Position numbers and translations under genes: made by a program. The notes under the pieces were generated by a model that was given only the letters and a program-made list of their open reading frames with translations, was not told the origin of the DNA and did no database searches. This document shows, one piece after another, positions 1-64,000 of a stretch of 64,000 nt of DNA (its first letter is position 1; each line of letters begins with the position of its first letter). The DNA lies in the NCBI RefSeq assembly GCF_963921235.1, contig NC_086108.1, forward strand, positions 8,494,001 through 8,558,000, in the 5' to 3' direction. This DNA comes from Mobula hypostoma (lineage: Eukaryota).

Positions 1-666
1 ACACTCAAAATGCTGGAGGAACTCAGCAGGTCAGGCAGCATCTGTGGAAAGGAATACAGGGTCGACCTTTCGGGCCAAAACTCAGCACCCTTGTGTTAAG
101 ACAGAAATCAGCTGGCTGGAAAGTGGACTGACCAACTCTCCCTCATCTCTACCTGTGAAGTTCAAGAGGGGCACAAATTCGACTGGGCTTCAGACAAAGT
201 CATGGCACAAACAAACACATAGCCTGCAAGACAATTTCTAGAAGTGTGGTTTTCCACAAACAATTCGGTAAACAGACAGATAGAGCTCGATCCTATTTAT
301 GAGACAATGTGGGCAAAATTCCAGACAACCCACAAAGTTCGCCACACAACCAACCAGTGACGAGAATGCCTCCCCATGTCTGAACTGAGTTTCCGTAATA
401 ACAACCAATCAGCTGATTGATGAGTATATAAAGACCAAGCATTCCGAGGACACACCTCAATTCACAGCGCACTGATATCTTCTGGTATGGTGACAAAACA
501 TTTGCAAGTAAGCTGCCAAGATCAGGGAACAACTCAACCCAATTATCAACTACCCAAGCTACACATTTTAGAATCAGAATCAGGTTTAATATCACTGAAA
601 TTTGTTAACTTTATGGCTGCAGTACAATACATGATAAACAAACAGAGGAAAAAACTGAGATACATT

Positions 667-668
<2 letters not shown>

Positions 669-712
<44 letters not shown>
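669..712. repeat. (GT)n microsatellite
   Basis: Direct reading; an (AT)n run also lies at about 57498-57531. Confidence 0.98.
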
Positions 713-714
<2 letters not shown>

Positions 715-2079
715 ACACGGAAATGTAAAATAAAAGGTATTGTTCATGGGTTCAATGTCCATTCAGAAATCAGATGGCAGAGGGGAAGAAGCTGTTCCTA
801 AATTGCTGAGTGTCTGTCTCCAGGCTCCTGTACCTCCTTTTCCGAGTTAGAAACCAGCTGATGTTCCCCCATTTCTCATTCTGGCTTCTTCCCCCTTCCA
901 TTCCAGTACGGGTCTCACACCGAAACATCGCACATTTATTCCCTCTGTTGATGCTGCCTGACCTGCTGAGTTCCCCCAGCGTTTTCAGGAGGGAAAGAGA
1001 AGAAGCTTTTACCTTGCCCGACCCACCCAAAGACTTCAAATCAGTCATAAACAGCTCAGTCACAGTCAGTGAAAGAAGCACAAGAGACGATGGGAATGTG
1101 CTTTAAGAGATTAGTCACCAAGACGATACTCCACTAACCGGTTTAACAACCTAACTTGTAATCATTAACTCTCAGAAACAGTTAAAACTTGTGCGTACAT
1201 CTGGAGCACCTCCAGCTCATGACTGCATACACCATATGTTATGCTTTGTAACTTCAAAACATTAAGCTAATTCAAATGAGGATACAGGAGCCCGAAATGC
1301 AGAACTCACACTCATTGATTCAGGAAAACCTTCTTCCCCTTTACCATCAGTTTTCTGAGCGGACATTGAATCCACGAACACTACCTCACCACTTTTTTAT
1401 TTCTATTTTTGCACTACTTAATTTATCTTATTAAAATATGTTTATATAAAGATATTTTTTAAATATATTTAGCTTTATAATATACATATAATTCTTCCTG
1501 TAAGTTACAGTTTTTATTATGTGTTTCATTGTACTGCTGCCATGTAACAACAAATTTCACAACATATACTGGAGATACTAAACCTGATTCCGGGTCGAAC
1601 CTCGTGTTTACATTAAGCGAGGTGCACACGTATCATGTGGTCCTGTGATGGCGTATGCAATTCATGTATTTATATGTATAACCCATAAATATTTTAAAAA
1701 ACCAAGAATGCTTAAACAATAGACACGCGCACACATATATACTCAAATATAACTCAAATATTAAATACACATCAGCATAGACTGCGCAACTAAGGCCATC
1801 ACTGTCAAACCCAGTTGTAGGACAGAAGAAATTTCACTGCTGTATGCAGTAGAAGGACCAAGGTATGGGAGGTACATTCTAGAAACCACTCTGTTATGAC
1901 ACCAGAAACATTTTCCAAACACTCACTCAACAGGTTAAATCATTGACTAAACTTATTCATCGCAGTACATCTACAACCCCTGTAGAGCCAGCCAGGTTCC
2001 TCCTAGGAAGACAGAATCACAGTCCGGTTTATTATCAATGACATACGCTTGGTGACCACTTTGTTATGTACACCTGCCC

Positions 2080-2405
2080 CTTCCGCCACTGGCGTTTAGG
2101 GCCACAGTGAAAATCCTCCATCTCCGTCTCTCCACACTGTCACACTCAGATTCAGAAGGATTCTACATTGATGTCTCTGTAACAGCTTTGTTTGACCAGT
2201 CAGGGTTGTTAGCCCTGAGCTGAACCCCTGAACCTGCAGGACCGGTGAACCACTCTCAGTCTGACCTCTATCCTTTGACCTGTTTGGCATGGGTGACCCT
2301 ACTCAGAGCCAAATCATAAAACCCTGACTCCAGGCAACCAGAATAGCTCTCCGAGTCATCGAGGCACGCAAGCCTCCAAGCCCGACGACAAGGCTGTGGC
2401 CCTCT
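2080..2405 (-). mobile_element. Non-autonomous RTE-related element (5' UTR-like part fused to 3' end); related copy split at 43600-43791 / 44578-44660
   Basis: Shared sequence between the two loci; resemblance to RTE termini is from memory only. Confidence 0.45.
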
Positions 2406-2699
2406 GTATACCTGCTCATTAGTGCAAACATCTAATCAGCCAATCCTGCAGCATCTTCAACATCACTACATGTCACGTCATATGACGTGGGTGATCACAG
2501 TCCCATGACTAGGATCATTCTTGGCAAATTTTTCTACAGAAGTGGTTTGCCATTGCCACCTTCTGGGCAGTGTCTTTACAAGATAGGTAACACCAGCCAT
2601 TATCAATACTCTTCAGAGATTGTCTGCCTGGCATCAGTGATTGCATAACCAGGACATGTGATATGCACCGGCTGCTCCCATGATCCTGATTGGGCTGGA

Positions 2700-3140
2700 G
2701 TCATGTGGCAGCAACTCAATGCATAAAAGCATGCCGACATGGTCAAGAGGTTCAGTTGTTGTTGAGACCAAACATCCGAATGGGGAAGAAAGGTGATCTC
2801 AGTGACTTTGATCTGGAATGATCATTGGTGCCAGACGGGGTGGTTTGAGAAACTGCTGCAGATTACCCTGGATTTTCAGGCACAAGTCTATAGTTTACAG
2901 AGAATGGTGCAAAAACATCAAAAAAAAAAATCCAGTGAGTGGCCGTTCTGTGGGCGAAAATGCTTTATTAATGAGAAAGGACAGAGGAGAATGGGCAGAC
3001 TGGTTCAAGCTGACAGGAAGGTGACAGTAACTCAAATAACCACACGTTACCACAGTGGTGTGGAGAAGAGCATCTCTGAACGTACAATATACCAAACCTT
3101 GACGTGGATAAGCTGCAGCAGCTGAAGACCACGAACATAC
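2700..3140 (+). mobile_element. Tc1 transposase remnant
   Basis: RRMGRLVQADRKVTVTQITTRY..KSISERT (Tc1 HTH region); related copies near 10.0 and 44.7 kb. Confidence 0.7.
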
Positions 3141-3562
3141 ACTCAATGGTAACTTCATTGGATACAGGATGGAGTTGATAAAGTTTCCCCTGGGTGTTGT
3201 CTTGCAACAGCAGTACAGTGCAATACATAAAAACTGACTAAATGTAAAATCTAAACAAATAGTGCACAAAGGGCAAAGCTCGAAGCAAGTTTATCATCAA
3301 GGTACATAAATGTCATCATATACAACCCAGAGATTCATTCTCTAGTGGGAATACTCAATAAATCCATAGAATAATAACCATAACAGAATCAACGAAAGAC
3401 CAGACCAACTCGAGCATTCAACCAGTGTGCATAAGACAACAAACTACAAACACAAAAATAGTAATAATGAATAATCAATAAATATTGAGAACGTGAGATG
3501 AAGAGTTCTTGAAATGAGTCCATTTGTTGTTGGAACATTTCAAGGATGGGGCAAGTGAAGTT

Positions 3563-3797
3563 GAGTGAAGTTATCTCCTCTCGTTCAGGAGCCTGATGGT
3601 TGTGGGGTAATAACTGTTCCTGAACCTGGTGGTGTGGGACCTGAGGCTCATTGTGGTGAGTGAAGTTATCCACACTGGTTCAGGAGCCTGATGGTTGTGG
3701 GGTAATAACTGTTCCTGAACCTGGTGGTGTGGGACCTGAGGCTCATTGTGGTGAGTGAAGTTATCCACACTGGTTCAGGAGCCTGATGGTTGTGGGT
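3563..3797 (-). repeat. 95-bp tandem array (about 2.5 units)
   Basis: Same unit and junction. Confidence 0.9.
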
Positions 3798-4269
3798 GGA
3801 GTTAGTGCTGCCCCACCCCCCCCAGTGTTTGCTCAGCCGAAGACAAGCTCTGTTGTTTTCTTCTGCAGATTTTGGCGGCTTTGGAAGGCTTCAGTTTGGT
3901 CTCTTTAATCGAGTGGCTGTATCTTTCTATCTTGTATGTGCTATGTGTGCATTGTGCCATGTGTGACTGTTGGTATTCTGTTTTGTACCTTGGCTCTGGA
4001 GTAACGATGTCTTGTTTGGCTGTATTCATGGAGGGGTGGATGACAATTAAACTTGAATTGAATTTATTTATTATTATTATTTCTTTTTGTATTTGCACAG
4101 TTTGCTGTGTTCTGCACTCTGTTGAACAGCCAAGTTGGGGCATTATGCTATGGATTTACTGAGCATGCCCACAAGAAAATTAATCTCAGGGCTGTATATG
4201 GTGACATACATGTACTTTGATAACAAATTTATTACCATTTCTGGTAAAGCTTCATTTGAATCAGAATTA

Positions 4270-4890
4270 GTCAGAGAAAAGTACAAACACAGAAACAGGC
4301 CCTCCGGCCCATCTACTCCCTTCCCCCTCCATACCCCTACTATCCATGTACCTATGCAAACTTCTCCTACGCATTGAAATCCACCTGCACCGGGACCATC
4401 GCCCTCCATACCCCTACTATCCACGCACCTATGCAAACTTCTCCTAAACATTGAAATCGAGCTTGCATGCCCCACTTGTGCTGGTAGCTCGCTCCACTCC
4501 ACACTCCCACCACCCTCTGAGTGAAGAAGTTTCCCCTCATGTTCCCCTTAAACTTTTCATCTTCACCTTAACCCATGCCTCTGGTGGTAGTTCCATCCAA
4601 CTGGTTGCAGTCCCATCCACCCTCAGTGGAAAAAGTCTGCTTGCATTTACCCTATCTATACCCCTCATAATTTTGTATACCTCTATCAAATCTTCTACAT
4701 CCCAAGGAATAAAGTCCTAACCTATTCAGTCTTTCCTTATAACTCAGGTCCTCCAGACCCGGCAACATCCTTATAAGTTACCTCTTCACTTTTTCAATCT
4801 TGTTTACATCTCTCCTGTACGTAGGTGACCAAAACTGCAAATACTCCAAATTACGTCTCACCACTATCTTATACAACTTCACCATAACAT
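4270..4890 (-). mobile_element. CR1 3' end (second subfamily; a similar copy lies at about 46705-47050, + strand)
   Basis: FFTQRVV..W.ELPAQV.HASSIS.F motif in both copies. Confidence 0.7.
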
Positions 4891-5309
4891 AAATCAGGTT
4901 TAATATCACTGGCATGTATAGAGAAATTGGTTGTTTTGTGGCAGCAGTACAATGCAATACATAACAAACTATAACTTACAGTAGGAAATATTTCAAAAAT
5001 TTTTAATTAAATAAGTATGCAAAGAGAGAGCAAAATAAATATTGAGGTAGTGTACACGACTTCAATGTCTGAGTTCCACCATGTGCCCATGACGGTGCTG
5101 AGTTCCTATCATCTTTACTTTCGCTGGAAATTCATGACTGCACCACTTTTTTTTTTGCTGTGTTTGACCTTTAAAGGAATGTACATTTGTTGCAGATTGT
5201 GTGGTATGTCCTTAACTGCCCGCATGTCAGACTTTTTAAAATGTAATTTTCCCAGTCGCCCACAGCCAACTCGTCTCTCACACCATCACAATCTCCTTTG
5301 TTCAGATTA

Positions 5310-6050
5310 AAGACACAAAGAGATTCTGCAGACGCTGGAAACCCAGAACACACACGAAATGCAGGAGGAGCTCAGCAGGGCAGGCAGCGTCTAGGGGAAA
5401 ATAAATAGTTGGCAGTCAAGCCAAGGCCCTTCTTCAGGACTGGAAAGGAGGGGGAAGATGCCTAAATAAAAAGGTGAGGGGGGGGAGGGAAAGAGTCTAG
5501 CTGGAAGGTGATATTTGAAGCCAGGTGGGTGGGAAAGGCCAAGGGCTGGAGAAGAAAGAATCTGATAGGAGAGGAGAGTGGACCATAGGAGAAAGGGAAG
5601 GAGGGGGAGACCCAGGGGGAGGTAATAGGCAGGTGAGAAGTGAAAGGTCAGTGTGGGGAATAGAGGAAGGGGGAGGGGGAGGAAATGGGTATTCACGCCA
5701 TCAGTTTGGAGGCTAGCCAGATGGAATACAAGGTGTTGCTCCTCCGCTCTGAGAGTGGCCTCATTGTGGTAAACCATGTATATATGTTGTAACTGGGTTA
5801 CCTGTCTGGACACACCCCTCTGCTGACTGCCCCTGTGGCTCCTCCCACAGAGTCCTGTATAAAGGTGTTCGCCTTGCCCCTCCCCCTCAGTCCGGGGGCA
5901 GACACTCACCGTGGAAGTCGTATTGTACAGCGAATAAAAGCCTTTCAGTATTTTACCAAACCTCAGTCTTTTGGAGTAATTGAAGGTGCTTCACTCATCT
6001 TGATACAAGAGGAGGCCGTGAACTGATGGGTCGGAACGGGAATGGGCATG
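5310..6050 (-). mobile_element. Penelope-like 3' fragment interrupted by a solo LTR
   Basis: EATLRAEEQHLVFHLASLQTDGVN matches the 43.8-kb GIY-YIG C-terminus. Confidence 0.75.
5765..5993 (+). mobile_element. Solo LTR (229 bp)
   Basis: TG...CA ends, TATAAA and AATAAA inside, 5-bp TSD CTCAT (5760-5764, 5994-5998). Confidence 0.8.
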
Positions 6051-7232
6051 AAAATGTTTTGCCGCTGGGAAGCCCCGCTTTATGGAGGTGCTCAAAGAAA
6101 CAGCCCCCCAGTTTACAACGGGACTCACCGATGCAGTGGGAAGATGCAGCTTGACTTGCTGAATTCCTTCAACATTTTGTGTGTGTTACCTCAGATTAAA
6201 GATGCTCGTTTCAAGCTGAGTGGCATCCATTTAACTTCCCTCTTCGGGTCTCTTTGCAACTGATTATTTACGAACCCTCTCTAACCAGACGTTAATTCAA
6301 CCCTCTTGTTCCTCCACACACTGATTCAGAAACTCATTACTTATCTGGTCTTGTAACAGTATTTCATTACGTGTACATTGAAGCATACAGTGAAACGCAC
6401 CGTTTAGGGTGCAGCTCACGAGCGTCGTCATGCTTCCAGTGACACTGTAACATGCCCAGATCTTACTGTCGTTAACCTGTACGTCTTTGGAATGTTCAAA
6501 GTACATTTATTATCAAAGTATGTATACATTATGCAAACTTGAGATTTGTCTCTTCACAGGCAGCCACAAAGCGAGAAACCCAATAGAGCCCATTTTCAAA
6601 AAATCACCCAATGTGCAGGGAAAAAAAAGCAAATCATACAAACAGCAAAAGTAAGCAAACAACATTCAGAACAGAAGTTCACGAAAGTGAGTCCACAGCG
6701 ATGAAGCCAGCGGCCGATTCAGGAGGCAGTTAGTTGCAGGCCACAGTCTCAGCTCAGCGCAGAGATGAGTAAATCCCATGGAGCATTGAGCAGAACCGGC
6801 CTGCCCCTCACCTCCGGCCCCGGCACCCTAACCTTTTCAACCTGGCCCAGTGCTTAAATCGTCCAAACCTTGGGTTATTCCTCACTCTCGGACCTGAACC
6901 CTACCACTTTGATATGCTCTTGGGGCTGGGCCCCACGACAGCCTAAATTCGACCCCGTACCCATCCTTACCAATTTGGCCGGCACTTAAACTGGTCACAT
7001 CTCGGGTCTTCCCTCACTCTCAGGCCTGGGCCGCACCGCCACGGCTCCGCTCACCTCAGTTCTGCCTCATCAAGTCGGCTCCAGCAATGGCCAAACATTG
7101 GCTCATTCCTTCCTCCCGGGCCCAGGCCTCACCACCTCGATGTGGCCTGTACATGCCACACCACAACCATTCTGCACCTTCGAGACTTCAGTTCACACTG
7201 CAAAAATGCCAGGTTGTACAGACGGTTTAAAA

Positions 7233-7795
7233 CAGGGTTGCCAACTGTCCTGTATTAGCCGGGACATCCCGTATATTGGGCTAAATTGGTTTGTCCCATA
7301 CGGGACTACCCTTGTCCTGTATTTCCCCCGCTAAGGTAGAGCGTTCCTATGAAACTGTTCGTGAGCCAAAATGGCGTAAAGCGAAGAAGCAATTACCATT
7401 ATTTTATATGGGAAAACTTTTTGAGCGTTCCCAGACCCAGAAAATAACCTACCAAATCATACCAAATAGCACATAGAACCTAAAGTAACACTAACATATA
7501 GTAAAAGCAGGAATGACATGATAAATACACAGCCTATATAAAATAGAAATAACGTATGTACAGTGTAGTTTCACTTAACAGAATCAGGAAGATTAAGCCA
7601 AAACCGATTTGTAGAAAAAAAAAATTGGCACGTACACGCATGCAAACGACACACATGCGCACGTTGCTCATGCGCACACAGATGCCCATGCAAGGCTTCA
7701 TGGTCATAGTAGTCTTTCTCAGGGTATACACAAGTGTCCCGTATTTGACTGCTACTTTTGTCCCTTATTTGGGAGCGAGAAAGTTGGCAACCCTA
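7233..7795. mobile_element. hAT-family MITE
   Basis: TIR AGGGTTGCCAACT / AGTTGGCAACCCT; 8-bp TSD GTTTAAAA (7225-7232, 7796-7803). Confidence 0.9.
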
Positions 7796-8700
7796 GTTTA
7801 AAAGCTCAACTCTGAAAGGGAAGTTACGGGCTCTTGGTTGAAGTGATTGTTCAACCAGAAAAAGTCTGATTAATAAAGTGATTTTCTTGTTTTGTTTGCA
7901 AGTCTTCACTGCGCTTCACCAGTGCCATCTTAAGCAGGAAAGTGGAGGAAATACATGTGGGGACAATAAACAAACTCCTTACAGGCAGCAGTGGGAATTG
8001 AACCTGGGTTGCTGGTGCTTTAAATCATTACGCCACAGTGCAACCCATCTCCGTGCGGATTGAAACTAATATGAGCACCAAAGGTGGAGATTTTGCATCA
8101 GTTTGGGAAATTACAGCAACCAAGATGGCTGCGACTCGATGGCACAACTCATGCTCCTGCTGGCCAAACCACAAGGAAGTGTGTGGGTGGGAAAGGCTCC
8201 TCTCTTTGACCAAAGTTCAGACCATTAAGCAATAAAGTGCAAAGGATATAACTATACCACAGTGTTTCACTTGTTAAAAGTTAATCTGCAACTTCTCTAG
8301 GCCTGGGAATACAGACCAGAGAAGCATTAGGCTATCAGCACAAGGCTGTGTGCTTAGCCTCCCCAGTTCTACTCGCTTTACACCAAGCACAGCTCCAACG
8401 CCATATTCAGTTTGCCGATGACACCACCGTCGTTGGCCAAGTCAAAGGTGGTGACGATTCAGCTTGTAGGAGGGAGACTGAAAGTCTGGCTGAGTGGGGT
8501 GATAACAGCAACCTCTCACCCAACATCACCAAAAACAAAGAGCTGATTATTGACCACAGGAGGAGGAAACCAGAGGTCCATGAACCAGTCTTCATCAGGG
8601 GATCAAGGGTGGAGAGGGTCACATTTTAAATTCCTTGGTGTTTTCATTTTAGAGGATCTGTCCTGGGACTAGCACGCATCGTAGCGCCTCTACTGTCTTA

Positions 8701-9159
8701 AGCCTGATTTATACTTGTGCGTACGGGCTACGCCATAGGCCTGATTTATACTTCTGCGTAGCCCTGCGCCCCAGTGAGCATGCGTTGTTGGGTCTGCGTC
8801 GCTCTGCAATTCGTCGCCAAAATGCTAGTTGGCGGTGGGGTTTCTTTGCCACTGTGTTGAGTTCCTTCGTCAGAGACGTGGACGAGGAAATGCATTTCAA
8901 ATATTTTCAGCTGTCAGCAGGTAGATTTGACGATTTGGTTCATCGTCTCCAACCATTCATTTCACATCAGTGTACAGACATGGCGGAGAGAAGCAACTGG
9001 AAATGCCTAGGAGGAAATGCGATGCTACCAAGCGGACCAATCACAGTTGTTGCGGTCTGCGTCGCTGAAGTTACTTTTTTGGGGAGGTGCACGTCACTCT
9101 ATGGCGTAGGGTACGCGGTACCTACGGCGTACATTTGACGCAGAAGTATAAATCAGGCT
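8701..9159 (+). mobile_element. PIF/Harbinger deletion derivative inside a Rex1 fragment
   Basis: TIR AGCCTGATTTATACTT..; TTA/TAA flanks; transposase remnant DEEMHFKYFQLSAGRFDDLVHRLQPFI; left TIR duplicated at about 8738. Confidence 0.8.
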
Positions 9160-9913
9160 TAAGAAGTTTGCAAAGATTCAGCATGAAACTTTGACAGACT
9201 TCTATAGACATGTAATGGAGAGTACGTTGTAGTGGAGAACACCTATTGAAAGGAGGTTGAGACTCGTGGGGAAAGCTCATGTTCCTGCTGACCAAACCAG
9301 TTTGGTAGGATTCTCACTCTCTCATTTGACTGTACGGCTGAGATGGCAATCAGGCCACACCACAACAGGGAATTGTGTGGGTGGGAAGAGCTCCTCTCCA
9401 GAGCATTGAGGGCCTGGTATGGAAACACCAATGCCCAGGAATGGAAAAGCCTACAAAAAGTGGTGGATAATGCCCAGTCCATCACAGGTAAAGCCCTCCC
9501 CACCATTGAGCAGATCTATGCAGAGCACCGTTGCAGGAAAGCAGCATCCATCATCAAGGATCCGTGCCATCTAGACCATGCTCTCCTCTCGCTCCTGCCA
9601 TCAGGAAGGTGGTACAGAAGCCTCAGGATTCGCACCACCAGGTTCAGGAACAATTACCCCACAACCATCAGGATCCTGAACCAGTGTGGATAACTTCACT
9701 CACCTCAACTCTGAACTGATTCCACAACCTACAGACTCACTCTGCAACTCATGTTTTCAGTATTTGTTTTATTTGCATAATTTACCTTCTTTACTCATTG
9801 GTTGTCGGGCAGTCTTTGCTTATGCATAGCTTTTTGTAAATTTTATGGTATTTCTTTATTTTCCTGTAAATACCCATAAGAAAATGAATCTCAAGGTAAT
9901 ATATAGTGACATA

Positions 9914-10859
9914 CACTCAGTGGCCCCTTTACTGGATACCTCCCGTACTCAATAAAATGGCCACTGAGTGAATGTCCATGATCCTCTGCTGCTGTAGCCT
10001 GTCCACTTCAAGGTTCAACGTGTTGTGCATTCAGAGACGCTCTTCTGCACACCACTGTTGTAACACGTGGTTATTTGAGTTACTGGCACCTTCCCCTCAG
10101 CTTGAACCAGTCTAGCCATTCTCTTCTGTCCTCTCTCATTAACAAGGCTTTTTCACCCACAGAACTGCTGCTCACTGGATTTTTTTTTTGTTCTCTGCAC
10201 ACTCTAGAGATCGATGTGCGTGAAAAGCCCAGAACTCCTGCAGTTCCTCAAACTGCCCCATCTGGCACCAGGGTCAAAGTTACCTCGATCACATTCCTTC
10301 TCCATTCTGGTGTTTGGTTTGAACAACCACTGAACCTGTTGACCACGTCTGCATGCCTTTGCACATCGAGTTGCAGCCACGCGATTGGCTGATTAGATAT
10401 TTGCATTAACCAGGTGTGCGGGTGCACTTTGACCACTGAGTGTACAGTACTGCGCAAAAGCCTTGGGAACCCTGTTTTTTTTTTTTTTAAACACCTCGTT
10501 TCAGATGAGATGGTCTCCACGGAGCCCTGATCTCAACATCGAGGCTGTCTGGGACTACCAGGCGAGACAGAAGTGAGCGAGGCAGCCATAGTTGCAGAAG
10601 AACTATGGCAAGTTGTCCAAGTTGGAACAACTTACCAGCCAGTTTTCTTATAAAACTGCACAACAGTGTACCCAAGAGAAATGATGCAATTTGCAAGGGT
10701 GGTCACACCAAATGTTGATTGGATTTAGGACTTTTTTTTTTAAACTGTTTACTGCTCTTTATAGTAACATTTTTGATATTTAGAAATTTGGTTATTTTTG
10801 AAAGCATCTTCACTGTACAGAATTTTTTAAACATTTGCCCGAGACTTTGCACAGTACTG
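9914..10859. mobile_element. Two abutting Tc1/mariner MITEs (9914-10442 and 10445-10859) sharing one TA
   Basis: TIR pairs CACTCAGTGG/CCACTGAGTG and CAGTACTG(C/T)GCAAA; remnant WSPRSPDLNIEAVW. Confidence 0.75.
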
Positions 10860-11339
10860 AATGTACTGGTTGTATTTTACAGTTGATTCTACTGCCTCAA
10901 ACCAACAAATGTCAGCAATAATCAACCTGATTCTCATCCTAATTCACACCTCGGTGATCCCAGCCCCTTCCCACACTCAGGTTTAATACCACCGGCATCA
11001 TGTCGTGAAATTTGTTAACTTTACAGCAGCGGTACATGATAAATAAACAGAGAGGAAAAAAAAGATAAAAAAGTAGAGGAGGTAGTGTTCATGGGTTCAA
11101 TGTCCATTCAGATATCGGACATTACTGAGTAGGATGAAGCTGTTTATCCCACACAGAGGGGAAGAAGCTGTTCCTGAATTGCTGCGTGTGTACCTCCTTC
11201 CCGACGGCAAGAGAGTGAAGAGTGCATGCCCTGGGTGGTGGGGGGATTCTTAGTGTTGGACGCCACCTTACAGGCAGGTTTGCTAGAGCTGTTGTGGAGG
11301 GTTTAAGCTAGTTTTGTAGTCAGGCGAGATGGTAGCGTG

Positions 11340-12120
11340 ATAGATCAGAGGGTGGGGCAATTGGTATAAAGATAAATGCAACGCATAGAGAGATTGTGAA
11401 GTGGGTAGAGCGTAGCTGCCGTTAGTTGGATGGGTTGAGATGCGTCTATTTTAATGCAATAAGTATGAGAACAAGGGTGATGAACGTAGAGCATGGGCCA
11501 GTACATGGAACTGTGACATTGTGGCCATTACAGAAACTTGGCTGTCACAGGGATGGAATGGCTAATGGATGTTCTGGTGTTTGAATCTTTCAGACGGACA
11601 GGGAGGGAGGTAGAAGATTGCTGATCAGTAATAGTGTCACTGCAGCAGAGAGCAACATCATTGTGGAAGGAGTCAGTGTGGGTGCAAGTCAGAAACAAGA
11701 ATGGAGCAATCACTCTATTGGACCCCGATAGCAGCAGACACCGAGGAACAGATTGGCAGGCAGGTTTTGGAAAGGTGTAAAAAAAATAACAGGACTGCTG
11801 TCATGGGCGACTTCAACTTCCCTGCTGTAGATTGGCACCTCCTAAGTGTAAACAGTTTTGATGGGGCAGAATTTGTTAGGTGTGTCCAGGATGGATTGCT
11901 GACACAATATGTGGACAGGCTGACGAGAGGAGAGACCATACCAGACCTGGTGCTAGGTGATGAACCTAGTCAGTTGACAGATCTCTTGGTGGACGAGTAT
12001 TTCAGAGGAGCGATAACGCTCATAACCTTGGACAGGATAGGAGCAAAAAGTATGGGAATGTATTGACTTGGGTTGATCCTATTAGGGAGCAACTTGGTAG
12101 CATAAAATAGGAAAAGATTT
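11340..12120 (+). mobile_element. CR1 endonuclease fragment
   Basis: ORF 11701-12066: VMGDFNFPAVDW..LTQYVDRLTRGETIPDLVL. Confidence 0.8.
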
Positions 12121-12644
12121 ACAGAAATGTGGAGTTTTCTTTTATTTATTTACAGTGTAGAATAGGCCCTTCTTGCCCTTCAAGCCGTACCGCCCACCAA
12201 CCTCCCGATTTAACCCTTGCCTAATCACAGGACAATTTACAACGACCAATTAACCTGACTGTGGCAGGAAACCAGAGCACCCGGAGGAAACCCACGCGCT
12301 CACTCAGAGAATGTACAAAATCCTCGCAGGCAGCGGCAGGAGCCAGCAAAGAGCTTAAGAATGGACCCAGGAGAGCTAGAAGGGGAGATGAGGAGGTTTT
12401 GGCTTGCAGAATTAAGAAACACTCCAAGGTGTTGCACAAAAGAAAATTCTAGGAGAGGCGCATGAGCATGAGCTCCCTCAAAGGGAAGATCAGAGACGAC
12501 GTGCGGGGCCATGATTGACCATGTTTCCTGCCAATTAAAGCATAGAGGAAAATTGAGACATTGGGGCAACTGGGGAGGAGAGCGAGTGGTCGAACAGTCA
12601 CTGTCCTCAGAATGCCGCTAGGTTTGAGTCACTGTCCTCGGAAG

Positions 12645-13067
12645 GCTGGAATTCAGAAGGATGGGGGATGCGGAATCTCATTGAAACCTTTCGAATGTTG
12701 AAAGGCCTAGACAGAGTAGATGTGGAAAGGATGTTTCCCATGGTGGGGGAGTCTAGGACAAGAGGGCACAGCCTCAGGATAGAGGGGCGTCCATTTAAAA
12801 CAGAGATGCGGAGAAATTTCTCTAGCCAAAGGGTGGTGAATTTGCGGAATTTGTTACCACAGGCAGCTGTGGAGGCCAGGTCGTTGGGTGTATATTTGAG
12901 GCAGAGATTGATAGGTTTTTGATTGAACATGGCATCAAAGGTTACGGGGAGAAGGCTGGGGAATGGGGTTGAGGAGAGGAAAAGAGCATCAGCCATGATT
13001 GAATGGTGGAGCAGACTCGATGGGCCAATGGCCTAATTCTGCTCCTATGTCTCACGGTCTTACGGTC
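12645..13067 (+). mobile_element. CR1 3' end
   Basis: LIETFRMLKGLDRVDVERMFPMVGESRTRGHSLRI..; 3' UTR matches the other CR1 copies. Confidence 0.85.
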
Positions 13068-14018
13068 CTTGAAGATGTCTCGGATACTACAGAGGTTGGT
13101 ACCCATGATGGAGATGACTGATTTTACAAGTTTCTGAAACCTATTTCAATCTTGCGCAATAGCCACACCCCCCACTCCCCCACTAGAGCAGACAGCGACA
13201 CAGCCAGTCAGAATGCTCTCCATGGTACTTGAAAACTTCAAATGTGTTTTAGTTGACAAACCAAATCTCCCCAAACTCCTAATGAAATATAGCCACTGCC
13301 TTGCCTTCTTTATAGCTTTATGACTTTTTAGCTCTGTCCTCCCTCCCTGCCTTACCCTGGACTCCAAGCAGTGTAATCGGTCTGATCACGGCGGATGTGA
13401 CAATTGCCCACAGGAAATAACACCCAGGTGTTGTCACCTGCCCTACCACACAGAAACCCCGCCCAAGGAAAACCTACTGCCCTTTAATGATGCAGGTTAC
13501 ATCACCCTTTCTGGCGTGTACACGCACACTTCCCTGGCGCATCTTTGCGCTAACCCACTTCTGAGGGAGGGCTGGAATTTGGCAGAGGGCGTGGCAACAT
13601 CTCGATTCAGATACAGGGCGGATTAACTCTTCCAGTCCCGGCTTCCAGAAGGCAACGACATAACAACGCCAGAGACCCTGGGTTTGATCGAAGCCTCCAG
13701 TGCTGTCTATGTTGAGCTTGCAAGCTCTCCGCCATGACTGCGTCCCTTGGGGCACTTCAATTTCCTCCCGTACCCCCAATAGAGGCAAAGGACTCCTTTA
13801 TACTCCTGCATATTCCCATTGGGTTCACTGGGGACTGGACGGCAGCACTAAGGAGGGTTAAACTTGCCACTGTAAATTGTTTCCCCCCCACCAGTCTGTG
13901 GTTGAGGGGTAGAATTGGGATGGGGGGGGAGAGAAGATGGTGGGGAGAAGGTACAGGGGAAATAAAATGAATGGGATTGCTGTGAGCCAGAATGAACTCG
14001 AAGGGGCAAAGTGCCTCC

Positions 14019-16327
14019 CAATAGACAATAGGTGCAGGAGTAGGCCATTCGGCCCTTCGAGCCAGCACTGCCATTCACTGTGATCATGGCTGATCATCCA
14101 CAATCAGTATCCAGTTCCTGCCTTATCCCCATAACCTTTGATTCCGCTATCTTTAAGAGCTCTATCCATCTCTTTCTTGAAAGCACCCAGAAACTTGGCC
14201 TCCACAGCCTTCTGGGGCAGAGCATTCCATATATCCACCACTCTCCGGGTGAAAAAGTTTTTCCTCAACTTCGTTCTAAATGGCCTACCCCTTATTCTTA
14301 AACTGTGGCCTCTGGTTCTGGACTCACCCATCAGCGGGAACATGCTTCCTGCCTGCAGCGTGTCCAATCCCTTAATAATCTTATATGTTTCAATAAGATC
14401 CCCTCTCAGCCTTCTAAATTCCAGAGTATACAAGCCCAGTCGCTCCAATCTTTCGACATATGACAGTCCCGCCATCCTGGAAATTAACTTTGTGAACCTA
14501 CGCTGCACTCCCTCAATAGCAAGAATGTCCTTCCTCAAATTTGGAGACCAAAACTGCACATAGTACTCCAGGTGTGGTCTCACCAGGGCCCTGTACAGCT
14601 GCAGAAGGACCTCTTTGCTCTTATACTCAATTCCCCTTGTTATGAAGGCCAGCATGCCATTAGCTTTCTTCACTGCCTGCTGTACTTGCATGCTTGCTTT
14701 CAGTGACTGATGTACAAGAACACCTAGATCTCCTTGTGCTTCCCCTTTTCCTAACTTGACTCCATTTAGATAATAATCTGCCTTCCTGCTCTTACCACCA
14801 AAGTGGATAACCTCACATTTATCCTCATTAAACTGCATCTGCCATGCATCTGCCAACTCACCCAGCCTGTCCAAGTCACCCTGCATTCTCATAACATCCT
14901 CCTCACATTTCACACTGCCTCCCAGCTTTGTGTCATTGGCAAATTTGCTAATGTTACTTTTAATTCCCTCATCTAAATCATTAATATATATTGTAAACAG
15001 CTGCGGTCCCAGCACTGAACCCTGCGGTACCCCACTGGTCACCGCCTGCCATTCCAAAAGGGACCCGTTAATCGCTACTCTTTGTTTTCTGTCAGCCAGT
15101 CAAATTTCAATCCATGTCAGTACTCTGCCCCCAATACCATGTGCCCTAATTTTGCCCACTAATCTCCTATGTGGGACTTTATCAAAGGCTTTCTGAAAGT
15201 CCAGGTACACTACTTCCACTGGCTGTCCCTTGTCCATTTTCATAGTTACATCATCAAAAAATTCCAGAAGATTAGTCAAGCACGATTTCCCCTTCGTAAA
15301 TCCATGCTGACTCGGACCAATCCTGTTACTACTATCCAGATGTGTCGTAATTTCATCTTTTATAATTGACTCCAGCATCTTTCCCACCACCGACGTCAGG
15401 CTAACGGTCTATAATTCCCTATTTTCTCTCTTCCTCCCTTCTTGGAGAGGGACAACATTAGCCACCCTCCAATCTACCGGAACTGATCCTGAATCTGTAG
15501 AACATTGGAAAATGATTACCAATGCATCCACGATTTCTAAAGCCACCTCCTTAAGTACCCTGGGATGCAGACCATCAGGTCCTGGGGACTTATCAGCCTT
15601 CAGACCCAACAGTCTATCCAACACCATTTCCTGCCTAATATAAATTTCCTTCAATTCATCCATTACCCTGGGTCCTTTGGCCACTATTACATCTGCGAGA
15701 TTGTTTGTCTTCCCTAGTGAAGACAGATCCAAAGTACCTGTTCAACTTATCTGCCATTTCCTTGTTCCCCATAATAAATTCACCCGCTTGTCTTCAAGGG
15801 CCCAATTTTGGTCTTAACTATTTTTTTTTCCCTTTTCACATACCTAAAGAAGCTTTTACTATCCTCCTTTATATTCTTGGCTAGTATTCTTACCTTCGTA
15901 CCTCATTTTTTCTCCGCGTATTGCCTTTTTAGTTACCTTCTGTTGCTCTTTAAAAGTTTCCCAATCCTCCAGCTTCCCAATCGCCTTTGCTATGTTATAC
16001 TTCTTCCCTTTTATTTTTATACTGTCCATTACTTCCCTTGTCAGCCACGGCCTCCCCTTACTCCCCTTAGGATCTTTCTTCCTCTTTCTTCCTCTTGCAC
16101 CTTCCGCATTATTCCCAGAAACACTTGCCATTGCTGTTCCACTGTCATCCCTGCTAGGGTATTGTTCCATTGAACTTTGGTCAGCTCCTCCCTCATAGCA
16201 CCACAGTTCCCTTTGTTCAACTGTAATACTGACACTTCCGAGTTTCCCTTCTCCCTCTCAAATTGTAGATTAAAACTTATCATATTATGGTCACTACCTC
16301 CTAATGGCTCCTTTACCTCGAGGTCCC
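14019..16327 (-). mobile_element. CR1 LINE, 5'-truncated ORF2 with frameshifts
   Basis: VYLDFQKAFDKVPH, SGVPQGSVLGPQLFTIYINDL, SKFANDTKL, EPLGGSDHN; CR1 3' UTR and short tail at about 14019-14035. Confidence 0.95.
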
Positions 16328-16562
16328 GTGACACAAACAAAAGTCTTTACTCCTCCAGCTGGAGGAACTCAGTGAGTTGAGTACAGGTGTGTGAGAGAAG
16401 TGGGGGTAGAGAAGAGAGAGAAGTTTCTTGTCGAGAGCTTCGTGTCTCCACAACCTTAGTTATATTGGGTTTTTTAAAAAGCCTGACCCAGGAAACTGAG
16501 GATTTAACGAAAGGAAACTGAATGTTCGTCCCTTCAAAGGAAGAGACCATAAACCCACTTTG

Positions 16563-17275
16563 CATGGTCTTTGGAAATGTAATCTGTGACCCTGTGGTCT
16601 TTGGAAATGAATTCAGATCCGAACCAGTGACCCTATGGTCTTTGAAAATGAATTCGGAACCGAACCCATAACCCTGTGGTCTTTGGAAATGATTTGAGAT
16701 CCGAACCAGTGACCCTGTGGTCTTTGGAAGTGAATTGGGAACCGAACCCGTGACCCTGTGGTCTTTGGAAATGATTTGAGATCCGAACCAGTGACCCTGT
16801 GGTCTTTGGAAATGAATTGGGAACCGAACCCGTGACCCTGTGGTCTTTGGAAATGATTTGAGATCCGAACCAGTGACCCTGTGGTCTTTGGAAGTGAATT
16901 GGGAACCGAACCCGTGACCCTGTGGTCTTTGGAAATGATTTGAGATCCGAACCAGTGACCCTGTGGTCTTTGGAAATGATTTGAGATCCGAACCAGTGAC
17001 CCTGTGGTCTTTGGAAGTGAATTGGGAACCGAACCCGTGACCCTGTGGTCTTTGGAAATGATTTGAGATCCGAACCAGTGACCCTGTGGTCTTTGGAAAT
17101 GAATTGGGAACCGAACCCGTGACCCTGTGGTCTTTGGAAATAATTTGAGATCCGAACCAGTGACCCTGTGGTCTTTGGAAATAATTTGAGATCCGAACCA
17201 GTGACCCTGTGGTCTTTGGAAGTGAATTGGGAACCGAACCCGTGACCCTGTGGTCTTTGGGAACCGAGCCCGTGA
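16563..17275. repeat. 41-bp minisatellite (about 17 units, two variant types)
   Basis: GACCCTGTGGTCTTTGGAA followed by ATGATTTGAGATCCGAACCAGT or (A/G)TGAATTGGGAACCGAACCCGT. Confidence 0.95.
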
Positions 17276-18130
17276 TTCTGCGGTTCCTAGGCAGTGTCTT
17301 CTCCGCCGGCACCACCCTCACAACAGGAAAACAGGCAGGCAGTTTGTTGTCGGGGGAGGGGGAGAGAGAGAGAGAGTCGGGACAAACATTTTACCTGCCA
17401 GTGTGTCGTTCTCCTGAGAGGAGACCAATTTCAAACTGGCCTCGAAGCCCTGGCGGACGAGGAGAGTGCAGACCGACTTCTGCTCGCGGGTGCAGTCGAA
17501 GAGCAAACACTGAAGCCCCCCTGAAGCGGAGCCCCCGACCAGAGCCAGGCTACAGCGCGCCAGGGCGCAACAGTGGGACAGGCACGCCGACGAACTGTTC
17601 ACTCGCCGCACATCCAGCAGCTCGGCGCCGTTCTCCAGGCTCTCCGGGTGCAGGGTGAAGCCTTGGGAGGTGTTGAAGGAGCCCACGCATTCCCTGGTCG
17701 GGACGGGGTCGCCCGGAGAAGCGTAGATGAGCGAGACGCAGGTTAACTGCAGGAACAAGGCGAGCAGCGCCATGGGGGCAGACACACACACCTGGATTCA
17801 ACTCAACCTGTGAGACTGGCCAGGAAGAGAAGCGGCGTCTCCACCTCCCGACACCGAAGCCCAATCAAAGTCGCCGGGAAGTCTGCCCTCTCCCTCGCCC
17901 AGCCCAGCCCAGCTCCACAGCAATCTCCACTTCCTTGTCGCCGGGGCCAAGACTCCTCCTGCACCCTTTTCGAGATGATTAATCTTTACCTACAAACACT
18001 TGCCCTTTTTAATCTCTTCTGGCTTTCGACAAAGGGGGGGTCAAAAAAAAATGCAGCCAGTCGCGGAGGGGGGAGGAGACGAGGTTATTTGAACCACCAA
18101 CTTGTTCTTGCGTCACAATGAAGGCCTGTG
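17270..18130. promoter_or_regulatory. CpG/GC-rich island around the MANSC exon (probable promoter/5' region)
   Basis: Locally high CpG and GC content against an AT-rich repeat background; CCAAT near 17860; non-repetitive sequence. Confidence 0.5.
17395..17773 (-). CDS. SPINT2: First coding exon (signal peptide + MANSC domain) of a Kunitz-type serine protease inhibitor, SPINT2/SPINT1 (HAI) family
   Basis: ATG at 17773 in good context (CCCCATGG). Hydrophobic leader MALLALFLQLTCVSLIYA, then the MANSC cysteine pattern C..SLENGAELL..CLSHCC...CSLALV...CLLFDC....SVC....GF. Ends at a phase-1 donor (GCAG|GTAAAA, GT at 17394-17393). A candidate acceptor with pyrimidine tract lies upstream (CTCACAG|G, 17808/17807). 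The spacing resembles fish Spint2 more than SPINT1 or LRP11, but paralog assignment is uncertain. Confidence 0.8.
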
Positions 18131-18289
18131 AGGATTTCTAGACGTCTGTGCTTGTTATTCAAAACTAGACTTCAAAGTTCACAGTATAAATATATCAAAC
18201 TCTCTCCGATCTGCTGGAGGATCGTTAGATCAACAAGTTAATAAAGATTTAGTTATATTTTTTCCTCACCTCTTATGGGTGGTTTGTGA

Positions 18290-18620
18290 GCGTGTACACA
18301 TGCACAGGCCTGGGACTTTGAGGGTTTGGTGCAGTCTCTCTGCTGCTCCTAGTAGTGTGCTCTTCTGAACTGAGATCTCGGATGTTGTTCCCGGGACTTG
18401 TTGGAGCCACTCTCCCATTCCAGGTGTCACGGCTCCAGGTGCTCCTCTCACCACCGGGATTACTCTGGCCTTAACCTTCCACATCCTTTCTATCTGCTCT
18501 TTCAAACCCTGGTATTTCTCCAGCTTCTCATATTCTTTCTTCCTGATGTTACTGTCACTCAGGATTACCACATCTATTACTCTTGCTTTTTCAGTTCCTT
18601 GTCCAGTATAATGCAGACTG
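18290..18620 (-). mobile_element. R4/Dong (Rex6-like) non-LTR 3' fragment
   Basis: VIDVVILSDSNIRKKEYEKLEKYQGLKEQIERMWKVKARVIPVV.GA.GAV..VQKSTLLG. Confidence 0.75.
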
Positions 18621-20863
18621 TACAGCCAAATCAGCTTTGAGATCACTGGCATTACTTTCTCTCCAGCCCTTTACCTTTCCTACCAATCTAGCTTCACCTA
18701 TCACCCTTTAATTGATTTAGATTAGATTATGAGGACACGTAGTCCTCTTTTATTGTTATTTAGTAATGCATGCATTACGAAATGATACATTATTTCCTCC
18801 AGTGTGATTTCACAAAACACAGGACAGACCAAGACTGAAAAAAACTGACAGAACCACATAATTATAACATGTAGTTACAACAGTGCAACAATACCATAAC
18901 TTGATGAAGAAGTCCGTGAGCACAGTAAAGTTCAAAGTCTTTCAAATATCCCACATCTCATGCAGGCGGGAGAAGGAAGAAAAACTCTCCCTGCCATGCC
19001 GACCACAATCCGACTCTGAGTCGTCCGAAAACTTCGAGCTCTGATCAGCTCTCCGACACCGAGTACTGACCGCCATCTCTGTCCAAACAATTTGATCTCC
19101 TATCTGGTCGCCAACAGCAGGCAAAGCCAGGGATTTTGAGGCCTACCCTCAGAAAGATTCCCGACCGCACAGTAACAACAGCAGCGGACGGGCGTTTCAG
19201 AAATTTTTCCAGATGTTCCTCTGTGCTTTCACGTCCATCTTCATCAAATCAGTATTGTCCACGGCCCCTATTTAACAGATACGATATCATTTTTCATCGG
19301 AGAGCTGTGCACGTGCGGCGCGCTGCCATCTCCTCCTGCCAATAAATAAATAAATTATTTATTGAGTTACAGCACGGAACAGGCCCCACTGGCCCTTCGA
19401 GCTGCACCACCCAGCAATCCCCCGATTTAACCCCTGCCTAATCACAGGACAATTTACAATCACCAACTGGTATGTCTTTGGACTGTGGGAGGAAACCAGA
19501 GCACCCGGAGGAAACACACGCGGTCACAGGGAGAATGTAGAAACTCCTCACCGGCAGCAGCAGGAATTGAACCGGGGCCGCTGGAATGGCAAAGCGCTGT
19601 GCCAACCACTACGTAACCGTGCCGCTACCTTCTAGCGATCCTCCTCCCCCTCCCCCTCCATCTTTTTAAACTGGCGCCTCCCCTCCGACACCTTCTCAGT
19701 CCAGATGAAGGGGCTTGACCCAAAATGGCGACTGTTTACTCCTCTTCATAGGTACTGCCAGACCTGCTGAGTTCCTCTAACATTTTGTGTGTGTGCTGCT
19801 TTTAACATCACTGGCATTTGTCATGAAATTTGTTGTTATGCAGCAGCAGTACAAATTGCAATACAAATACTCAAAACTGTAAATTAACTTAAGAATTATA
19901 TATATGAATAAAAGGTACTGAGGTAGTGTTCATGGATTCAATGTCCATTCAGAAATCGGATGGCAGAGGGGAAGAAGCTGTTCCTGAATCGTTGAGTGTG
20001 TGACGTCAGGCTCCTGCACCTCCTCCCTGATGATGGCAACGAGAACAAGGCATGACCTGGGTGATGGGGGTCCTTAATTCAAAGTACATTTATTGTCAAA
20101 GTATGTACGCAGTATACAACCTTGAGATTTGTCTCCCCCCGCAGACAGCCCCGAAAGAAAGAAACACTATGGAACCCATTCAAAGAAAAACATCAAACCC
20201 CCAACGTGCAAAAGGCACAAGAAAACGAACAAAAACACAGAATATAAAACATCAAATCACATATTAATGATGGATGCCGCATTCTTGAGACATCACTCCT
20301 TGAAGATGCCTCAAAAATTCAAAGCGCACTTGTTCTCAAAGTATGCATAAATTATACAACCTTGAGATTCGTCTGCTTACAGGCAGTCGCAAAGCAAGAA
20401 ACCTGAAAGAACTCACTTTAAAAAAAACAACACCAAATGTGCCGAGAGAGAGAGAAAAAACAAATGGTACAAACAATAGAAGCAAATAAAGCATTGAGAA
20501 TGAAAGTGAGCCCATGGATACGAAGCTGGAGCAGACTCACAGTCTCAGGCTTAGTTCTACAGCGTAGTTAAACATAATTGAGCTATTTTAAATGAAGTTA
20601 AGTGTTATTAAGCGGTCAACAAAAAGATGTCTTTCCTGGCTATCTCTAACTCTAATCAACTTGAACACAAAGAATCATTACATAACTAAAACTTTGCACT
20701 TTCACTACGCCCACACACATGACGAACTACCATAATAAAGATAATAAACGCACAGCACAAAAATACAATGCAGACAGAAAATAGATATATGGCTCCTACA
20801 AGTTGGAAAGTGCATTTGAAAGTGAGTCTGTAGGTGGTGGAATCAGTTCAGTATTGAGGTGTG

Positions 20864-21417
20864 TGAAGTTATCCACACTGGTTCAGGAGCCTGATGGTTG
20901 TGGGGTAATAACTGTTCCTGAACCTGGTGGTGTGGGACCTGAGGCTCATTGTGGTGAGTGAAGTTATCCACACTGGTTCAGGAGCCTGATGGTTGTGGGG
21001 TAATAACTGTTCCTGAACCTGCTGGTGTGGGACCTGAGGCTCATTGTGGTGGGTGAAGTTATCCACACTGGTTCAGGAGCCTGATGGTTGTGGGGTAATA
21101 ACTGTTCCTGAACCTGGTGGTGTGGGACCTGAGGCTCATTGTGGTGAGTGAAGTTATCCACACTGGTTCAGGAGCCTGATGGTTGTGGGGTAATAACTGT
21201 TCCTGAACCTGGTGGTGTGGGACCTGAGGCTCATTGTGGTGAGTGAAGTTATCCACACTGGTTCAGGAGCCTGATGGTTGTGGGGTGATAACTGTTCCTG
21301 AACCTGGTGGTGTGGGACCTGAGGCTCATTGTGAGTGAAGTTATCCACACTGGTTCAGGAGCCTGATGGTTGTGGGGTAATAACTGTTCCTGAACCTGGT
21401 GATGTGGGACCTGAGGC
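20864..21417 (-). repeat. 95-bp tandem array (about 6 units)
   Basis: Same unit and junction. Confidence 0.95.
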
Positions 21418-23924
21418 ATAATCCTATGAATAGATTTTTATGATATTATTTATTCATTTATTTACTGAGATACAGTGTGGAAAATGTCCTTTGAGCCATG
21501 TTGCCCAGCAATCCTCGAGGAAGGGGGTGGAGTTTAGGAAGTTAGGCACCTAACAGCAACTCCTTTTCTTGCATCTTTGGAAACAGGTCCATTCCTACCT
21601 TTGATATCTTTTTTCTCCCCCTTTCAAGGTTCTTTTGAAGACCCTGACCTGGAGTTACACGCTGACTTAGGTTCTTTGTGGAAATGGGACCCACCGTCAG
21701 GGCCTCACGGCCAGCCAGTCTTTGCCATGCCGAGGACGAGGCCTGGAAGACTAGCGCGCCTTCAGGGTGCTGGATTTTTGTGGCTCTGGAGACGGGCTGA
21801 TTCAAGGCCGGTGCTGCTGCCTGATGTGTCGTGGGAGAACACGGAAGATCAGAAACGGCGAGCTGGCTGCTGACTGTGTGCCCAGAGACTCAAGTTCATT
21901 GGGCACAGGGCTTGGAAAAAGCGACACAGCAGAAGGTCTATCCTGGGCCCAACATTTTGAACCAATTACAAAGAAGGCACAGAAGTGGCAATATTTCATA
22001 AGGACTTTGAGGCAATTTGGTTTGTCACCAAAGGCTCCAGCAGATTTCTACAGATGTAAGATGTTGAGGTAGAATTCTGACTGATGGCATCACTGTCTGG
22101 TATGGAGGCTGCAACGTACAGGACCGGAAAAAGCTGCGAAAGATTGTGGTCCATCATGGGCACTAGCTTCCCCACAATCAAGAACATCTGCAAAAGGCCT
22201 CAAGATGCGGCCTCCATTGTTAAGGACCATCAAGCATCAGGCCCCGATGGGGCTCTGAAAACCTGTCCAGTTGCATTCGTATCTATGGTGATGAAGTGCT
22301 TTGAATGCTTGGTCATGGCCAGAATCAACTCCTGCCTCAGCAAGGACCTGGGCCCGCTGCAATTTGTCTGTCACCACAATCGGTCTACAGTGGACGCCAT
22401 CTCGCTGGCTCGCCACTCGTTCTTGGGTCACCTCAACAATCGTAATACCTATGTCAGAATGCTCTTTATTGATTAAAGCTCAGCTTTCAACACAATCTTA
22501 CCCCCAGTTCTAATCAACAAGCTCCAAAACCTGAGCCTCTGCACCTTCCCCTTCAACTGGATCCTTAACTTCCTCACCAGAAGACCACAGTCTGTGCGGC
22601 TCAGAATTCACATCTCCTCGCACCTCAAGGATGCGTGCTCAGCCTGCTCTCTCTCTACACCCTCTATCGTGTGGCTAGGCACGGCTCAAACGCCGTCTAT
22701 AAAGTTACCAATGACACAACTACTGATGGCAGAGTTAGAGTATGACAGATCAGCTGATTGAGTGGAACATTGCACTCAACGTCAGCATGACTGAGGAACT
22801 GTTTGTGGACTTCAGGAAGGGGGAATCGAGGGAACAGACACCAGTCCTGGTACAACATCCACCAGTTTCAAGTTGCTGGGTGTCAACATCTGAGGGTCTA
22901 TCCTGGCCCCGACGTATTGAGCAGTTACAAAGAAGGCACAACAGTGGCTGTGTTTCATTAGGAGTTGGAGGACAATTGGTGTATCACCAAAAACACTCAC
23001 AAATTTCTATGGATGTACTGTGGAGAGCATTCTAACTGGCTGTATCACTGTCTGGTATGGAGGGGCCACTGCACAGGACCGAAAGCTGTAGGAAGTTTCA
23101 ACGTCAGCCGGCTCCATCATGGGCTCCAGCCTCCCCAGCACCCGGGACGCCTTCAAACAGCGGTGTCTCAAAAACACAACAAATATCATTCAGGACCCCC
23201 ATCCCCCAGGACGTGCCCTCTTCTCATTGCTACCATCAGGGAGGAGGTACAGGAGCCTGAAGACACACACTCAATGAACCCATGATCACCACCTCACTTT
23301 CTTGCTCTGGTTGAAACATCGACTTTTATTCCCCTCCACGGATGCTCTCTGACCTGCTGAGTTCCTCCAGTATTTCGAAGTTCAAAAATTCAGGGTAAAT
23401 TTTATGATCAGAGTACATATATGTCACCACATACAACCTGAGATTCATTTTCCCGTGGGCAATCTCAGCAAATCTATGGAATAGTAACTATATTACTATA
23501 ATAGTATATTATACTATAATAGTAACAATAAACTGGACTGGTCAAAGGACACTGAGGCTGTCTACAAGAAGGGTCAGAGCCATCTCTATTTCCTGAGGAG
23601 ACTGAGGTCCTTTAACATCCGCCGGACGATGCTGAGGATGTTCTACGAGTCTGTGGTGGCCAGTGCGATCATGTTTGCTGTTGTGTGCTGGGGCAGCAGG
23701 CTGAGGGTAGCAGACACCAACAGAGTCAACAAACTCATTCGTAAGGCCAGTGATGTTGTGGGGATAGAACTGGACTCTCTCACGGTGGTGTCTGAAAAGA
23801 GGATGCTGTCTAATTTGCATGCCATCTTGAACAATGTCTCCCATCCACTACATAATGTACTGGGTAGGCACAGGAGTACATTCAGCCAGAGACTCATTCC
23901 ACCGAGATGCAGTACTGAGCGTCA

Positions 23925-26900
23925 GAGTTACAAAATACACATGGACTAAGATGTTAACTCTCCTGTGCTATCACCAGTGGGATCATCAGTTGATCTGCCA
24001 CCTATCTTCAGGAGTTTCGGTCCGCTTATGATCAAGACTCCCTCGAGGTGGTGGGCCAGCAGTGCTAAAGCACCACCTCCCACTGGTGAGCTTAAAAACT
24101 TGGCATCTGCCTCTATCGGAGTTGTTGGTCACTTCCATCCAACAGATAGTCTGCTCTTCAGGTGTCTATGCAAATACTGAAGGGTTGGCAAGATATGTAT
24201 ACACTGTCTGACTATCTGCCCCTCTGGACGTACTTGGTCCACACCCATGCTGATCCTTTCTCTGCTGCCTCAGCTACAGCCCTGCTGGATGACTTGATCT
24301 CTCTTCTAGTGAAGCCAAGGTCACGCAGCCACTTCTGGAAAGTGAATACAATGAACCCACGGCAGCTTACTTCGAATGGGTAGCATGAGACCTTCCACCC
24401 TCTATCTCTGCACTCTGACCTTAACTCTGCATATTTGGTTAACTTGCGCTCATGGGCTTCGTCGATGTTGTCTTCCCAGGGGACTGTGAGTTCACCAATA
24501 ACCACTTCTCTACTGGTGTCAGACCATACGATTATATCTGGACGCAATGTGGTGAAAGCTATTTGCTCCGGGAAACTGCCTTTCCCGTCCAGGTTGGCCT
24601 TGACACACCAATCATTGGCTGAAGAAAGTATGCTTGATCGTGAGCCTGCGCTGTACACCCTTGTCTTGGAGCCTTTTTTCACAAATGATATGTGATGTTC
24701 TGTGCAGCATGGGGCATGAGATAAGTTGTGCTGCAGTACTCTCTGCTCAACCGCTTCTGTCACAACTTTGAGAACATTGTTATGTCTCCAAGTGTACATG
24801 CCGCTGGAAAGATTGACTCTGCATACATTGAAAATATGTTGAAGTGTTCCTCCTCGCCACAAGCTGCACACCTGTCTGTCTTATCTTCATACCAGGTGCT
24901 GAGGTTGGCAGGTGTTGGGAGCAGATTGTACGCTGCTCTGCATAAAAAAGAAATGCGGAGCGGTTCCATCTGCCACAGAACATTCCAAGGTAGGTGTCGT
25001 TGTTCAACACTTTCCCACCAGGTCTAAGCCCCTTGTTTGGCCGGGCCAGCTGTTTTAGTTAACCTCTTCTCCTCTTCTACCGCTCGTACTTCTTGTGTTA
25101 CAAGCTCACGGCGCTCCTTACCTGTAGAAGATGACCACCACTTGTGGGTTGTCCATCCAAGTCCCTGGCGGTCTAGCTGGATAGCCCCAACCGTCTCCTT
25201 GTGCTTCAATCTGGACTCTGCCTCATCCACTGCTACATGGGCTGACCACTTCCTGCCTGATCTCACATCCGGCTGGGTGTTCTTGATGACAGGGTCTTTT
25301 GAGTCTCGAAGCATCAAGAATGATCTTACCTTGGCTACCTTGACCTCTTCAACAAGGGATTGCACTGGGATGGTAAGCTTTGTCTGGCTACTGTGGATTG
25401 CAACACTGGTGAGGCTGCTCGCTACTCCAAGCCACTTCTTCACATACTTCCGTTCCATTGCCTCAACGTGGGACATTGACACTTCATAGACAGTTAGTGG
25501 CCACATTATCCGTGGCATCAGTCCGTACTGCAAGCACCACAACTTCAACTTGCCAGGCAAGCCACACTTATCGACAGATATCAGACCTCTGCTGATCTGT
25601 TCTCCTGTCTCTTGAACCCTCTTGGTGTCTCTCAGCTCCTCTGTGTACCATCGCCCGAGGCTCTTAACTGGTTGGACCTGAATGGATGGAATCTCCTCTC
25701 CAGAAAGGGTGAAATGAAAGTCAACCAGCTTTCCTCTCCTAAGAACAAGGCTCCTTGACTTCTTGGTCTTGAACTTCATTCTTCCCCAATCCATTAGCTC
25801 CTCAAGTCTAGATAGTACACTTTCCACTGCCTCCGTGCTGGGACCCAAAAGGGTAAGATCATCCATGAACGCTCGTATTGGTGGTAACTCCCCTCCGCCA
25901 TCATGTGCGACACCTGGTCCCACTGATTCTGCAGCCCTCACAATGACCTCCATGGCTAACACAAAAAGGATGGGTGAAATCGCACATCCCATTGGGATTC
26001 CAACATCCAAGCTCTGCCACCTAGTTATAAACAGCTGAGTGGAAAACCTCATCCGGAAATCGTTGTAATACTGCATAACAAAGTTCCTCACCTTAGCAGG
26101 AATCCATAGGAATTCCATCGCAAACTCAATCAGGACATGGAGAACAAATCCATACACATTTTCCAGATCAAGCCAAACTACAGCCAGATTTCTTCTCAAC
26201 CTTTTCGACTCCTGGATGGTATGTCATATCATACTAGAATGTTCAAGGCATCCCGGGAAGCCTGGTATTCCTGCCTTCTGCACAGATGTATTTACTAATC
26301 CATTCCCTATCACAAATGAAGATATTCTTTCTGCCAGAATGCCAAACATAATCTTCCCCTCTACCTTCAGGAGTGAAAATGGTCAGAACTGATTCAATGT
26401 AGAAGAATTCTCTTCCTTCGGGATGTATACTCCTTCAGCCTCACTCCATGACAAAGGAACAACACCTTGTCTCCACACCACCTTTAACAATCTCCACAAG
26501 TATTTCCTCAGCTCCTCACACTTCTTGAACACCTTATACGGCACTCCATTAGGTCCTGGCACTGAGCCTGACCTTGCCCTTCTGATGAACTGTTCGACTT
26601 CTGCCAGTTTGGGTTCTGACAGATCGAAATTCACTCCTGGCTTGGTAGGCTTCACAAGCCCTGAAATGTCAAGCAAAGGAGCCTCCCGCTGTTCGTTCGA
26701 GTAAGTGCTTGCCAGCTGATCCTCAAGTTCTTGTTGAGAGATGTTAAGCTGCCCGCTCTTACTTTGTTCAAACAATTTCTTTGTGAACTAGTGAGGGTTC
26801 TCAAAGAACGACTTTCTTGCCTTCTCTCTCTTCTTTCTCTTTTTACGTTGTGACTCCGCACGACGGAGTGATGCTAACTTTATTCAAAAATGCTCTCAGA

Positions 26901-27294
26901 GATCAGCAAGCCCTGGCTTGTTAACCTCACTTGCTAACTTCCACCTCTGTCTCAACGATCTAAGCTCTCTCCTCAACCTACTAATCTCCTTCTGGCGCCT
27001 GCTTGGTTGCTGTGTAGGCTTTGCTTTCTTCAACTCAACCAAACCAAACCTGTACTTTCCAACATCGTAAATCATATCGCCCATCACTTCCAACTTTCTC
27101 TTTGATGTTCCCCTGAGAGTGTTCTCCAACATCATACTGATATCCTCATCAAATACACGCCAAGCCTTCTCATCTGCCATTGCTGGCCACTTGACCTTCC
27201 TCTTCTTCTCTACCTCCACACCACAGCCATCATGCGAAGGATCTACCTGGGTACTGTGGTCTGAAACCTGACCTGGGTTATCTCTCGTCTGACT
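23925..27294 (-). mobile_element. Hero-clade non-LTR retrotransposon with restriction-like endonuclease, 5'-truncated and frameshifted
   Basis: ORF pieces 26896-27219, 26383-26775, 25024-26199, 24760-24969, 24212-24871. RT motifs VPGPNGVPY, VVWLDLEN, GIPMGCAISP, AFMDD; CCHC knuckle CAACGEE..QHIFNVC; YTWRHNNVL; endonuclease LRPDIIVWS..IGELTVPWEDNIDEAHERKLTKY. Flanked by TCA at 23922-23924 and 27295-27297. Confidence 0.9.
23971..24089 (-). ncRNA. Candidate permuted hammerhead-like structured RNA with kink-turn in Hero 3' UTR (copy A)
   Basis: Minus strand reads UCACCAGUGGGA-[GGUGGUGC uuua GCACUGCU]-GGCCC-a-CCACCU-C-GA-GGGAG-UC-UUGAUC-auaagc-GGACC-GAAA-CUCCU-GAA-GA-U-AGGUGG-ca-GAUCAA-CUGAUGA-UCCCACUGGUGA. 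Six helices and an intact CUGAUGA / GAAA / GUC core. Confidence 0.7.
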
Positions 27295-28384
27295 TCATAG
27301 GAAGTCATTCCTGCCTGTGGCCATCAAACTTTACAACTCCTCCCTTGGAGGGTCAGACACCCTGAGCCAATAGGCTGGTCCTGGACTTATTTCATGATTT
27401 ACTGGCATAATTTACATATTACTATTTAACTATTTATGATTCTATTACTACTTATTATTTATGGTGCAACTGTAATAAAAACCAATTTCCCCCGGGATCA
27501 ATAAAGTATGACTATGACTATGACTATGACTATGACTATGACTATGACTATGACTATATCGGGATCAATGAAAGATCAACCAGAGTGCAGAAGACAACAA
27601 ACTGCAAATGCAATTATAAATAAATAGCAATAAATAACAAGAACATGAGATAGGGAGTCCTTAAAGTGATATCATTGGTTGTGGGAACATCTCAATGGAT
27701 GGGGCAAGTGAGTGTAGTTATCCCCTTTGTTCAGGAGCCAGATGCTTAGGGAGCAGTAACTGTTCTTGAACCTGGTGGTGAGTCCTGAGGCTCTTGTACC
27801 CTCCTCCTTAATGGCAGCACTGAGAAGAGAGCATAACCTGGGAGGTGGGGATCCCTGATGAGGGGTGCATTTCATGTAGATGTGCTCAATGTTTGGGAGG
27901 GCTTTGCCCATGATGTACGGGGCCAAATCCACTACAAAAGATGTATACTTGAGAGGAATTTTGGAACAATTTCCTGTAGCCCACAGAGAACTGCCAACCG
28001 GTACGTCTTTGGACTGGGGGAGGAAACGCCTTACGGGCAGCAGAGGAAATTGAACCCAGGTCACCTGAACTGTAAAACGTTGTGTGAACTACAACACCAT
28101 CATGCTGCCCTAATTCTAACATAATCATTTTTTAATATATTGCACTGCTGCTGCAAAACAACAAGATACATCATGGTTATTACAGATGATTCTGTTAATA
28201 TTTAGTGCGAGTGAACTAACGTAGTATCTGACTGTGACCATTAGAGGGCAGAGCGGCTCTAGTCAAGGAGGGGAAGTTCCTCATGCCACAGTGCCCGCTG
28301 ATTGGGCAATCTGATGCCAATAGAGGACAATCGTGTGATTGATTGGAAACAAACCAGTGGGTAAATCAATTGGTAAAATTGAGA

Positions 28385-28912
28385 GCCACTTTACTGAAGT
28401 GGAAGGATTCTAATCCACCTACTGTCTTTTATTGGCTTTCCTCCATTATGTCCTGTTTAAGTTTAGAGCAAATAAGAACTCGGATATTTGATACATCCTT
28501 TAAATTTGAGCAAATCTGGCGACCTTTTATTCAATATTTTCATTTAATTTGATTTATTACTCTTCCAATTTTTTTCCGAAGTTTTAGATTTGATCAGAAA
28601 GTCTTTCTGTTTCTTTTCTGGTCATATCCGCAGAATGGACTGCCCAGTCCCTTTTTCTTTGTATAGTGTAGTGAGGTTTTTTTTCTCATTTAAAATTCAA
28701 AGTTTTTTTTTCTTTCCTCTTTACGACCTGATAACAGGAGAATTGCTGTTTTCTTTTTTATTATATATTATACACTAGCTTAATACTATGTATGATTTTG
28801 ATAATGTCTGTTTCAATCTCTGTTTGTATGGTTATTGATATATATATATATTTGAGATAGTTCTCGTTTATATTTATGTTCCTTTTAAATCAATAAAAAG
28901 ATTAATAAAGAA
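28385..28912 (+). mobile_element. L1-clade 3' end (a second copy lies at about 63620-63930, - strand)
   Basis: LLKWKDSNPPT..WL..LEQIR..FEQIWRPFIQYF*; T-rich UTR, AATAAA and A-rich tail. Confidence 0.7.
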
Positions 28913-29039
28913 AGAGGGAGATTGTGAGGGTTAAAGTCTATCTTATTGATCACAGGGAGTCCTCAATGGTTCTGACAACAGGATAGATGCTGCCCTTGGT
29001 CTGTGTTGGCAGGAGGGTGGAGGTTGTTGTATTGGAGGC

Positions 29040-30320
29040 ACCAGCACATAAATGTCATCACAAAGAAGACAAGACAGCACCTTTAGAAGTTTGTGCAGAT
29101 TTGGAATGTCATCTAAAACTTTGACAAACAGTGGAGGGTATCCAGACTGGTTGCATCACAGCCTGGTATGGAAACACCAATGTTCAGTCATGGAAAAGTT
29201 TACAGAAAGTGATGGATACGGCCCGGTCCGTCACAGGCAAAACTCTCCCCACCATTGAACACACTTACAAGCAGTGCTGCCACAAGAAAGCAGCATCCAT
29301 CATCGGGAAGCCTCACCATCCAGAGCATGCTCTCTTCTCACTACTACCATCGGTCACGAGGTACAGGAGCCTCAGGTCCCACACCACCAGGTTCAGGAAC
29401 AGTTATTACCCTACAACCATCAAGTCCCACACGACCTGGTTCAGGAACAGTTATTACCCCACAACCATCAGGCTCCTGAACCAGTGTGGATAACTTCACT
29501 CACCACAATGAGCCTCAGGTCCCACACCACCAGGTTCAGGAACAGTTATTACCCCACAACCATCAGGCTCCTGAACCGCTGTGGATAACTTCACTCACCA
29601 CAATGAGCCTCAGGTCCCACACCACCAGGTTCAGGAACAGTTATTACCCCACGACCATCAGGCTCCTGAACCAATGTGGATAACTTCACTCACCACAATG
29701 AGCCTCAGGTCCCACACCACCAGGTTCAGGAACAGTTATTACCCCACGACCATCAGGCTCCTGAACCGGTGTGGATAACTTCACTCACCACAATGAGCCT
29801 CAGGTCCCACACCACCAGGTTCAGGAACAGTTATTACCCCACAACCATCAGGCTCCTGAACCGGTGTGGATAACTTCACTCACCACAATGAGCCTCAGGT
29901 CCCACACCACCAGGTTCAGGAACAGTTATTACCCCACGACCATCAGGCTCCTGAACCAGTGTGGATAACTTCACTCACCACAATGAGCCTCAGGTCCCAC
30001 ACCACCAGGTTCAGGAACAGTTATTACCCCACGACCATCAGGCTCCTGAACCAGTGTGGATAACTTCACTCACCTCAACTCTGAACTGATTCTATAACCT
30101 ACAGACTCACTTTCAATGACTCTACAACTCATGTTTTCAATATTATTTATTTATTTTTAATTTGCACAATTTGTCTTCTGCACATTGGTTGTTTGTCAGT
30201 CTTTGTATAGATTTTCATAAGTTCTACTGTATTTCTTTATTTTCCTGTAAATGCCTGCAAGAAAATGAATCTCAAGGTAGCACACACTGATGTATACGTA
30301 GTTTGATAATAAGTTTACTT
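29040..30320 (+). mobile_element. Rex1/Babar-type LINE 3' end containing a 95-bp tandem expansion
   Basis: TGCITAWYGN..HHPEHALFSLLPS..RYRSLRSHTTRFRNSYYPTTIRLLN. Many related fragments elsewhere (about 8350-9910, 21930-23300, 27560-27950, 45340-45720, 54050-54790, 58750-59100, 63234-63620). Confidence 0.85.
29365..30073 (+). repeat. 95-bp tandem array (about 7 units)
   Basis: Same unit and junction as the 50.8-kb array. Confidence 0.95.
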
Positions 30321-31359
30321 TGATGTTGACTAATTGTTCTGATTTGTGTGGTCTGGTCAAAACTAGGCAAGCTTCTGCATGATCAGATCAGTGTCAGTCC
30401 TGTAAATGTTTTGGGGCAAGATTTTAGAGCCATGGCCAATTCTGGAACACAGCTCTTCTGTACTAGGATGGGTGTCTGTCTGGTCTTCTGCTGTACTCAG
30501 TGCTCCTAATTCCAACTGCAGTTGGGTTGTAATGATGTTAGCTAAACACAAAGACAACGCTTTTTTTTTAAGCGATGTTTTTTTGTCTGGCTGGAGTCCA
30601 GCTCAGTACAAGTGTCGGTTATTATTGGCATGGATACCAAAGTACAGTGAAAAACTTTATTCTTGTTTATGCACCATCCAGATAGACCATTCCAGACACA
30701 AATACAGCAAGGTAGAATATAGTTGTCTATGGTTCAATGGTTCCATTTAATATCAGAAAATGTATACAGTATACTACCTGAAATTCTTCCTTTTCAAAGT
30801 ATTTTTGGTCTGCAATAGGATGAACAAGTTAAGCCAAACAGGCTTGTGAACTGCTCAGACTCTGCCCCGGTACTGCAGAGTTTGGAACTGAAGCATTCAA
30901 GGAGACCGGATCTGTTAATGGAAGTGTAATATAATAGGGAGGACGTTCCCCTCCCCCATATAATCTATATGTCAAAGCTCAAAGTACATTTATCAAAGTA
31001 TGCACAAACGATACAACCTTGGAGATTTGACTGCTTCCATGCAGCAAAAGCAAGAAACCCTAAAGAACACAGTTTAAAAAAAGACCAACACCCAATGCGC
31101 AGAGAAAGAAAAAAAACACAAATCATGCAAACAGTAAAAATGAGCAACAGCATTCAAAACCAGACTGAGTCCACAGGCGCGATCCCAGAGCAGCCGGTGC
31201 AGGCCCATGGTCTCGGTGTCAGTTCATCTCGCAGCAGAGCAAACTGCCACAAAGCTTGCAGGCACAAAACGTGGAGCAGTGTCACGGTCTCAGACCCAGT
31301 GCCGTGGAGAGCGGAGTTAAACGTGGCAGAGCAGAACCGGCTCGACTCTTGCCTTGAGA

Positions 31360-32350
31360 GTGCAGGAATAGTAGTTCGGTTTTGTTGAGTATCTGCACAT
31401 GTGGGTGTACTGGGTAATGACAGGGCAGATGTTATAGCAAAACAGACACTTACTAAGTCAGAGGTAGGTATTACAGTCAATATCGGAAAGTATGAAGCCA
31501 AATCTTGTATTAAGTTACACACGCAAAATGCTGGGGGAACTCAGCAGGTCAGGCGGCAGCAGCTATGAAAAAGAATAAACAGTCAATATTTCAGGCCAGA
31601 ACCCTTCTTCAGAACTGGAGAGGAAAGGGGAAGAAGCCAAAATAAAGTGAAGGATTGAGAAAGGGCATAAATTGTGGGATAGGAGTGGGACAGGGAGGAG
31701 GTATGAAGTAAAGACGAGGAATTCAGCAGATGCTGGAAATTCAAGCAACACACATCAAAGTTGCTGGTGAATGCAGCAGGCCAGGCAGCATCTCTAGGAA
31801 GAGGTAGAGTCGACGTTTACCCAAAACGTTGACTGTACCTCTTCCTAGAGATGCTGCCAGGCCTGCTGCATTCACCAGCAACTTTGAAGTGTGTTGCAGG
31901 AGGTATTACAATTTGTTTCCATCAGTCCCGGTGAGTTGCCTTTTGGGAAGGAATGGAGGGAAGATGTGTGGTTGGTGAGACTGAGGTTTGGGTATATGAG
32001 TTTGCACTCCACTTTGGCACTTGTTGGTAAGCACGGGAATGAGCGGTGTGGTATTTGTAAGGTCCCAGTCACAGTGGAACTTGTGATCATGGCGTGTCAC
32101 AGATACTCACTGGAAGGTGGGAAGCTGTCCAGGCAATTGTTGGGTAGATCTGGGGCACCTAGCTTGCAGGATCTTCTGGCACCTGAGGCAGGGGTGGTTA
32201 AGTTGTGTAGTGCCCTGGTGAACTTTTTAATTAAAACAAGTTTGGGAGGCAGGATCTGATCCCCATCATGACAGCCTGTCATACTCCTCTACAGTAGGTG
32301 GCGCCAGTGCACCTTCCTGACAAGTGTGAGCCCCATTAGCACAAAAGAAG
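31360..32350 (+). mobile_element. I/Nimb-clade LINE 3' fragment (RNase H + CCHC) interrupted by Penelope fragments
   Basis: VSAHVGVLGNDRADVIAK; RLRFG..CGICKVPVTVELVIMAC; 3' CAGTAGGTGGCG motif. Confidence 0.7.
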
Positions 32351-33348
32351 ACTCACATTCTCGGTTCCGTCTTTTTCATGCAATTAACTTAATGTTTTGA
32401 AGCTACAAATTATTACATAGGACAGAGGATATACAACATGTATGGACAGAGGACATACAACAATTATTACATAGGACAGAGGACATACAACATGTCATTA
32501 CAGAGAAAATTCAGAACACATACAGTATACAACCTGAAATCCTTACTCTCCACAGACATCCACAAAACAGGAAACCCTAAAGAATGAATGATATATCAGA
32601 GCCCCAAAGCCCCTCCTCCCACTCCCACACACAAGGTGCAATGGAAGCATTGCCCCTCCCTCTTCCCCTACCCCCCACTTACCCCAGCCGAGGCACCACC
32701 CCCCTCACCATGCAAGCAATAACAAAAGCCCCCAAAGAGACCTTGATCTAGAGCCAATTAAAAGATACAGTGCACAAACTAACATTTCTGTATCTCAGCC
32801 GGCTCTGTCCCACCACCAGCAAGGGTGCTCCTGCAGTGAGACAGGGAGACCAGCTGCTCACTGTTCTAATCTCACAATCTTCCACGCTGCTTCTCCGAGT
32901 CCCCCGACTTGAGGCCCGAAAGGCTCTCACTCACTATCAAGGGGGGAGGAAAGAGGGTCACTCGAGTGCGGGGGCCTTCTCCTGACAGCAGCGCGATGCT
33001 TCTGTCTCCACAATGTTTCCGTCGGAGAAACTGGTGAGGACTTGGGTCCGGGGCTGCTCCCCGAAGGCAGGCGCTCTTGGAGATATTGAAACGTCGGGTC
33101 ACACGGCCAGAGTGAAAAGCCAACGCTTGTGAAGAACTATAGTTCGAACCGTAGACCACAGACTCCGACACAACCCCAGCCACCTTGAAAAGAAAACAGA
33201 GACATGAGAAAGGAAGAGTAAGCTGTTTTGCAGACGAACTGAAAGAAGTCCCCTGACACCAAGATCAGAATCAGAATTAAGTTTAATATCGTCCACATAT
33301 GTTGCAACAGTTGTTGACTTTTGCAGCAGCAGTACAATGCAATACATA

Positions 33349-36300
33349 TGTAACCACATGACTGTCAGATCTTATTCGGCATCGTTAAAAGTGTACTTAG
33401 GCAGCCATCCAGGTAATGCTAGAGTAGTTGTCTGTGCCTTTAAGGGAGATGGTGATGTCATTACGCAGTGGCGAGACTATTTTGCTTTCTGCTGAAGATG
33501 TGGTAAGGCGTTGGAATTGAGATCTTCCCAGAGTGTGCTGGGCATGGTGAGGAAAGGTGAGCATTAATTGACAATATCCATGTGAATTTGTTTATGCTTG
33601 TTGGTGAATCAAGAACATCCATAATTTGACATGTTTTACATGTGGACGCTTTAGATTTTCACGAGTGAAGAAATCGACGTTGGGTAGCGTGGCTTATACC
33701 AAGTTCCTCACCATCGAAGTAGGATTGCCACTACCGTATTTGTACCGTATTAGTTCTGGTATCTTTTAACACTGCATACACAATTCTGTTCATACACAAG
33801 GGTGTGGATCGAAAGCTAAACTGAGATTGTAATGGCAAGAACTGTTTGTAAATTCATTTGTTTTGTTTCACAACCCTCTTCTGGCACTTAAACATCGAAA
33901 ACCGATAAAGGAATTAAAACCTGAAAAAGTATTTGTTGTCCTGAGCGTGTACTTTTCCCCAGGCTACAAAATCTGGTACCAGGAGTGGGGCTAATTCCAA
34001 GCCAGTTTAGAGGGTCTCTGATTGTTGTATGCGGTATGATTTACAATACCTAATACGGTGGTGGTGAAGACAGGACCGTGTTCCCGTCGGGGGAAGGAGA
34101 GAGCACGGTAGAGCCTTGTGGAGAGCATGCTGGAGCCTCGGGAACAGACCGGGACGTCAGTGACTGACGTCAGGATGCAGAGCGGTGACGTGGACCCCGG
34201 GAACTGCGGGCCGTGAAGCCCTCGCGTTCGCAGCGAAGGACGGCAGCAACTCCCTTTTGCAGGCTTGTGTGAACTTTAAAGACTTGAGCTTTTGCTATGT
34301 CACGCTCAGAGGACACACCAGTTGAACTTGATTTGACCGAACAAATTAGGGAATTGTGTAGTAGATATGATGAAGCCATGGCAACCATAGATAATTTAAG
34401 CAAAAGGTCCTATGTATATGTCCCAAGGGAAAGACACATTGTTCCATTTACAGGGGATGTTGAGAAAGATGGGAGGTCTGTTGATGACTTCATTGAAGAA
34501 GTACAACGTGCACTTCATGGTAGAGATCAGTGTGACCAGGATCAGTATGACTTTGTTATGTCCCTGCTCAGGGGTGCAGCATTAGAGGAAGCACACATGC
34601 GCAGTGATGCTGGGGAAGACCGGGCAGATGACTTGTTCACCTATCTCAGGGAAGCTTTTAGAGACGAGCGTAGTGCACCCCAGCTGTTGCATAGCTTCCA
34701 CAGTCGCAAACAGCGTGAGGGTGAAGATGTCAGAGAGTTTCACATGCCCGAGCCCAAGCTCTTAACTTGACACTGAAGCCCTTCCCCGATGCGGTGACCA
34801 ATGAGAGGGTGGTGCTCAGAGATCAATTTATCGAAGGGATCAGGGATCCATCCCTCAGAAGGGAGCTCCACAGATTCGTGAGGGGTCACCCTGAGTCCTC
34901 AGTGATAGAAGTGAGAGAGGAGGCTCGTCTGTGGCTCGCAGAAGAGCCCCTGGGAAATACAAAGTCTGGAAAGTCGAAGTGTAGCAGTGGCCAGGCACAG
35001 TGCCCGATTCTTAAAGCTCGGGAATCTGAGTCCGTCACACTAGATGACGTCCTTAAAGTGGTCGCAGAGCAGGGCAAAGCCCTTTGTGAATTGACTCAAG
35101 CAGTGAAAGTTCTCACTGTACAGAGGGATTTTACACACACTACTAGTGGCAGACGTAATTTACAGCCCAGGTTCACAGAAGATGGGCAACCAATATGTTT
35201 CAAGTGTCAGGTGGGAGGGCATTTGGCCAAGAATTGCCCACAGAAGCAGGGTGCAATGGAAGTGGAGCCTGCATCCTCCCGCCCTCAAGAGGTTGGGAGT
35301 CGGGCAATTCGGCGGAACCTCACAGATACAGATAATGTACAGCGATCCTGTGACCAGTTGCTGCAACGTGCCATACAGACATGTCCAGTTGTTGAGCTTG
35401 AAACATCAGGTGTTACTATCCGTTGTCTGTTGGACACAGGTAGTCAGGTAAACACCCTGACCGAGCAGTTCTTTAGAGAACATTTGAATGGAGAGGACGA
35501 GGGTACGTTGTCCACTGCTGGCTGGCTTAGGCCAACAGCTGCAAACGGTCTTGATATTCCTTACCTTGGGTATCTAGAGCTAGAGGTTCAAGCAATGGGC
35601 ATGAAGATACCAAATTGTGGCTTTCTAGTAGTCAGGGATCCTGTTGGCACTGAACCACCTGTCCCATGTATTGTAGACATGAACATTATCAGCCAGTGTA
35701 GGCAACTTGTCTATGCAGTGTTTGTCTTCGATGTCCAGTATCGTCCGGTTTGGAGCAATACCGTGGCTGATGCACTCTCTAGGCAGCCATTTGCAGAGGA
35801 GTCTGAGCCTGTCTCAGAGGATGCGGAGTTTGATGGGGCTGTGGCGATCTGTAGTTTGATCAATCGCGGCACTGCCCTTGACCCGGCACTGGTTACCGCT
35901 GGTCTTAACAGCCGTAGGGTTAAGCAGATTCGAGCCTGGGAAGCTGGTACTAGTGAGGTAAATGGTCCGACACAAGGGAACACTCCAACCCTCCCAGATT
36001 ACTCTAAAGGGGACTTGCGTACTTTTCAGCAGCAAGACCCTGTGTTAGGTGTCCTAAGAGACTTGTGGGATCAGAAAAGGAAGCTGAGTGGCCAGGAGCG
36101 TAAAACTCTGCCTAAACCCGTTTTGTCTCTGTTAAAGCATTGGGACAGCATCAGGGAGCGTAAAGGGTTACTGTATAGGGTAGTTGAGGATGAGAAGCTT
36201 AGGGAGTGTTACCAGCTTCTGGTACCAATCAGCTTGAGGAGCAAGGTGTTAGAGTATGTACAAGACTCTGTGGGCCATCAAGTCATAGAACGTACTCTGC

Positions 36301-37573
36301 AGTTGTTAAGAAGCCGATGTTTTTTGGTTGGGCATACATGAGGATGTGGCACGGTGGGTCAAAAATTGTCCACGTTGTGTACTAACTAAGATGCCGCAGC
36401 CTAGGATCCGCCCCCCCCCCTGCCCCCCATGAAGCCATTTCTGGTTTCTAGGCGGCCTGAAGTTGTAGCCGGCAAGTGATGGGTGTGAGAATGTCTTAGT
36501 GGTCACGGACATTTTCACTAAATTTACCCAAGCATTTCCAACTCGGGATCAAAAGGTGGAAACCACAGCAAGGGTGCTCTTGAGCGAATGGTTCATGAAG
36601 TACGCGGTCCCTGAGAGATTGCATTCTGACCAGGGCCGTAACTCCGAAAGTGAGGTCATAGCGGAGCTTTGCAAGCTATACGGGGAAAAGAAAAGCCGTA
36701 CCACACCTCATCATCTACTGGAAACGCGCAGTGCGAGCGTTTCAACAGGACGATGCGTGATTTGTTGCATATGTTGCCTCCAGAAAAGAAGCGCAGATGG
36801 CCAGAACAGACGGTGGACCGGAAACATGACTGGCTAGTCTCAGTTCAGTTCTCTTTAGAGAAGCAGTTAAGGAGGTTAAAAGTACCCTTGTAGTGAGCGA
36901 GTAATCGAGGACGATTACTTGAACGCAGGGGAGAATCTAACCCGGTGACCATCGGATCTTATTCAGTATTGTTAAAAGTGTACTTAGGCAGCCATCCGGG
37001 CAATGCTAGAGTAGTTGTCTGTGCCTTAAGGGAGACGTTGATGTTATTACGCATGCGCAGGATAATGGGGAAACCATTTTGCCTTCTGCTGAAGACGTGG
37101 TAAGGTGTTGGAATTGGGTTCTTCCCAGAGTGTGCTGGGCATGGTGAGGAAAGATTTCCACCAGTGAAGAAATCAACGCTGGGTAGCATGGCTTATAGCA
37201 AGTTCCTCACCATCCAAGCAGGATTGCCACTACCGTATTTGTACCATATTTGTACCGTATTAGTTCTGGTATTTTTATACTGCATATGCAATTCTGTTTA
37301 TACACAAGGGTGTGGATCGAAAGTTAAACTGAGATTGTAACAGCAAGACCTGGTCCTGACGAAGGGTCTCGGCCTGAAACGTCGACTGCACCTCTTCCTA
37401 CAGATGCTGCTTGGCCTGCTGTGTTCACCAGCAACTTTGATGTATGTTGTTTGTAAATTCGTTCGTTTTGTTTCGCGACCCTCTTCTGGTACTTAAACAT
37501 CGGAAACCGATAAAGGAATTAAAACCCGAAAAAGTATTTGTTGTCCTGAGTGTGTACTTTTCCCCAGACTACA
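33349..37573 (+). mobile_element. Gypsy/Ty3 LTR retrotransposon, internally deleted (no RT)
   Basis: 5' LTR 33349-33968 (TG..CA); 3' LTR 36936-37573; TSD CATA (33345-33348, 37574-37577); PBS TGGTACCAGGAGTGGGG 33974-33990; PPT about 36925-36935. PNMA-like gag 34297-, CCHC CFKCQVGGHLAKNC, protease LLDTGSQV, RNase H tail FDVQYRP..ADALSR, integrase [26 protein letters not shown]. Confidence 0.95.
37352..37388 (+). ncRNA. Minimal type I hammerhead in a Penelope fragment (about 37352-37447) inserted in the Gypsy 3' LTR
   Basis: GGUC-CUGACGA-AGG gucucgg CCU-GAAA-CG-UC-GACU; this segment is absent from the 5' LTR. Confidence 0.8.
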
Positions 37574-37635
37574 CATAAAAACAGAGAGGAAAAACTGTGA
37601 ATTAGAATAAGTGTGTATATATATATATATAATAA

Positions 37636-40500
37636 ATAGACCAGAAGGCATAGGAGTAGAATTAGGCTAATTTGGCCCATCGAATTTGCTCTAGCATTCA
37701 ATCATGGCTGATCCTTTTCTCCCCTCCTCAACCCCATTTCCCGGCCTTCTCCCGGTAACCTTTGACACCATGTCCAAACAAGAACCTATCAAGCTCTGCC
37801 TTAAATACACCCAACGATCTGGCCTACACGGCTGCCTGTGGTAATAAATTCCACAAATTCACCACCATCTGGCTGAAGAAATTTCTCCGCATCTCTGTTT
37901 TAAATGGACCCCCCTCTATCCTGAGGTTGTGCCCTCTTGTCCTAGACTCCCCCACCATGGGAAACATCCTTTCCACATCCACTCTCTCTAGGCCTTTCAA
38001 CATTCAAAAAGTTTCAATGAGATTCCCCCTCATCCTTCTAAATTCCAGCGAGTACAGACCCAGAGCCATCAAACGTTCCTCGTATAACCCTTTCATTTCC
38101 AGAATCATCCTTGTGAACCAGCCCTGAACCATCTCCAATACCAGCACATCTTTTCTTAGATGAGGAGCCCAAAATTGTTCACAGTACTCAGGGTGAGTGC
38201 CTTATAAAGCCTCAGCCTCACATCTCTGCTTTGGTATTCTTGACCTCTTCAAAGGAATGCTAACATTGCATTTGCCTTCCTCACCACTGACTCTACCCAC
38301 AAGTTAACCTTCAGAGTGATCTGCACGAGGGCTCCCAAGTCCCTTTGCATCTCAGATTTTTGGATTTCCCTATTTAGAAAATAGTCTGCACATTTATTTC
38401 TACCATTCGTACTACCAAAGTGCATGACCATGCATTTTCCAACATTGTATTTAATTTGCCACTTTCTTGCCCATTCTCCTAATCTGTCTAAATCCTTCTG
38501 CAGCCTACTTGTTTCCTCAACCTGTTCCTCCACCAATCTTTGTATCATCTGCCAACCTGGCAACAAAGCCATCTATTCCATCATCTAAACAATTGATATA
38601 CAGTATAAAAAGAGGTGGTCCCAACACCGACCCCTGCGGAACACCACTAGTCACTGGCAGCCAACCAGACAAGGATGCTTTTATTCCCACTTGCTGCCTC
38701 CTACCAATCAGCCAATACTCTAACCATGTTAGTAACTCTCCTGTAATATCATGGGCTCTTAACTTGGTAAGCAGTCTCACGTGTGGCACCTTGTCAAAGG
38801 CCTTCTGGAACTCCAAAGGAACAATATCCACTGCATCCCCTTTATCTATCCTACTTGTAATCTCCTCAAAGGTTCATCAGGCAGGATTTTCCCTTAAGGA
38901 AACCGTGCTGACTTTGTCTTATCTTGTCCTGTGTTACCAGGTACTCCATAACCTCATCCTTAACAATTGACTCCAACGTCTCCTAACCACTGAGATCAGG
39001 CTAATCGGTCTATAATTTCTTTTCTGCTGCCTTCCTCCTTTCTTAAAGAGTGGAGAAATAATTGCAATTTTCCAGTCCACTGGAACCATGCCAGAGTCCA
39101 ATGATTTTTGAAAGATCATTATTAATGTCTCCACAATCTTTACTGCTACCTCTTTCAGAACCCAAGGGTGTAGTTCATCTGGTTGGATGATTTATGTACC
39201 CTTGGGTCTTTCAGCTTTTTGAGCACCTTCTCCCTTGTAATAGTAACTGCACTCACTTCTCTTCCCTCGGACCCTTTAACATCTGGCACACTGTTAGTGT
39301 CTTCCACGGTGAAGACTGATACAAAATACTCATTCAGTTCATCTGTCATCTCCTTCTCCCCCCGTTTTATTATTTCTCCTGCTTCATTTTCTAGCAGTCC
39401 TATATCCATTCTCATCTCTCTTTTATTTTTTACATACTTGAATAAGGTTTTACTATCCACTTGGATATTGTTTGCTGGCTTGCTTTCATATTTCATCCTC
39501 CCCCCCCCCCATAACTGTTTTAGTTACTCTCTGTAGAGTTTTAAAAGTTTCCCAATCCTTTGACTTCCCATTAATTTCTGTTTTGATGTATGCCCTCTTT
39601 TTTTAGCTTTGACTTCCCTTGACAGCCACAGTTGTACTATGTTGCCATTTGAGTATTTCTTTGTTTTTGGAATACATCTATCCTGCACCTTCTTCATTTT
39701 TTTCCCAGAAACTCACACCATTGCTGCTCTGCTGTCATCCCTGCCAGCATCTCCTTCCAATTTACTTTGGCCAGCTCCTCTCTCATACCACTGTAATTTA
39801 CTTTACTCCACTGAAGTACTGCTATTTCACTTTAATTTACTTTACCTTCTACCTGACAAATTTCAAGTTGAACTCAATCATATTGTGATCATGGCCTCTT
39901 GAGATTTCTTTTACCTTATGCTCCCTAATCGCCTCCAGTTCATTACATAACAGCCAATCCAGTATAGCTGATCCCCTAGTAGGCTCAACGACAAACCGCT
40001 CTAAAAAGCCATCACATAGGCATCCAACAAACTCACTCTCTTGAGATCCATTACCAACCTGCTTTTCCCAATCAACCTGCATGTTGAAATCTCCCATGAC
40101 TTCTTAACATTGCCCTTTTGACACACCTTTTCTGTTTCCTGTTGTAATGTGTAGTCCACAGCCCAGCTACTGTTGTGAATCCTGTATATAACTGCCATCG
40201 GGGTCCTTTTACCCTTGCAGTTTCCGAATTCAACATCTTCCAACCCTATGTCACATCTTTCTACTGATTTGATGCCAATTTTTACCAGAAGAGCCATGTC
40301 ACCCCCTCTGCCAACTTTCCTATCCCTCTGCTACAATGTATAACCTTGGACATTCAGCTCCCAACTACAACCATCCTTCAACCACGATTCAGTGATGGCC
40401 ACAACATCATACCTGACAATCTGTAATAGTGCAACAAGATCATCCACCTTATTTCTTACACTCCACGCATTGAAATATAGCACCTTGAGTACCGCATTTG
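37636..40500 (-). mobile_element. CR1 LINE, degenerate ORF2 (APE endonuclease to 3' end)
   Basis: MGDFN..PTRGSAILD..DHN, EFQKAFDKVPH, SGVPQGSVLGP, LADDTKIG; CR1 3' UTR. Confidence 0.9.
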
Positions 40501-40842
40501 CTACCCTTTTTGATTCTGTATCCCTAATGCCAGCTGCATTGTTGTCCTAACATCTGCCTGCCCTTCCTGACAGTCCTGGTTATGCGCCCACTGATGCCAG
40601 GCAGACAATCTCAGTAGAGTGTTGACAACAGCTAGGTTCACCCATCTTGTAAACACTCTGCTCAGAGGAAGAAATGGCAAATCGCTTTTGTGGAAATATT
40701 TGCCAAGGGCAATCATGGTCAAAAAGATCATGAATTCTAGATATGAATATTTAGAATGAAAACTGAAAAATCACATACTTTTGATTTTATTTATTATTTG
40801 AAAGGTATGACGAAATATGGTTCAGCAAACAAAACTGGTGTT

Positions 40843-41115
40843 GGCACGTTAGTGTAGTGGTTAGCACAACGCTTTCCAGTGCGGGCAACCCAGGTTCAAT
40901 TCCTGCCGCTTCCCGTACAGAGTTTGTACGTATTCTCTGTGACTGCGTGGGCTTCCTCCGGGAGCTCCAGTTTCCTCCCACAGTCCAAAGACGTACCGGT
41001 TGGTAGGTTAATTGGTCTTTGTAAATTGTCCCATGTTTAGGCTAGTGTTAAGTCGGGAAATTGCTAGGTGGCACGGCTCGAAGGGCCAAATGGCCTACTC
41101 CACACATAAAATAAA
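40843..41115 (+). mobile_element. tRNA-derived SINE (related copies at about 12150-12340 -, 13655-13790 +, 19370-19625 -)
   Basis: A-box-like TAGTGTAGTGG and B-box GGTTCAATTCC, conserved body, short A-rich tail. Confidence 0.75.
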
Positions 41116-43801
41116 ACATCTTTCACATTTTACAAACTTTTTCTAGCTGCTTCCAATTCCAAGTGCATTGCAATGAAGGCTATGTGTGCAGTACTGTTGA
41201 GCCAGGCACCTGGGCAGCACAGAGGGAACAGAGGTTTCAGCACAGCACAAGAGCAGGGCTGAAAGGACGTGATTGTACGTACTTCGAAAGATGTGTAACT
41301 TTGGCTGGTTGATGGTGAATCTGTGGAATTCTCTGCCACAGGAAACAGTTGAGGCCAGTTCATTGGCTATATTTAAGAGGGAGTTAGATATGGCCCTTGT
41401 GGCTATGGGGATCAGGGGGTATGGAGGGAAGGCTGGTGCAGGGTTCTGAGTTGGATGATCAGCCATGATCATAATAAATAGTGGTGCAGGCTCAAAGGGC
41501 CGAATGGCCTACTCCTGCACCTATTTTCTATGTTTCTATGGTTGGGTTGAGTTGTTCTCCAAACTTGGCAATCCATTTGCAAACATTTCATCACCATATG
41601 AGTAGACATCATCAGCGTGCTGTTGATTGTGGTGTACCACCTCCCCCCCCCCCCCGAAGGCTTGGCCTTTATATACTCATCAATCAGCAGATTAGCCATC
41701 ATTGCAGAAACTCGGTTGTGATACAGGAAGGAAATCTCGTTGCTGATCAGCTGAGTGGCAAACCTTGTGTGTTGTGATCTGGAATCTTGCCCACATTGGC
41801 TCATAAATAGTCTCCCGACTCTCTATGCATGAGGATTGAGTGGAGCACACGTTGGACTGGTCAAGAAGCAAGCGAACGTGCTGTATGCAAGAGAATTCCT
41901 AGAAGCAGACTTTTCTGTGAACAATTCTGTAAACAAACACATTGACCTCAATCCCACTTATGAGCTGATGTGGGCAAAATTCCAGACCACATCAAGCTCT
42001 TTGAACGGCTTCCATGCGATTTTCTCTGGTCCCACTAGAGGATTTTCAAACTGCCTATCATTGACGTGGCAACGCGCTTGATTTATCGACCAACAAAAAC
42101 GACTTCCTTAACCTTGGCATCAGCTGTTATGGGGAAACATCTGTCTCAAATATCGAAATCCTTCATGAAAGTTTATAGCCTTTCTAAAACCTGTCCTGTC
42201 ATACAGAATCTGCTCTGCCTGGGCATTCCCAGGCCTGTCTGGACAAGGTAGAAAACTTCTCCTCTTTACATTGTGGGCAACATTTTAATTGTCTTGAATT
42301 ATGAATTGAAATAATAAATACTGTATAGGTGATTTAAAAAAAAATGTGACAGGGAAATTTTCATGATCAGCAGCCCAAAATCCTTAAGCTACTGATCTCT
42401 GTTGCCCTATGTTATCTGTGAAGTACTTTTGCTTTGAGAAAGGTTGTAGAATTAGAAATATGTCATCTAAGTTAAGTGAATGCACACTAAGAATGCAAAT
42501 TCCCCTTGCCTATACTCTGGAGTGGGAGAAGCTAAAGATGGCGCCAGCAATTTTTGCAGACCTGGGCGACTTCTTCCAGTTCCTCTACAAAATGGTTTCT
42601 TCTTCTTCTTTTCTCATGTCTTTCTTTTCTTTTCAAGGTGGCTGGGGTCCTGTCAGAGTCCATGATCTGCAGTTGCAGCTTAAACTATGGTTGTCCACGG
42701 GCAGTGGTTCTCACTCTCGGATTCGCTCTGTGGCCTGCCGTTTCACTATCTCCAGGGGCGACCCGGAAGACAGGCACAGGGGGTGACCCAATACCTCACC
42801 GTTGTTGCCAAATAAAGCATCACAGGAGACTGAAATATCAAGACGGTCGGCGGTGTGCACTGCGGTCAGAAGGCCTCCGCACTCAAGCGATCTCTCTGTC
42901 TCTCTTGATAGTGAGTGAGATTCTGCTGATCTGTGAGTCGGGGAACTCAGACAAGTGACTCGGCAGATTGTAACATCGAAACAGCGGGTTGCTAGTCTCC
43001 CCTTTCGTTGTTGCAGGAGCGATATCTCTCGCCCTCACTAGTGAAAGAGAGCCTGTCTGAGATATCAACGTGTCAGGATGGACTGCAGTTTTTGATGACT
43101 CTGGACAAGGTCTCTTTGGGGGCATCACTTTTGGTGGCTGCTGGCATGGTGGGTGGGTGAGGGGATTTTTGCTGGAACAAGTGAGGGGAGGGTCGATGCT
43201 TTACCTGCTGCTTGCGAATGGGAGGGGCTTTGGGGTTCTGATTTTTCTGTCATTCTTGAGGGATTTTTTTTCTGTTTCGTGGATGTCTGTGAAGAGTAAG
43301 AATTTCAGGTTGTATACTGTATACATTCTCTGATATTAAATTGAACTATTTGAACCTTTTGTACCACTCTTACACTGTAATTGTAACACAGCATTTCTGT
43401 TTTTATGCTTTTATGTACCTCAACGTTATTATGCATGGCATGATCTAGCTGAGTGGCACACGAACAAAAGCTTTTCACTGTATCCAGGAGACACAAGAGG
43501 CCTCAGAGACAGGAATCTGGGACAATCTGCTGAGGAACTCAGTGTTTGTGCAGCAACCATGGGAGAGAAGGAATTAGAATCAGCTTAACCAACTGCCCAT
43601 TATACCGCTGGCATTTAGAGCAGCAGTGAAGGTCCTCTGTCTCTGCTGGTGTTCAGGGCTTCCTTCATCATGTCAGTAGCTTCCTCTCGGTTTTCACTAC
43701 TGCCAGTCGTACAAGTCCCGGGTGGAGACTCAGGAATACCCTCACACTCAGATGTAGAAGGATTCTCCATTGCTATTTCCGTAACAATTTTTTCCGTAAC
43801 A

Positions 43802-44577
43802 TGCCCTTACACTTCCTCCCTCACCACCAGTCAGGGCCCCAGACAGTCCTTCCAGGTGAGGCGACACTTCATCTGTGAGTCGGCTGGGGTGATATACTGC
43901 GTCCGGTGCTCCCGATGTGGCCTTCTATATATTGGTGAGACCCGACGCAGACTGGGAGACCGCTTTGCTGAACACCTACGCTCTGTCCACCAGAGAAAGC
44001 AGGATTTCCCAGTGGCCACACATTTTAATTCCACATCCCATTCCCATTCTGACATGTCTATCCACGGCCTCCTCTACTGTAAAGATGAAGCCACACTCAG
44101 GTTGGAGGAACAACACCTTATATTCCGTCTGGGTAGCCTCCAACCTGATGGCATGAACATTGACTTCTCTAACTTCTGCTAATGCCCCACCTCCCCCTCG
44201 TACCCCATCCGTTATTTATTTTTATACACACATTCTTTCTCTCACTCTCATTTTTCTCCCTCTGTCCCTCTGACTATACCCCTTGCCCATCCTCTGTGTT
44301 CCCCCCCCCCTTTTCCTTCTCCCTGGGCCTCGTGTCCCATGATCCTCTCGTATCCCTTTTGCCAATCACCTGTCCAGCTCTTGGCTCCATCCCTCCCCCT
44401 CCCCCTCCCACTTTCAAATCTCTTACTAGCTCTCTCTCCAGTTAGTCCTGACGAAGGGTCTCGGCCTGAAACATCCACTGTACCTCTTCCTAGAGATGCT
44501 GCCTGGCCTGCTGCGTTCACCAGCAACTTTGATAAAGTGTGTTGCTTGAATTTCCAGCATCTGCAGAATTCCTGTTG
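43802..44577 (+). mobile_element. Penelope-like (Neptune-type) 3' fragment: GIY-YIG endonuclease + pseudo-LTR
   Basis: GVIYCVRCSRCGLLYIGETRRRLGDRFAEHLRSV..PVATHFN..LGSLQPDGMN; decayed hammerhead 44444-44479; duplication TTTCCGTAACAATTTT at 43776-43791 and 44578-44593. Confidence 0.9.
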
Positions 44578-45784
44578 TTTCCGTAACAATTTTGTTTGAC
44601 TAGTCAGGGTTGTTAGCCCTGAGCTGAACCCCCGACCTTGGAGGAATGATGGACCATTCACTGAATGTTTTTCGTTTTTGCACCATTCTGTGTAAACTCT
44701 AGAGACTGCTGTGTGTGAAAATCCCTGGAGATCAGCAGTTTCTGAGATACTCAAACCATCCCATCTGGCAACAACAACCGAAGTCAGTGAGATTATATCT
44801 CCTCCCCAATCTGATGTTTAGTCTGAACAACAACTGAACCTCTCGACCATGTCTGCGTGCTTTTATGCATTGAGTTACTGCCAGATGATTGGCTGATTAG
44901 ATATTTGCATTAACGAGCAGTGCACAGGTATACCTAATGAACTGGTCACTGAGTGTGTGGTACTGTACGAAACTCTTCGGCACCCTAGATTTTAAATGGT
45001 TTCAGATAGTGTGGCCTCCACAGAGCCCTGATCTCAACATCACCGAGGCTGCCTGGGGTTACTCGGAGAGACTGAACAAACCACACATCCTGGGACTGTG
45101 TCCCCTGGTCTCTCCAGCCAAGAGAAATGCCCAACCGGTCAGTCCCTCTCAATATCGGCTCCACTAATTCTGTCCAGAGAGCCAACTACTGCTTCGAACA
45201 GGGGTGGCTGTTCCGTTTTGTAACTTCAAAACTTTAAACTAATTCAACAATGCTTAATCAACCAATACATATATACACAAAATATAACTAAAATATTAAA
45301 GACACAACAGTGGCGAACGCACGAGTGAAAATGTGACATCAGAATCAGATTTATTATCACTGGCATGTGTCATGAAATTTGTTAACTTAGCAGCAGCAGT
45401 TCAATGCAATATACAATTATATAGAAAAAAATGAATAAGTAAATTGATTACAGTAAGTATATATATGCATATTAAACTGATAAATTAAAAATAGTGGAAA
45501 AACTGAAATAATATTTTAAAAAATGAGGGGGTATTTCAAGGCTTCAGTGTCCATTCAGAAATCAGATGGCAGAGGGGAAGGAGCTGTTCCTGAATCGTTG
45601 AGTGTGTGCCTTCAGGCTCCTGTACCTCCTCCCTGACGGTAGCAATGAGAAGAGGGCACGTCCTGGGTGGTGGGGGTCCTTAATGATGGACGCCGTCCTT
45701 CTGAGGCATCGCTCCTTGAAGATGTTTGGGTTACTATGGAGACATTCAGGGCTGCCCATTGATTCCTTAAACTACACTCATAAT

Positions 45785-46330
45785 AATAGATTAGGGGACC
45801 GGTTCATCGAGCACCTCCACTCCGTCCACCACAACAGACAGGATCTCCCGGTAGCCACCCACTTCAACTCTGCTTCCCATTTCCCATTCAGATATGTCCA
45901 TACATGGCCTCCTCTACTGCCATGATGAGGTTAAACTCAGGTTGGAGGAGCAACACCTCATATATCGTCTAGGTAGTCTCCAGCCCCTTGGTATGAACAT
46001 AGAATTCTCCAACTTCCAGTAATTCCCTCCCCCTCCCTTCCCCTATCCCTATTTCACATCACCTCCCTCATAGTTCCACCTCCTTCTACTACTGCGCATT
46101 GTTCTCCTGCCAATCACCTCCCTGCTTCCCCTCCCCCAAACCCTTTGTCTTTCAAATTACTGTTTTTTTTTCAACTACCAGCATTCTTCAAACCCTCCCC
46201 AAAGTTCTTCCTTCAGTCCTGACGAAGGGTTTCGGCCCGAAACGTCGACTAATCTTTTCAACTGATGCTGACTGATCTGCAGAGTTCCTCCAGCGCATTG
46301 TGAGTGTTCCTTTGACAACGGCATCTCAGA
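45785..46330 (+). mobile_element. Penelope-like 3' fragment
   Basis: RLGDRFIEHLHSV..LPVATHFN; same 3' UTR architecture as the 43.8-kb copy. Confidence 0.85.
46215..46250 (+). ncRNA. Minimal type I hammerhead ribozyme (Penelope-associated)
   Basis: AGUC-CUGACGA-A-GGGU UUCG GCCC-GAAA-CG-UC-GACU; stem I AGUC/GACU; vestigial palindromic stem III. Confidence 0.85.
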
Positions 46331-47559
46331 TTATTTTGTGCTTACCCATAATAGCAGTGCGATCACTCAAGTCAAGTATGATGTTCTCCTGGGGGGTTAA
46401 TGGAGAATGCACGTGTGAGACTTGGTTTAATGTGGTGATTCCGATACACGGCCTGGAGTGCAAGACACCTGGGGAGTGCAGCCTTCCTCGCCCTTCACTG
46501 CTTTTGTGACGTGTCAACATCTTCTGCCAGCTCCACCACTGAGGTCTTGGCTGGATCGTTCTTTCTCTGGAAACCGCCCTTGACTTACCACCACAAGCAA
46601 CTCTACCAGGAGCTAAGTGCCAGGTGGCATTGCTCTTGGGATCTCAGGAACACAACAGCCTCTCCACCACCACAAGGTGACAATCCTCGGAAAAGCCACC
46701 CATATGTAGAGGGCAATAGACGGGGTAAATGCAAGCCGGCTTTTTTCAACTGAGGTTGGGTGGGAGTACAGTTAGAGGCCATGGGTTAAGGGTGAAAGGT
46801 GAAAAGTTTAAGGGGAACCTGAGGGGAAACTTCTTCACTCAGAGGGTGGTGAGAGTGTGGAATGAGCTGCCAGCACAAGTGGTGCATGCGAGTTCGATTT
46901 CAACATTTCAAAGATGTTTGGATAGGTACATAGATGGTAGGGGTATGGACGGTTATGGTCCCAGCATAGCTCAATGGGAGTAGACAGTTTCAATGGTTCA
47001 GCATTGACCAGATGGGCCAAAGGTCCTGTTTCTGTGCTATGACTCCCATGAAAAGATGCATAAGGATTACCTTTACCATTGAATGAAGTGGTGAATGATT
47101 TTTCACAAACTACGGTTCAACTGAGCAACAAATTATGTATTTAAATGAAATACAGAACAAATTAGAGTACCATAAAACTGTGAATTGGTTGCTAACAGTT
47201 ATTGATGGAGGAATTCATCTTCTGTACGCTGCCATACTCTTTTGATTGATTGTAAATGAAGGCAGCTCTGGTGGACGGGAGGGAAGATGCCTACAGAGAG
47301 ATCCAATGGTCAGCAATGCAGTTAAATGAAGGCAGCTCTGGTGGACGGGAGGGAAGATGCCTACAGAGAGATCCAATGGTCAGGAATGCAGTTCAACAAA
47401 GTGCCATGGAGAGCAAAGGGCAGGACAAGGCACAGACAACGTCATGGTCATCCACTGCAACCAAGGAAGACCACAGTTGTGAAGACCACTCACACCACTG
47501 TCCCCGGACTTCCCAGGCCAGGAGAGAGGAACTGCCCCAGTGCAAGGGCTTTTCACTTT

Positions 47560-48045
47560 AAAAACTCTCCCACACAGGTTTCCCGTCATCGGACACGATG
47601 GGAAAAACTCTCCCACACAGGTTTTCTGTCATCGGACACAATGGGAAAATCTCTCCCACACAGGATTTCCTGTCATTGGACACGATGGGAAAATCTCTCC
47701 CTCACAGGTTTCCCATCATCGGACACGATGGGAAAATCTCACCCACACGGGTTTTCCTGTCATCATCGGACACGATGGGAAAATATCACCCACACAGGAT
47801 TTCCTCATTGGACACAATGGGAAAAACTCTCCCACACAGGATTTCCCACCATCGGACATGATGGGAAAAACTCTCCCACACAGGATTTCCCACCATCGGA
47901 CACGATGGGAAAAACTCTCCCACACAGGATTTCCCATCATCGGACATGATGGGAAAAACTCTCCCACACAGGATTTCCCATCATCAGACATGATGGGAAA
48001 AACTCTCCCACACAGGTTTTCCTGTCATTGTCAGACACGATGGAT
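47560..48045. repeat. About 44-bp minisatellite with internal inverted repeat (about 11 units)
   Basis: AAAACTCTCCCACACAGGATTTCCCATCATCGGACACGATGGGA; preceded by a 70-bp direct duplication at about 47253-47392. Confidence 0.9.
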
Positions 48046-50815
48046 GACCGTGACTACACGAACAAAGTCACCACATCACAGACAACCAGTGCAGATACTG
48101 GACTGCCTTCATACAATGCTTTCGATGAATGCATCCGCCAAATCTTCGTTTCCATTGTAACATTCAAGATGATTGTCAGTACCTTCAAATTCTTCGTAGT
48201 TCCTAACTTGTTGAAGTAGTGAAATCATTTCATTTTCTCTCACATCTCATATGACCATCCACCACCTGCTCCTATGGCTTCACGTTACTCTGATCTGGTG
48301 GGGCGGGTAAGCAGGTACTACACCTTACTTAAGAGTGAAGAAGCGCTTCACACCTTCTTTGGTAGAAACGTATCTGCACCCCGCCACCTGATGATTCAAT
48401 GTACATGCAACAAATAAAGCCCATCCTCTCTTTAAGAACCTGCTGCTGTGTGGACAACCAACAGATTCCAGCTATTGTGATTGGGTTCTGAAGAAAGCTT
48501 TGTTAAGTGTTACTCTGCAAATTCCCAGCACAGATGGGACTTTTATCTCAGCCTCTGCCTGATCTGCTGATGGGGAAAATCTCGAAGTCATTTGCTGCTG
48601 TGTTCACTTTGGAACTCTCCAGGGATTTTCCATCCATTAAACCCGGAATCTGAATTTCTATCCTTGCCTGGATGGCAAACCAATAGAATCAGAATCAGGT
48701 TTAACATCACTGGTATCACTGAAATTTGTCGTTTTGCAGTAGCAGTACCATACAGTAAGATATACTGTACTTTACAGTTTTACATATAGATACAGAGATC
48801 GGGTGGTGGGGTGGAGGGTCTCTACCAAAGGAGGTGTCAGGGCCTCCTTCCCTCCACTAGTCTTCAGGTCACCCTTGGGCACGGTGTAGCACCTGCTTAG
48901 CCCCCGTATTCACTGGAATCCACTGTATATAATCACTGTGTGCCATGCCTAGTGATGTGGGCGATCATTGTCTTGACCACGACTGTTCTTGACATCAAAT
49001 CCTCAAGGGAAATGTATCATTTGTGCCAAGGACCAACTCATTCCGAGGATTGTGCTGGGGGCTGGGGGCAGCCCGCAAGTGTCGCCACACCTCTGGTGCC
49101 AACACAGCGTGCCCACACCTCACTAACCCAAACTGGTATTCCTTTGGAGGAAACCGGAGCACCTGGAGGAAACCCATGTGGTCATGGGGAGAACATACAA
49201 ATTCCTTACAGACAGCGGTGGGAACGAACCGGGGTCAATGGAGCAGTAACAGCATTACGATGTCTGCTACAATACTGTACCGCCCTTCACTGATGTTCAT
49301 ATTTCAAGAAAATTAATCTGCAGGATACTGAAAAAAAGGTTTTAAAAATATTGATAATTTCTGAGCAGCAGAGAGCTCCCATGAGCCAATCCCTGGAGTC
49401 TGTGTTCACAATATGAAACGATACATTGTCCAGATCCAACTTCAAGATCTTTTTTGTTCTGCTAATAAGGAGGGGGCATTCTGAACAAAGACACTCGTAA
49501 TACTTTGCCATTGCTGTTACGGTACTGACTAAGATCTTCTCTGAGGATCATCACTTCGTCATGGCGGAGAGGCTTGTGAGGTCAAGGGCGAGGGTCCAGA
49601 CAAAGAGCGATCCAACCAAGATCTCCATGGTGGAGCTGGTGGATGATGAAGACACATCACAAAGCAGTGAAGATGGAGGAGGGCTGAGACCCCAGTCGTC
49701 TTGCATTCCACGCTACGGGACTCTGACCCCGACCTGTCAGAGGTCATGCGGTGGCTGCCCGTACATCAGCCTCTCCACATTAAACAAAGTCACACACACG
49801 CGTTCTCCATTAAGCGAAACCATCCTAACATCCTGAAATAAGATGGGTGGTTCTCAGAAAGTGGTGAAATGGGACAGGAGTGTGAGGTCTGGAAGCCCCT
49901 CAGATCCACCTGTGCAGCCATTTGAAGACCCACCAATGGAGAACATGGTACTCAACTCGAGTAATTGCACCACTACTAACGACAAAGTTACGTTCAGTGG
50001 GTAGTGCTGGTGATCTTGGCTGTCTGGTTACTAACTGCAGCCTCCAAACTGCAGCTGTTGAACTGTACCTAGCCCATTACTGAATAAGATCACAGACAAT
50101 CTGATTGTACTTGCAACATCACAATCCTGTCTACATGTAGAGATCTTTCTCTGCCTGGTTTATCTGGAGCAGGGCTTCACTAACCTTTTTATGCCATGGA
50201 CTGCTCAATTACCCCAGGGGTCTGTGGGCACCAGGTTGGAAACCCTGATCTAGAATATGCCCACTTCTACCTCATCAAATTCAAGTTTATTGTGATCTGA
50301 CTGTACATGCAGTATATACAACCAAACAAAACAACGTTCCTCCAGACCATGGTGTGCCCACGCAGTGCTCCGGATTTCTTCCTCGGGGTTTACTGCCGAA
50401 GCCTTTCCCACGGGTGGGTACGGCCTCAAGGCAGTGGAGGTTTAAAATCAGAGTTTTCCTTTCCTAGACAGGCTGCCGCCCAGGGCTGACGAGCCCCACC
50501 TGCCCGAAGCAACTGGTTTTGAGGCGCCTTTGGCCCTTCTCTTGTCAGTAGAAACAGTTTCACCGGCCCTAGTGGCTAAGCCACACGTGAAGGCCGAGAG
50601 TTGGACTTGGTTGTTAGAGGCTGTTAGAGTCACACGCCATCTGGAGCACTTTATAGGAAAAGAACTATAATAGACTGACAAACAACCAATTTGCGAAAGA
50701 AGACAAACTGTGCAAATAGAAAAATAATACTCAGAAAATGAACTAGAGGTCATTGGTTAGGGGTGAAAGGTGAACTGTTTAAGGGAACATGAAGGGGGAA
50801 TCTTCTTCACTCAAA

Positions 50816-53243
50816 GCCTGATGGTTGTGGGGTAATAACTGTTCCTGAACCTGGTGGTGTGGGACCTGAGGCTCATTGTGGTGACTGAAGTTATCCACAC
50901 TGGTTCAGGAGCCTGACGGTTGTGGGGTAATAACTGTTCCTGAACCTGGTGGTGTGGGACCTGAGGCTCATTGTGGTGAGTGAAGTTATCCACACTGGTT
51001 CAGGAGCCTGACGGTTGTGGGGTAATAACTGTTCCTGAACCTGGTGGTGTGGGACCTGAGGCTCATTGTGGTGAGTGAAGTTATCCACACTGGTTCAGGA
51101 GTCTGACGGTTGTGGGGTAATAACTGTTCCTGAACCTGGTGGTGTGGGACCTGAGGCTCATTGTGGTGACTGAAGTTATCCACACTGGTTCATGAGCCTG
51201 ACGGTTGTGGGGTAATAACTGTTCCTGAACCTGGTGGTGTGGGACCTGAGGCTCATTGTGGTGACTGAAGTTATCCACACTGGTTCAGGAGCCTGACGGT
51301 TGTGGGGTAATAACTGTTCCTGAACCTGGTGGTGTGGGACCTGAGGCTCATTGTGGTGACTGAAGTTATCCACACTGGTTCAGGAGCCTGACGGTTGTGG
51401 GGTAATAACTGTTCCTGAACCTGGTGGTGTGGGACCTGAGGCTCATTGTGGTGACTGAAGTTATCCACACTGGTTCAGGAGCCTGACGGTTGTGGGGTAA
51501 TAACTGTTCCTGAACCTGGTGGTGTGGGACCTGAGGCTCATTGTGGTGAGTGAAGTTATCCACACTGGTTCAGGAGCCTGACGGTTGTGGGGTAATAACT
51601 GTTCCTGAACCTGGTGGTGTGGGACCTGAGGCTCATTGTGGTCAGTGAAGTTATCCACACTGGTTCAGGAGCCTGACGGTTGTGGGGTAATAACTGTTCC
51701 TGAACCTGGTGGTGTGGGACCTGAGGCTCATTGTGGTGACTGAAGTTATCCACACTGGTTCAGGAGCCTGACGGTTGTGGGGTAATAACTGTTCCTGAAC
51801 CTGGTGGTGTGGGACCTGAGGCTCATTGTGGTCAGTGAAGTTATCCACACTGGTTCAGGAGCCTGACGGTTGTGGGGTAATAACTGTTCCTGAACCTGGT
51901 GGTGTGGGACCTGAGGCTCATTGTGGTGACTGAAGTTATCCACACTGGTTCAGGAGCCTGACGGTTGTGGGGTAATAACTGTTCCTGAACCTGGTGGTGT
52001 GGGACCTGAGGCTCATTGTGGTGAGTGAAGTTATCCACACTGGTTCAGGAGCCTGACGGTTGTGGGGTAATAACTGTTCCTGAACCTGGTGGTGTGGGAC
52101 CTGAGGCTCATTGTAGTGAGTGAAGTTATCCACACTGGTTCAGGAGCCTGACGGTTGTGGGGTAATAACTGTTCCTGAACCTGGTGGTGTGGGACCTGAG
52201 GCTCATTGTGGTGACTGAAGTTATCCACACTGGTTCAGGAGCCTGACGGTTGTGGGGTAATAACTGTTCCTGAACCTGGTGGTGTGGGACCTGAGGCTCA
52301 TTGTGGTGAGTGAAGTTATCCACACTGGTTCAGGAGCCTGACGGTTGTGGGGTAATAACTGTTCCTGAACCTGGTGGTGTGGGACCTGAGGCTCATTGTA
52401 GTGACTGAAGTTATCCACACTGGTTCAGGAGCCTGACGGTTGTGGGGTAATAACTGTTCCTGAACCTGGTGGTGTGGGACCTGAGGCTCATTGTGGTGAC
52501 TGAAGTTATCCACACTGGTTCAGGAGCCTGACGGTTGTGGGGTAATAACTGTTCCTGAACCTGGTGGTGTGGGACCTGAGGCTCATTGTGGTGACTGAAG
52601 TTATCCACACTGGTTCAGGAGCCTGACGGTTGTGGGGTAATAACTGTTCCTGAACCTGGTGGTGTGGGACCTGAGGCTCATTGTGGTCAGTGAAGTTATC
52701 CACACTGGTTCAGGAGCCTGACGGTTGTGGGGTAATAACTGTTCCTGAACCTGGTGGTGTGGGACCTGACGCTCATTGTAGTGACTGAAGTTATCCACAC
52801 TGGTTCAGGAGCCTGACGGTTGTGGGGTAATAACTGTTCCTGAACCTGGTGGTGTGGGACCTGAGGCTCATTGTGGTGACTGAAGTTATCCACACTGGTT
52901 CAGGAGCCTGACGGTTGTGGGGTAATAACTGTTCCTGAACCTGGTGGTGTGGGACCTGAGGCTCATTGTGGTGACTGAAGTTATCCACACTGGTTCAGGA
53001 GCCTGACGGTTGTGGGGTAATAACTGTTCCTGAACCTGGTGGTGTGGGACCTGAGGCTCATTGTGGTGACTGAAGTTATCCACACTGGTTCAGGAGCCTG
53101 ACGGTTGTGGGGTAATAACTGTTCCTGAACCTGGTGGTGTGGGACCTGAGGCTCATTGTGGTGACTGAAGTTATCCACACTGGTTCAGGAGCCTGACGGT
53201 TGTGGGGTAATAACTGTTCCTGAACCTGGTGGTCTGGGACCTA
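50816..53243 (-). repeat. 95-bp tandem array (about 25 units) derived from a LINE 3' end
   Basis: Exact 95-bp periodicity in the sequence and the ORF track. Confidence 0.97.
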
Positions 53244-54927
53244 AGACTCCTGTACCTTCTGCCCGATGGTGGTAGTGAGAAGAGAACATGGGTGGGATGG
53301 GGGTGGAGTCCTTCCTGCTACGAGAGGAGGGTGTCTGCATGTGATGGTCTCTCTCTCTCTCTCTCGCCACTCCTGAGGGAAGGTCCCTGTGTTTGAATGT
53401 CCCTCTCCTTCTCTCTCCCTTGATGCTATGCGAAGATTGTACCAAAATTCTGGGTCTGCAGTTTGTGGATTGGTCTAATGAACATGTAGATGAACTGAAT
53501 ATGTACTCTTCAATTTTGTGTTTTAATTTCTGTGTTTTTACTCATTCTCTCTTCTTGTTGCTTTCATGGATTTTCTTCTGTGCTGTTGGGGGGGGTGGGG
53601 GCGGTGGTTATGGTTTTCTTTGAACGGGTTCCAGGGTTTTCTTTGTTTCGTGACTGTGGGAAGGCGAATCTCAGGGTTGTACACTGCAGACCTACCTTGG
53701 TAATAGATGGACTTTGAATCTTTGAATCCTTTATGATGGATGTTGGTTAATGAAGAGAACAGGGTGGAGGTCCTTGATGATGGATGCTGCTCTCTAGAAA
53801 TTTTAAATAAAACATAGAAGCAAAAAAACACAAAGCAAATACTGAGTAAGCCAAGCAGCATCTGCGTAGAGAGTAAAATTTGGATAGGAAAGGTTTGGAG
53901 GGACCAGCTCGGAAAGACAACTTGGTCAGCATCATTGAGTTGGGCTGAAGGGCCTGTCTTCATTGCTGAGATTCTAATGTTCTCTTTTCCAACGAGTTGA
54001 CAATGACAGTAAACCATTGGCTGTAAGTCAGGTTTAGGTGTCACTACAGGTGCACGAGCCAGTCCTCACTGGAGGATCAGAGGTAGAGAGGGTCGGCAAC
54101 TTTAAATTCCTCAGCATTATTATTTCAAAGGACCTGTCCTGGACCCAGCATGAAAGTGTAATTGTGATTAAAAAAACACACATCAGGGCCTCCCATTTCT
54201 TAAGAGTTTGCGGAGATTTGACATGACATCTAAAACTTTGATAAACTTCTATAAATGTGTAGTGGAGATTGTACTGTCTGGCTGCATCACAGCCTGGTTA
54301 TGGAAACACCAAAGCCCTTGAACAGAAGATCCTACAAAACATAGTGGATTTGGCCCAATATATCACAGGTAAAGCCCTCCCAACCATTGAGCACATCTAG
54401 ATGAGATGCTGTTGCAGGGAAACAGCATCCATCATCAGGGACCCCCACCACACAGGAGATGCTTTCTTCTCGCTGCTGCCAGCAGGAAGAAGGAACAGGA
54501 CTCACACCACCATGTTCAGCAACAGTAATCACCCCTCAACCAGCAGGCTCTTGAATAGGGGATAACTACACTCACTTGCCCATCATTGAAATGTTCCCAC
54601 AACCAATTATCTCACTGAAGGACTCTTTATATTGTTACACAGTCTGTTGTCTTCTTCACTCTGGGTGTTTTCTCATTGATCCTGTTACAGTTACTGTTCT
54701 ATAGAGTTGTTTAGGTATGCCTACAAGAAAATGAATCTCAGGGTTGACATATATGTACTATGATAATAAGGTTTACTTTGAACCTTGAACTTGCTGTGTA
54801 GAGATTGTGGAAATTGCACCCATTCCCTTGTAGATGGTTTCTAAATGACCATACCACTATCAACTGTGTTTTGCTGACACAGACTTGAGAATGGTCTACT
54901 CGTATCTATATACTACTAAAACTCTCA

Positions 54928-55158
54928 TCCGCAGTGCCGCCGATGCGGCAGAGAGGGCCTCAAGATGGCTGTGGCTCAAAAGAGGGGAGCCATGGAGTCC
55001 TAAATAGCGAGCCATCTGGACACAAGCTGGGGTCTGATCAGCCCCGGCTGGGTCACCTGGAGGAGGTTGTATGATGTTGAAAGACCCGGAACACCTGATG
55101 ATTCCAGGAACATCACTGAAGACGTGTCCAGAAGCATCAGTAGATGTACGTACACAGT
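54928..55158 (+). mobile_element. Hero-clade 3' fragment nested in the Helitron 5' end
   Basis: Translates AADAAERASRWLWLKRGEPWSPK* (stop 55005-55007), homologous to the C-terminus of the 60593-60907 and 24212-24871 ORFs; followed by the structured 3' UTR. Confidence 0.8.
55015..55132 (+). ncRNA. Hero 3' UTR hammerhead-like motif (copy B)
   Basis: UCUGGACAC/GUGUCCAGA; hairpin AGCUGGGG..CCCCGGCU; GGGUC/GACCC; CCUGGA/UCCAGG with GA/GA kink-turn; GUA-UGAUGUU/AACAUCA-CUGAAGA; GAAA mutated to GGAA. Confidence 0.65.
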
Positions 55159-57494
55159 GTCTGTCTGTCTGTTTGTGACCTCCAATTAGCGCAAACAGTG
55201 CATTACAGCGGCACTTCTTTTGGCTAAATCGAATTAAAATGCACTAACTTACAGAATGCAGGCAAAGTTCAGGGTTATATATTCATATAAAATTGCTCAT
55301 TTGCCAGAAATCAACAGGCTGCTTTTCACCCGAGACCCGATTGGCCATCATGGAAATCGGGACACCACAGCCTGACGCATGCGCACGGCCAGCCTCAGCA
55401 GCTTGGAGGTTTTGGTGTTACTGCTTCCTATCTTCTATCAAGCATTAGGGTAAAAATATATGGATAGTCTAATTATGCCGCGTGGAAAGAGAAGGGGAAC
55501 ATTATGGGTCAAGAGATTACACCAGACGTTGTTGGGAAGTGGCAAGGAGAGGGAGAGAACAACAATCGGATGAGGCCAGGGCCGCACGACTCCAAGATCA
55601 AAGAGTCAGGAACAAAAAAGATGAGAGAAGACGAGACAGAGGAGGACGGGCATGCACGTCTCCAAAATGACAACAAAAGGCACAGACGGAGGAGAGAACA
55701 AGAATCCAATCAGACCAGGGCTGCACGACTCCAGGATCAGAGAGAAAGAACAAATGGTAGAAGAGACGAAGGGTGAAAGGGCTGTGTGTCTCCAGAATGA
55801 CAAAAACAGGCAGAGAAGGAGGAGAGAGAGAGACAGGAGAAAAGGAAAGATCAACTCGAGAATATGCGGCACAGAGTAATTATTGCGAGAGTTGCTGAAG
55901 ACGACAATGGCTGCTTTCGATGACAATACCTCGACAGAGAAAGAGCAAGGCAAAATGCAGAACTCACATGCTGTCACATTTCTGCTGATGTTGGTTCGAT
56001 GACCAGAGTATGCCCTCACTGTCGTGCCTTCCTATTCACTGGAGAAACCACACATTTTTGCTGTATGAAGGGAAAGGTCAGGACAGGCAATTTGCAGCCT
56101 CTACCTAATGAACTCCTCAATTTGTACAGCAATGATGAACCTATTGCAAACGTGTTCAGGAAGAACATCAGACAATACAATTGCCTCTTCCAAATGACAT
56201 CCTTTGGTGCCAAAGAAGTCATTCCAACTAGGAATCGATGGAATCGTTCTGTGATTATTCAAGGCCAAATCCATCATTACATTGGACATTTAATTCCAGA
56301 CCCAACCCAGCAAGCCTGATTCCTTCAAATTTACTTCATGGATACTTAATGTTCATTCTGGTCACATATTTGTCTTGCTATGCATCTTTCTTCTTTAATA
56401 AGCTGAGTTTTTCTTCTTTCATTTCCAAATCAAAGAGATAGCAATAGCATTCAGGAAAATGTAATGTTCATTATGGTCACATCAGACTGCACTACCCTTC
56501 TCTCAAAGGGTGTCCCAACTGTTCACCCCATTGTCTCGTTTTTAACTAACTGTTGATAGAGACAGCAAGGCCATGATTGTAAAATTCTCCCATTGTTTTC
56601 TATGGTGTCAGATTTCCCTACCTGAGAAATTCCCTCTTCTTACCTCTGTTGGATCCTGATTCTTTTGTGATCTAGAAGTCAAGAATAAGGCATAAAACTT
56701 ACTGCTTACAATCATTTTATTAAGAGTTACAAGAGCAGAAAATGACCAAGAAAGAGGAACCAAGAGAACAAAGAAAAGAGGAAGGAAAAAGCAGCTGTGG
56801 TCGTCTCATTCTCAGGCTGGTGATAACACAGATTCCAGTGATAACAATTAACGTATCAGGTAGACAGATTTCAGCGGTGTGACTCTTGCTACTGAAAACT
56901 AAGAAGATTGTAGAAAAATGCAACAGTAACTGTACTGTAGTTGCTGGAAAATTCACTGAATAATTACATGTATACAGAGTACTGTGCAACAGTCTCAGGC
57001 ATACCTGTATAACTCAGGTGCCTGGGACTTCTGCAGAGTACTGTAGTAATTTTATGTATTGCACTGTACTGTTGCCACACAGAAAAACAAGTTTCATGAC
57101 ATATGTGAGTGATGATAAACCTGATTCTGATATGGGTCTCTGTTGTGGACTGACAGTGGGAAGGGGACAGGGAGAGGGGAATCATGGTTGGGAAAAGGGG
57201 AAGGGAGAGGGGAGGGAGCAGGAAGCACCAGAGAGACATTCTGCAATGATCAATAAACCAATTGTTTGGAATGAAATAACCTTGCCTGGAGTCTCAGGGC
57301 TGGGTGTGTCTGCACCCACCACCACCTCCCACCCCCAGCCCTGCCCCTGGCCCTCCTCCCGTCCCACACCCCTCCCACAGTGCTCCACCCTCACCATTCC
57401 CAACATCCTTTGCTCCCGCCAGATTTACAAATGAGCTCTCTGTTCCACGTTGACAAATACAGTACAAATACAAAAAAGTCTTAAGCACCCTAGC

Positions 57495-57535
<41 letters not shown>

Positions 57536-57695
57536 GCGTCCAAGACTTTTGCACAGCACTCTTGGGGATTATATAAAAATACATGCAAGCATCAGAAAGT
57601 TAAACTGCAAGAAAAAAACATGCCTGCACCCCAATCCAAACCTCTCTCAGAGATCTTTTGGCTCCTCTAATTCTTCCTGCTTCAGATTTATTTTC

Positions 57696-58403
57696 TAAAT
57701 GGAGAGAAAATACAAAAATCTGAGGTGCCAAAGGACTTGGGAGTCCTTGTGCAGGATTCCCTAAAGGTTAATTTGCAGGTTGAGTCTGTGGTGAGGACGG
57801 CAAATGCAATGTTAGCATTCATTTCAAGAGAACTAGAATATAAAAGCAAGGACGTAGTGAGGCTTTATAAGGCACAGGTGAGGCCTCTCTCGGAGCATTG
57901 TGGCATCATATCTGAGAAGCAGTGTGCTGACATTGGACACAGTTCAAAGGAAGTTCATGAAATCCAGGATCTAAAGGCTTGTCATATGAGTAGCATTTGA
58001 TGGTTCGGGGCCTGTACTCACTAGAATTCAGAAGAATGAGGGGGGATCTTGTTGAAACCTATTGAATGGTGAAAGGCCTTGATAGAATGGAGGTGGAGAG
58101 GAGGCTTCCTATGGTGGGAGAGTCTAAGACCAGAAGACACAGTGACAGTCACAGAATAGAGGGGCGCCCACTTACAATGGAGATGAGGAGGAATTTCTTT
58201 AGCCAGAGAGGGGTGAATCTGTGGCGGCCAAGTCATTACTGAAGTCAGAAGTTGATAGATTCTTGATTGGTCAGGTCATGAAGGGATAAGGGGAGAAGGC
58301 AGGAGATTGGGGCTGAGACGGAAAATGGATCAGCTATGATGAAATGGCAGAGCAGACTCAATGGGCCGAATGGCCTAATTCTGCTCCTATACCTTATGGT
58401 CTT
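57696..58403 (+). mobile_element. CR1 3' end
   Basis: KDLGVLVQDSLKVNLQVESVVRTANAMLAFI..; CR1 3' UTR. Confidence 0.85.
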
Positions 58404-59182
58404 ATAACGTTAACTGTGACCGAGCTTTCAATATCATGGGCCAAGGCTTCACGACTAACCTCTTAAAACTTCCAAGCCTGCCTTTCAATCGTTGGAACAA
58501 TATTTAAAACAAGCCTCATTGACCAAGGATTGGCCTGAATATCTTCACTTTAGGTGAGAGACTATTGCATGGAAACAGTCCCTCCTATACTCATCCCACC
58601 TTATCCCACCCCTCACCCACACACCCAATTATTTTCATTGCTCAGTTAACCTTCCAAGCTTGCACGTCTGTGTTAGGAAGCTGGAGGACTGGGTGAAATC
58701 CGCATGGTCACAGAGACAACGTGCTAAGTCCATACACAGACAGCACCCAGGAATCAGAATCAGAATCAGGTTTAATATCACCGGCATATGTCGTGAAATT
58801 TGTTCTATGCTGTAGCTGTACATTGCAATACATAATAATAGAAAAAACTGTAAATTACAGTAAGTATATGTATATACAATAGTTAAATTAAATGAGTAGT
58901 GCAAAAATAAAAATAAAAAAGAAGTCAGGTAGTGTTCATGGATTCAATGTCCATTCAGAAATCGGGTGGCAGAGGGGAAGAAGCTGTTCCTGAATCGTTG
59001 AGTGTGTGTCTTCAGGCTTCTGTACCTCCTTCTTGATGGTAACAATGAGAAGAGGGCATGTCCTGGGTGATGGGGGTCCTTAATGATGGATGCCACTTTC
59101 TTCAAGCAACTCTTCTTCAAAAGCAACACTCACAAAACGCTAGAGGAACTCAGCAGGTCGGGCAGCATCTGTGGAAAAGATC

Positions 59183-59218
59183 AGTCGACGTTTCGGGCCA
59201 GAACCCTTCATCAAGACT
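59183..59218 (-). ncRNA. Minimal hammerhead variant (C3U) in tandem Penelope pseudo-LTR fragments (about 59125-59520)
   Basis: Minus strand reads AGUC-UUGAUGA-AGGGUUCUGGCCC-GAAA-CGUC-GACU. Confidence 0.65.
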
Positions 59219-60569
59219 ATTTTCACTTCTTGAAAATATACACACAAAATGCTGGAGGAACTCAGCAGGTCAGGCAGCATCTATGGAAATGAATAAACAG
59301 TCGATGTTTTAGGCCGAAACCCTTCTTCGGGACTGAAAAGGAAGGGGGGAGATGCCAGAATAAAAAGGTGGGGGGAAGGGGAAGGAGTCTAGCTGGAAGG
59401 TGACGGGTGAAGCCAGGTGGATGGGAAAGGGAAGGAGGAGGGGACACAGAAGAAGGTGATAGGGAGGCGTGAAGGGGTAAAAGGCCAAAGTGGGGAATAG
59501 AGAGGGAGGGATGGAGAAACAATTATGGGAAGGAGAAGTTGTTGGATATCGAAGCCGTCCTCAATGCTGGGAGACTCCTGCCGATGATGGAGCTGGCTGA
59601 GTGTATAACCCTCTGCAGCTATTTCCGATTCTGTGCACTGGAGCCTTCACACCAATTAGAATGGTCTCCACCGTACATCTGTAGGAATTGACTTGAGTCT
59701 TTGTTACATACCAAATCTCTTCAAACCCCTAATGAAGTATAGATGCCTTCTTCATGATCTCCTTCTTCTTGTAGTGGTACTGTTTAAAATTTTATTTCTC
59801 TGAGTTCTTCCAAAACGCTTCAAAATACAGATTTGTCACTATGGTCTCAGGATGGCTCTGACTTCTGAGAGAGGATATTGGTCAATATTGAGGCCTAAGG
59901 TCAAACCTGTGATCGGTGAGTCCTGGGACCGATATCCAGAGGTCGGGGAAGTCCACAGCTCGGCCAGTCTGGAATAGGTAGCCCGAAAGGTCAAAGACCG
60001 AAGTCGGCCTGTCCAGAGGTCGAGGACAATTCTGGGTCAGAGACTGGGGGTTGGAAGCTGATGTCTGGGAGGCTGAGAGTCCGAGGCCCAGAGGTGGGAG
60101 GGTTGTGTGTGTCTGTGAGGGGATTGGTGGCTGGTAAAGGAGTTTGTTTCAAACACAAGAGATTCTGCAGATGCAATCCAGAGCAACACACACAAAATGC
60201 TGGAGGAACTCAGCAGGTCAGGCAGCATCTATGGAGAGGAATAAAGAGTTGACATTTTGGGTTGAGACTTTGGGACTGTTTTTTTTTGTTTCTAATTTCA
60301 TTGTTGTGTTGTAGTTTCCTTGTTGTGTTCTGTGTTGTTCTACTGAACATGGTGGTCACATTACGGACACTTGCGGGCTGCCCCCAGCACATCCGTGCCT
60401 TTATGTAAGTAGTGCATTTCACTGTATGAAAGCCCATAGCCTGTTTCAAAGCTGGAGGCCAACCACAAGCCCAGTCCAGATCACCAGCAGGCCTGCTCGC
60501 CACAGTGTTGACTGGCAAATGAAAGTCAATCTTGGCAAGCAATTCAAGTTCCCTGACTTCATTGCTCAC

Positions 60570-61030
60570 AGTCCCTGAGGCCGGACAAGCAGGTGATCAT
60601 GGTGGCACTGACAGCTCCTTGGGAAGACTGGATTGAGGAAGCGTTCCGGTGTAAGAAGGGCAAATACCAGGAGCTGGTAGAGCTCTGTCAGAGACAAGGG
60701 TGGAGGGCACGATGCCAGTCTACAGAGGGGTGGGGTGTAGAGGTTTTGCTGGCTGCTCTCTGTCGAGCCTACTCTCTCCTTGACATTATGGGGGCTGCAA
60801 AGACCCTCAGGACCGTCACACAAGCTGTTAAGCAAGCCTCCAGGTGGCTATGGATCAAGAGGCGTGACCCGTGGACCAGTGCTGCTGGGACACAAGCCGG
60901 GGCCTGATCAACCCTGCTGGGTCACCTGGGCGAGGGTCCCTGGTGTTGAAAGACCTGAAACACTCAATGACCCCAGGTTACATCACTAATGATGTGTCCC
61001 AATGCATCCCGGGGTGTATCTCAGCACGTA
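60570..61030 (+). mobile_element. Hero-clade 3' fragment (endonuclease C-terminus + 3' UTR)
   Basis: ORF 60593-60907: VALTAPWEDWIEEAFRCKKGKYQELVELCQRQGWRARC..AVKQASRWLWIKR. Confidence 0.85.
60886..61001 (+). ncRNA. Hero 3' UTR hammerhead-like motif (copy C, decayed core)
   Basis: UGGGACACA/UGUGUCCCA; GGGUC/GACCU-GAAA; ACCUGGG-C-GA / AAU-GA-C-CCCAGGU kink-turn; UGGUGU/ACAUCA-CUAAUGA (G>A); cleavage triplet mutated. Confidence 0.6.
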
Positions 61031-61178
61031 TCCTCATGAAACCCAACATTGGACCCAACATATAGATGCAGCTAAAAGAAGGCACAAGAGGGGATATAAA
61101 TCATTGGGAGTTTGAGGGGAGTTGGTGTGTCACCAAAAACACGCGAAAATTTCTACTGATGTACCGTGGAGAGCATTC

Positions 61179-63233
61179 TAGTCTGTGAGCCAGGACCCCA
61201 AATTTGGGCCACCGGTACCATCTGGGGGGAATAATTCTTATAGTGATTTTTGGCAAGCTATACACCCGTAGTGGTAGAAACTACGTGATAGCATTGCAGT
61301 GGTGGTAGCTTTCTGTGTAGAACTCTATCAAGAATCGTGAAGGATCTCTATGGGGTGAAGAGACTGGTCATGAGTTGCAAGGTATCACAGGCACACAGAT
61401 GGTGAGGCAGTGGAGGAGCTTCCTGACCAAAGTCAGTAACAAAAATAGTCTCATTAGCTTCATAGTCCATGAATGGAGGAAGGCGGAGTATAGAGCAAAG
61501 CTACAGGAGAAGATTCTGTATGCAACTGTGAATGACAAATGTTACAGAATCACATCTCAAGACAGTGAGGAGGTGTCAGCTCTTCAGTGTCAACAAGAAG
61601 AAGCAGATGGCCGCCTACTTCTCCATGCTGCCCATGCCACAAGAGAGGGATACCAATCTGTAGTGATCTGCTCAGAAGACACAGATGGCTTTATCATGTC
61701 TTTAGCATTTTGTGACAAGATTGAGGCCTCATTGTTCCAGAAGTGTGGCACTAGAACCCGTACAAGGCTTGTAGACATCAGGAAGGTTGCTGCCACTGTT
61801 TGTAGGGCTCTCATTGGTTTGCACACATATACAGGATGCGACATTGTAAGCACTTTTGCAGGCAAAGGGAAGACAAGTGTCCTAAAACTTCTGACCAGCA
61901 ACAGGGAAACTCAGGACATATTCTTAGAGTTGGGTCAGGAATGGGACCTCTCCCCAGACCTGATGGACAAACTGGAGGCATTTACATGTCTCCTGTATGC
62001 CCCAAAAGCATCAACCACCAAGGTCAATGAGCTCAGGTATCACCTTTTCTGTGCCAAAAAAGGTGAAATCAAAAGTCATCAACTCCCACCATGCAAGGAC
62101 TGCTTAACAAAACATGCACAGTGAGCCAACTACCAGGCTGGTATACAGAGAAGATGTTTAGAGAAGGACCCACAAGTATCAAGCCCTGTTGGCAGAGGAT
62201 GGAAGACGGAGAGAGAAGAGGAAGCTGAAAAGTTGGTGGTGCACTGGATGGAAGGCCAGCCAGCACCCGATGCCGTCCTGGATCTACTGGCCTGTAACTG
62301 TCCAAAAAAATGTTCACTCCCAAGGAGTATGTGTGTTGCAAATGGCCTCAGGTGTACTGACATGTGTAGACTGGCAGACTGTGAGAAGCAGGCATCCACC
62401 TCAGAGAGTGTGGAAAGTTCAGATGAAGATGTGGAAGACGTGGAAGACTTGGAAAATTATGATGATTATTAATAGGTTATTAAAGCAGTCTTTGATTAAA
62501 TATATTCATTTTACAACCAAATGGGGTCTAGGTTATGGCCGTGTGGAACCCCACATTTGAACTATTGTACTGTAATTCTATATGCTACAACAAAAGCTTA
62601 AGATTGTTTTGATTTGATACAACAATATGGAAAACATCATGACATTGATAAAACTCCAGAAATCTCTTCAAATGAGGTGTTTTTCACCTTTTGGGGGGTG
62701 GGTAACATTTTCTGCTGCACTGATGTTAGTATGGAATATTTACAAAAAGTGATTACTTATTCGAATTCCTGAATAAATTCTCCACAAATCCATGTGATTA
62801 TATGTGTCCTAGGGTTTTTATTGACTTTTCCAAAATAAACAACAGACAAATATTTTTCTAAAAATGAAATGATTCACTCTACTGAACTTGGGCACTGTAC
62901 TGCGAGTGCCACCAATGACATAGTTTTCAACGTAGAATTTTTTAACAACATTTGATGAAAAGTGCTTGAACTCAGCTATCATTGTGACAAATTTCAATGT
63001 TGAGGGATCACTGATGACAAAATACCACTAGGTTGAATATATGTGCTGTACTTTATATTGGCCACTTTTCAGAAATGCTTATTTTAGGGTAGTGTTATAA
63101 AATGCATGATAGCACACATAATGCTACCACTGGTGCAATGCTATCACATATTTTCTAACTTTAGAGATGTATACCCTGCCAAAAATCACTATGAGCACTA
63201 TTCTCCGATGGTACCGACCAACACTACTGGCTA
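61179..63233 (+). mobile_element. Academ (AcademX-like) DNA transposon remnant with XPG/FEN1-like nuclease and Cys-rich finger
   Basis: ORFs 61375-62124 and 62233-62472: QEEADGRLLLH, SEDTD, TGCD..FAGKGK, LPPC, C-terminal CNC..C..C..GLRCTDMC. About 100-bp inverted repeats (61214-61318, 63112-63215); TAG...CTA ends; interrupts a Rex1 fragment. Confidence 0.75.
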
Positions 63234-64000
63234 ACTGGCCGCATCAGAATCAGATTTAATAGCACCGGCATATGTCCTGATATTTGTCTGGCACCGTCTG
63301 GTACGGAGGGGGGAGGGGGCTACTTCACAGGATCGAAGCAAGCTGCAGAGAGTTGTAAACTTAGTCAGCTCCATCATGGGTACCAGCCTCCGCTCCGTAG
63401 TATCCACAGCATCTTCAAGGAGGCATCCATCATGAAGGACCCCCATCACCCAGGACATGCCCTCTTCTCATTGCTACCATCAGGGAGGAGGTACAGGAGC
63501 CTGAAGGCACACACTCGACGATTCAGGAACAGCTTCTTCCCCTCTGCCATCCGATTTCTGAACAGACACTGAACCCATGAACAGTACCTCACTACTTTTT
63601 TCAATTTCTATTTGATTTAACTATTTTTTGTATTTTTTTATTGAATTTCATCATCAAACAAACATTTCCATAAGATGTATTTCAGATACTGTCCATATAT
63701 ATCATATAGTCATATTTGTCACAAATCTCCACATACTATTTATCTGAGGTATACACTTATAGAGAGGAGAGGAAAGAACGAACAATCGAAAGAAGAAAAC
63801 TATGTACAGAGTAGGGAGTGATCTCTTTTTTACAACATATTCATTGACTTGTGAGAATAAAATGAGGCCTATGAATAAAATTGTTCTAATTTGGGATTAA
63901 CAGATGCTGTTATCTTCTCCATTTTGTAAATGCCTATTTAACTATTTAATTTTTTTAATTATTTAATAAATATACATGCTTACTGTAATTAAGGTTTTTC

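Follow-up and report, generated by a model that had tools for sequence, protein, structure and literature searches.

The 3' untranslated region (UTR) of a widespread group of retrotransposons, probably of the Hero clade, contains a conserved RNA domain in which the whole catalytic core of the hammerhead ribozyme is kept in a wiring different from that of types I, II and III. The fold, its core and their conservation are shown; covariation is heavy across the clade, and there are thousands of genomic copies. The elements bearing it were found in many marine animals, and from its letters the domain may represent a natural version of the hammerhead that is new. It is some 100-145 nt long, belongs to the 3' UTR of Hero-like (R2-group) non-LTR retrotransposons and arranges six helices, with two pseudoknots, around the hammerhead core. 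Regarding its function, we lean towards a hammerhead-fold 3' recognition module for the element's own reverse transcriptase, with the scissile bond sealed in the copied RNA; this judgement draws on the likeness to R2 elements discussed below.

Structure of the domain in the window

The window analysed comprises 64,000 nt of Mobula hypostoma DNA and carries three copies of the domain, named C1, C2 and C3, whose parts are listed in Table 1. In C1 the hammerhead core is complete (CUGAUGA, GAAA and GUC) and surrounded by six helices. The three strands bearing the core, all on the minus strand, are GGGAG-U-C-UUGAUC (24042-24030), GAAA-CUCCU (24018-24010) and GAUCAA-CUGAUGA-UCCCACUGGUGA (23995-23971), and the outer partner strand is UCACCAGUGGGA (24089-24078). 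The sequence-only reading of this DNA had predicted a cut between 24036 and 24035, a position that re-inspection of the letters found to be right, and its four helix comparisons across the window copies all hold. On the other hand, its suggestion to repair GGCCC to GGUCC concerned the wrong strand. In most members of the family the sixth helix (H5) consists of GGCCC paired to GGGCC, and the repair was misplaced because C1 itself carries the mutation, an A at 24021. Members of the C1 family in contigs of relatives, with 90-97% likeness, served to identify the deviant letters of the window copy. The RNAfold z-score of the nested fold of C1 was weak (-1.9), as given by a program that is blind to pseudoknots.

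The same layout had been claimed for 55015-55132 and 60886-61001. The layout was recovered in both copies, but they belong to plus-strand elements and are mutated in the core within the window; C3 was assigned to the plus strand because the endonuclease remnant upstream of it reads in that direction. Most members of the C2 and C3 families keep an intact core. A pairing of GGGUC with GACCC, taken together with the first GAAA, was considered as stem III of C2 and C3 and dropped, since the family majority places the second GAAA in the core and GGGUC/GACCC in H5.

Table 1. Coordinates in the window of the three domain copies, the parts of C1 and the associated protein-coding frames.
Feature	Positions	Strand	Remarks
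Whole RNA domain, copy C1	23971-24089	-	Covariance model 73.8 bits, E 3.5e-19; intact core, single helix mismatch at 24021
Outer helix II, 5' strand	24078-24089	-	Pairs with 23971-23982
P2 hairpin	24058-24077	-	Adjoins helix II and H5 without gap
H5 5' strand GGCCC (pseudoknot)	24053-24057	-	Pairs with 24019-24023
H4 5' strand CCACCU	24046-24051	-	Pairs with 23998-24003
Stem III 3' strand GGGAG, with U16.1 (24037) and C17 (24036)	24036-24042	-	Predicted scissile bond between 24036 and 24035
Stem I 3' strand UUGAUC (pseudoknot)	24030-24035	-	Pairs with 23990-23995
H5 3' strand	24019-24023	-	Occupies the place of the stem II 11.x strand; GGACC in C1, GGGCC in the family
GAAA (G12-A15.1) and stem III 5' strand CUCCU	24010-24018	-	
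Bulged strand of kink-turn-like internal loop between III and H4	24004-24009	-	Opposite CGA at 24043-24045
H4 3' strand AGGUGG	23998-24003	-	
Stem I 5' strand GAUCAA and core CUGAUGA (C3-A9)	23983-23995	-	
Outer helix II, 3' strand	23971-23982	-	Begins directly after A9
3' tail to element end	23929-23970	-	Family likeness ends near 23929-23932
C-terminal CCHC and PD..ExK endonuclease frame	24212-24880	-	Same broken element as C1
Reverse-transcriptase frame	25024-26223	-	Same element as C1; RVT_1, E 6.2e-11
Copy C2	55018-55129	+	Covariance model match 55007-55134, 83.8 bits; GGAA replaces GAAA
Copy C3	60887-61000	+	Covariance model match 60877-61004, 59.1 bits; CUAAUGA, C at 16.1
Endonuclease remnant upstream of C3	60468-60859	+	tblastn

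Hammerhead core and junction

The core was evaluated by a leave-one-out scan of 42-46 distinct sequences, in which each of the letters C3, U4, G5, A6, G8 and A9, G12, A13 and A14, and A15.1-U16.1 was constant or had at most four deviants. The only variable positions were N7 (U in 25, C in 9, A in 6 and G in 2) and H17, which was A in 16, U in 11, C in 15 and G in none of 42 sequences. The four G present in column 99 of the model alignment all come from rows shifted by 3 columns (L126, L127, L129 and L180). Thus CUGANGA, GAAA and UH are conserved across the families, as would be expected from the first reading. The neighbouring C15.2-G16.2 is kept as well, in 63 and 66 of 70 rows, respectively. 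As in hammerheads, stem I is formed by the strand 3' of H17 with the strand 5' of C3, and stem III by the strand 3' of A15.1 with the strand 5' of U16.1.

The strand order is UH, GAAA, CUGANGA in 49 of 49 sequences and in the three window copies, which is no circular permutation of types I-III. The earlier proposal that this order forces two pseudoknots was confirmed, and these correspond to helices I and H5. A single stem II is absent: the partner of the strand that follows A9 is the 5' end of the domain, whereas the strand before G12 pairs with the upstream strand of H5. The result is a gapless four-way junction, in which not one unpaired letter separates columns 18-163, 19-76 and 77-117 and the position of G12/A9. 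At this junction the first letter of H5 is G in 64 of 68 sequences, and position 11.1 is C in 59 and U in 9.

In the resulting fold, the strand after A9 runs into the outer helix, which closes the domain, and the strand before G12 comes from the 5-bp H5, whose closing G-C(11.1) pair stands in for G10.1-C11.1. The P2 hairpin links the outer helix to H5. Helices I, H5 and H4 come together at their distal ends in a further, three-way junction, with H4 joined to III through a loop, often kink-turn-like; in this manner stems I and "II" are tied together. A kink-turn consists of a C stem, a 3-nt bulge, tandem G.A/A.G pairs and an NC stem, with NNN-GA in the bulged strand and GA beside the C stem in the other strand. 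With stem III in the role of the C stem and H4 in that of the NC stem, 30 of the 49 sequences fit this consensus and 19 do not.

Covariation of the helices

In the MAFFT alignment (A2) gaps fell inside the helices, and for this reason it was used only as the seed of the covariance model R1. Over 70 distinct sequences, 82.6% of the cells were paired, compared with 58.2% in shuffles, none of 500 shuffles reaching the observed value; the covariation score was 0.559 against 0.191 in shuffles, and slid controls gave 31-44% pairing. Covariation was observed in all six helices, both pseudoknot helices included. The latter two lie outside the covariance model and yet are paired at 90.8% (H5) and 89.6% (I), with changes on both sides, which bears out the earlier suggestion of a selected RNA.

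An anchor-based table of 49 sequences led to the same picture, with 93-96% pairing of each strand with its own partner versus 47-65% with shuffled partners. Stems I and III were paired at 96.3% and 92.7% in these 49 sequences, and at 89.6% and 83.4% in the model alignment. When own and foreign partners were given equal search freedom, the full helix was recovered with the own partner in 38/49 sequences for H5, 42/49 for H4 and 35/49 for helix II, versus 12.6%, 20.5% and 6.7% with foreign partners. Additional pairs beyond the helix ends occur only at the chance rate, so the helix lengths are fixed: 6 bp for stem I and 5 bp for H5, whose far ends are tied together. From one family to another every helix position changes and pairing is retained; copies belonging to a single family are nearly identical owing to common descent. 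The many G-U pairs indicate that the structure belongs to the sense RNA.

Host element and distribution of the domain

The elements carrying the domain encode, in a single ORF, first a reverse transcriptase, then a CCHC motif and lastly a PD-(D/E)XK endonuclease, an architecture that agrees with the definition of the R2 group (reverse transcriptase plus PD-(D/E)XK endonuclease) given in PMC3636483. An alignment of 13 endonuclease sequences showed the invariant columns C..C..H..C, RH, PD, E and K..Y. Homologues were found in amphioxus, sea urchin, teleosts and scallops, and the copies are dispersed, both of which we take to fit the Hero clade. The name Hero fits the protein architecture and the host range, and the assignment is a probable one. 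The RNA domain lies about 70-250 nt from the endonuclease ORF, on its 3' side.

The first look at the genome gave 1489, 1301 and 2664 candidates for the three families. A strict pattern scan of both strands of 347,979 nt produced 69 matches, every one of them within the three families, and the covariance model run over the 64-kb window matched at the places of C1, C2 and C3 only. This confinement excludes a chance origin of the motif. Among 80 related metagenome loci, the covariance model found the domain in 65, always after the endonuclease and on the strand of the ORF. Conservation in the 3' UTR of Hero-type elements, which the sequence-only reading had claimed from the window, therefore extends far beyond its three copies. 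Of the 15 loci without the domain, 9 have less than 150 nt of downstream sequence; in the other six the covariance model found no domain despite 218-800 nt downstream, an observation that sits uneasily with a recognition module. In a quick tree of the endonucleases, the domain is present in all branches. The search of viral contigs gave no relative.

None of 59 genomic copies starts at the predicted cut (0/39 in the C1 family and 0/20 in the C2 family), and all copies examined continue across it, in agreement with the earlier statement that the element is copied past this site. Copies truncated at other nearby points do occur (6/35). The end of one metagenome contig, L157, coincides with C17; six contigs in all, L157 among them, end inside the domain, and the chance of such an end is about 5%. 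This end fits cutting in vivo, and as such it speaks against a mere recognition module.

Comparison with known ribozymes and 3' UTR RNAs

To our knowledge, every natural hammerhead reported to date is a circular permutation of one three-way junction. The domain resembles hammerhead types I, II and III (Rfam RF00163, RF00008 and RF02275-7) in its full core, with H17 never G and N7 free, in the way stems I and III join the core, and in the preference for C15.2-G16.2. It differs from them in its strand order, in the replacement of stem II by a four-way junction (outer helix, P2 and H5) and in its two pseudoknots; moreover, no Rfam model matches it, and cleavage is here only predicted. Rfam models gave no match in the whole window at the gathering score, in 23800-24300 with E allowed to reach 10, or in 20 loci with a limit of E 1. 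The literature search found no description of a Hero/REL-endo hammerhead or of a permuted hammerhead, and a wider search was likewise without this motif. The domain is described neither in Rfam nor in the papers searched.

Other RNAs share some of these characteristics. The twister ribozyme, another small RNA, likewise has two pseudoknots and occurs in several natural permutations, all of them circular, but its core is unrelated and there is no Rfam match. In the 3' UTRs of mammalian Clec2, Martick et al. (2008) reportedly described a hammerhead that is discontinuous; its topology is that of a canonical type III whose loop is very long. As in that case, the core is part of a 3' UTR and its substrate strand precedes the enzyme strands; here, however, the GAAA strand sits between the UH and CUGANGA strands. 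The 3' UTR of R2 elements conserves structure more than sequence and serves the start of target-primed reverse transcription. R2 belongs to the same retrotransposon group, with a reverse transcriptase and then a PD-(D/E)XK nuclease, and PMC12222951 reports that R2-group elements bind a pseudoknotted 3' UTR, a domain similar in this respect to ours. In contrast, no hammerhead core has been reported for R2, and protein binding of the present domain is putative. Finally, Penelope-like elements carry hammerhead motifs, according to Cervera and de la Pena (2014), and "HHR_core" cases are mentioned for Naiad elements by Craig et al. (2021, PMC8557442). These motifs likewise place hammerhead core letters near the 3' end of a retroelement, but the elements have another reverse transcriptase, a GIY-YIG nuclease and canonical motifs of type I; for the Naiad cores that do not fit, no fold was proposed.

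Possible functions of the domain

The reading that we favour, with some reserve, is that the domain acts in cis as a 3' module: the reverse transcriptase encoded by the element would recognise it and thereby begin target-primed reverse transcription, in the manner of R2. The core would fold like a hammerhead, with its scissile bond intact in those RNA molecules that are copied, whether through slow cutting or through a bias of the tied stems towards re-ligation. It should be mentioned that conservation of all catalytic letters and the lack of G at 17 are expected of an active ribozyme and would be unneeded for a mere binding platform. If the domain does not cut, it would exemplify how a ribozyme fold can serve in nature as a scaffold recognised by protein and, whether it cuts or not, it offers the first structural handle on 3'-end marking by Hero-type elements.

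An active ribozyme, that is, a new natural hammerhead, not circularly permuted, cutting or cutting and resealing at H17 in the life cycle of the element, appears to us less likely but is a serious rival. All thirteen core positions obey the hammerhead rules, with variation confined to N7 and H17, and C15.2-G16.2 and the end of L157 point in the same direction. In addition, natural hammerheads have a contact between stems I and II at about the distance of the ends of a 6-bp stem I and a 5-bp H5, the lengths fixed in this domain. Stage-Zimmermann and Uhlenbeck reportedly found in 2001 that a stem I-II cross-link shifted a hammerhead towards ligation, and such a tie would reconcile activity with intact copies. 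Against activity, no copy holding the part after the cut starts there, though others are shortened at nearby points, and a cut would part the ORF from the 3' end required for copying. There is also no tested precedent for a backbone break between 11.1/G12 and 10.1, and no Rfam hammerhead model matches.

Tentatively, and with no greater assurance, the domain could be a fourth natural hammerhead topology, catalytically competent, in which the tied stems I and "II" make a cut-and-reseal switch: retrotransposon RNA to which its own reverse transcriptase is bound would remain sealed and be copied, and unbound RNA would be cut. Variants of the active ribozyme are conceivable in which RNA unheld by the element protein is cut, or in which transcripts are sorted between translation and copying. 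If there is such a switch, with its thousands of copies in animal genomes, the hammerhead core would tolerate a backbone break at the joint of stem II and G12 within a four-way junction. Cutting or ligation would also widen the known range of structures for a ribozyme that is among the best studied, and searches that rely on the three canonical descriptors would be missing a class.

A convergent likeness, in which the fold is real and the constant letters represent another tertiary motif or a protein contact with no hammerhead geometry, seems to us improbable. No single helix corresponds to stem II, a defining part; the junction has five arms instead of three, the Rfam hammerhead models find no match, and RNAs bound by proteins commonly have constant letters at their junctions. 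Nevertheless, eleven constant letters are correctly placed relative to two helices, the free positions are the same as in hammerheads, and the G-C pair beside G12 is also kept; a rough estimate of the chance of this is below 1e-5 per structured RNA.

Lastly, an inherited repeat sequence or a DNA-level signal with no RNA function would be compatible with the near-identity of copies by descent in one family, but it is already contradicted by the covariation between families whose helices differ throughout and yet pair, by the partner tests, by G-U pairs that fit the sense RNA alone, and by the fixed position relative to the ORF in the 65 loci, located on many contigs.

Domain and host element

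The hammerhead-like domain C1 lies downstream of the reverse-transcriptase and endonuclease frames of its element. Read 5' to 3' on the minus strand, it consists of the outer-helix strand UCACCAGUGGGA and the P2 hairpin, followed by GGCCC, A, CCACCU, CGA; GGGAG-U-C, UUGAUC, AUAAGC; GGACC, GAAA, CUCCU, GAAGAU; AGGUGG, CA, GAUCAA; and finally CUGAUGA and UCCCACUGGUGA. By motif comparison, the C-terminal frame carries a PD-(D/E)XK nuclease pattern as in the R2 group, in the terms of those passages of PMC3636483 that define the group. Its relatives are proteins of 1000-1100 amino acids in amphioxus, a sea urchin, teleosts and scallops. This host range agrees with that of the Hero clade, and we call the element Hero-like, the clade name being putative.

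Features of the window
Feature	Position	Strand	Remark
C1 domain	24089-23971	minus
Reverse-transcriptase frame	25024-26223	minus	upstream of C1; RVT_1, E 6.2e-11
C-terminal endonuclease frame	24212-24880	minus	upstream of C1; CCHC + RPD...ELTVPWE...ERK..KY
Match to endonuclease frame	60468-60859	plus	tblastn
C2 domain	55007-55134	plus	placed by R1
C3 domain	60877-61004	plus	placed by R1
Kink-turn-like loop, C1	24043-24045 with 24004-24009	minus
Kink-turn-like loop, C2	55061-55064 with 55097-55103	plus
P2 with self-complementary word	55025-55049; 60895-60918	plus
3' tail, C1	23929-23970	minus	small hairpin possible
3' tail, C2	55130-55155	plus	small hairpin possible
3' tail, C3	61001-61030	plus	small hairpin possible
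Second reverse-transcriptase remnant	14488-15213	minus	other retroelement
Repeat frame	27672-28088	minus	upstream of C1 element
Places resembling repeat frame	54302-54562; 29170-29484; 9421-9657; 45542-45730; 19459-19602; 40864-41004

The sequence-only reading had described six helices. In place of the GGACC seen in the window copy, the C1 family carries GGGCC, a perfect complement to GGCCC; therefore the sixth helix (H5) is real and its mismatch is a deviation of the window copy, while the proposed repair of GGCCC to GGUCC was placed on the wrong strand. For the two other copies, given as 55015-55132 and 60886-61001, the order of parts holds as in C1, with the correction that both lie on the plus strand, according to tblastn and the covariance model R1 (46 sequences, nested helices only). 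Both are decayed, C2 having GGAA instead of GAAA and C3 having CUAAUGA plus a C at 16.1; the core is intact in most members of their families (majority lines).

Two other window features were observed. The distant reverse-transcriptase remnant shares 23% identity with the C1 reverse-transcriptase frame. The repeat frame has 29-47% protein-level likeness to six further places and is thus part of some other repeat.

Conservation of the core and covariation

The core was examined one position at a time, each being left free with all the others kept as a requirement (42-46 distinct sequences). U4, G5, A6, G8, A9, A13, A14 and A15.1 were invariant, and C3 (C 42, U 1), G12 (G 42, A 2, U 2) and U16.1 (U 42, A 1) nearly so. 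Variation fell chiefly on N7 (U 25, C 9, A 6, G 2) and H17 (A 16, U 11, C 15, G 0). In hammerheads positions 7 and 17 are free and G is barred at 17, exactly the pattern found here; C15.2 and G16.2 are also preferred (63/70 and 66/70 rows).

Across the 70 distinct rows of the model alignment, the fraction of cells that paired was 82.6% vs 58.2% in shuffles, none of 500 shuffles equalling it; the covariation score was 0.559 vs 0.191, and slid controls paired at 31-44%. Helices I and H5, which cross the others as pseudoknots and were not built into R1, paired at 89.6% and 90.8%, with both sides changed in 6/6 and 4/5 of their pairs. The low figure for H4 (63.6%) is due to a register shift of one column between families. 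Since G-U pairs are frequent, the structure is assigned to the sense RNA. In an anchor-based comparison of 49 sequences, each strand paired with its own partner vs a shuffled one at 96.3% vs 50% (I), 92.7% vs 65% (III), 93.5% vs 64% (H5), 95.9% vs 53% (H4) and 94.8% vs 47% (outer helix II). Full helices formed with the own partner in 38/49 (H5), 42/49 (H4) and 35/49 (II), vs 12.6%, 20.5% and 6.7% with foreign partners allowed equal search freedom. Core conservation and covariation, whose absence would have refuted the sequence-only reading, are both present across families, the pseudoknots included.

Layout of the fold

The path around the core runs from the stem I 5' strand through CUGANGA, the outer helix, P2, H5, GAAA, stem III and U-H back to stem I; it is a closed junction and no impossible knot. 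No unpaired letter separates model columns 18-163 (outer helix), 19-76 (P2), 77-117 (H5) and G12/A9, and therefore a perfect four-way junction takes the place of stem II. The first H5 pair mimics the hammerhead G10.1-C11.1, being G in 64/68 rows, opposite C (59) or U (9) at 11.1.

The far ends of H5, H4 and I come together in a three-way junction, whose linkers measure 0-3, 0-3 and 1-7 nt. The internal loop joining H4 to III fits the kink-turn consensus (GA beside III in one strand and, in the opposite strand, III followed by 3 nt and GA) in 30/49 sequences, and a sharp bend there would allow H4 to fold back and reach I and H5 at their far ends. Lengths are fixed at 6 bp (I), 5 bp plus A15.1-U16.1 (III) and 5 bp (H5); these helices do not lengthen, because one more pair is possible in only 16/49, 10/49 and 19/49, about the chance rate. 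We infer that the fold is a compact cage, with a tie between stems I and 'II' at 5-6 bp from the core, comparable to the loop-loop contact of natural hammerheads at about the same distance.

P2 holds a 6-nt self-complementary word in 30/49 sequences (UGAUCA 15, UGGCCA 6, GACGUC 3), as in the window and in metagenome loci L141, L154 and L131; it lies in the apical loop where inspected, over differing stems, which suggests that the RNA may dimerise by loop-loop (kissing) contact. As chance alone would give about 1/3, the notable part is the recurrence of identical words.

Copy number, distribution and novelty

A strict pattern was defined as 5 nt, U-H, 6 nt, linker, GAAA, 5 nt, spacer, 6 nt and CUGANGA, with at least 4/5 pairs in stem III and 5/6 in stem I. 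It matched 31 C1-type, 29 C2-type and 9 C3-type copies, and nothing outside these families in 347,979 nt scanned on both strands. In the genome (3.48 Gb, 200 contigs), the three families gave 1489, 1301 and 2664 first-look candidates; 40 scored per family had identities of 99%, 96-97% and 84-89%, respectively. Copy-to-copy likeness ends about 25-45 nt 3' of the domain, with no A-tail. The window tails likewise end without an A-run, and each can, as judged by eye, form a small hairpin. Words of the family at 23925-24335 occur in public runs labelled as at least 9 other organisms; likeness was 90-97% in the three compared, so the family is common to related species.

Metagenome contigs were scanned with A1, in which 13 endonuclease domains are aligned; this gave 473 stretches, 409 encoding a relative, from which the best 80 loci were kept. 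The strict pattern matched 50 times, always on the ORF strand, and 49 matches lay 3' of the endonuclease match by about 70-250 nt (most 70-130), or about 600-700 nt in two loci. The other (L197) is likely false, since it lies upstream. R1 gave 71 matches (65 of the 80 loci, three window and three genomic copies) and none in the 64-kb window besides C1, C2 and C3. Nine of the 15 remaining loci have less than 150 nt downstream; the other six look like individual losses or rearrangements rather than a domain-free clade, because their neighbours in a quick tree of the endonuclease are sisters that carry the motif.

No Rfam family matched the domain (window and 20 related loci). In the freely accessible papers covered, we found no hammerhead in Hero or REL-endo elements and no 'permuted hammerhead'; the wider search of these papers gave only canonical hammerheads, in Penelope-like elements and retrozymes. 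A parallel case may be the hammerhead cores of Naiad elements, which fit no descriptor according to the relevant passage of Craig et al. 2021 (PMC8557442).

Possible function

The domain sits at the 3' end, is followed by no A-tail, is present in each RNA that is copied and belongs to a relative of the R2 group; together these features point to a module acting in cis, which the reverse transcriptase of the element would recognise, by analogy with what the pertinent part of PMC12222951 describes for R2. Such a module would be built on the hammerhead fold, with the scissile bond intact when copied.

The main rival reading is an active, reversible ribozyme. Three points favour cutting, the first being the core's adherence to hammerhead rules. 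Secondly, contig L157 (1216-1279, contig end) stops exactly at C17, after GGGAG-U-C, although the record may be RNA or DNA and the chance is about 5%, as it is one of six contigs ending inside the domain. Thirdly, a cross-link between stems I and II reportedly turned the hammerhead towards ligation in one study. The portion of the review PMC12118343 on this matter says only that a cross-link locking the bent form raises activity. However, none of the 39 C1 copies (35 + 4) that include the 108 nt past the predicted cut starts there, other truncations falling at 22, 127, 133, 189, 207 and 245, and 20/20 C2 copies run across it, which agrees with the earlier view that the element is copied past this site; moreover, both cleavage products would remain joined by four helices. 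The intact C1 copies, the intact C2 copies and the joined products all speak against cutting in RNA that undergoes copying. Mere convergence of the letters is less probable than either the recognised module or the ribozyme.

Follow-up and report, generated by a model that had tools for sequence, protein, structure and literature searches.

A kink-turn as the putative stem III hinge of a hammerhead-like motif in the 3′ UTR of R2-like retrotransposons

The stretch of Mobula hypostoma DNA analysed here (hereafter, the window; 64,000 nucleotides) carries three copies of a hammerhead-like motif in which stem III runs directly into a kink-turn (k-turn). Why would such a motif contain a sharp bend, and would the bend be made by ions or by a host protein? 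The first-pass annotation had quoted the two k-turn strands of each copy and proposed that the bend lets both pseudoknot strands reach the core, with a host L7Ae-family protein possibly gating folding or activity. A string search of the 64-kb window recovered all six quoted strands, each occurring once. All three copies (A, B and C) have the standard k-turn consensus that had been claimed for them, with a C stem, a 3-nt bulge, G1b-A2b and G2n-A1n, a 3b.3n pair and a 6-bp NC stem. They belong to three separate families, not one, and only copy A retains an intact hammerhead core. In copy B, GGAA replaces GAAA, and in copy C, CUAAUGA replaces CUGAUGA and U16.1 is lost. The host element, the parts of copy A and the positions of copies B and C are listed below.

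23925..27292, minus strand: family A element, an RLE-type non-LTR retrotransposon, 5′-truncated and broken
25024-26223, minus strand: reverse-transcriptase piece of the family A element (RVT_1, E 7e-11)
stop at about 24212, minus strand: 3′ end of the endonuclease piece of the family A element
24038-24051 and 23998-24014, minus strand: copy A k-turn strings, by string match
24053..24089, minus strand: copy A 5′ arm of the four-way junction that stands in place of stem II
24078-24089, minus strand: strand a
24058-24077, minus strand: hairpin h
24053-24057, minus strand: strand b, its first G being the G10.1 equivalent
24036..24051, minus strand: copy A non-bulged strand
24046-24051, minus strand: NC stem, CCACCU
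24045, minus strand: 3n, a C
24043-24044, minus strand: G2n-A1n
24038-24042, minus strand: stem III 3′ side, GGGAG
24037, minus strand: U16.1
24036, minus strand: C17, with predicted cleavage 3′ of it (site placed by hammerhead analogy)
24030..24035, minus strand: stem I strand directly 3′ of the predicted cleavage site
24015..24023, minus strand: copy A block G
24019-24023, minus strand: strand b′, ending in C11.1
24015-24018, minus strand: GAAA
23998..24014, minus strand: copy A bulged strand (coordinates checked against family variants at 24004 and 24021)
24010-24014, minus strand: stem III 5′ side, CUCCU
24007-24009, minus strand: bulge, GAA
24005-24006, minus strand: G1b-A2b
24004, minus strand: 3b, a U (C in the family)
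23998-24003, minus strand: NC stem, AGGUGG
23983..23995, minus strand: copy A block C
23990-23995, minus strand: stem I strand, GAUCAA
23983-23989, minus strand: CUGAUGA
23971..23982, minus strand: strand a′, the partner of a, closing the motif
55015..55132, plus strand: copy B, whole motif (family B), 3b.3n U.G, core decayed (GGAA)
55056-55069 and 55092-55108, plus strand: copy B k-turn strings, by string match
60887..61000, plus strand: copy C, whole motif (family C), 3b.3n C.C, core decayed (CUAAUGA, U16.1 lost)
60924-60938 and 60961-60978, plus strand: copy C k-turn strings, by string match
60925-60938 and 60961-60977, plus strand: copy C k-turn within the motif

The retrotransposons that carry the motif in their 3′ UTR are R2-like (Hero-type). 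On the minus strand, copy A is found about 120 to 240 bases 3′ of the stop codon of a broken reverse-transcriptase ORF, in an element with a 3′ UTR of about 285 nt, and copies B and C lie on the plus strand 3′ of similar ORF ends. The RLE type was recognized from RVT_1, from CxxC..HxxxC and PD..ELTVPWE, both conserved C-terminally, and from an N-terminal CxxC..H motif; we take these to be, respectively, the C-terminal cysteine motif, a PD-(D/E)xK endonuclease and an N-terminal zinc finger. The Hero label is likewise our assumption, shared with the first-pass annotation, and the protein homologues are unnamed or 'uncharacterized'. No Rfam family matched the whole window at gathering scores or the motif surroundings at E values up to 5, and no relatives were found in the viral contigs searched.

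A first look at the 3.5-Gb genome gave 1562, 1381 and 2664 candidates for families A, B and C, respectively, which are candidates and not copy numbers. A loose genome-wide pattern had 25,543 matches against 10,382 in the control, a figure unusable as a copy number with other repeats mixed in. GA/GA is intact in 29 of 29 parsed copies of family A (30 loci), in 19 of 20 copies of family B and in 19 of 22 parsed copies of family C (30 loci); all of them were picked for their similarity to the copies in the window and do not count as independent evidence. The U at 3b is private to copy A, and C.C is found in 28 of the 29 parsed family A copies. Contigs from four sequencing runs yielded presence and family variants, and nothing bearing on ends or circles.

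To obtain loci chosen by protein alone, an alignment of 29 sequences was used, with which 371 metagenome stretches were confirmed; the best 80 of the 371 were analysed, with a core finder that ignores the k-turn. The strict finder recognized the core in 52 of these best 80 loci. Fourteen loci with fewer than 260 bases after the ORF were set aside, leaving a denominator of 66, and a relaxed search added 8 of the 14 loci that had enough sequence but no strict match within 600 bases. The core fold was thus present in 60 of 66 loci and absent from 6, and reversed-sequence controls contained no core (0/70 and 0/64). Among the 60 cores, 37 had a standard k-turn (32 by the strict test, plus L099 and four relaxed matches added by eye), 10 had variants and 13 had another asymmetric loop, the non-strict classes being assigned by hand. 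The variants comprised G1b to A in five loci (L096, L103, L128, L129 and L139), a 4-nt bulge or a mismatch at −1 in two, and G2n to U, an extra base and a degenerate form in one each. In the 13 cores lacking a k-turn there was a bulge of 3 to 7 bases on the opposite strand (10), a same-strand bulge without GA (2) or a three-way junction (1).

The 52 strict loci collapsed into 42 non-redundant families, of which 28 had GA/GA with a 3-nt bulge. At bulges of 1, 2, 4, 5, 6 and 7 nt, GA/GA occurred 1, 5, 0, 5, 3 and 6 times in the same 42 families; the 10 matches at 0 nt arise partly because L1-L2 is often GA. Stem III, stem I and the NC stem had several Watson-Crick pair types at most positions and scored above all 5000 strand shuffles, with p-values (about 4e-5) that are optimistic because the families are related and the counts partly circular; the genomic copies also bear post-insertion mutations. 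In the NC stem, 134 of 140 positions were paired (null mean 73, maximum 96), again with several Watson-Crick types per position, the paired counts for this stem and for stem I being partly circular since the same stems helped define the classes. This conservation and covariation supports the k-turn assignment of the first-pass annotation; as a sequence motif the k-turn is real, and most lineages conserve it. The conserved feature is the asymmetric bend, and the k-turn itself is not universal. On a quick, unrooted protein tree, from which L085, L134 and L005 were excluded for frameshifts, the k-turn is spread over the whole tree, and its state required a minimum of 4 changes among 60 labelled rows. 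The k-turn is probably ancestral, because k-turns occur on both sides of the tree midpoint.

The reading that the GA pairs are incidental and the element an ordinary internal loop would draw on the shortness of the consensus and on single-strand folding, which did not return the k-turn; such programs cannot model pseudoknots or sheared pairs. Against it, GA/GA with exactly three bulged bases recurs in two-thirds of the families while the surrounding stems have completely changed. We regard this reading as largely refuted and very improbable.

From 5′ to 3′, the motif consists of strand a, hairpin h, b, c, 3n, GA, d, U, H, e, a short linker, b′ and GAAA, followed by d′, three bulged bases, GA, 3b, c′, e′, CUGANGA and a′. 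Helix d/d′ serves as stem III of the hammerhead and at the same time as the k-turn's C helix; the NC helix is c/c′, and stem I is e/e′. The core blocks are arranged in the non-circular order S-G-C in the 60 of 66 loci with a core. Helix b was paired in 37 of 42 families against a null mean of 12, and helix a in 31 of 42 against 13; a hairpin usually lies between a and b. A direct stem II after A9 was considered and rejected, as 3-of-4 pairing was found in only 8 of 42 families. The strand after CUGANGA pairs upstream in helix a and the strand before GAAA pairs with b, so that a four-way junction replaces stem II and block C is not the uninterrupted block of type-SGC hammerheads. An A9 without a direct stem II breaks the block rule set out in the available text of PMC10085705. 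Single-strand folding recovered helices a and h in copies A and B, and the pseudoknotted core was not returned; of the six references folded alongside, L075 was mis-specified and left out of account.

The core letters were evaluated in 45 loci in which the site was placed by the stems alone and positions 5, 6, 12, 15.1, 16.1 and 17 were left free, the search itself having required C3, U4, G8, A9, A13 and A14. U16.1 was found in 45 of 45 loci, and position 17 was A (16), C (16) or U (13) and never G; position 1.1 was G in 11. The first base of b was G in all 45, opposite C (43) or U (2) at 11.1. Altogether, G5, A6, G12, the G10.1-C11.1 pair, U16.1 and a non-G at 17 were retained in 44-45 of the 45 loci, against free variation in the stems and loops. 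The pair 10.1-11.1 is the most conserved in hammerheads after 15.1-16.1, according to the available text of PMC3088659. The motif has the core CUGANGA, GAAA and NUH (H not G), with covarying stems I and III flanking the site; G10.1-C11.1 is also present, with G10.1 on the upstream strand. Judged by its letters, every core feature is kept except the A9-G10.1 backbone link. It is hammerhead-like and we do not file it as a standard hammerhead, because stem II does not directly follow A9.

One viroid hammerhead reportedly accepts a base inserted between A9 and G10.1, but the available part of PMC2632901 did not confirm this, and it is not counted as evidence here. In the literature searched we found no report of a four-way junction tolerated after A9. 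Published SGC hammerheads cleave at 0.007-0.13 per min (PMC10085705, available text). From the conserved core we predict, with reasonable though far from full confidence, that the motif self-cleaves.

Which kind of k-turn is it? In the available text of studies on k-turn folding, C at 3b or G at 3n, not both, allows folding in Mg2+ (PMC4382518, PMC8191799), and C-G at −1 favours folding (PMC5689011). SAM-I k-turns are A.G at 3b.3n in 60% of cases and U4 k-turns mostly G-C or G.U (PMC4382518, PMC8191799), and human box C/D k-turns have U.U with G-C at 4b.4n (PMC5689011). Here, the 3b.3n folding rule was satisfied in 22 of the 28 k-turn families, with 40% expected from base composition. A.G was the commonest 3b.3n pair (10), two families had a Watson-Crick pair, two had U.U (both with U-A at 4b.4n, not the box C/D signature) and none had the G-C or G.U of the U4 type; families A, B and C have C.C, U.G and C.C, respectively. 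The −1b/−1n pair was C-G in 22, U.G in 4 and U-A in 2, and never G-C. The 3b.3n and −1 pairs fit the signature of riboswitch-type, ion-folded k-turns, and the k-turn likely folds in Mg2+ without protein.

These observations bear on the proposal that Snu13 (15.5K), or some other host protein of the L7Ae family, binds the k-turn as a functional site and gates folding or cleavage. The standard consensus is present, L1/L2 is purine-rich and L3 is U in 20 of 28 families, and nearly all k-turns fold on L7Ae binding whatever the 3b.3n pair (PMC4382518, PMC5689011, as far as their available text goes); since most k-turns bind L7Ae, these likely do so in vitro. A helper protein for the slow SGC ribozymes is also allowed by the available text of PMC10085705. 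However, the pairs are those of ion-folded k-turns, with the U4 type in 0 of 28 and the box C/D U.U in 2 of 28 families, G1b, which L7Ae proteins contact (PMC5061560, in part), is A in the five loci named above, and 13 of 60 cores dispense with the k-turn. The ion-folding signature, the natural loss of G1b and the loss of the whole k-turn in some lineages argue for an architectural role as a self-folding hinge rather than a Snu13 switch, and gating by a host protein, as the first-pass annotation had it, appears quite improbable.

The proposed fold suggests why a hinge would be needed. Short linkers connect helix b, the NC helix and stem I at their ends, and we propose that these three helices come together in an outer three-way junction. 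The RNA would then be a cage with three paths between the core and this junction, and the upstream strand would provide G10.1 through the four-way junction in stem II's place. Since the NC helix bridges the distal ends of stem I and of the stem II equivalent, stem III has to fold back, and the path through stem III and NC would need a sharp bend; most families would make it with the k-turn, some with a simple bulge. Published k-turns have an included angle of about 50 degrees (PMC5061560, available text). In the accessible text of PMC10085705, the direct link of stem III to the stem I-II helix is described as unexplained in SGC geometry when compared with the crystal structure, and on this topological argument a k-turn may be the natural answer. 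The geometry argument is loose, because 13 of 60 cores lack a k-turn and many of these have an opposite-strand bulge (8 of the first 11 k-turn-less cores); the occurrence of such bulges shows, at the level of sequence, that more than one bend geometry works. The earlier idea that the bend lets the strands reach each other is supported indirectly, by the NC topology and by an asymmetric loop or junction in 13 of 13 k-turn-less cores; the conservation expected of bulge length and GA pairs held in 28 of 42 families and did not extend to those 13.

Cutting at NUH would leave the products still paired through helices a, b, NC and III, about 27 bp in family A, and such pairing would make re-ligation, or copying over the nick, more likely. 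A lead on function came unexpectedly from the genomic copies. The family A unit is about 3855 bases long, with the predicted cut 108 bases before the 3′ end, and genomic copies retain the entire motif across it. Long family A copies have no fixed 5′ end; after another 490 bases they continue into the 3′ end of the element itself. In 30 family A copies selected by the first 200 bases of the unit, upstream 3′-end sequence was present in all 30 (26 duplicates detected by BLAST and 4 short tails seen by eye). The duplicate reached up to 1677 bases, and copies started upstream of the cut site in 16 cases, downstream in 14 and at the site in none. The 30 family C-like loci comprised 14 starting upstream, 4 at or after the site (one exactly at it) and 12 without a duplicate. 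A simple model on the lines of R2, with the 5′ end set by the cut, was rejected, as 16 of 30 family A and 14 of 18 family C-like copies start upstream of the site. There was no pile-up of 5′ ends at the cut site (0/30 family A, 1/18 family C-like overruns); this also fits no cleavage at all.

The two ends of family A copies differed by 3.9% within a locus versus 5.0% between loci (22/25 long regions with both ends), and minority variants were shared in 75 of 269 comparisons within a locus (28%) versus 399 of 5498 between loci (7%). In 11 of 29 metagenome loci with at least 500 bases after the motif, which are assemblies of repeats and may be collapsed, the start of a same-kind ORF follows on the same strand. 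In one metagenome contig (L091/L086), members of two different families lie head to tail, an arrangement for which a single circle does not account. Retrozymes are modelled as using a circular template (PMC7761336, available text), and by analogy a circular template predicts 5′ overruns, within-locus likeness and following ORF starts. A longer-than-unit copy has two ribozymes; cutting at both would release a unit-length RNA of about 3.9 kb. This RNA would close into a circle, with priming at one fixed internal position, 108 nt 3′ of the cut, and copying would go on until the enzyme falls off. It is a tentative proposal, to which we give appreciable but less than even weight, that the Hero-type elements, as autonomous protein-coding LINEs, replicate through RNA circles of about 3.9 kb and that a new hammerhead architecture, combining an SGC cage, a k-turn and a four-way junction, does the cutting and closing.

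Two other readings of these copies have to be weighed. The k-turn hinge could be real in a fold that no longer cuts and serves as a docking structure for the element's own protein, the overruns being uncut tandem transcripts or template jumps. The lack of a direct stem II, the retention of the whole motif across the predicted cut in every dispersed copy and the absence of a pile-up of 5′ ends at the site would all agree with this. Docking, however, needs none of U16.1, a non-G at 17, G5, A6, G12 and G10.1-C11.1, kept in nearly every locus, and two full units were seen in 0 of 25 long regions, that is, no tandem master was seen; we consider a non-cutting role unlikely, though it deserves serious attention. 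The head-to-tail copies alone could instead reflect preferential insertion just upstream of a full-length copy, the duplicates being independent 5′-truncated insertions that are uninformative on circles or cleavage. Duplicate lengths do spread smoothly, the contig of two families would be accounted for, and many RLE elements are target-specific (PMC4640811, in part). Full-length copies without an upstream tail numbered 0 of 30, however, the junction is identical in the 22 loci listed, ends are closer within loci than between them, and ordinary copies have unrelated flanks, and such insertion appears improbable. We lean towards the reading in which a k-turn, likely folded by Mg2+, is the stem III hinge with which an SGC-order hammerhead fold closes and likely cuts and rejoins the retrotransposon RNA.

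If this reading is true, a k-turn would occur naturally within a small self-cleaving ribozyme, and the R2-like clade would have a rolling-circle route. The hinge is a possible answer to the SGC puzzle of how the end of stem III connects to the stem I-II helix, and dozens of natural variants with and without the kink are supplied. SGC-order hammerheads, so far rare RNAs in metatranscriptomes, would be represented in a vertebrate by genomic copies numbering in the thousands. Should the motif cut and rejoin, the template of an R2-like retrotransposon would be circular, which bears on priming and on gene-insertion use, and a hammerhead with a built-in k-turn is a scaffold for L7Ae-responsive switches. 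No prior description of a retrotransposon hammerhead with a k-turn was found in the open literature, a search that excluded subscription journals, Repbase Reports and preprint supplements.

The k-turn resembles ion-folded k-turns such as Kt-7 and SAM-I in its 3-nt bulge, tandem G.A/A.G pairs, C-G at −1 and A.G or 3b=C (PMC4382518, PMC5061560, PMC8191799). Like the SAM-I k-turn, it would bend a helix so far that the far end makes a long-range contact (PMC3651934), and like the k-turns of the lysine riboswitch and RNase P, it is replaced by other kinks in some lineages (PMC5061560), as far as the available text of these papers goes. In contrast to Kt-7 and SAM-I, it has both strands extending into pseudoknotted helices that belong to a nucleolytic-ribozyme fold, its host is a eukaryotic mobile element, and it is known here from sequence.

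The hammerhead-like core shares with type-SGC hammerheads (HRIMA-1 and variants), as presented in the available text of PMC10085705, the S-G-C order, all core letters, a short linker between stem I and the stem II 3′ strand and an additional helix that connects the distal ends of stems I and II. It differs in that block C is split, with helix a following CUGANGA and the stem II partner lying upstream via a four-way junction, that a k-turn closes stem III on both strands and that the host is an autonomous retrotransposon. The words 'kink', 'k-turn' and 'Hero' do not occur in the text available for that paper, nor 'kink', 'Danio' and 'Metazoa' in its supplement.

As in retrozymes and Penelope-like elements, a hammerhead stands at a repeat boundary, with a circular RNA proposed or shown and cDNA of more than one unit (PMC7761336, available text). 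Retrozymes are small and non-coding with type I or III hammerheads, whereas the element here is a 3.9-kb protein-coding RLE element with an SGC-order core. Like the HDV-like ribozyme at the 5′ end of R2, the motif is a self-cleaving one (predicted here) in an RLE-clade element transcribed by read-through; unlike the R2 ribozyme, which fixes the 5′ end, it lies in the 3′ UTR, and the 5′ ends overrun the predicted cut (PMC7761336, PMC7650587, both in part).

In the Mobula hypostoma genome, the dispersed copies that were longer than one unit (L215-L242, L185-L214 and L243-L272) had no fixed 5' end, and their 5' UTR was preceded head to tail by the 3' end of the element. The duplicated 3' end included the predicted ribozyme. 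The 5' ends of several copies of family A (L185-L214), the retrotransposon family of window copy A, were located 60-71 or 90-93 bases upstream of the junction between the element 3' end and its own 5' part. These positions coincided with the edges of the CUGAUGA and GAAA core blocks, perhaps reflecting pauses at structure boundaries.

Repeated short GUGAC..GGAAAG hairpin-like units were detected at the unit start in metagenome loci (L090, L099, L101, L103, L114, L121 and L128) and also in the family A 5' UTR (L218). They were kept across distant families, the reading frame was open far upstream, and the units are possibly a translation or priming signal. At the other end of the element, inspection by eye of L128 and L129 revealed a tRNA-like stretch (GUGGU..AG..GGUUCAA.UCCC) in the 3' UTR between the stop codon and the motif, adjoining the latter on its 5' side. 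On one metagenome contig, some 3.7 kb separated members of two different families arranged head to tail (L091:3340-5840 and L086:1-2500); this arrangement is a real heterotandem, a template switch or a misassembly.

Other repeats were also observed in the window.

37356-37381, + strand: minimal hammerhead-like motif in the ordinary block order (CUGACGA, short stem, GAAAC), in another abundant repeat, probably Penelope-like
34288-36341, + strand: likely remains of an LTR element, with reading frames that encode a zinc knuckle and the zinc-binding domain of an integrase
3495-3889, 20793-21472, 29325-30179 and 50720-53250, both orientations: tandem arrays whose 95-base unit resembles the tail sequence of a common repeat

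Ten metagenome loci (L062, L063, L067, L085, L089, L116, L120, L130, L138 and L140) had an opposite-strand bulge of 3-7 bases in place of the k-turn. The path from GAAA to CUGA was mostly shorter in such families (18-19 versus 22-25 bases in four of the collapsed, i.e., non-redundant, families). The opposite-strand-bulge families are natural controls for the hinge model, in which the k-turn is a self-folding bend that turns stem III back.
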